Shown here piece by piece: positions 1 to 32,000 of a stretch of DNA of 32,000 bases (positions within the stretch are counted from its first letter, which is position 1; each line of letters opens with the position of its first letter). The position numbers were made by a program, and so were the translations under genes. Below the pieces are notes generated by a model, which was not told the origin of the DNA, ran no database searches, and saw nothing but the letters and a program-made list of their open reading frames with translations. The stretch spans positions 4,940 to 36,939 of the forward strand of contig JBHLRO010000027.1 in assembly GCA_048882505.1 (NCBI GenBank). The letters run 5' to 3'. The stretch is from Candidatus Thorarchaeota archaeon (GTDB lineage: Archaea; Asgardarchaeota; Heimdallarchaeia; Hodarchaeales; Hodarchaeaceae).

Positions 1-1462
1 CGATATCGGGCTGATATTCTATGGGTTCGATAAATGCCTTGACAACCTGTCCCCAAACAGGATGGGGTACGCCAATGACGACCGCATTTTTTACATGTGG
101 GTGCTTACGCAGGACATCCTCTACTTCCATTGGGTAGACCTTTTCCGCCCCAGTAATGATTAGTTCGTCTCGTCTGTCAACATAGTAGTAGTTTCCCTCT
201 TCATCAATAGTGAATAGATCACCGGTACGATACCATGATCCGTCAAAGGCCTGGGATGTTTTTTTTTCATCATGATAACGGTGCATAAGGGAGGGGGATC
301 GATAGATGGCTTCTCCAACTTCACCAGGGGCGATGTCATCTCCCTTTTCATTCACAATCCGCATTTCCACTCCACTAATGGGTTTACCAATAAATCCCTC
401 TTTTATCTTGGGGATATCATTTTTTGTTAAGAAGGAGTAAACCGCCGCTCCGATGTTTTCCGTTGATCCATACCCGTCCACTAACACGATTTCAGGAAAA
501 CGGGTTAAAATCTCCTTTTTCATTGATGCAGACATTCGTGCGCCACCCGAGGAGAATAGGGTCACAGACGACAAGTCATAATCGTCCAGCTGGGGAAAGT
601 CTAATAAGAGCCGAAACTGCGTAGGTACCATGAAGACGGTCGTAATTCGCTCTGTTTCAATGATTCTAGCAACTTCCGCAGGATCAAAACTCAACGACCT
701 AGGAAAGACAACCTGCCTTTTCATGGCTGTCATAATTAAAGCAGGGACAAATCCCGAGAGATGGTAAAGCGGAGTGGGAACCAAAAACTTGGGTTCATGA
801 TTAGTAGGGAGCATCGCAACTTCAGGAATTTTTCCTTCAATGATCAGTTCGAGACCATGTTCTGGAATCAGGTTGCATGCGTCCAACAATGCACGATGGG
901 TGAAATCGACTGCCTTGGGTTGACCTGTAGTTCCCGATGTATATAGCTGAACTCCTAGATCCGTTGACGAGACCGATATGTTAGGAAACGATGTTGAGGC
1001 ATTTTGCAACAGATCAGCCCATATGAGTATGTCCTGATTGCTAATTGGCACCTCATCCACGATAATACAAGGAAAACGATTCTTTTCCTTTGTTAATGCT
1101 TCTACGATATGATGACAGAAATGGGAGCTTGTTACGCATCCTTGCGGGCAACTTTTCCTAAAGATGTCAGTGAGTTCTGAGTGAATAAATCGGGTACTTA
1201 TCGGTGTTGGAACCATACCTGCACGTTGAGATCCATAAAACGCAATTAACCATTCCGGTCGATTCTCTAGCAGGATTAGGATATTCTTTCCTCGTCCTTT
1301 AGGAAAAAGATGAAGAAACATGTTGGCTACTTTTGATATTTCACGATCAAGTGAGGCCCACGTCAAATGAGACTTACCATACGTGACTGCAAGTTGATCA
1401 GCGTAATCACGGCCATTTATCGCGAGGAGGTCACTAAAAATCCTGGGAAAATCCTCCATCAT
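1..1462 (-). CDS. Acyl-CoA synthetase / long-chain fatty acid-CoA ligase (AMP-binding family), 3' end outside window
   Basis: Missing from the ORF track because it has no stop in the window. Manual translation from ATG 1462 (MMEDFPRIFSDLLAING...) gives the AMP-binding motifs YTSGTTGQPKAV, YGSTE and WYRTGDL, then DRRDELIITGAEKVYPMEVE, and reaches base 1. Confidence 0.95.
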   Translation of the reverse strand, partial: MMEDFPRIFSDLLAINGRDYADQLAVTYGKSHLTWASLDREISKVANMFLHLFPKGRGKNILILLENRPEWLIAFYGSQRAGMVPTPISTRFIHSELTDIFRKSCPQGCVTSSHFCHHIVEALTKEKNRFPCIIVDEVPISNQDILIWADLLQNASTSFPNISVSSTDLGVQLYTSGTTGQPKAVDFTHRALLDACNLIPEHGLELIIEGKIPEVAMLPTNHEPKFLVPTPLYHLSGFVPALIMTAMKRQVVFPRSLSFDPAEVARIIETERITTVFMVPTQFRLLLDFPQLDDYDLSSVTLFSSGGARMSASMKKEILTRFPEIVLVDGYGSTENIGAAVYSFLTKNDIPKIKEGFIGKPISGVEMRIVNEKGDDIAPGEVGEAIYRSPSLMHRYHDEKKTSQAFDGSWYRTGDLFTIDEEGNYYYVDRRDELIITGAEKVYPMEVEDVLRKHPHVKNAVVIGVPHPVWGQVVKAFIEPIEYQPDI

Positions 1463-1472
1463 GAGAACATCA

Positions 1473-1814
1473 TCATTTCATGAGGGCCTGAAGTTTTAAC
1501 AAGTCATTCATGGGTCCTTTTGCTTTAATTTTTCCTCCCATAAACGCTCGGGTCGGACTAATCTCGCCTGCCATCACACCCATGATTGTGTCTGTGGTAG
1601 TTGTGATTCCGAGATCGGCATTATCTGCAATCCCTTCTTTAATGGATGCAGTGCCGCCCTGAAAGACAATGTGGCAATTCGCGTCTTCCAAATCTGTAAA
1701 GCTAAATTGGAGTGTCTTATTGAAATCGACAAATCGTGATTGATACTTCGGATCGTCCATCTTCGAGGTCATTTTTGCTAGAGAATCCATAACTTCTTGC
1801 TTGGGTGCTGGCAT
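1473..1814 (-). CDS. SCP2 sterol/lipid-binding domain protein
   Basis: 113 aa with the C-terminal SCP2 pattern ADLGITTTTDTIMGVMAGEISPTRAFMGGKIKAKGPMNDLLKL; GTAGGTGA RBS; lies inside the lipid operon. Confidence 0.9.
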   Translation of the reverse strand: MPAPKQEVMDSLAKMTSKMDDPKYQSRFVDFNKTLQFSFTDLEDANCHIVFQGGTASIKEGIADNADLGITTTTDTIMGVMAGEISPTRAFMGGKIKAKGPMNDLLKLQALMK

Positions 1815-1842
1815 GTTATATCACCTACTTGTTGTTGATCAG

Positions 1843-2601
1843 TTACTTTCCCTGCCATTCGGGGTCTCTTTTCTCTATCCACGCGGTAAAACCTTCGATA
1901 ACATCATCAGAATGGAATAGAGAGTAAAAGGGCTCCCATAACTGCCCAACTTCACGTATACCGCGACGCAAATATTCTTTGGTATAGTTTTGGGACAGCG
2001 GAGCACAAAGCTTGATCTCCTCACACAATTCGGTCACAGCTTTCTCTAGATCATCGTGAGGAACCACTTTATTGATAAATCCCATCCGAAACGCCTCCTG
2101 GGCATCTATACTTTTCCCTGTGAATGTTAATTCCTTGATGTAACGCATGTTATACTCGTGAGCTCTTAGTATAGCGAGACCTGACATAAGTCCCCTTCGG
2201 TTCTCTCGAAAGGCAAAAATCGCCCTATCAGATGCTACGGCTAGATCGCAAAACAAGGTTAACTCAAAACCCCCTGCATAAGCGTGACCGTTTACTGCTG
2301 CTATGACGGGCTTGGGGTACCTTTGTAAAAGTTCGATTGGATCTAGAACTATGCCTAAAAACTCTCCAAGGCCTTTAAATCCAATTTCACTCATTTCCTT
2401 GATATCTAATCCAGCGGAAAAAGCAGTTCCTTCTCCTGTAATTACTAATGCTCGAACAGAGTAATCATCCCAAGTTGATTCAAGGACATCCATTAATTCA
2501 CGCCAAGTCTGGCGAGACAAGGCATTACGTACCTCTGGGCGATTGAATGTTATCCAACCAATCCCATTCTTTATTTCAAACTTTATACATTCGAAGGTCA
2601 T
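1843..2601 (-). CDS. Enoyl-CoA hydratase/isomerase (crotonase family)
   Basis: ITFNRPEVRNAL, AFSAGLDIKE and KPVIAAVNGHAYAGGFEL motifs; the second catalytic Glu is present (AFRENRRG). Confidence 0.95.
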   Translation of the reverse strand: MTFECIKFEIKNGIGWITFNRPEVRNALSRQTWRELMDVLESTWDDYSVRALVITGEGTAFSAGLDIKEMSEIGFKGLGEFLGIVLDPIELLQRYPKPVIAAVNGHAYAGGFELTLFCDLAVASDRAIFAFRENRRGLMSGLAILRAHEYNMRYIKELTFTGKSIDAQEAFRMGFINKVVPHDDLEKAVTELCEEIKLCAPLSQNYTKEYLRRGIREVGQLWEPFYSLFHSDDVIEGFTAWIEKRDPEWQGK

Positions 2602-2627
2602 TATGATTTATCTCCATTTAACCTAAT

Positions 2628-3875
2628 CTAGGCCAAGTCATCTGGGGACACACCACGAAGAACACGAGGCAGCAGGGAAGGATTGGGGCGTTTCCTAAAT
2701 TCAGTTCGTCCAATAAAAAGTCTTAATATATCATTTCCACCCCCAGTAACTAATGTAAGCAATGCATTCTTTAGAATGGAAGCCGCCTGAAATTCTTCGG
2801 TATACCCATCGCCTGAAAGAATGAATAGGACATCTTCTGCAATACGTATTAATGCTTCAGTAGAGAAAATTTTGCAGGCAGCTGCATCAACGCCGAATTG
2901 AAACATGTCTGCATCTTCGCTATCCAGTTGCGCAGCCAAAGAATACAGATAGGCACGCGTTACCTTTAATCTAATTGATGCATCTGCCATTCTGAGCTGG
3001 ACGGCCTGCCACCGTGAAACCGCCTGCCCGAACTGAACTCGTCGTCTTCCAAAGGCTCGGGCTGTTTCGATCAGTTGACGAGCTTGGCCAACTGTTGCAG
3101 CAATCCCTAATCGTTCAATATTGAGGCCTGAAGTCATGACTGTCCAGCCATCCCCTTCGAATAATATCATGTTGTCTTCTGGCACTAATACATCCCGAAA
3201 CCGAATGACACTGTTGTACATTTCAACATCCCCCGTAAGATCGTTGATTTTTTCAATGGTAATTCCAGGGGAGTCTCGTGGAATGATGAATGCAGTTAGG
3301 TGGGAATGGGTGGACCTTGCCTCCTCTGATGGATCCGTCAAAGTATAAACCATTAGGTAATCGGCCTTTGCTCCGAGTGTAATAAATCGTTTCCATCCGT
3401 TAAGGAGATATTCATTGTCTCCCTGTTTTTCCGCACGAAGTTGGATGTTGGCTGCATCATTTCCTACATCTGGTTCAGTTACACAAATAGCAGCCCACTT
3501 TTCTCCCTTAATCATTGGTACCAGAAATTTTTCTTTCTGTTCAGGGGACCCAAATAAATGAACGGGGCTTCCTCCAAAGACCGTCGTAAGTAATGGGTTG
3601 ATATTTAGAAAACATCTTCCAAATTCTTCATTGAGAATTGTATAGCCAGTGAATCCTTCATTTCGTCCTCCATAATCCTCCCCCACTAACATTGCCAGAG
3701 GATGGAACCCTTTATCCACTACGAATTTACTTAGATCCCATTGTACTTTCATTGCCTCCCGATAATCCATTTTATCCGCTTGGGGCCGTAATTCTGAGTC
3801 CACAAATGCTTCCACTTCTGCTGCAAAATGCTTGTTTTTATCAGTCCACCAAGGAAAACCTTCCATTCGATACAC
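2628..3875 (-). CDS. Acyl-CoA dehydrogenase
   Basis: AICVTEPDVGNDA, LNGWKRFITLG, GLNIERL, RRVQFGQAV and GDGYTEEF are all ACAD family motifs. Confidence 0.95.
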   Translation of the reverse strand: MYRMEGFPWWTDKNKHFAAEVEAFVDSELRPQADKMDYREAMKVQWDLSKFVVDKGFHPLAMLVGEDYGGRNEGFTGYTILNEEFGRCFLNINPLLTTVFGGSPVHLFGSPEQKEKFLVPMIKGEKWAAICVTEPDVGNDAANIQLRAEKQGDNEYLLNGWKRFITLGAKADYLMVYTLTDPSEEARSTHSHLTAFIIPRDSPGITIEKINDLTGDVEMYNSVIRFRDVLVPEDNMILFEGDGWTVMTSGLNIERLGIAATVGQARQLIETARAFGRRRVQFGQAVSRWQAVQLRMADASIRLKVTRAYLYSLAAQLDSEDADMFQFGVDAAACKIFSTEALIRIAEDVLFILSGDGYTEEFQAASILKNALLTLVTGGGNDILRLFIGRTEFRKRPNPSLLPRVLRGVSPDDLA

Positions 3876-3892
3876 CTTTTGTATTCAATTGC

Positions 3893-4156
3893 CTAAAGAC
3901 CATACCGCAACTTTACATCTCCGAATTTGTTAAGACCATCCACCGTGATTTTTGCCAGCTTGATTTTTCCTCGGTAATCACTCCAAAGATGCACAAATCC
4001 CTCCTGTTGCAGTGCCTGGAGGGTTTCATCAAGTAAGGTATCTGATTCGATACCTAATTTCTCCATTATATCCTCCCGTTCGCTGTGAAGTGATTGAGAG
4101 TATTCAAATTCCCGTACCAGCAAATTTAAAATGGTCTCTTTGAGATCAGCTGACAT
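3893..4156 (-). CDS. Small hypothetical protein, winged-helix-like (possible regulator)
   Basis: ATG 4156 follows a GAGGCGGTGA RBS. The 87-aa product has a helix-helix-helix-hairpin pattern ending LQQEGFVHLW...KLAKITVDG, typical of wHTH wings. The fold call is inference. Confidence 0.65.
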   Translation of the reverse strand: MSADLKETILNLLVREFEYSQSLHSEREDIMEKLGIESDTLLDETLQALQQEGFVHLWSDYRGKIKLAKITVDGLNKFGDVKLRYGL

Positions 4157-4198
4157 AGCGATCACCGCCTCGTGATTGGAGATAACAAATCAGTCTCG

Positions 4199-4212
4199 CT
4201 TATTAATATTTC
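4199..4212 (-). promoter_or_regulatory. Putative BRE/TATA promoter of the fatty-acid operon
   Basis: GAAATATTAATAAG on the minus strand, about 45 nt upstream of ATG 4156. Confidence 0.5.
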
Positions 4213-4494
4213 TTCAATAGCCAGTATATAACTACTTTACATTAGCATGCGCTAGTTTGCCCTCCTAGGTCTGTTCCAACAAGCCATGAGGAGTACAATA
4301 GTGTTTAGGTTTAATTTGAATACGATTTTTATCTATGGATTAACCAGTCAACCTTAAATGCGTCATTGTAAATAAAAAACCGAGCTTTGTCAATATCAAC
4401 AATAAATAAAAGCCGATATACTTATATCTCAAACCTACTGCCAAGGAATATTCAACTGATCCATTGAATGTTAATTCTCTCAGATCGTAGGAAA

Positions 4495-5067
4495 TCACGG
4501 CTTAATTTTTGAAATGTCGCCAATTGTACTGTAACTGCCAAAATCTAGAGAAATTATAGGATCCAATAGCTCATATCTCTTTTGATGATCTTTAGTATGT
4601 AAGATATCTTCCCAAATGTGAGCAGCAACTATTTCACCAAATATAACGAATCCTGATCCCACTTGTGTTGTGCTATGAAGTACGCACTCCAGGTTCGCTC
4701 TACATTCCTCAATTAGAGGGGCATCTACTTTCGATGCTCCTGTCATCGTGAATCCAGATTTTTTGATACGGTCATCCCCTTCCCATTTGATAGATTCGTA
4801 AGCCCTTTCCCCAATGGAAGAATCAACTATATTTACTCCAAAGCATTTTTTTATAATTATATTTCGTTCCGTAGGGCTCTTCTTCCTTCCAGAAAACATC
4901 AGAATCGATGGTTTCAAGGAAACCACGGATAAAAAACTCATAGGAGCAATATTCGGGGTATGATTTTCATCATATGTAGAAATAAGAGCCACGGGGCCTA
5001 CGAGTAAATTCGGATTCCATTCTGCCCTGTTGACTCCGTATTCCACTTTAGTAATTCCAGATCCCAT
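4495..5067 (-). CDS. Flavin reductase-like / flavoredoxin family protein
   Basis: GPVALISTYD...PNIAPMSF, FGVNIV, SKVDAPLIEECRANLEC and FGEIV motifs. Confidence 0.9.
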   Translation of the reverse strand: MGSGITKVEYGVNRAEWNPNLLVGPVALISTYDENHTPNIAPMSFLSVVSLKPSILMFSGRKKSPTERNIIIKKCFGVNIVDSSIGERAYESIKWEGDDRIKKSGFTMTGASKVDAPLIEECRANLECVLHSTTQVGSGFVIFGEIVAAHIWEDILHTKDHQKRYELLDPIISLDFGSYSTIGDISKIKP

Positions 5068-5209
5068 TTTATGTCTAACCTTTGCTTGTGTTCTCTATTT
5101 GACTAACTAATCCTTAATAATTCTCGCTGACAACCCTGTACCTTTAACGATGACCAGGCCAATCGAATCGGTGAACTCCCTAAGAACCTTCTTTGGAAAA
5201 GAAGGTCAT

Positions 5210-5836
5210 CTACCGTCCTCCAGGATTTATTGGAGCTTGTTCCCATTCACGGAGGAATTCCATGGATTGGCGAGCTTGATGGAGGACTGCAAATCGAGTA
5301 ACCTGTCTCCCCAGCTCTTTCAATCGGTGGCCTATCCTAGAATCCTTTATGTTTCCCATATCATCGAACTGCTTATAGGCCGAGGGGATAGAGACTTGTA
5401 GAGGAACCACCCAGGCATGCACTTGTCTACCGACCGAACGGAGCCCGTCCAAAGCGAGTGTGGATCCCATTGACCCCCCAGCTACCCCAAGAAGCCCTAC
5501 CATCTTAGATTCAAATTCATCAAATCCCATGAGATCGAGTGCGTTTTTTAGCACTCCACTGAAGGTCCCGTGATAGTCCGGCGTTCCAAGAATAATTCCT
5601 TCGGCTTTTTGTACCTCATGACGAAGTTTGAAGACATCCTCGGGCAGATCACTGCTATTTTCATACTGCTTGCAGAACGGTAGATTATAGTAACGAAGAT
5701 CGATAAGATGGGTCTCTGCTCCTAGCTCCTCAGCACCCTCTAAGGCAATTTTCAATGCCATTCGGGTGTAACTCTTTGATCTAAGACTTCCACAAATAGC
5801 AACAACTTTGACACTCTCTCGTGATGAAATGGACAC
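5210..5836 (-). CDS. NADPH-dependent FMN reductase (SsuE/flavodoxin-like)
   Basis: ICGSLRSKSYT, GTPDYHGTFSGVLKNALD and GVAGGSMG motifs. Confidence 0.93.
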   Translation of the reverse strand: MSISSRESVKVVAICGSLRSKSYTRMALKIALEGAEELGAETHLIDLRYYNLPFCKQYENSSDLPEDVFKLRHEVQKAEGIILGTPDYHGTFSGVLKNALDLMGFDEFESKMVGLLGVAGGSMGSTLALDGLRSVGRQVHAWVVPLQVSIPSAYKQFDDMGNIKDSRIGHRLKELGRQVTRFAVLHQARQSMEFLREWEQAPINPGGR

Positions 5837-5871
5837 TTCAACACCGTCCTACTGTTCTTAGATGATAACAA

Positions 5872-6117
5872 TATATTGTTTCAAAAAGCAATTCTAAAGC
5901 CATCATCCTTTTTTCGCAACTTAAGGATACCGTTCTGAAAGCCTTGCCTAAATAGGGCTTTTGTGGCCTTTTATGTCCAGGCTGGGTTGGTGCTTGTCTT
6001 CCTGCCTTACTGACGTGTGCCTGCCCATCGACAGGCCCTACTATCTCTTTACAGGCCTTTAGCGCCTCCGCAGAACTCGGGGCGACGGGAATCAGTAGAG
6101 TGGCTTGAGACAATATA
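5872..6117. other. 246-bp inverted-repeat-bounded, rod-folding element (structured ncRNA or MITE)
   Basis: Terminal IR TATATTGTTTCAA (5872-5884) / TTGAGACAATATA (6105-6117), 12/13 match, plus four nested internal stems. Core GC is about 56% by hand count versus about 33% at 6301-6420. Confidence 0.55.
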
Positions 6118-6455
6118 AAGCGATGGAACTAGCGCTACCTCCTTCGAATGATTAAGTCAGAAATGGGCTTTGAAAGCCTATTTCCATCGTTTCAAGATAT
6201 AATTCAGTAGATTTTTGATGGATAACTCTTCTAAATCCTCGGCAGCTAGTTTTAAGCGGACATCATTAGGATGAAAAGATAGAAATGTTGTAACTTCCTG
6301 GACAGAAAGAAAGGGGCTTTTCTGTTCCTTTGTGGTCGATAAATCTAACAATACCTCTCAGTATAATCCTATATATTTTATTATAAGCACAAGAACTTTT
6401 GAAAATTTCTGAACTCGGAGCCCGTCATACGATACAGAAAGGTAGCCGGCTTATT

Positions 6456-6932
6456 TTAAATCAATTCCTGCTGAACCCAGAGTGCATGGATTATGGCTAA
6501 TCCAAAGATTGAAACTCCGAGTGTCAAGTGAATGGTGCCGATTAGCACATTTTCTAATTGTGTTAAGATCACTAGGCCTCCTACTATTATTTCTCCTATC
6601 AATAAAGCGCTGATCAATATAATCAACTTGAACAGGCGAGGAGCCTCATCACGAAAGTTATATGAAAAGAGAAATGCGGATCCAACACTTATCGATAATG
6701 CACCTGCGATTATTCTATGTCCATATTCACCAACCAAGTGAGCTATAGGAGTATTAGGAGCATCAAAGGGAATTATCTGACCATGACACAAAGGCCAATC
6801 TGGACAGCCCAACCCGCCTCCAATTGCTTTAGTAATATTGCCCCAAATCATCAAAATGAGAGTTACAACAGGTATCACGTAAGAGAGTTTTTGATAATGG
6901 CTTTTATTACCAAGTATTCGCCTAAAATCCAT
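6456..6932 (-). CDS. ctaA: Short (about 4-TM) heme A synthase, COX15/CtaA family
   Basis: GLGCPDWPLCHG, EYGHR and a distal His (IHLTLG); about 158 aa from ATG 6932 (the ORF track extends it to 6989). Confidence 0.8.
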   Translation of the reverse strand: MDFRRILGNKSHYQKLSYVIPVVTLILMIWGNITKAIGGGLGCPDWPLCHGQIIPFDAPNTPIAHLVGEYGHRIIAGALSISVGSAFLFSYNFRDEAPRLFKLIILISALLIGEIIVGGLVILTQLENVLIGTIHLTLGVSIFGLAIIHALWVQQELI

Positions 6933-7112
6933 TATTCCGCCCATTAGTGCTATCTTAATGCTGTATAAAATTAATATTCCCTGAGTCAATTTCAGAATGA
7001 ATGCCTGTTAGCAAGACAGAGTTTCGAATTTTACCCGTTTTAAGAAGTAAAACAAAGATAAGCCAGGTAGATCGAAGTTTTTGGTGATTAAATCTTCAAG
7101 GAATGGAAATCA

Positions 7113-7685
7113 TTGAACCTAAAGACTTTCGTTATTGAAACCTTTGAAATTGCTAAATGAAATGTCCTAAAAGCTATATACAGGTTAAAACCAAGGGACT
7201 TTGAAAGACAAATAACATCAAATCTAAATCCAGTTAGATGGGGTATTGGCCACCTTACAATACAGATGGATACAGTTTTTAACCATCTTTGCCTTGGTGA
7301 TAGGAGATTAGACCAAGATTTCCGAGATTATTTTGTTATGGGCCCGGATAGAGCTAGTAAAAGAGAATTTCCGATGTCTTATAGGGCATTAATCGACCAA
7401 TTCCTTGAATTTTCCGAAGCTAGTATTGAATACCTCAATAACCTGCCGGAAGATAAGTTTATGGAACCACCAGCGCACAATACTAAAAAAAATACAGAAA
7501 CAATGGTTGAATTAATACAGAGGATTTCTCTTCATTTCATGGGTCACACTGGACAGATTTATCAAACCAAAAGAGAATTAGGGAAGGGGGGTACGTTTGT
7601 AATGGGAATAAAGAAGAAAAATCGGGATGATAGTAAAGCCAAATGGCTTTCCTGGTGGAATGCACACAAAAATAATTACCTTTAA
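7113..7685 (+). pseudogene. DinB/DUF664-like protein with an in-frame TGA at 7158-7160
   Basis: The frame of ORF 7266-7685 extends upstream through the DinB-type motif NPVRWGIGHL to TTG 7113 (LNLKTFVIETFEIAK*NVLKAIY). A second His motif (ISLHFMGHTGQI) is in the 3' part. Confidence 0.7.
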
Positions 7686-7883
7686 TCTGAAATGTCGAAT
7701 CACCTACGCTTTAATAAGATCATCGAGAGCCGCTATTCCGATGAATAAAGCAAAGATTACAGATTCCGAATTGGGGGATAAAAATATCAGCGTTACACCC
7801 AGTATTTATCAATCAGAAAGGAATTTAAAACGTAAAAGGATTGAAGGAAGAGAAAGACTACTAAAAAACACTTTCAAAGTACC

Positions 7884-8213
7884 TCAGAAATCTAGGCCCC
7901 TTTCTAGAGGTTTCCAGAGATATTTTTTGAAATCAATTCTGCCTTTTTCACTGAATACAATTCCTTCGGCTTCCAACATGGCTTTCTGCTCTTCATATCC
8001 ATGCATATGTGGTAATGAGATTCTTCCTTTGCTATTAATGACACGATGCCAAGGCAAGCCATCTTTTCGTGAGGATGAATGCAAAATCCAAGCCACTTGT
8101 CGGGAACCCCTCGGATTACCCGCATATGTGGCAATCTGACCATAGGTGGCTACAAAGCCTGCAGGGATTTTTTTTATCAAATTTTTGACCTGTTGTGTGA
8201 ATGTAGTGCTCAT
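7884..8213 (-). CDS. atl: Alkyltransferase-like (ATL, MGMT family) DNA-binding protein
   Basis: IPAGFVATYGQIA...RQVAW and PWHRVINSKG; Trp replaces the catalytic Cys of PCHRV. Confidence 0.9.
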   Translation of the reverse strand: MSTTFTQQVKNLIKKIPAGFVATYGQIATYAGNPRGSRQVAWILHSSSRKDGLPWHRVINSKGRISLPHMHGYEEQKAMLEAEGIVFSEKGRIDFKKYLWKPLERGLDF

Positions 8214-8225
8214 AAAAAACCTCTA

Positions 8226-10058
8226 TTAGTATTTGGGTCTTCTAACGTATTTGTTCGCGATTTTTCGGAGATTAATATCACGGAGGAGATGATATTGACG
8301 CAGCTTTTTGATACTCGCAGGTGAAAACGCTGAGAGAGGTATGTGAACAATGCGTTTTCCCTGTTTTCCTGCATATGCCTGAACATGTCGGGAAGGTGAA
8401 TCTTTTGCTACGTACACAATCAACTTTTCTCTTGCCCACGCGATTCCATTTAACAGCAGAACATCAGGTGGACGTTCGGTACTATATTCTGGATAAAATT
8501 GGATACCGCGAGGTGGAAACACTGAGGTACACCCTCCTATCTCTACACGAGAGATGCCTGGACCCACAAGTTGCTCTCCAGGCGCGGTAGAATAGAGTAG
8601 CAGATCGGATTCTCGGGCATGTTCAGCATACAAAATTTCCCAAAACGGGTATTTGTCAATTTGAGGATCGAACACGATTACAACGACATCTGTGGTTCCT
8701 GGAAATGGAGGGAACTCTCGGACATATAGTTTTCCAGTATGAACGTTTCGAATGGTTTCCCGATAATCAATTCCATCTAGTAATGATGAGGTAAACTCAT
8801 AGGTCCTGGTTTTTTCAGTGGTTACTGTTCGTTTTGCTTTCCGACGAATAAAGTCGAAGTAACCCTCATGATACTGCTCGTCGGGAACATGCCCCCATAA
8901 TCCAACCCCTATATCCCAGATATCCCGCCATTGGCCTGGGTAATCTTCTTCGGGCCGTTCACGAAGCCATCGATGGATATCTGCGTCGTATTGGGTGAAC
9001 AATCGAGGCAAATGACGGCGGATGCGAATGGTTTCCCCATCTAGGAACGCAAAAGTTGGTTGGATGTCAATGAGGGGGAGATCGCTCGGCGGGGGATCAT
9101 TAGGGGGATATTTTTTTCCAGAAGTGTAAACATCCCATGCATAGTCATCTGAAACGCAGGCCTTTGCGGCCCGGATGATTTCCATGAAATCAGGAAAGTA
9201 CAAGTCCTTAACCAGCGCAAGATTTCGGGAATACTGCATTAAGAGTTTGTACTGCGTAACATTGAGCTTTTTACCCGTGAAATCATTGTATGAATGTTCT
9301 GCATCTTTGCATAGATCGCGCAACGCTAAACCCTTTGAGAATTGATCCTTTTGTTTTATATAAAGCCAAGTGAAAAGGGGAATTTCTCCAAGGATTTGGG
9401 GTAAGGAATCCAGGGTTGGAGCGGCCAGTTTGATGGTAGTTGAATCAAATTGGAACTGTTTGGGAGTTAATGGTATTTCTTGCGTCGGTTGTTTTAACCA
9501 GCTCACAATATGTTGCCAATGGGCGATGCCTCCCACCCATAGCACTCGTTCTGCTGTTTCCATGAGTTCATAAAGACGATGTGCCATCACAGCCTCACGA
9601 GTCTTATCTAGCGGCGATCGAGTGTAACCAGAGAGTGTGGGCTCAATGAGATCAAAAAACTGGGTTAATTTAAGCGAATTCAAAGCATATGGGTCTGGGA
9701 ATGGTGAAAAAGGAGCTGGGGATGTCGGTTCAACTAGCATATCAACAAAGTACGTGTGTATATCATTTTCCTCTGCTAACCGAAGGGCTTCCACCATTGA
9801 ATCGCAGGGATCGATGGGCAAAAAAGTGCTCATCCCGCCTTGAGGTAATAAATCAGGGAAGAGTACGATAGTTACCACGGGTAACCGTTTAATCCCCCTC
9901 AAAAATGTTTCACGTATAAACGGGGGGAGCTCCACCGCAATGACATCGGGAACTATCTCGTAGAAGGCACTTCGAACCTTTAGAGCGAATTCCACCGAAA
10001 AATGAGCAGATGGCACACCGTAAAGGTTTTCATACTGGAAATAATCTTGATCAGCCAT
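8226..10058 (-). CDS. 610-aa hypothetical partner of the MoxR-type ATPase; N-terminus TraB/Tiki/DUF5682-like
   Basis: Long clean ORF overlapping the ATPase stop by 8 bp; motifs SAHF, PDVIAVELP, REAVMA and VLWVGGIAHW. Confidence 0.75.
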   Translation of the reverse strand: MADQDYFQYENLYGVPSAHFSVEFALKVRSAFYEIVPDVIAVELPPFIRETFLRGIKRLPVVTIVLFPDLLPQGGMSTFLPIDPCDSMVEALRLAEENDIHTYFVDMLVEPTSPAPFSPFPDPYALNSLKLTQFFDLIEPTLSGYTRSPLDKTREAVMAHRLYELMETAERVLWVGGIAHWQHIVSWLKQPTQEIPLTPKQFQFDSTTIKLAAPTLDSLPQILGEIPLFTWLYIKQKDQFSKGLALRDLCKDAEHSYNDFTGKKLNVTQYKLLMQYSRNLALVKDLYFPDFMEIIRAAKACVSDDYAWDVYTSGKKYPPNDPPPSDLPLIDIQPTFAFLDGETIRIRRHLPRLFTQYDADIHRWLRERPEEDYPGQWRDIWDIGVGLWGHVPDEQYHEGYFDFIRRKAKRTVTTEKTRTYEFTSSLLDGIDYRETIRNVHTGKLYVREFPPFPGTTDVVVIVFDPQIDKYPFWEILYAEHARESDLLLYSTAPGEQLVGPGISRVEIGGCTSVFPPRGIQFYPEYSTERPPDVLLLNGIAWAREKLIVYVAKDSPSRHVQAYAGKQGKRIVHIPLSAFSPASIKKLRQYHLLRDINLRKIANKYVRRPKY

Positions 10059-10929
10059 CGAACTTTCCTGCTTGCTGTTCGCTTTGAACTTTGAAGTCTA
10101 ATGCATCCTGATCAATAACCTGTCGAATTGCCTGGTTTATATACTCGTTATGTGAGCGCTGGTGCATTACCCCTAGCTTCAATGCATAACGCCCAATATT
10201 GACCCCATCTCGAACAGTATATGGGCGATCTTCATCATGGCCAGCTTGGAGGAAAGTTACGATCTGTCGAACTAAATCATCAGGAGCAAACGGGAGGTTA
10301 TATTTTATTATCCTATATTCATCCTCGGCCCCAGGAAATCCCACTTCGATGATTGGCTGGAGCCGTGAATCGATATATTCCGGGATTTCATAGGTTGAAG
10401 CATCCTCGTTTACTGTTACGCAGGTGCGGAAGTCAGGATGGGCATAAACAGTAATTCCAGCGACAATACTTTCAATATATCTCCGATGATCCAAGAGTGG
10501 TGCCAAAGACGCCCAAGACTTTTCAGACATCCGATTTCCCTCATCCAAAATACAGACCCCCCCATGAATCATGGCGGTGACAAGTGGGGAAGCGTGATAC
10601 TTGATTTTTCCCTCAGCTGAAATTACCGGTGTTATCAGGAGATCTTCTGGACGTGTATCCATTGTACATTGATAGATCCAGCAATTTTCGTTCAACAATT
10701 TCGCACAGGAAAACGCAAGTGTGGTCTTTCCAATCCCTGGTTTCCCAATTAGACGTGGGGTGAGGGGGAGATCTTCTGCATCGACCTTAAGCCAGGCTGC
10801 CAGAAGCTGGCGTTTCAAGGCATCTTGACCAATCCATTCGGTTTTAAAGTCGACGGGAGGATTAAGAAATAGTTGAACTCCTTGGATCTCGGTAGTTTCA
10901 AAAATAGGTTTGTGAAACGGAGTGGTCAT
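10051..10929 (-). CDS. MoxR/CbbQ/NirQ-type AAA+ ATPase (AAA_5)
   Basis: Walker A GKPGIGKTT, Walker B CILDEGNR, APLLDHRR and HPDFRTCVTVN. Confidence 0.92.
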   Translation of the reverse strand: MTTPFHKPIFETTEIQGVQLFLNPPVDFKTEWIGQDALKRQLLAAWLKVDAEDLPLTPRLIGKPGIGKTTLAFSCAKLLNENCWIYQCTMDTRPEDLLITPVISAEGKIKYHASPLVTAMIHGGVCILDEGNRMSEKSWASLAPLLDHRRYIESIVAGITVYAHPDFRTCVTVNEDASTYEIPEYIDSRLQPIIEVGFPGAEDEYRIIKYNLPFAPDDLVRQIVTFLQAGHDEDRPYTVRDGVNIGRYALKLGVMHQRSHNEYINQAIRQVIDQDALDFKVQSEQQAGKFDG

Positions 10930-11269
10930 TACGTAATCTCCCGCTGATTATGCCCATTTTCTGTCAGGTAGTACTATTACAGAGCTTTTTTAGCCTTGGT
11001 CTAATATTCCGCTCATGGTTTGACCAGCATCCTCTTTCGGCTGAAATTAAACTTAGGATTCCTAGCAGGGAAAACCCTAAAGATAAGAGAGTAAAAAGAG
11101 AATTCGAGGGCAGGAGTCCCCTTCAATTCAATCTAGTTTTTACCCAGCTTAGCTCTATGGAATTATAACAGCGATACGGTGACCTCAATGGGAAAGCCTA
11201 TTTTTACTTCTTTCGTTTTTTGATTCAGGTTGTATGGCTTGCTTTTTCTTATGTTGATCTAGCTTGGGA

Positions 11270-11632
11270 TCACAGAGAAGCCCGAGCTTTGTCTAAGTCA
11301 TCTACTCCAAATACGGCTCCTTTATATGAGCCATAAAGTAGGTCAATATTGACCCCAGCGTTTGCCAACCGACGACACGCCTCTCCAAGCGTGCCTGGTT
11401 TATCATCAAGTTCATGTATAATTACTTCTCGTTCTGCACGCACTTCGAATCCAGCTTCCTCTAGTACATTCCTGGCTGACGCTGCATCCTCTACTACAAT
11501 ATGGATTACACCTTCACCTTCACAGGGAAATCCACAAAGTCCTTCCATGTTAATGTTCGCCCTGCCGAGTGCCTCTCCCATATCAGCAAGGGTTCCGGGT
11601 TTATTCTGAAGTATTACAGTTAAATCTCTCAT
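11270..11632 (-). CDS. Tandem ACT-domain protein
   Basis: Two repeats: NKPGTLADMGEALGRANINM and DKPGTLGEACRRLANAGVNI; ATG 11632 follows GGAG. Confidence 0.9.
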   Translation of the reverse strand: MRDLTVILQNKPGTLADMGEALGRANINMEGLCGFPCEGEGVIHIVVEDAASARNVLEEAGFEVRAEREVIIHELDDKPGTLGEACRRLANAGVNIDLLYGSYKGAVFGVDDLDKARASL

Positions 11633-11824
11633 CAAATTCAACTCCGATCTTTTATATTGTACAAATTCCCCGCTATTATAATGGTTTTATAATTGTTTTG
11701 TCCCTTTTTCATCAAACTTATCGTTTAGATCAACATAGCGAATATGTATTCACGAACATCTCGCTTGCTTTATGAGAACTGACACTCTGGCCTTGGACAC
11801 TCCTAGCTGGTCTAGAATCCGGCC

Positions 11825-13027
11825 TTAAATTGACTGCCAACCATTGAAGTAGAACGAGAAGAGAAGATTAGCTAATAAAACTCCAAGGGCAAAATAGCGA
11901 ACAAGCGATAGATGTTGCCGAAAACGGGGCCCGAGATATGAGGCCAGCAATTTGTCCCCATCAAGGAAGGGAATAGGTAATAGATTCATTATAGCCAGCA
12001 TTAGATTGATAGTAAAAATGTAAAGTACACAGTTAAAGAGCCAATATGGGATTAAATTCAAAAAAACTGAGGCGGCAAAAAAGCGGGGGGGAAAGAATTC
12101 CCATGTACGTACGCCAATAAACCCCTTACTCGTGTTATCCGAACGGGGAATGGTTTGAAGAGTAATCGGGAGGATATCTGGATTGGCAAAATGAAAGGTC
12201 AAGGTTTGATTGGGAAAAACGGCTGTGTCTACGAAGCTATGGAAATCATTCACGGAACGGATAATGTACTCTTTACTGGAGGATTCGATCCTTACAATGG
12301 CATAGCCGGGTTTCAATCCAGCTAGTGCAGCCGGATTCTCAGGGATTGTTTCGATGATAAGGGCCCCTTCGGGTTCCGGCTGATACAATGGCGTGATAAG
12401 GAGGGGAAACGCCTGTGGAATGAGGAGAATGAGGAAAAAAAATCCCGCCACGAGCATATTCGAAAGGGCTCCTGCCGCCATGATACGCATGACAGCCCGA
12501 CGAGATTTTGAATTGAGACTCTGTTCATCGGGTTCTACAAAAGCACCAAAAAGTACAAAAAATACAAAAAGCCCGGTGCTTTTGAGTTCAACGCCCTCCA
12601 CACGCGCAGCAATGCCATGAGCAAACTCATGGACGGCAGCCCCAATCATAATCGCAACAAAGAAGTAGGGGAGAGATTGCAATGAGACTGTGATTCCAGG
12701 TATGACTGGAGTCACCACAATAGCTGTACCCCCGTTGGTTCCATCGGAAGGTGGTAGAAAAAAGAGAGGGATGTTAATGGTAAATATTAACAATCCTATC
12801 AGTAAAATTCCGATCCCAGATACGATTCCGATATCAAACACAAATTTCCACCCAACTTTTCCCTTACTCGCCAGTCTATCAATAAGCTGGTTTAACCTGG
12901 TTGTACGGTACATAGCATAACCCAGTCCAATGGAAGGATTCTTGACACTGAACCACGGGATACGCGATATGGTGTGAAGGGTGAACCACGCGAAGGCGAT
13001 TATTAATAAAAACGTTATTGGATCCAC
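11825..13027 (-). CDS. Site-2 protease (peptidase M50) with PDZ insert
   Basis: HEFAH zinc motif, GAFVEPDE, AGALSN and NLLPIPFLDG; the PDZ-like segment is GALIIETIPENPAALAGLKPG. Confidence 0.93.
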   Translation of the reverse strand: MDPITFLLIIAFAWFTLHTISRIPWFSVKNPSIGLGYAMYRTTRLNQLIDRLASKGKVGWKFVFDIGIVSGIGILLIGLLIFTINIPLFFLPPSDGTNGGTAIVVTPVIPGITVSLQSLPYFFVAIMIGAAVHEFAHGIAARVEGVELKSTGLFVFFVLFGAFVEPDEQSLNSKSRRAVMRIMAAGALSNMLVAGFFFLILLIPQAFPLLITPLYQPEPEGALIIETIPENPAALAGLKPGYAIVRIESSSKEYIIRSVNDFHSFVDTAVFPNQTLTFHFANPDILPITLQTIPRSDNTSKGFIGVRTWEFFPPRFFAASVFLNLIPYWLFNCVLYIFTINLMLAIMNLLPIPFLDGDKLLASYLGPRFRQHLSLVRYFALGVLLANLLFSFYFNGWQSI

Positions 13028-13582
13028 GATGTCACATCTCTTAAGATGACGAGAAATATCCCCATAAACCTTTTTCGATTAATTTTCGGCGAATTTTTGG
13101 AACGTTGGCACTGATAGCCACATGTCTCATTGAACCACATCGTAAAGCGATAGAGTTTCTTTTATTTTAAGTGTATTGCCAGGATAAGCATTTAAAAAAG
13201 ACGAGAACGCGTCTTTGGATAATTTTTGATTCATGGTTACCGTAGAAATTCAACTAAAAAACATAGAGTTCTTAAGCATACACCGAGCCGTGGGTGAATC
13301 GGGGACTTGGGCAGAAACCTTGAGCATGTTACTTCCACGCCTTCTCGTGTCATCAGTAAGACAACGGTATTCTTCCTTGAAACGTGCAATGTCATTTAGA
13401 GGTGTCCCCCAAGATAGTCTTGCACTATGAGATTGAAGATGAGGAGGAGATGGTATCGGAGTGAGCAATGACCATGATTTAGGCTTTAGGATCAACATTA
13501 TACTTGAGTACAACCATGATCGATTGTCAAAACATTAATAGACATTGAAATTGCCTGCAATTACAAATCAGATACATTTAGA

Positions 13583-13589
13583 GAGGTGA
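13583..13589 (+). promoter_or_regulatory. Archaeal Shine-Dalgarno GAGGTGA
   Basis: Complementary to the archaeal 16S 3' end; 6 nt before ATG 13596. Confidence 0.7.
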
Positions 13590-13595
13590 AGGAAT

Positions 13596-14993
13596 ATGAA
13601 ATCTAGAAGGACCGTGATCCTATTTTGTACAATCATTTTGTCTATAAATGTATACACAGCATCATCTCTTATCGTCACTAGTACTAATGAGCAAAAGCCG
13701 ATAAGTTCAGTAACGGAAGCAATGAGTACCGTTGAGAAGAAATTAAAGTCCAATGCACAGGTGTTTGAAGAAATAAACGTATCAACCATACTTTCTAAAC
13801 TAAAAACGACAGGAAAGTTTGTTTTATCATTACCAGACAGAGATATCACGTTAAACCTCAATGAGAAGGATTATAATTTGGACTCTTCTGAGGAAATTTA
13901 TTTTTATAACGGATTTGTGGAGAATTATGAAAATAGCGAGGCGTATTTAACATTAGATAATCATCGTATTTCAGGAAGAATAGAATTCCCAACTAAGGAT
14001 CGGGGTATTCAATCATATTCAATTTCGCATATTTCTGACTATATTAATCCAAAGATCAACGAAAAATCACCGATCCATATAATACGGCAATTAAACAAAT
14101 TCAATAATACAGCGTATGATCAAGTAACGAATTCTTTTTATGAATTAACTGAAGACGATATACCAAAATCTGATAATAATTCTGATTACACTTGCTGCGC
14201 CGATCAGGAACAGGAAAATGGAATCATAAGGACTCTTCACGACAGATTATCTTCAATTAGTGCGAGTGGTTACTATGCAAAGGTAAAAATTTTTGCCGAT
14301 TATTACTACTATCAACATTACGGAGACACCAATTGGTATTATATGGATGAAGTGAATTATGTTATTGGCAAATGGGGAGTTTCTGAACAGCAAAATCCTG
14401 ACATTCAAATATCAGTGAAAACAACAGATGTTTGGACAAGTACAAGTGAAGGTGGGGGTTGTTATTCCGCTACAAGTATGTCTGATCTTCTTAGTAAATT
14501 TAGAAGTTGGGGCAATAGCCAAGGCATATTCGGTACCTGGAGCGGGCCGGGACCTGGTGACCATTGGAACGGTGATACTGACTTTGCATTATTAATGACG
14601 GGAAAAGACTGGGCTGATTACCTGGGAATGGCTTACTATCAAGATGCTGGAGTTTACAACTCAGGTACTTATAAGTATGCATTATGTGAAATATGGCCTG
14701 GATTGTTTACAGAAATTGTTGCTTGGGGAATAAGCCATGAGTGGGGGCATTTGTTTGCAGGACATCATGATGCTGCTCATGGGGGTCCATGGGGTCATCG
14801 TGCCTGGGCATGGTGTGATGCTTGGTTTTTTGGAATTTGCACTGGATATCGTCAAACAAATATGTGGTACGGATATATTTTCCTACAAGCTTCGATTGGA
14901 GTCTTTTCAAAGGCAAATGTTGATGGAGCTAGTTCAGCCGAGAATAATATTTATTATATTCGCCAGTGGCGAAATAATTACTTGAGATCTTAG
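13596..14993 (+). CDS. Secreted metzincin zinc metalloprotease (reprolysin/M12B-like) with prodomain
   Basis: N-terminal signal peptide; about 200-aa prodomain ending in TCCAD; DTDFALLMTG strand; GMAY; HEWGHLFAGHHD; Met-turn TNMW. Confidence 0.85.
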   Translation: MKSRRTVILFCTIILSINVYTASSLIVTSTNEQKPISSVTEAMSTVEKKLKSNAQVFEEINVSTILSKLKTTGKFVLSLPDRDITLNLNEKDYNLDSSEEIYFYNGFVENYENSEAYLTLDNHRISGRIEFPTKDRGIQSYSISHISDYINPKINEKSPIHIIRQLNKFNNTAYDQVTNSFYELTEDDIPKSDNNSDYTCCADQEQENGIIRTLHDRLSSISASGYYAKVKIFADYYYYQHYGDTNWYYMDEVNYVIGKWGVSEQQNPDIQISVKTTDVWTSTSEGGGCYSATSMSDLLSKFRSWGNSQGIFGTWSGPGPGDHWNGDTDFALLMTGKDWADYLGMAYYQDAGVYNSGTYKYALCEIWPGLFTEIVAWGISHEWGHLFAGHHDAAHGGPWGHRAWAWCDAWFFGICTGYRQTNMWYGYIFLQASIGVFSKANVDGASSAENNIYYIRQWRNNYLRS

Positions 14994-15023
14994 TAAAAAT
15001 TAAGAGAGTGCTATTGAGAAACA

Positions 15024-15425
15024 ATGCAAGGCAATATAAAGCTCTTCGCTATTGGTGCGATTCCTGTTTTGGCAATTACAGTTCTAGGAATAATATTTCT
15101 CTTCAATGCGGGGTTCCCCGTTATTGATCCAGGTATCACTGAAAATAATTTCACTATCATGATAGTTGAAAGAAAAGCCACTCTGCCTTCCCCTTCTGAT
15201 CCTTTCCTAAATGTATCTGAATCTCAAATTAATCGGTGTATGATCTTAAAAACAGCGTGTCAGGATCTCATTGAGAACGATCAAGATTTGATTGAAATTA
15301 AAATTAATGGTAGCGAATTAACCTGCATTACTTCATTTCTGGAATCACTATCGCCACAAGGTGCCGGTACTTCTTTGATTTACTATCAAGGATTTTATTT
15401 TGAAATTGCCTTCTTAGTAGGTTAA
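15024..15425 (+). CDS. Membrane-anchored hypothetical protein (133 aa)
   Basis: N-terminal hydrophobic helix (LFAIGAIPVLAITVLGIIFLF); 30 bp downstream of the protease gene on the same strand. Confidence 0.7.
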   Translation: MQGNIKLFAIGAIPVLAITVLGIIFLFNAGFPVIDPGITENNFTIMIVERKATLPSPSDPFLNVSESQINRCMILKTACQDLIENDQDLIEIKINGSELTCITSFLESLSPQGAGTSLIYYQGFYFEIAFLVG

Positions 15426-15554
15426 TATTTCATCATATATCGTAAGCAGCGGAATTAATAGTGAAGGAAAGGGAAGAATTCCACGAATCGGAGTGACTGT
15501 CAATAAAGCGAGAGGAATAAGAAGGGAAATTTGGCCTATTTGAGCTCGTGCCAG
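15414..15554 (-). pseudogene. Truncated secreted-protein 5' stub, copy B (CTG start, signal peptide)
   Basis: LARAQIGQISLLIPLALLTVTPIRGILPFP aligns without gaps to the N-terminus of 18714-18962 (13/30 identical); it stops after 46 codons. Confidence 0.6.
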
Positions 15555-15622
15555 GATAGGAACCTCGACTAATTCATATGTTTAACCCCCTCAAAATTTA
15601 AACTCTTTCTTTTTTTTCTGGA
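15451..15622 (-). repeat. Diverged ~170-bp repeat, copy B (promoter + SD + CTG + signal-peptide coding)
   Basis: Shares AGAAAAAA..AAGAGTTTAAATT, GAGG-N5-ATCCTG and CTATTAATTCC with 18858-19031. Confidence 0.75.
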
Positions 15623-15755
15623 TGAGATCACGGAATTAGATGCTAATCACATCCCCTAATAGGTCCCGTCAGAGATCCGAGAGAAAAACGTTTACAACCG
15701 GGTAATTCTCGTACCCCAACCAAACCCATTAAGGAACACCAATTTCTAAGATGTT

Positions 15756-16838
15756 CTAGTTATTCGCAGAACTTAATCGAATACCAAGTCGTGAGACAAT
15801 AAACATGTTAAGAGAAAAAAACCAGATCCAGAATGAATAAATCAGAATGAAGTTGTGCCAATTATTGCTGGTACTAATCCCCCTAAGTGAAACCACAAAA
15901 AATATCTGTACAAGAAGAATTAGTAGAAAGAACCGAAGCCAACGAGGTCTCGGAGGAAATTCTTTGTCTAATCCCTGTAATATATTTCTTATTGTTGCTT
16001 TCTGGATTTTTTTTTCATTATTAGGACGCTCTTTGCGTTGAATAGTGATTCTCCTCCCTTCTTCAACTCCTGACCGATGGTTTAATAAATAAAGATTCAA
16101 TTTGATTCGTATGGGCTGCCAATAATAAACCATAAATGCAATAGAATGCAATAAAGGCCCTGGGAAAAAAATTATAGCCTCCTGAATAACATAAAAGACT
16201 CCATTGTCAAAATAGTAAGAAGTAATAGGATTAGGTATGATTTTATTCAGAATTGCTATAAGAGCAGAAAAAATTGTAAAACTCATAAAATAGAAAATGA
16301 ACCAAACATAAATCCATTTCAAAATAGGTATTTTCGTATTGGTTGCGTAATCTTGCCACTCTTCCAGTTCAGTGGCACTTTTGGGGGGTGGATCACACCA
16401 AGCGAGACAAAACCCAAATAGACCTAATATTATTGTTAATCCAAGGTATAATGTTAGAACAGGGATAACAAGTATCATTCCCCCTGAATCAGTCCTAGAA
16501 GTTGTAAATACCCCGATACCAATAGGAATCATGAAATATCCTGCAATTCCAAAAAATAACCCATAATTATTTGCACTTATTAAAGAAGAAAGTTTTTGAG
16601 TCATTGTTTTAAAAACTAAAAGATCAAGCGTGAAAAATGTCACCAAACAACTAATATAATAAACCGCGGGGCCTACCAAGATCATCAAGAAGTTTTCATC
16701 CTGTGTCCATCCAAAAGGATCCCACCCAGAAATCAACCAACCAAATGTTCCAAGAAAGACTGTAATTGTGGCAGAGGCAGCAAAACAACAAGCAATAAAT
16801 GAATAAATCAAATTTGAAAAAACAGATTGCTGTTCCAC
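15756..16838 (-). CDS. Polytopic (~8 TM) membrane protein, paralogue M3
   Basis: About 8 hydrophobic segments; GWLISGWDPFGW and FFPGPLLHSIAFMVYYWQPI match 19045-20136. Confidence 0.85.
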   Translation of the reverse strand: MEQQSVFSNLIYSFIACCFAASATITVFLGTFGWLISGWDPFGWTQDENFLMILVGPAVYYISCLVTFFTLDLLVFKTMTQKLSSLISANNYGLFFGIAGYFMIPIGIGVFTTSRTDSGGMILVIPVLTLYLGLTIILGLFGFCLAWCDPPPKSATELEEWQDYATNTKIPILKWIYVWFIFYFMSFTIFSALIAILNKIIPNPITSYYFDNGVFYVIQEAIIFFPGPLLHSIAFMVYYWQPIRIKLNLYLLNHRSGVEEGRRITIQRKERPNNEKKIQKATIRNILQGLDKEFPPRPRWLRFFLLILLVQIFFVVSLRGISTSNNWHNFILIYSFWIWFFSLNMFIVSRLGIRLSSANN

Positions 16839-16839
16839 A

Positions 16840-17270
16840 AGATTCCCCTATCTATCATCGCTTTATCTTTAGGATACCTCTCTAATTTCCTAAGGTTATA
16901 TCTTCCTATTGAATCGTTTTATTTAGCTGTCATTAAGATTTGCGTTTTACCTTCATTTTTACTATACAAAATAGAAATCTTGATATGGATTGACATTGAG
17001 TTAAAAGTGAGTCTAAAAGTCCTTATCGTACCGAAGACGAAAAGACCTCCCAATTACTCCCAAATTTTGGCCTCTTTTTGGATGAGAAGTATATTTTTCG
17101 CCCAATATTCCTCAAGCTTATCGTTAGAGTTTGATTTTGTTTCAATGAAAAATCGGAAGCCTTATTAAGCCTAGGTTTTATATTTAAAACAAAGAATTGA
17201 TCAAATCCATCATATTGCCTAGATCAAAGTCAGAAATTGACTTCGCACTGATTAGTGGTACCATTGGTAG
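16840..17270 (-). pseudogene. Possible decayed ORF of unknown function
   Basis: One minus-strand frame reads protein-like across two TAA stops (KLEEYWAKNILLIQKEAKIWE*LGGLFVFGTIRTFRLTFNSMSIHIKISILYSKNEGKTQILMTAK*NDSIGRYNL); no family recognised. Confidence 0.3.
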
Positions 17271-17321
17271 AGGATGAACGAGAATCGATCCATGAAAAGG
17301 TTTAACTTCAATCTTTCTTAG

Positions 17322-17978
17322 TTGATCTTTATGCCGCATATCGAAGCATTTGAGCAAGGCCTAGATCAGAAAAAACCTCAGGTCGATTCTATTAAGATCC
17401 GATGGTGGAATGTTAAACGACGGGTCTACCGATCCTGGCTTATAAAAGATTATTTTACGCATACAATTCGTGATCCAAGTGTCTGGGTTTTTGAAGAGCG
17501 ATGGAAGAATTATCTGGCACTGTTTTTATCTTCTTTTTTCGCATTAACCTTTCTACTATTTCCCCTCGGACTACTGTATTTTTGGATGTTATCTATCTCT
17601 AGTCTCTACGATTTACTTTACTTGATTGGAGTAGGAGGAGCGTTTTTCCCAATAACGTACTTTCTGGCTGCACTCTTGTTGAATAATGCATATAATCAAT
17701 GGTTTCGTTTCAAAAGTACTAAAAAATTAACCCTTGATCGACAATCCCGCCTCCTGGTGTGGGAACTCAAACCGTGGTTGATGAAGGATTCCAAACATCA
17801 AATCCCACTTAGTAGTTTCACCACCCGGATAATCCAACGATCTTCTTCTGATTATAGAAAGATCCATATTGTCAGAGGAGAGACTGAGTTCGCTGCCTTT
17901 GATCTTTATCGATCAGTGGATAGAACCAAGGTAAGGAAGTTTTGGAGTAACCTTAGTACTTTTCTTCAAAAAGCATAG
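17322..17978 (+). CDS. Hypothetical membrane protein (2 TM plus C-terminal soluble domain)
   Basis: 218 aa; two hydrophobic helices followed by a basic beta-rich segment (KKLTLDRQSRLLVWE). Confidence 0.7.
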   Translation: MIFMPHIEAFEQGLDQKKPQVDSIKIRWWNVKRRVYRSWLIKDYFTHTIRDPSVWVFEERWKNYLALFLSSFFALTFLLFPLGLLYFWMLSISSLYDLLYLIGVGGAFFPITYFLAALLLNNAYNQWFRFKSTKKLTLDRQSRLLVWELKPWLMKDSKHQIPLSSFTTRIIQRSSSDYRKIHIVRGETEFAAFDLYRSVDRTKVRKFWSNLSTFLQKA

Positions 17979-18100
17979 GGAACAGATAATTGAATAACTT
18001 TCCATTCCAAGAGGAGAATGTAACTACAGCCCCCACTCTTCACAGTTTTGTGTGAACTACCCTCTTTTCTAAACAGGTTCTCCCCTACCTCTCTGTTAAA

Positions 18101-18781
18101 TTAGGTTTTCTTTTTTTTTGAGAACCGATGGCTAGATAGAACAAAAAGCGTTGTGAATATCCATGTCCAGATAACTAGGATCCCAAAGAAGATGATTACT
18201 TTTTCATTTCTTCCTGGTAAGATTATTGCACCAAGAATGAATATATAAAAGATTAGGGGAAATGCAAAATACCCTTTCATTAGGTGAACAACCCAATCTT
18301 TGTAAGTTCGTTTTGCATGGAATCTGTAACGATTAATAGTCCTATCAATTGTGTTAATTAAGGATAAATCGTTATTTCGGATATTATACTTCTTTAAATT
18401 GGGCTTCTCCTCCTGTCTTATCCTTAGTAAAACGCGATCTACCCCCTTACCAATTGCTCTCCGATAATAAGTTATAAAGGCTAGAGTATGGAGAAAAGGG
18501 ACGGGAAACAGTAAGATACTGGCTAGCCAAAACTCTAGATTCTTAACTTCGAGGAAGGAAGAGAGAAAAGGATTCGGAAAAAAAAAATTAATAAATAACA
18601 AGACAATGAATACGAATACCGAACCCAATCCGTAGAAGACTAGATATAAAACAATCCATTTTTCAACAAGTATTGTGAGACCGGGAAGAGGAGGAGTTGA
18701 GGCTTGAAGTTCTTTAGACTCCCAATGATTGGGGAGGGGACGCCATCCCAAATATAATCCGCTTAATCCAAACAACATCAA
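18101..18781 (-). pseudogene. 5'-truncated paralogue M2 of the ~8-TM membrane family
   Basis: Aligns to the C-terminal ~60% of M1/M3 (LYLGWRP; FFPNPF; LFPVPFLHTLAFITYY). An in-frame TGA at 18782-18784 lies immediately upstream and the GWLIxxWDPxGW N-terminus is missing. Confidence 0.7.
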
Positions 18782-18962
18782 TCAAGCCATCATTATTGAA
18801 ATCAAGAAATTTTTCAATTGGTTCTCCCACAAACTCCACCTCAACACTTGTCTCATTGGAATTAATAGGGAGGGGAAGAGGAATACTTCCATGAATAGGT
18901 GTAATCATCAATAAAATGGAGGGAACTAGAAAAACAATAAGAACTCTTCGATAGCGAGACAG
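18714..18962 (-). pseudogene. Truncated secreted-protein 5' stub, copy A (CTG start, signal peptide, DFNNDGLID motif)
   Basis: GAGG RBS plus CTG 18962: LSRYRRVLIVFLVPSILLMITPIHG-SIPLPLPINSNETSVEVEFVGEPIEKFLDFNNDGLIDVVWI; it runs out of frame into M2. Confidence 0.6.
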
Positions 18963-19031
18963 GATGGATCCCTCAGTTTACGGTAATGATTAACTCGATG
19001 TCAGAATTTAAACTCTTCCATTTTTTCTAGA
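18858..19031 (-). repeat. Diverged ~170-bp repeat, copy A (promoter + SD + CTG + signal-peptide coding)
   Basis: TATA TTTAAAT at 19012-19006 preceded by AAGAG; homologous to 15451-15622. Confidence 0.75.
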
Positions 19032-19044
19032 ATGGACTAGGATT

Positions 19045-20136
19045 TCAATCTACCTTCCCTTTATAATCGCTCTCATTTATTAATCCGAATTTAAGTGCTA
19101 TAGTGGTGGAAAAAACTGGAATAAAGAGAAAAACCCAAGCCCATATTGCATAAATCAAACTTGGTAGCCATGAACCAGAGAACATCACATAAAATACTAT
19201 TAAGAAAATTGAATCAGCAAATGTTATCCAAGCAATCTCAAACCATCCTGCCTTCTTAAATTCTGTTTCTTCGTTTTGTCCACCACTGATTTCTTTTTGA
19301 TTATAATTTCCTTTTCTATTGGTATTAATCTGATTCATAGGTGTCCTTTTAAATTCATTTGCTTTAGATCGGCTTTCTATCAGATATAAATCCATTTTTG
19401 TTTTAATAGGTCGCCAATAGTATATTACAAATGAGACAGTATGCAGAAAGAGTCCCGGAAAGAAGATTAATGCTAGTCCAACTACTATATATTTTTCTTG
19501 ATCCTCAAAATAGTAAGAGGTGAATACATTAGGAAAAAGGGATCCAATGAACAGTAAAAGCATTATAAAGGAACTAATTCCAATAATATAAACAATAAAA
19601 TAAACTAATAACCATCTATAGGTAGGTATCTTGGCATCATCAAGATACTCTCGCCAAGCTTGGATTTCAGTTTCGTTTTCTACAGATGGTTCATACCATG
19701 AAAGATATACTCCTAATATCGCTAGAATCACAAATAATTCTATATAAACACCCCAAATAGGAACCCAAAAAGTTGGATCTCCGATAGAGACATTTGTTGA
19801 AAGAATTAGTCCAATAGGAATCGAAAATACACCCCATAATCCCAGTGCTGAAGCGAATGGGAGCGAAAAGAGTAAATAATATATTTTGTTGACCGTTTTT
19901 CTGCTGACTAAGATTTGTAAAGTAAAAATGGCAATCAAGCAGCTGAAAAAGAACATAATAGGTCCAAAGGATATCCCCGTAAAGTTGTTGGTATCCAACC
20001 ATCCCATGGGATCCCATCTTGTAATAAGCCATCCTAAGGTCGCAAGAAAAAATGAAAAAAAACCAAATAGGATAAAACCAGCTGAAATGGCGGTATAAAA
20101 TAAGAAAGAAGTTAATTTCTGTTTCAAAATTACCAT
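19045..20136 (-). CDS. Polytopic (~8 TM) membrane protein, paralogue M1
   Basis: ATG 20136 is 14 bp after the giant gene's TAG (the ORF track extends it to 20163); motifs GWLITRWDPMGW and FFPGLFLHTVSFVIYYWRPI. Confidence 0.85.
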   Translation of the reverse strand: MVILKQKLTSFLFYTAISAGFILFGFFSFFLATLGWLITRWDPMGWLDTNNFTGISFGPIMFFFSCLIAIFTLQILVSRKTVNKIYYLLFSLPFASALGLWGVFSIPIGLILSTNVSIGDPTFWVPIWGVYIELFVILAILGVYLSWYEPSVENETEIQAWREYLDDAKIPTYRWLLVYFIVYIIGISSFIMLLLFIGSLFPNVFTSYYFEDQEKYIVVGLALIFFPGLFLHTVSFVIYYWRPIKTKMDLYLIESRSKANEFKRTPMNQINTNRKGNYNQKEISGGQNEETEFKKAGWFEIAWITFADSIFLIVFYVMFSGSWLPSLIYAIWAWVFLFIPVFSTTIALKFGLINESDYKGKVD

Positions 20137-20150
20137 AATTATTAATCTAC

Positions 20151-23100
20151 CTATTCTGCCCACAACATAAATACTGCTGCCATACCCAAATCTAGAAATG
20201 TACCAATACCAAACAGTATTAATGATCTTTTGGTAGGTGATTTGAGAGAGGGAATATTATCCCAATTTATAAATCCATATTCTCGACCATGCCTTTTGCC
20301 CTCGTATCTATCTGCGTTCACAAGAAGATGCAATATTCCTGCTTGTAAAAAAAACAGAATATCTCCAGCAAGAACTGGATCATCATTCAAAAAATGCTTA
20401 ACAGCGGTTTCAGGCCCAAATATGGGAAAAATTATCCCCGCCATTGTAGCGATAGCAGCTACGATCTGTAATCCGTTAGAAAAAATAGCTTTGAATTGAT
20501 TCCACTTTAAACTCGTTTTCTTTTCTACTCTTGGTTCAAAAATTTGTTCAACTATTGGGATCTCGAAAAAGCTGCCCAGCATTGTTCCAATCTGATTAAA
20601 TAAAAATGAAAGAACATTAGCTCCTAAGTAATTGAACCTTACTCCATACTCCGAAATGATTGAACCAGGGAGATTCAAGAGAGGATTTCCCCCGACATAC
20701 GCCCAGTTTAGGGTTGCCCAAAACACTGACTCGATATCCATGACAAATGCTAGTAATTCACCAACTTCAGAAGCTGTTGCAATAACGCTATAAGATCTTG
20801 AAAGTATTGCTGTGAATAAAAAGATTGAAATCGAAGTTAACTTCTGTAAAGTAGAATGGTTATGCTCTCCTGGGGAATTGGAAAGAACAGATGAAAATGA
20901 ACCCCTGCCCCCGGTTTGATGAGCTGTCGGGAATATTGCTGTTGGATTAATTAAATACAGAAGACCCCCAATAAAGGTCGTACTTAGATCGAAAAAGGCT
21001 TTAAAAATTAGATTCTGAGAAGCTGATCTTAATCTGGTCATAAGAAAAGTCAGTAAGTCTCCCCACAATGAAAAATTCAATATATTTTCGAGTGATCCTA
21101 ATTGATGAATAATCCCAGAAAATGTAATTATGTTCTCTAATCCAGGCGAACTAAAATTCTCCACCAACTCAATAAAGCTATCTATGTGTTGATCACCCCA
21201 TGATTCAAGGTTTAAAATATTTGAAAAGGAAATTATGTTATTATTTCCCCACGATACAATTAATGCTTTGAAAGCAGTTGTTATTGTTATTTTCAAAAAT
21301 TCAGAAACTAACGTGAAAACCAAATCGGGTCCAATAAGACTCAGCAGGTCTTGGATGATACCGGGAAAAGCGAAAACCTGTTGTGCAACTTTTATCGTTT
21401 GATAAAATGAATCAGCCGGACCTAACATGGTAGCAACATTAGTAGCAAGAGGTTTGATCACTTCTTTAAGATTGACACTACTGAAGGAAGCTTCTAGTCT
21501 TTGTATTATTGTTGTCCAATCTGTATTTTCAAAAATATTGAGAAAAATCTCCTTAACATAATTCTTATAAATTCCAATGATGGGTAATTCTCCCGTTAAC
21601 GCTTGTGTCATAATTGTCAGAACCACTTTCACCGTGGTTACTGCCACCTCTTTGATGACTTCTACAACGGAGCCTAAGGCGGGCGCAATAAGTTGATCCC
21701 ACACATTCAACAGGAAATTCACCACCCCCACTGCTAGCCCCACCAATGTAGTAATTATGGCTGCTACAATTAGAAGAGCAGCTGCGATAAGCGCCCCAAT
21801 AAAGTTCACCAGATCCTCAAAGAATTGTTCAATACCACTCTTTGCATCGGGAAAGCCAAGCCTTGTGGTTATATTCAGACGACCATAAACAGAGGCAACA
21901 AATTCTGGGTTGGCTTCTAATTGCTGCTTGTTATAATTTAATAAAGTAACCAGATCTGCCGCTAACTGATTAACATAGGTTAATCTTTCATGACCTGGGT
22001 CTTCTGGACCATGCTCTCTTCTCCACGGTCTTAATTTCATACTAAGCCAAAGAGTTAAGAAATCGGTTTTTGAGAGATCATAAGGGGTTCTTACTCGGTA
22101 TACTGTAATAATTGGTAAAGGTATAATGTCATCGCTCCAATTAATACCAAGCCAGTCATCGTATTGTCTGATTGCGATTGTTGTGGTATCAAATAATCCA
22201 CTTTCAAGTTCATCTTTCGTAAAAGAAACGACAGGAGATGTTACCTCATACCCTCTCACTAAGTCAATACCAAAGGGAACATCGTGGTAGATATGGGCAT
22301 AATCAGCCACCATTGTATAGGTATTACCCGATTTCGAAAATGCCCCCGAATCTTCAATGTAGGCGCGGAAAATCTTAAACCGTGCATTATTAAACGCATT
22401 TGAGGAGATAAAAGCGGTATTTTCTGGGCCTACATTCTGTATCATTTCCTTAGCGTCGTATGCGGGAGAAACTGAGGTTTCACTCCTGTAATAAAGCCCG
22501 TTGCCTGGGAATTCTACCCGAATTTGTGACTGATACGTTTCATAGGAATAGCGCCCTTTTCCAGATGTATCTAGTGAACGGATGGCCAATAGGTTGTTTG
22601 AGGCATCATAGATGTTGACCCGATGAGTCGTTGCAACAAGGGATCCACCTTGCCTATCTAATAACATTGGAGGATCCTTCTTCAAAGTTTCTGCCAGATT
22701 GAATTCGATAGTCCAGGGGGGATCATTTTCGGGGGCTTCTCGATCAATGGAGAGGGAAGCATCCATTAAGGTAGTTCGTGAATAGGCGGCGGTCAGGGGA
22801 GTGCCATGGATGTATTCTTCATAATCCGTTAATCCATCACTGTCAGTATCAGTGGCCTGGGGGTTACTTCTGGCTTCATATTCTTTGGCATCAGTTAAGC
22901 CATCGTGGTCGGTATCCGTCAGAAGCGGATTGGAAAACACATGCTGTGTATGGTAGGCCGTGCTAGATCCTTGCAGTAGGACGGTGATGTTCCAACCATA
23001 GACTTCCAGGCCATCTTGGAGGGAATCATCATCAGTATCATCATCGGTGGGATCTGTATTAACTAGGAATTCACCTATGCCCGTGCTGGCTTGGTACCCA

Positions 23101-26100
23101 TCCCATAACCCATCATTATCTGTGTCAGAACGCGCAGGATCCGTTCCATAAGTCGATTCTTGACTATCTACGATCCAATCATCGTCCGTGTCTGCCAGGG
23201 TCTCATCGGTGCCCAACTGTGCTTCCAGGACATTGGAGACACTATCCCCGTCGTCATCCCAAAACACCACTAAGGGGTGTTGTTCCGCAGCGCCGACATT
23301 ACTTGGATCCTTGACTTGGAGTAGAAGGGTATGCTGGCCATGGGTCAGGGAAGAGAGATCCAAATCAAGCAGAATCTTGCCATCAGTGACGGAGTGCCAG
23401 GCCTGATTTTCTAGGAGCTCGAGAGGCGTGTTCATCGCGTTGGTGATAGCATATCGGAACTGTAATGCCTGATAATCAAGAACAGTATCGATCGCGGTAG
23501 CATGAATTCGAAAAGCTGAGGGCGCACTTCCATAGATTAAATGTGGGGTGAAACTTACCTTTGGTAATTGATTGTTGACGATGATCTGAAATCCTTGGCT
23601 TGTCTGACGGCCTTCGGAATCAGTGACGGTCAGAATGCCGTGGTAAGACCCATCATTCAAAAACAAGTTAAGACGGCTTTGTGACACATAGATGTCATCA
23701 ATTTGCCACTGATACGCTAAATAGGGGACTTGAAAGGCACTATCTGTGACTTGGGCTTCAATTAGCGTGGTCACACCTTCATTCATCTGGATTTGGGCAG
23801 CTAGTTGAATCTGAGGGGCGGGATTTTGAACCCAAACCACGAATTCGACGGTATCATTCGCGGCATTATCATCTAAAATGGTCAAAGTTCCCCGATAGAC
23901 CCCACTGTGATAATATCGATGGGTGGTCAGCGCGGAGTAGCCAGAGTGCGAGTCTCCATCCCCAAAATCCCAAATAAATCGCAGACTATCTCGATCAGAC
24001 AGGCTATCAGAGGATGTTGAGGCATTGAATACTAACGCGGAACCCACCTCAATCGATTGGCCTAGGGCGTGTTCTACATAGCCTGTGGGCCTGACGTTAT
24101 CGACCTCGACTAAAATCCCTCGAGTGGTATTATACTGAGCTCCTTGGACAGTCAGTTCCACCAGGTACAATCCTGCGGTAACGAAGGTATGAGTGACCCT
24201 CGGACTGGCAGTGATCTGGGTCGTTCCATCACCGAACTGCCAGTGATAGACTAGGAGCTGCTGATCTATGGGTGAAGAGAGCACTTGCGCATCGAATGTA
24301 ATGAGCTCGTCTTCCCAGGCCTGGCCGACTCCCCGATCAATGCTCGAATTAATCGCTTGGATGCGTGGCGCACTCCCTGCCAGATGATATCCTTCAGAAG
24401 GGCCAAACGGGGCTTCAAACAGATAAGTGGAGTTCCTACTTCCTCCATCTTCATCTAAAATTCGGAAGGTTAAAAGAAAATAAGGGGGGGTGTCGTTCAT
24501 CGCAAAATTCTGGGTAAGAATGGTGACCCCTTGATTGGGGCCGACTGTTGAGGCCAGGATGGTCAGATTAACCTGGTCGGTGGGGTGAATCACTTCCAGG
24601 GTGAGATCGTCCTGGCCAGGGTCATAGAAATTGATGTGATAATCTATCGGAAATCCGGTGACGAAGGGCTGGAGGGGGAGCCGCCAAAGATATCCTTCCG
24701 GTGAATTATAATTAAAAGTATGTTCGAACAGCCAAGAACTGCCCGTCGAGAAATTCAAATAAAGATGTACGGGATCCGCACCCTGGGGTTGGCCATTAAC
24801 AGGGTCATTCTCAGGGGTATATAAGACTTCTACTCGCCAAAGATGCGTTAAATCCAGGGTTACAAACGGGTAGAATAATGATTGGTTCCAAGGATTAGTA
24901 GCATTCCGATAAATGATGTCATTTAATAATATTTGATCAGTTTCATCGAGTAATTTTAATTCAGCATCATGCCATTTTTCCCCAGTCATAAGGAGAGTTA
25001 GGTTAAAAGTAAGGGTGGTCGCTACTAAGCTTGCACTGGGAGCGACGTTATAGAATGTGACGTGCGACTCACGGGTCACACTTGCCCCATTATCATCCGT
25101 TAGGGTGCCCGTAACTCTTAAATCTTGTTCATCAAAATAAGTCCAGCTGACAGTCTGGCCCCTTTTATTTTCTAAAAACCACCGATAGCTTAGGCGGGGT
25201 TGATCGCTTGGGGTATCTTGGCCTTGAGAATGGCTAATTAGGGTCTGGCCTTCGGGGAGGAGGGTCCGATTCAGTTCGATTTGACTCCAAAACGGAAGTT
25301 GGTTCTCGACGGTGATTACGGTTGAGACCTCAGCTTGCCCTCCACTCGGATCCCTGACAGTTAACCTTACCTGATAGATACCCTCCTCAGTATATTGATG
25401 CTGGACAGTCGGGCCCGATCCAAGTGTTCCGTCTCCGAAATTCCACCCAAACAGCAAAGATCCTACATCTGATGGCGAGTCGGTGGTCTCTTGGGCATCA
25501 AAAACCACTGTTTGGTCTTCGGTACTTTCGGTAGCATTGACCTGCATGGTGGCACTGGGTAGGACGTTCTCGACCCGAAGAGATCGTGAACTCATGCCAA
25601 CCAAGCCTTGGTCATCAATGGCTTGGAGAGTGACCTCATAAGTCCCGGCCTCGGTATAAGTGTGCGTAACTGCGGAACCATTGGCTGATTGCCCGTCTCC
25701 GAAGAGCCATTGATACTGCATGGCCGCTACATCGCCTGGGGAGTCCACAATGGAGGTCACGGAGAAAGGAACGACTTCGTCTTCCCAGACCTCGCTCTTT
25801 TCCAGCTCGAATGTGACGGTTGGCCCTTCATTTTGAACCGTGACAGCCACAACTTTTAGATGGGTTAGGACGCGGCCGAGTTCGCCCACCGCTTTAATAC
25901 CGGTTACCGAGACAAGAAATCCACCTTCAATGGCAAATGCATGGTAGACTGTGGTTGTGACCGGATCCACCGTCACGGGAGGAGTACCGTCATGAAAATC
26001 GAAAATAAACTGACTGACAGCCCCTTCAATGGATGTCAGCCGAAAGGAAACGGCTTCGCCCACATCAACGACGGACGGGGAGGCTTCCACCGAGAAATCA

Positions 26101-26219
26101 AACTCATGGAGTTCTGATTGGAGGATTTTACTCCCTATGTTAAATACCAAAATGCCCATGATTAGTGTAGTGCTCAAAGATAGGTAAATCTTTTTATCTG
26201 GCAGGAACCCCCTCTTCAT
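20151..26219 (-). CDS. 2022-aa secreted/surface protein: PKD/Ig array, Ca-binding DxDxDG repeats, hydrophobic helical C-terminal region
   Basis: Signal-like N-terminus; repeated W-x-FGDG / THTY...G.Y.V.L motifs; GTDP...DTDxDGLxD repeats; many NxS/T sequons; several long hydrophobic helices after about aa 1465. Confidence 0.9.
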   Translation of the reverse strand: MKRGFLPDKKIYLSLSTTLIMGILVFNIGSKILQSELHEFDFSVEASPSVVDVGEAVSFRLTSIEGAVSQFIFDFHDGTPPVTVDPVTTTVYHAFAIEGGFLVSVTGIKAVGELGRVLTHLKVVAVTVQNEGPTVTFELEKSEVWEDEVVPFSVTSIVDSPGDVAAMQYQWLFGDGQSANGSAVTHTYTEAGTYEVTLQAIDDQGLVGMSSRSLRVENVLPSATMQVNATESTEDQTVVFDAQETTDSPSDVGSLLFGWNFGDGTLGSGPTVQHQYTEEGIYQVRLTVRDPSGGQAEVSTVITVENQLPFWSQIELNRTLLPEGQTLISHSQGQDTPSDQPRLSYRWFLENKRGQTVSWTYFDEQDLRVTGTLTDDNGASVTRESHVTFYNVAPSASLVATTLTFNLTLLMTGEKWHDAELKLLDETDQILLNDIIYRNATNPWNQSLFYPFVTLDLTHLWRVEVLYTPENDPVNGQPQGADPVHLYLNFSTGSSWLFEHTFNYNSPEGYLWRLPLQPFVTGFPIDYHINFYDPGQDDLTLEVIHPTDQVNLTILASTVGPNQGVTILTQNFAMNDTPPYFLLTFRILDEDGGSRNSTYLFEAPFGPSEGYHLAGSAPRIQAINSSIDRGVGQAWEDELITFDAQVLSSPIDQQLLVYHWQFGDGTTQITASPRVTHTFVTAGLYLVELTVQGAQYNTTRGILVEVDNVRPTGYVEHALGQSIEVGSALVFNASTSSDSLSDRDSLRFIWDFGDGDSHSGYSALTTHRYYHSGVYRGTLTILDDNAANDTVEFVVWVQNPAPQIQLAAQIQMNEGVTTLIEAQVTDSAFQVPYLAYQWQIDDIYVSQSRLNLFLNDGSYHGILTVTDSEGRQTSQGFQIIVNNQLPKVSFTPHLIYGSAPSAFRIHATAIDTVLDYQALQFRYAITNAMNTPLELLENQAWHSVTDGKILLDLDLSSLTHGQHTLLLQVKDPSNVGAAEQHPLVVFWDDDGDSVSNVLEAQLGTDETLADTDDDWIVDSQESTYGTDPARSDTDNDGLWDGYQASTGIGEFLVNTDPTDDDTDDDSLQDGLEVYGWNITVLLQGSSTAYHTQHVFSNPLLTDTDHDGLTDAKEYEARSNPQATDTDSDGLTDYEEYIHGTPLTAAYSRTTLMDASLSIDREAPENDPPWTIEFNLAETLKKDPPMLLDRQGGSLVATTHRVNIYDASNNLLAIRSLDTSGKGRYSYETYQSQIRVEFPGNGLYYRSETSVSPAYDAKEMIQNVGPENTAFISSNAFNNARFKIFRAYIEDSGAFSKSGNTYTMVADYAHIYHDVPFGIDLVRGYEVTSPVVSFTKDELESGLFDTTTIAIRQYDDWLGINWSDDIIPLPIITVYRVRTPYDLSKTDFLTLWLSMKLRPWRREHGPEDPGHERLTYVNQLAADLVTLLNYNKQQLEANPEFVASVYGRLNITTRLGFPDAKSGIEQFFEDLVNFIGALIAAALLIVAAIITTLVGLAVGVVNFLLNVWDQLIAPALGSVVEVIKEVAVTTVKVVLTIMTQALTGELPIIGIYKNYVKEIFLNIFENTDWTTIIQRLEASFSSVNLKEVIKPLATNVATMLGPADSFYQTIKVAQQVFAFPGIIQDLLSLIGPDLVFTLVSEFLKITITTAFKALIVSWGNNNIISFSNILNLESWGDQHIDSFIELVENFSSPGLENIITFSGIIHQLGSLENILNFSLWGDLLTFLMTRLRSASQNLIFKAFFDLSTTFIGGLLYLINPTAIFPTAHQTGGRGSFSSVLSNSPGEHNHSTLQKLTSISIFLFTAILSRSYSVIATASEVGELLAFVMDIESVFWATLNWAYVGGNPLLNLPGSIISEYGVRFNYLGANVLSFLFNQIGTMLGSFFEIPIVEQIFEPRVEKKTSLKWNQFKAIFSNGLQIVAAIATMAGIIFPIFGPETAVKHFLNDDPVLAGDILFFLQAGILHLLVNADRYEGKRHGREYGFINWDNIPSLKSPTKRSLILFGIGTFLDLGMAAVFMLWAE
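22800..23258 (-). repeat. Six tandem Ca-binding-type (bacterial TSP3-like) repeats within the giant protein
   Basis: DDDGDS, DTDDDW, DTDNDG, DTDDDS, DTDHDG and DTDSDG, spaced by GTDP/TDP/SNP motifs. Confidence 0.85.
23260..26097 (-). repeat. About 9 PKD/Ig-like beta-sandwich repeats within the giant protein
   Basis: FDFHDG, QWLFGDG, GWNFGDG, HWQFGDG and IWDFGDG, plus degenerate units linked by V(E/D/Q/N)NxxP. Confidence 0.85.
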
Positions 26220-26988
26220 ATGAACTTACAAGTTTCAGGGATCGGATTCGTTCCAGCTTGGTTCGAAATAGAGAATTGCGTCTTTATATACGCCAGCTGA
26301 ATAAACTGTCCGCAGATAGGGAGGAAAACGTGATGAATGACTTGAGAATTCGTCCCCAAAATTTGAAGAAACCGACTCAATGGTTGCACATGGTCAAAGA
26401 TTGAAATTTTCTGAGGTAAAAATGAAAAAAACTGAAAAAACTCTAGTTTCAGAGTAAACACAGACATGAACCGGGTTCCTGCTCCACAAACAAGTGGGGA
26501 TACACTTAGTCGGAAGTCGATACCTCAGACCTTTATTGTGGAATTCCAATTTAACCTCCCAAAATAGCTAATTCCAATCAAAAATAGAAATGATTAGATG
26601 AACTAGGATTCTAAAACTTTTTTACCACTTAACTTTTCCTGATTTTTCGATTGATTTATTCTACTATTAATTTATTAATCGCAGGTTCATTTGATTATAC
26701 CAGGAAATATAATCGGACTTGGCCTAATAATCCATTTAACGAATCAAATTTCGTCCAAAACACCCTCTAACCCTGACCCCCTATATTCTTTGTAGATGGT
26801 TGTGAGATTTCTGCAGCAAGATTCTCTAAACAAAATGATTACCACTTCTTAGAAAAAACTTCTAGGAGGTAAGCAGCCAGCAATTAAGCATTCAAACAAA
26901 TATGGAAACGATTATAATTACACGGACTGCTCATTAGCATTTTTATGCAGTACCAAAAGTACACTTTGATTTAGCACCAATCCCTCAA

Positions 26989-27800
26989 TCATGTTAACCA
27001 GTATCGCAAGAAAAGTTTTCCTATCTCCTCACGGTACGGATTCAAACTGGACTCCAAAACCAGTCGGAAGGGATGAGGTTTGGTCCAAATGCGTTCTGTC
27101 CGAACCACACGAGTCATGGATGTCAAGATAGGACCCTTTCGAAGAATCGGGTTGGTAACCTCCAAGTACGGATTTAGAAACGAGAATAGAGTCTCTGACT
27201 CTAGGAGTTGTCTGTTTAATAAACCCCTGAAAATCAAACTCTAGCGATACGGAAAGGAACTCTACCTCGACGGATCAATAGGCTCAGGCCAACGATTCCT
27301 GAGGAGATTTCCAGAATTATAGAGGATTTGTACTTCGATATTCTACCAATAACCTTAAAATCACCAAATAATAGGATAAATCGAGAGTGATTGGCCAATG
27401 ACGTCTCTAGCCCTCCAAGAGGTTGGGTCTCAAACCCTCCCGTGATGATGATTTTGAGTTCCAAGGCCACCTCTCGTTCTTCTCCTGGTCATAATCTTTT
27501 CAAGGAGATTTTACCTGATCGTCTTTGCGGATTCGGGTGCTTCTCTCTGGGATACTGCGGATCCCATGACATGGGGACACAAAATCATTGAGAAGCGGGG
27601 TTTATCATTTATTTCCCATGCTTTATTGAATACTATAACTCCTAAGTAGGTTTCTTGGGATACTATTAAAGCGGTTAAGTCTGATTGTTCGGCTAAAATC
27701 CGATCCTTTTCCGGAATATCCAAGGGTGAAATCTTACCCTAACCCGCCGAGAACTAGTATGGCTTCTTACATTTTTTTCCCGAATCTGATATGTTCGCAG
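26989..27800 (-). pseudogene. Probable decayed gene split into three short frameshifted ORFs
   Basis: ORFs 27511-27723, 27234-27470 and 26989-27237 are consecutive, same strand and in different frames; the LKRL*PGEEREVALEL segment spans an in-frame TGA. No family recognised. Confidence 0.4.
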
Positions 27801-28002
27801 GAAATGGAGGCGGTGAAGGGCGAGTTGTTCGACTAGATCTAAAAACACATTTTTCCAAAAAAATTCTTATCATTTATAAGGATTAAGTCGTCTGCGGGTT
27901 TTGAGGTCTGGAGAGGAATTAAATGAAAGAAATGATTTATTTTTTAGCTTCTCCAATCAATTTTCGAATGCTTTTAGTTTCTCTTAGAGGAGAAATCAAG
28001 GA

Positions 28003-28677
28003 ATGGCATTTATCTATAGGCTTGAAAATTTGAAGCGGTATTACAAAAGTAAAGAAGAAACCATCAAAGCTCTTGATGGTATCGATACTACTGTCAATAA
28101 GGGTGACTTCATTGCACTTCTGGGCCCTTCAGGCTCCGGAAAAACTACATTGCTGAATTTATTAACGGGACTCGACAAAGCAACTTCAGGAACCATCTAC
28201 TTTCATGATCTTAATTTCTCCAGTTTGAATGATTCTCAATTCTGCGATTTAAGGCGATTCCAGATTGGGATCATATTTCAGTTTTACAACCTGCATCCTT
28301 CTCTTACCGCACAAGAGAACGTGGAATATCCCATGATGATTGCGAACATCCCCAAGCACCGCCAAATTCGTCGAGCTCTCGAACTCTTAGAGTCGGTGGA
28401 TTTGCTCAATAAAAGAGATAATTATCCCCCCGAATTATCGGGTGGGGAACAACAACGGGTTGGCATTGCTCGAGCCTTAGCTAATGATCCTGAGGTTATT
28501 ATTGCGGATGAACCAACTGGGGATCTTGATTCTGAACTGGCCCAGGCGATTATTGAGTTATTAGTGCAAATTAACACTACAGGAAAAACGATTGTGATGG
28601 TCACTCATGATGAGTCGCTCTTACGGGATGAAATGCGGGTAATCCGGCTCATTGATGGGAGAATGTGTGAGTCATGA
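28003..28677 (+). CDS. ABC transporter ATP-binding protein (LolD/MacB-type)
   Basis: [36 protein letters not shown] and VTHD. Confidence 0.95.
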
Positions 28678-31477
28678 GAAACACTTGGGTGGGTGTGGCC
28701 AGGTGAAGCTGATTGGCCTTATGAAAGGAAAAACGCGAGTTCTGTTCCAGCTGTTACGAATTGACTTTCCCATGGCTTTGATTACCTTAATTGGACTAAC
28801 CATCGCGCTTTCGATTTCCGCTGCGACCTTGATTTACTTAGATTCGAAGAAACCAGAGGTTTATATGTCAATCTTTGAGAATGAGGATTTTGAAGAGGAT
28901 TTAAGATTCCATGGAAATCGACATCAATTATCCGCAGAAATATTCACCAATTTTTCAGAATTGAAAGCGATTCAAGAAGCCCTAGATAACCAACTAGATG
29001 AGTACAAGCTAGGTGATATTTTCTCTCCGAGTTCCTATTCCCCTTATTACATGATCGGAGACCAGCCCACCTATTTCCTTGGAATCGCCCTTGATCATGC
29101 CGTCCTTGAGGATTGTATCGAAGGCAGCAGCCTTCCCTCCCTGGGAAATGAAACCATAATATTTAACCCGCATGACACCAATATGAGCATTGGGGAAGTC
29201 TTCAATGTTACCTATACAGAATTCCAATTTGACGTTGAATCGGATCAGGTGTATCGCTTTGACATCAACTATACCATGAAAATCACAGGAATCATCACCC
29301 CCAGTACTCTAAGAGCCGAATCTCCGTTACAACACGTCTTTCCAGAAAATTCCTTTGATTTCTTACCGATTGTTGAGGCTACCGAGATTCCCACGATACT
29401 TGATTCAATAGAACAGGAATTAATATTCAAAATTTTTGAAGCAATCAATAAGGTCAGATCAGACCTAATTCCTGCTGGAATTCATTTTATTTATGCCCTT
29501 AATAAAGCGAACATTCGCCCAAACAATGTTGTTGAGATAATAACCAATTATAATGCTTTCTTAAGAACCACAGGTAGTATGTTTGACCTTGATGGAGCTG
29601 AATTGGTGAATCCTGAATATTACACGACTGCCCCAATCGTTCAGGAGCTTATTACGGATTTTAATAGTAGTTTTTTTCTATTTTTGATCCTCGGCATCCC
29701 CACATTCATCTTGATTTTTTTATTGGTTAAATTCTCCCTTAATTTAATCAATACCCCGAGAAAGAAATCCATAGCTCTTTGCAAAATGCGAGCGGTGTCC
29801 CGAAATTTCATCCTGATCAGTTTGGTCATAGAACTTGTGCTTGTCTCATTCCTGGGTTCAATAACAGGAATCACCATCGGAATCCCTCTTTTTCTATTAA
29901 TGAATACGACTACCGGATTTCTTACCTTTGAATTAACCGAAATTCCCCCCCGGATCGTGCTATCCCTTCCAACCGTGCAAACCATCTGTGTAATGAGCTT
30001 GGTCCTGACTTTCCTTTCCCAATCTCGGCAAATCCTGTCGTTATCACGAGCCAAAATGATATCTTTTAGACAAGTAATGAGTCCAAAGAAGGACCAAAAA
30101 GACGGAAGGCTCCGAGGCAATTTAGACGTTTTTTTGCTAATTCAGGGGGGACTGGGCGTTGTCATCTTCACCTGGTTAGTAGATATCTTATTTCAAAATG
30201 TTGAATTGTTTGGCAACTTCACTTTTTTTCTATTAATCTTAATGATTCTTTCTGCCCTCGCATTCATACTCGGTGGTGTTTTGACCTTGCAGAGATTCAT
30301 ACCGACTGTGATTCAGCAATCTGGCATTTTTTTCTGGAAACGAAATTGGCGCCAATTAGCATTCGCTGCTCGCAACCTTTCCAGCAACATGAGGTTATCA
30401 GAACGCACAACATTACTCATGGCCATATCCCTGAGCTTCTTAATGATCCTGTCCAGTTTGCCTATGTCATATTATGAGTATCACATTGATAATACTTATT
30501 ATAGTTCAGGTAGCGATTGGGCCATTTATACGCCAGACGTGGCACAAAATCCTGATACTATCGCTCAATTACGGGCCATTCCAGGTATCAATGTCACGCA
30601 GGTCGGGTATCGGTGGCAATATCGGGGTATTGAAGAGGATTTTGCTCAAAGCGCCCATTGGCAAGACTATTATGATGATTCCTCCTTGCAGGAATTAGTC
30701 TTGGCCTTATTTAGCTCCAGCGCGGATTTTCCCGCCATAATTTCTTCAAAGTTCGCTAGCCAAGAGAAATTATCCCTTGGGGACAATTTTAGAGGATTAG
30801 AGGAAAAAGAACTCACTGTTGAAGGGATCAGTAATTATTGGCCTAGCACGAGTCCAGGCGATTTTGTCATAACGCCCCTTCGGGCATTAGCAAATATGAC
30901 AGAACACCTAGATTATTATCTGTGGGTGAAGTTTTTAGCAGGTCATAACCAGACCTCTCTGGTTAGTGAAACCCGGAAAATTATTGGATCAATATCGTTT
31001 GAATCGTCTTACCCGCCAGTAAGAGCAAGATTGGGAGAGCTAGAGACTACCAATTATTCCACCGCATTTATCTGGGTGATTATCAATTTCAATTTTCTTG
31101 CGGCTCTCACAGTGGCCTTAAGTGTGATTATTCTGTTTTCATTGGCAAGAATCGTCAGTACTGCCCCAGAGATCGGGCTGAGTCGGGCATTAGGGATGAA
31201 GTATCAGCAGCTCTTTCTCCTGACCCTAATGGAACCTTTCTTGTTATTTTTTCTTAGTGGGATCCCGGGCGCGATCATCGGATTAACTTTACTCGGCGGT
31301 TTTGTCTTTATATTGGGAACCTTTCCGATCCCAGGCCCACCATTTATATTAAAATTTAATTATCCGGTTATTTTTCTTCTTTATAGCGAGATATTTTTTG
31401 TAACATTGGTGATTGGGGCACTATCCTCGTCTCTAGCCATGAGAGTAAATATCGCAAGAATCTTACAGGTGGAGTAA
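28652..31477 (+). CDS. FtsX/MacB-type ABC transporter permease (duplicated architecture)
   Basis: Two extracellular-domain + TM halves with IALCKMRAVS and EIGLSRALGM motifs. The true start is probably slightly downstream (about 28703-28721). Confidence 0.88.
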   Translation: MMGECVSHEKHLGGCGQVKLIGLMKGKTRVLFQLLRIDFPMALITLIGLTIALSISAATLIYLDSKKPEVYMSIFENEDFEEDLRFHGNRHQLSAEIFTNFSELKAIQEALDNQLDEYKLGDIFSPSSYSPYYMIGDQPTYFLGIALDHAVLEDCIEGSSLPSLGNETIIFNPHDTNMSIGEVFNVTYTEFQFDVESDQVYRFDINYTMKITGIITPSTLRAESPLQHVFPENSFDFLPIVEATEIPTILDSIEQELIFKIFEAINKVRSDLIPAGIHFIYALNKANIRPNNVVEIITNYNAFLRTTGSMFDLDGAELVNPEYYTTAPIVQELITDFNSSFFLFLILGIPTFILIFLLVKFSLNLINTPRKKSIALCKMRAVSRNFILISLVIELVLVSFLGSITGITIGIPLFLLMNTTTGFLTFELTEIPPRIVLSLPTVQTICVMSLVLTFLSQSRQILSLSRAKMISFRQVMSPKKDQKDGRLRGNLDVFLLIQGGLGVVIFTWLVDILFQNVELFGNFTFFLLILMILSALAFILGGVLTLQRFIPTVIQQSGIFFWKRNWRQLAFAARNLSSNMRLSERTTLLMAISLSFLMILSSLPMSYYEYHIDNTYYSSGSDWAIYTPDVAQNPDTIAQLRAIPGINVTQVGYRWQYRGIEEDFAQSAHWQDYYDDSSLQELVLALFSSSADFPAIISSKFASQEKLSLGDNFRGLEEKELTVEGISNYWPSTSPGDFVITPLRALANMTEHLDYYLWVKFLAGHNQTSLVSETRKIIGSISFESSYPPVRARLGELETTNYSTAFIWVIINFNFLAALTVALSVIILFSLARIVSTAPEIGLSRALGMKYQQLFLLTLMEPFLLFFLSGIPGAIIGLTLLGGFVFILGTFPIPGPPFILKFNYPVIFLLYSEIFFVTLVIGALSSSLAMRVNIARILQVE

Positions 31478-31482
31478 GGTTT

Positions 31483-32000
31483 ATGCTAGTAGAATGTAAG
31501 GATCTGATCAAAATCTATCCTTCTCCATTCAAAGGCCTCAATTTCCCCGCCTTGAGAGGATTAGATTTAGCAGTGAAAAAAGGCGACCTAGTTTCCGTGA
31601 TTGGTCCATCGGGTGCCGGGAAAAGTACGCTGCTTCGCCTTATCAGTGCCTTTGACACACCAAGCTCGGGAGAAATTTGGTTTGATGGGCAAATGATAAA
31701 CCAATTTACGGATAGGGAACGATTACAGTATCGACAACAGCTAGGGGTCATAAATCAATCGCCTAGGGAAAATCTATTCTGGGGGTTGAACGTGATAGAT
31801 AATGTGCTATTTCCTATGCGTTATTCGGGGAAATATCTACCTAATCAACGTCTCAAAGCCCTAGAACTGATCAAACGCGTGGGTCTCCGAGGTAAAGATA
31901 AAAGAAAACCGTCTCAGTTGTCTGGAGGCGAACAACAACGAGTAGCAATAGCGGTAGCGCTAGCTAATAGGCCACAATTACTCTTAGCGGATGAACCAAC
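31483..32000 (+). CDS. Second ABC transporter ATP-binding protein, 3' end outside window
   Basis: Missing from the ORF track. Manual translation: MLVECKDLIKIY...GPSGAGKST...[27 protein letters not shown]. Confidence 0.95.
   Translation, partial: MLVECKDLIKIYPSPFKGLNFPALRGLDLAVKKGDLVSVIGPSGAGKSTLLRLISAFDTPSSGEIWFDGQMINQFTDRERLQYRQQLGVINQSPRENLFWGLNVIDNVLFPMRYSGKYLPNQRLKALELIKRVGLRGKDKRKPSQLSGGEQQRVAIAVALANRPQLLLADEP

Follow-up and report, generated by a model that had tools for sequence, protein, structure and literature searches.

A Polymorphic C-Terminal Cassette Locus of Apparent Toxin/Immunity Type in an Asgard Archaeon

The window analyzed here, a stretch of 32,000 nucleotides from an Asgard archaeon, carries a giant gene followed by several related genes for polytopic membrane proteins (M genes), and the question is what such an arrangement is for. 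The initial annotation had proposed a polymorphic toxin-immunity locus or, alternatively, a locus of self-recognition. The comparison with relatives supports this proposal through the joint variation of the C-terminal tail and the adjoining M gene and through the presence of orphan cassettes, and both of the readings then offered fit these data. Judged from its sequence, the locus is a polymorphic C-terminal cassette locus of toxin/immunity type. The breakpoint, the co-varying partners, the orphan cassettes, and a recent foreign-type partner are sequence-level evidence for an Asgard polymorphic effector/partner system. The organization known from polymorphic toxins would thus be extended to Asgard archaea, with effector and partner families that are both undescribed and both predicted to be membrane-embedded.

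Architecture of the giant and its downstream genes

The product of the giant gene (giant A) is arranged, from its N-terminus, as a signal or anchor, a PKD stalk, TSP3-like repeats, a core, a hydrophobic hairpin, and a helical variable tail (Table 1). The open reading frame, Pfam, hydropathy and GC3, the latter dropping from ~0.5 to ~0.31 at aa ~1300, uphold the earlier description of a 2022-aa secreted-type protein with a PKD/Ig stalk, Ca-binding repeats, a hydrophobic hinge, and a distinct C-terminus. The Pfam matches of giant A are PKD_4 (E 6.7e-67, in 5 stretches) and PKD (E 3.5e-50). The TSP3-type assignment of the repeats, which share 71-74% identity with those of two related giants, B and C, is backed by a TSP3_bac match in the close homologue P0004 (giant B) rather than in A itself. 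With PKD domains and DxDxDG repeats behind a signal sequence, giant A has the composition of a PKD-domain/TSP3-repeat surface protein. Its core, for which the only fold matches are Ig-like (aa 1140-1460), is common to all homologues found when 1.84 billion representatives were searched; these number 21 and make up a new and very rare protein family with a conserved membrane-insertion-like element. The hairpin is a run of 42 hydrophobic residues with a Kyte-Doolittle value of 2.78. In the tail, which is single-copy in its genome, three clear TM segments lie at aa 1912-2021, and the last ~230 aa are modeled as a compact bundle of helices (pLDDT 70-88) that carries a conserved H..D..GD..F..QAG motif, of which the H, both D and the Q are invariant.

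Table 1. Features of the locus, with positions in the window, strand, and basis of the assignment or remark.
Feature	Position	Strand	Basis or remark
Giant gene A, 2022 aa	20151..26219	(-)	open reading frame throughout; collinear homologues B and C
N-terminal hydrophobic segment, aa 11-33, predicted signal peptide or signal-anchor	26121..26189	(-)	kept in giant C
PKD/Ig-like stalk, aa ~40-985	23265..26102	(-)	PKD_4 and PKD in Pfam, each in 5 stretches
TSP3-like Ca-binding D-rich repeats, aa ~990-1135	22815..23252	(-)	DxDxDG motifs by direct reading
Conserved family core, aa 1140-1460, Ig-like sandwich and alpha/beta domain	21840..22802	(-)	AF2 pLDDT 80-95
Hydrophobic helical hairpin, aa 1466-1507	21699..21824	(-)	best-conserved element of the whole family
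Junction motif VWD.L..PALGS, aa ~1505-1520	21660..21707	(-)	point of collapse of the similarity between B and C; presumed site of recombination
Variable tail A, aa ~1517-2022, helical, hydrophobic	20154..21671	(-)	AF2 model and comparison with relatives
M1, 363 aa, ~8 TM, partner of tail A, candidate immunity protein	19045..20136	(-)	no Pfam or PADLOC match
Flank after M1, homologous to M3 flank, fused to 3' half of M2 (deletion scar)	18782..19044	(-)	alignment
M2 fragment, an M gene reduced to its 3' half, corresponding to M1 138-363	18101..18781	(-)	alignment
218-aa 2-TM protein (p218) within the array, uncertain system member	17322..17978	(+)	open reading frame, hydropathy
M3 (15756-16838, 360 aa) and 140 nt upstream, orphan B-type M	15756..16978	(-)	comparison with MB
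Flank after M3, duplicated after M1	15451..15755	(-)	alignment

An ~8-TM protein had been noted directly downstream of the giant, and M1 does start 14 bp past its stop codon. The corresponding spacing is 16 bp in one relative (L016) and 10 bp in another (L008), distances that fit co-transcription. The models of M1 are of low quality (AF2, mean pLDDT 50 from a 6-row alignment; Atlas, pLDDT 0.42, with no meaningful neighbors). Two further diverged paralogues of M1 had also been proposed. M3 is indeed a full diverged copy, with 33-35% identity to M1 over the full length, but the middle one (M2) is merely a 3' half, and no N-terminal half is detectable upstream of it. M1, M2, and M3 are all the M copies in the source genome. 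Across five full M copies the invariant residues are W41, N51, P202-N203, D212, F226-P227-G228, and R256. The ~250 nt past M1 and past M3 are homologous (68% column identity in a 519-column alignment), so an M gene and its downstream flank were probably duplicated as a unit. No orphan tail remnants lie upstream of M2 or M3; the orphans of the window are M genes only (i.e., the M2 fragment and M3). The window contains no tRNA gene that could mark an integration site. Among the neighbor proteins NCBIfam recognized nothing, and two presumed relationships with proteins of L008 were rejected: that of a metalloprotease-like protein of the window (p465) with a 465-aa HExxH protein showed no significant similarity and is treated as a coincidence, and that of p133 with a 304-aa protein showed no similarity. 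Homology of p218 with small 2-TM proteins of L014 and L007 is not claimed, the architecture being alike at 16-25% identity.

Mosaicism of tails and partner genes

Three full giants were compared, all of them metagenomic: A, B (50% identical to A) and C (P0030, 54% identical to A), the latter two coming from other samples. Three orphan tail fragments, also metagenomic, complete the material. The comparison of B with C locates the boundary of the variable module. Their proteins are 91-93% identical over positions 670-1300 (in A-coordinates), but past ~1300 the identity falls to 86% (up to ~1460), then to 67% and 44%, and then to 21-25% at 1660-1850, the tails being 37% identical overall. At the DNA level 90.6% identity over 2573 nt is followed by no detectable similarity. 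The collapse takes place at residue ~1517, within the conserved VWD.L..PALGS motif. The partner genes change with the tails, since MB and MC1 (the M proteins beside B and C) share 30% identity although the bodies of their giants are more than 90% identical. The check suggested with the initial annotation, to collect homologues of the N-terminal part (here ~1500 aa) and compare what follows, therefore found C-termini and downstream genes varying together (B/C tails 21-44%, M 30%), and the divergence of the B and C tails speaks against a uniformly conserved C-terminal anchor. The tails are still homologous (29-44% identity) and share the invariant polar motif, and are thus better described as divergent alleles than as unrelated domains. 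On this pattern, the tail is exchanged by recombination along with the adjoining M gene. In the distant homologues P0006 and P0008, whose cores are ~28% identical, the tails do not align with the profile of the A/B/C tails, a distance at which non-homology and divergence are inseparable.

Tails and partners are also found together away from full giants. In L016, the tail fragment P0018 is followed after 54 nt by an intact M gene (MC2); in L071 and L072, the fragment P0020 precedes M_D1 and a second M; and in L074 and L075, the fragment P0015 precedes an M gene. Between P0018 and P0015 the identity is 50%, and between their M genes it is 71-74%. A Mantel test of tail distances against M distances over six pairs gave r 0.58, a value reached by 21 of 720 permutations, which hints, in this small set, that tail type and M type may track each other. 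Every M copy found (11/11) adjoins a giant, a tail fragment, or another M. M genes living mostly without the giant, the situation that had been named as adverse to the proposal, were consequently not encountered. Among the 399 other Asgard species genomes there is no credible M, two marginal matches being all that was obtained, and the core of the giant was found in none (0/399); a scan of genome contigs and metagenome contigs with the M alignment gave no matches. Word-index protein searches were insensitive for these proteins: M1 retrieved itself alone, while searches with A4 and with the core of P0030 retrieved nothing beyond B and A. A metagenome scan whose patterns fell in the TSP3 repeats collected 49 unrelated TSP3 proteins. 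As for remote M relatives, two polytopic proteins downstream in L008 are suggestive only (hhalign E 1.4e-4, probability 53%, a common (F/L)FP.P motif). A distant member of the family from Hodarchaeales (L006) has no membrane-protein gene directly downstream.

The history of M3 differs from that of the giants. M3 shares 72% aa identity and 80-82% nt identity with MB, the partner of giant B, with a dS of 0.45, while the dS between the stalks of A and C is ~2.8; the M cassette was therefore probably swapped between lineages more recently. The dN/dS ratio, which is below 1 overall, is 0.34-0.45 in the cassettes and 0.09-0.18 in the stalk (0.09 for giant A versus giant C), so that the cassettes evolve faster than the stalk. 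Displaced or acquired cassettes pile up downstream, as M2 (broken) and M3 (B type) here and as tail fragment-M pairs in the relatives.

Family searches and comparison with described systems

Neither the tail nor M matches any described family. In the giant, Pfam at E<=0.01 returned PKD domains only; domains for toxin action, immunity, or trafficking were not recognized, and neither a VENN-type pretoxin motif nor any of the known trafficking modules (TPS, Rhs/YD, PAAR, LXG, or others) is present. For the tail, core, M, and p218, Pfam at E<=10 gave sub-threshold noise, and PADLOC and PDB sequence profiles gave no matches. With the model of aa 1140-2022, Foldseek-PDB, VIA-align wide, and Atlas returned generic Ig-like matches, confined to the first ~110 residues, as well as helical matches at background. 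The absence of a recognized toxin domain, noted at the outset, therefore holds across Pfam, PADLOC, PDB sequence, Foldseek, VIA-align, and Atlas. The AF2 model of aa 1460-1790, which includes the hairpin region, has a pLDDT of ~40 and no helical match above background; since the relevant part of the model is of such low confidence, the idea of a pore-forming fold is left without support. An Atlas feature search with the tail reached a best score of 0.87 with unnamed clusters, a lead only. The prediction of a complex of tail A with M1 (score 0.00, verdict 'no answer') counts neither way on binding.

The closest parallels in organization are the CdiA/CdiI, Rhs, and MafB systems (Zhang et al., 2012, PMC3482391). 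Shared with them are a long conserved N-terminal body, a sharp break at a conserved motif, a variable C-terminal module that is swapped with the next gene, and downstream orphan C-terminal/partner cassettes as well as orphan partners. The Asgard host, the ~500-aa hydrophobic helical variable module, the 8-TM partner, and the lack of a known trafficking or toxin domain set the present locus apart. A second parallel is TspA of the Staphylococcus aureus T7SS, a membrane-depolarizing toxin of 469 aa modeled on colicin Ia, which adjoins ten non-identical DUF443 (TsaI) immunity genes with five predicted TMs (PMC7456083, where colicin Ia and Iia are discussed; see also PMC9484751). In both cases a polymorphic C-terminal domain, membrane-acting in TspA, lies beside tandem diverged polytopic membrane paralogues. 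There is, however, no sequence or Pfam relationship between the two (no M protein matches DUF443 in Pfam at E<=10), and the giant differs in its 2022 aa, its Sec-type signal, its PKD stalk, and the lack of a colicin-like match. Among archaea, the VARTIG proteins of Thermococcales are Ig surface proteins whose C-terminal region is hypervariable by recombination, with a polymorphic-toxin-like organization, and for which the authors found no counterpart outside Thermococcales (Makarova et al., 2021, PMC8416519). VARTIG and the giant have in common a large archaeal Ig-domain surface protein, a variable C-terminus, and variable downstream genes. As described, however, the variable part of VARTIG (arCOG07710) is CARDB-like Ig and its downstream genes are often Ig genes, whereas in the present locus the Ig/PKD part is the conserved one, variation sits in a hydrophobic helical tail, and a polytopic membrane protein is the partner.

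In the pore-forming domain of colicins, a ten-helix bundle, a hydrophobic helical hairpin lies buried amid amphipathic helices, and a membrane-embedded protector is encoded beside the toxin. The giant resembles them in its hydrophobic hairpin and in the adjoining gene for a membrane-embedded candidate protector, but its hairpin belongs to the conserved part and precedes the variable tail, and found no match with a model of pLDDT ~40. In Proteus mirabilis, the variable regions of IdsD and IdsE are membrane-associated, and the Ids genes are not known to be arranged with orphan cassettes. Their variable subdomains set allele-restricted binding (PMC4471559). Unlike the system described here, Ids is T6SS-dependent and small, and no sequence relationship exists between them.

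Possible functions of the tail and its partner

We give about an even chance to a polymorphic effector/immunity locus that follows the logic of the CDI, Rhs, and T7SS toxin loci with undescribed, Asgard-specific parts, namely a membrane-inserting effector and a polytopic immunity protein. The stalk would display the C-terminal module on the cell surface, insertion into a membrane would be driven by the conserved hairpin, and the variable tail would perturb the membrane of a neighbor cell without the matching M. The cognate M would bind the tail within the bilayer of the producer's membrane and neutralize it, and the extra M genes may protect against the tails of relatives. Several hallmarks of polymorphic toxin systems are present: a body conserved from the N-terminus on and, past a sharp boundary, a variable C-terminal module (B versus C), an immediately downstream gene (M, the candidate immunity gene) that co-varies with this module, and orphan C-terminal/partner cassettes (in the relatives L016, L071/L072, and L074/L075). 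A recognizable C-terminal toxin domain and a known trafficking or secretion module, also typical of such systems, were not seen. Against the effector reading, the tail by far exceeds typical toxin tips in size and hydrophobicity, and the polymorphism comes from three full giants and three orphan tail fragments, each of metagenomic origin. The lack of any recognized toxin, immunity, or trafficking domain, the homology that persists among the tails, the missing membrane-protein gene directly downstream of the L006 family member, and a dN/dS below 1 likewise tell against it. Because the Sec-type signal leads one to expect the hydrophobic segments in the producer's own membrane, there is also no evident route of delivery to a neighbor in an archaeon.

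The tail/M co-variation and the sharp break also support a system of self/non-self recognition (allorecognition), rather unlikely in our estimate, in which the variable tail and M are identity determinants that bind in an allele-restricted manner within or between membranes, with no toxicity, and in which matching pairs would permit adhesion, cooperation, or membrane exchange between kin. Both partners are predicted to be membrane-embedded, as are the variable regions of IdsD/IdsE of Proteus, the long adhesin-like PKD/TSP3 stalk suits cell-cell contact, and neither Pfam nor PADLOC found a toxin domain. Yet downstream orphan partners and truncated tails are the signature of immunity hoarding, with no obvious use in an identity code, and an intact foreign-type M3 without any tail fits protection better than identity. 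That the hydrophobic C-terminal segments behind an N-terminal signal are predicted to integrate into the producer's own membrane agrees with an improbable explanation, a structural module outside any conflict, with the tail as a multi-pass anchor of the adhesin and M as an assembly or stabilizing partner in the same membrane; the mosaicism would then reflect relaxed constraint and recombination among paralogues. The modeled helical bundle of the last ~230 aa with its invariant H, D, D, and Q resembles a working membrane domain, and the dN/dS below 1 agrees as well. An anchor, however, has no reason to drop at a single point from an identity of more than 90% to one of ~23% with the exposed stalk remaining conserved, nor would it carry the neighbor gene along or leave orphan tail-partner cassettes and foreign-type partners. 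The occurrence in other Asgard species genomes (core 0/399, M two marginal matches) fits an accessory trait and not a housekeeping structure. The invariant polar or special residues in the five full M copies would also suit a membrane enzyme dedicated to the giant (of sortase-, protease-, or transferase-like kind), one that processes its C-terminus or attaches it and co-evolves with this single substrate, as exosortase/archaeosortase-type enzymes are usually encoded beside their one substrate (PMC8416519). Even at E<=10, however, M resembles neither exosortase, CPBP, or rhomboid nor any other Pfam family, and the giant ends in a multi-helix domain in place of the sorting-signal architecture (i.e., a short motif, one TM, and a basic tail). 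As for the conserved Cys/Arg/His triad of such enzymes, neither Cys66, which MC1 and MC2 lack, nor His232 is invariant across the five M copies. A processing enzyme would not be expected to occur in several diverged and orphan copies. We regard this reading as very improbable.

A further mechanism, to which we assign a small probability, is that the hairpin inserts into or merges with the membrane of the neighbor and brings along the variable polytopic tail, whose fate in the bilayer would be decided by the allele-matched 8-TM partner. If true, this would be an intramembrane kin discrimination tied to membrane contact or exchange between archaeal cells, without bacterial counterpart and of possible relevance for Asgard cell-cell interactions. 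For archaeal antagonism and allorecognition alike, the locus provides defined constructs: tail A paired with M1 versus M3, and tail B paired with M3.

Joint replacement of the tail and its partner gene

Giant A, the stalked surface protein of the window, was compared with two homologues: giant B (P0004), encoded on contig L005 of a Hermodarchaeota MAG, and giant C (P0030, 1998 aa), encoded on contig L016 of a JGI metagenome. Giant A is 50–54% identical to both and collinear with them through the last residue. Between B and C, in the coordinates of A, protein identity is 91–93% at 670–1300, 86% at 1300–1460, 67% at 1460–1545, 44% at 1545–1660, 21–25% at 1660–1850 and 36–44% at 1850–2022. In the DNA, L005 859–3425 and L016 11960–14529 are 90.6% identical; past this block, across the tail (the variable hydrophobic C-terminus) and the adjoining gene of the M family (candidate immunity proteins), nothing is detectable except one marginal 85-nt match between the two M genes (69%, E 0.001). 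The break lies at ~aa 1517 of A, within the conserved motif VWD(E/Q)L..PALGS directly after the hydrophobic hairpin. Since the bodies of B and C are nearly identical, their tails collapse in similarity and their M genes, MB and MC1, are just 30% identical, tail and partner gene were replaced together, a positive outcome of the initial annotation's proposed test of whether C-terminus and downstream gene vary together.

An invariant polar motif near the tail end (H..D..GD..F..QA and KR...D..M) is found in A, B, C and the orphan tails described below, from which it follows that the tails, far from being unrelated domains, are alleles of a single membrane domain that have diverged while keeping its functional site. 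Likewise, W41, N51, P202-N203, D212, F226-P227-G228 and R256 are kept in all five full M proteins. Orphan tails have a dN/dS ratio of 0.45 and M pairs one of 0.34–0.43, against 0.09–0.18 in the stalk: evolution is faster in the cassettes, without net positive selection. In giant A, aa ~1300 marks a fall in GC3 from ~0.5 to ~0.31. As a separate observation, the first ~660 residues of A and C have no counterpart in giant B, whose start is overlapped by an upstream ORF of 113 aa that encodes a signal-like segment of its own; either this allele is shorter and has a different N-terminus, or the MAG contains a frameshift here.

Features of the locus and of related loci (window coordinates unless a contig or protein is named)
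Feature	Position	Strand	Remarks
Giant A ORF	20151–26219	–	2022 aa
N-terminal hydrophobic segment	giant A aa 11–33		
PKD domains	giant A		PKD_4, E 6.7e-67, five stretches
TSP3-type DxDxDG repeats	giant A aa ~990–1135		
Soluble region	giant A aa 1140–1460		Ig-like sandwich and alpha/beta domain; AlphaFold2 pLDDT 80–95
Hydrophobic hairpin	giant A aa 1466–1507		42 residues
Helices after hairpin			~280 residues; modelled poorly
Final helical bundle			~230 residues; pLDDT 70–88; three clear TM segments
M1	start 14 bp past giant A stop codon		363 aa, ~8 TM
Flank	after M1	same as M1	~250 nt
M2	18101–18781		3′ half of M gene; aligns to M1 138–363
218-aa 2-TM gene	17322–17978	+	strand opposite to M genes; between M2 and M3
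M3	15756–16838		full-length; 33–35% identical to M1
Flank, second copy	after M3		~250 nt
465-aa metalloprotease-like gene	13596–14993	+	convergent with M3
MoxR-type ATPase and 610-aa gene	8226–10929	–	overlap by 8 bases
83-aa ORF	26216–26467	–	ends 4 bases into giant A start-codon region
MacB-like exporter set	28003–31998	+	1.8 kb upstream of giant A gene, opposite strand
Giant B, 5′ region	L005 1–900		
MC2	L016 20455–21495	+	346 aa
Tandem family members	L014 1–7540		
Small 2-TM genes	L014 4722–5339, 5353–6012; L007 15981–16502		
Integrase and leucine-rich-repeat genes	L008 1712–2548, L016 17991–18833, L008 801–1292	–	

Orphan cassettes and additional M genes

Tail fragments followed by M genes also occur as orphan cassettes. 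On L016, a 253-aa tail fragment (P0018) lies 2.5 kb past MC1 and shares 24–34% identity with tails A, B and C; an intact M gene, MC2, begins 54 nt beyond it. The public gene calls omit MC2 and give three short opposite-strand ORFs. On contig L072, from the same MAG as giant B, the 3′ end of an M gene (97% identical to MC1) is followed in turn by P0020, a tail fragment of 138 aa, by a distinct M gene (M_D1) and by another M gene, 67% identical to MC2. The layout of L071 matches. On L074 and L075, tail fragment P0015, 50% identical to P0018, precedes an M gene 71–74% identical to MC2. Over six adjacent pairs, tail and M distances show a correlation (Mantel r 0.58, reached in 21 of 720 permutations) that one pair largely drives and that is no more than suggestive of tail and M types tracking each other.

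In the window, no tail remnant was found before M2 or M3, and the rest of the genome holds no further M copies or tails. Where the duplicated flank is fused to the M2 half-gene, a deletion has left its scar in a formerly longer array. M3 is an orphan partner gene of foreign type: it is 72% identical to MB in protein and 80–82% in DNA, the DNA match reaching 140 nt upstream of M3 and stopping ~39 nt after the giant B stop codon. Given a dS of 0.45 for M3 and MB against ~2.8 for the stalks of A and C, the ancestor of M3 and MB is much more recent than that of the giants. The 218-aa protein has two TM helices and a soluble C-terminal part; similarly laid-out small proteins follow family members on L014 and L007, with a mere 16–25% sequence similarity to it.

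Toxin, recognition or anchor

Structurally, the locus fits polymorphic toxin systems, with its conserved body, sharp boundary, co-varying downstream gene and orphan cassettes. At the domain level no such hallmark was found, sequence and fold searches returning no known toxin, immunity or trafficking domain. The reading that we favour, with middling confidence, is that of a membrane-inserting effector with a polytopic immunity protein, in which the conserved hairpin would drive insertion and the additional M genes would represent acquired protection. Its main weakness is delivery, as a Sec-type signal and strongly hydrophobic C-terminal helices predict insertion into the producer's own membrane. 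We know of no archaeal route into a neighbour's membrane. The main rival, a self-recognition pair, accounts for the co-variation as well as toxin and immunity do, but leaves the hoarded orphan partners unexplained, and we consider it rather unlikely. Quite improbable is a plain anchor with its partner, which fails to explain the breakpoint, the linked replacement of tail and M, and the orphans.

The closest functional analogue is TspA, which is membrane-depolarising and accompanied by a string of polytopic DUF443 immunity genes (PMC7456083, PMC9484751). Among archaeal analogues, VARTIG of Thermococcales comes closest; its variable part is an Ig domain (PMC8416519).

Genomic setting and distribution

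The window spans nearly the whole of a contig of a 4.3-Mb genome, 94.5% complete, which contains an archaeal SSU rRNA (1091 bits) and encodes a true actin (Pfam Actin, 440 bits), marking it as that of an Asgard archaeon. The closest homologue of giant A is annotated by NCBI as 'Candidatus Hermodarchaeota archaeon', and one distant homologue comes from 'Candidatus Hodarchaeales'. The locus is flanked by ordinary genes (beta-oxidation genes, a MoxR-type ATPase, an M50 peptidase, an ABC/FtsX transporter). GC is 0.33–0.39 from ~13000 to ~22000, against 0.42–0.46 in the flanks, and 0.44–0.52 in the stalk-coding part of the giant A gene. The 465-aa protein bears the zinc-metalloprotease motif HEWGH and matches Reprolysin_5 weakly (E 2.9e-5, under the cutoff). 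Its gene has a GC3 of 0.31, low as in the cassette region, and may belong to the same low-GC island; no conserved counterpart lies next to related loci. The 610-aa partner of the MoxR-type ATPase (AAA_5) is without a family match, though the layout is the usual one for MoxR and partner. The exporter set comprises an ABC ATPase, a 941-aa FtsX-type permease and a second ABC ATPase. The 83-aa ORF lacks TM segments and has no conserved equivalent upstream of giant C.

A search of 60 relatives, 21 of them of the same genus, detected neither the C-terminal module nor M. In the genomes of 399 other Asgard species, nothing matched the core/tail profile, and the M profile had only two short marginal matches (E ~1e-4), taken as noise. 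Queried with aa 1140–2022, an exhaustive phmmer search over 1.84 billion representatives matched 21 proteins. Distant members sit on low-GC contigs (29–33%) and share the core, the hairpin and the motif after it, the best-conserved stretch of the family running from '..GFP..' through the hairpin to 'VW(D/N)..(V/I)GP.LG..(I/V)E.VK'. Their last 300–370 residues are unalignable to the window tail, even profile to profile. A membrane-protein gene comes next in most of these loci, and on L008 two such downstream genes seem weakly M-like (hhalign E 1.4e-4). A second cassette-like array of the family, more distantly related, is found on the soil-metagenome contig L014 (29% GC): three members stand in tandem, one 5′-truncated and two cut by contig ends, and between them lie genes for a 359-aa ~6-TM protein and two 2-TM proteins of ~210 aa. 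On L008, family member P0007 appears 5′-truncated and has an rve-family integrase right at its 5′ end; leucine-rich-repeat proteins adjoin two related loci.
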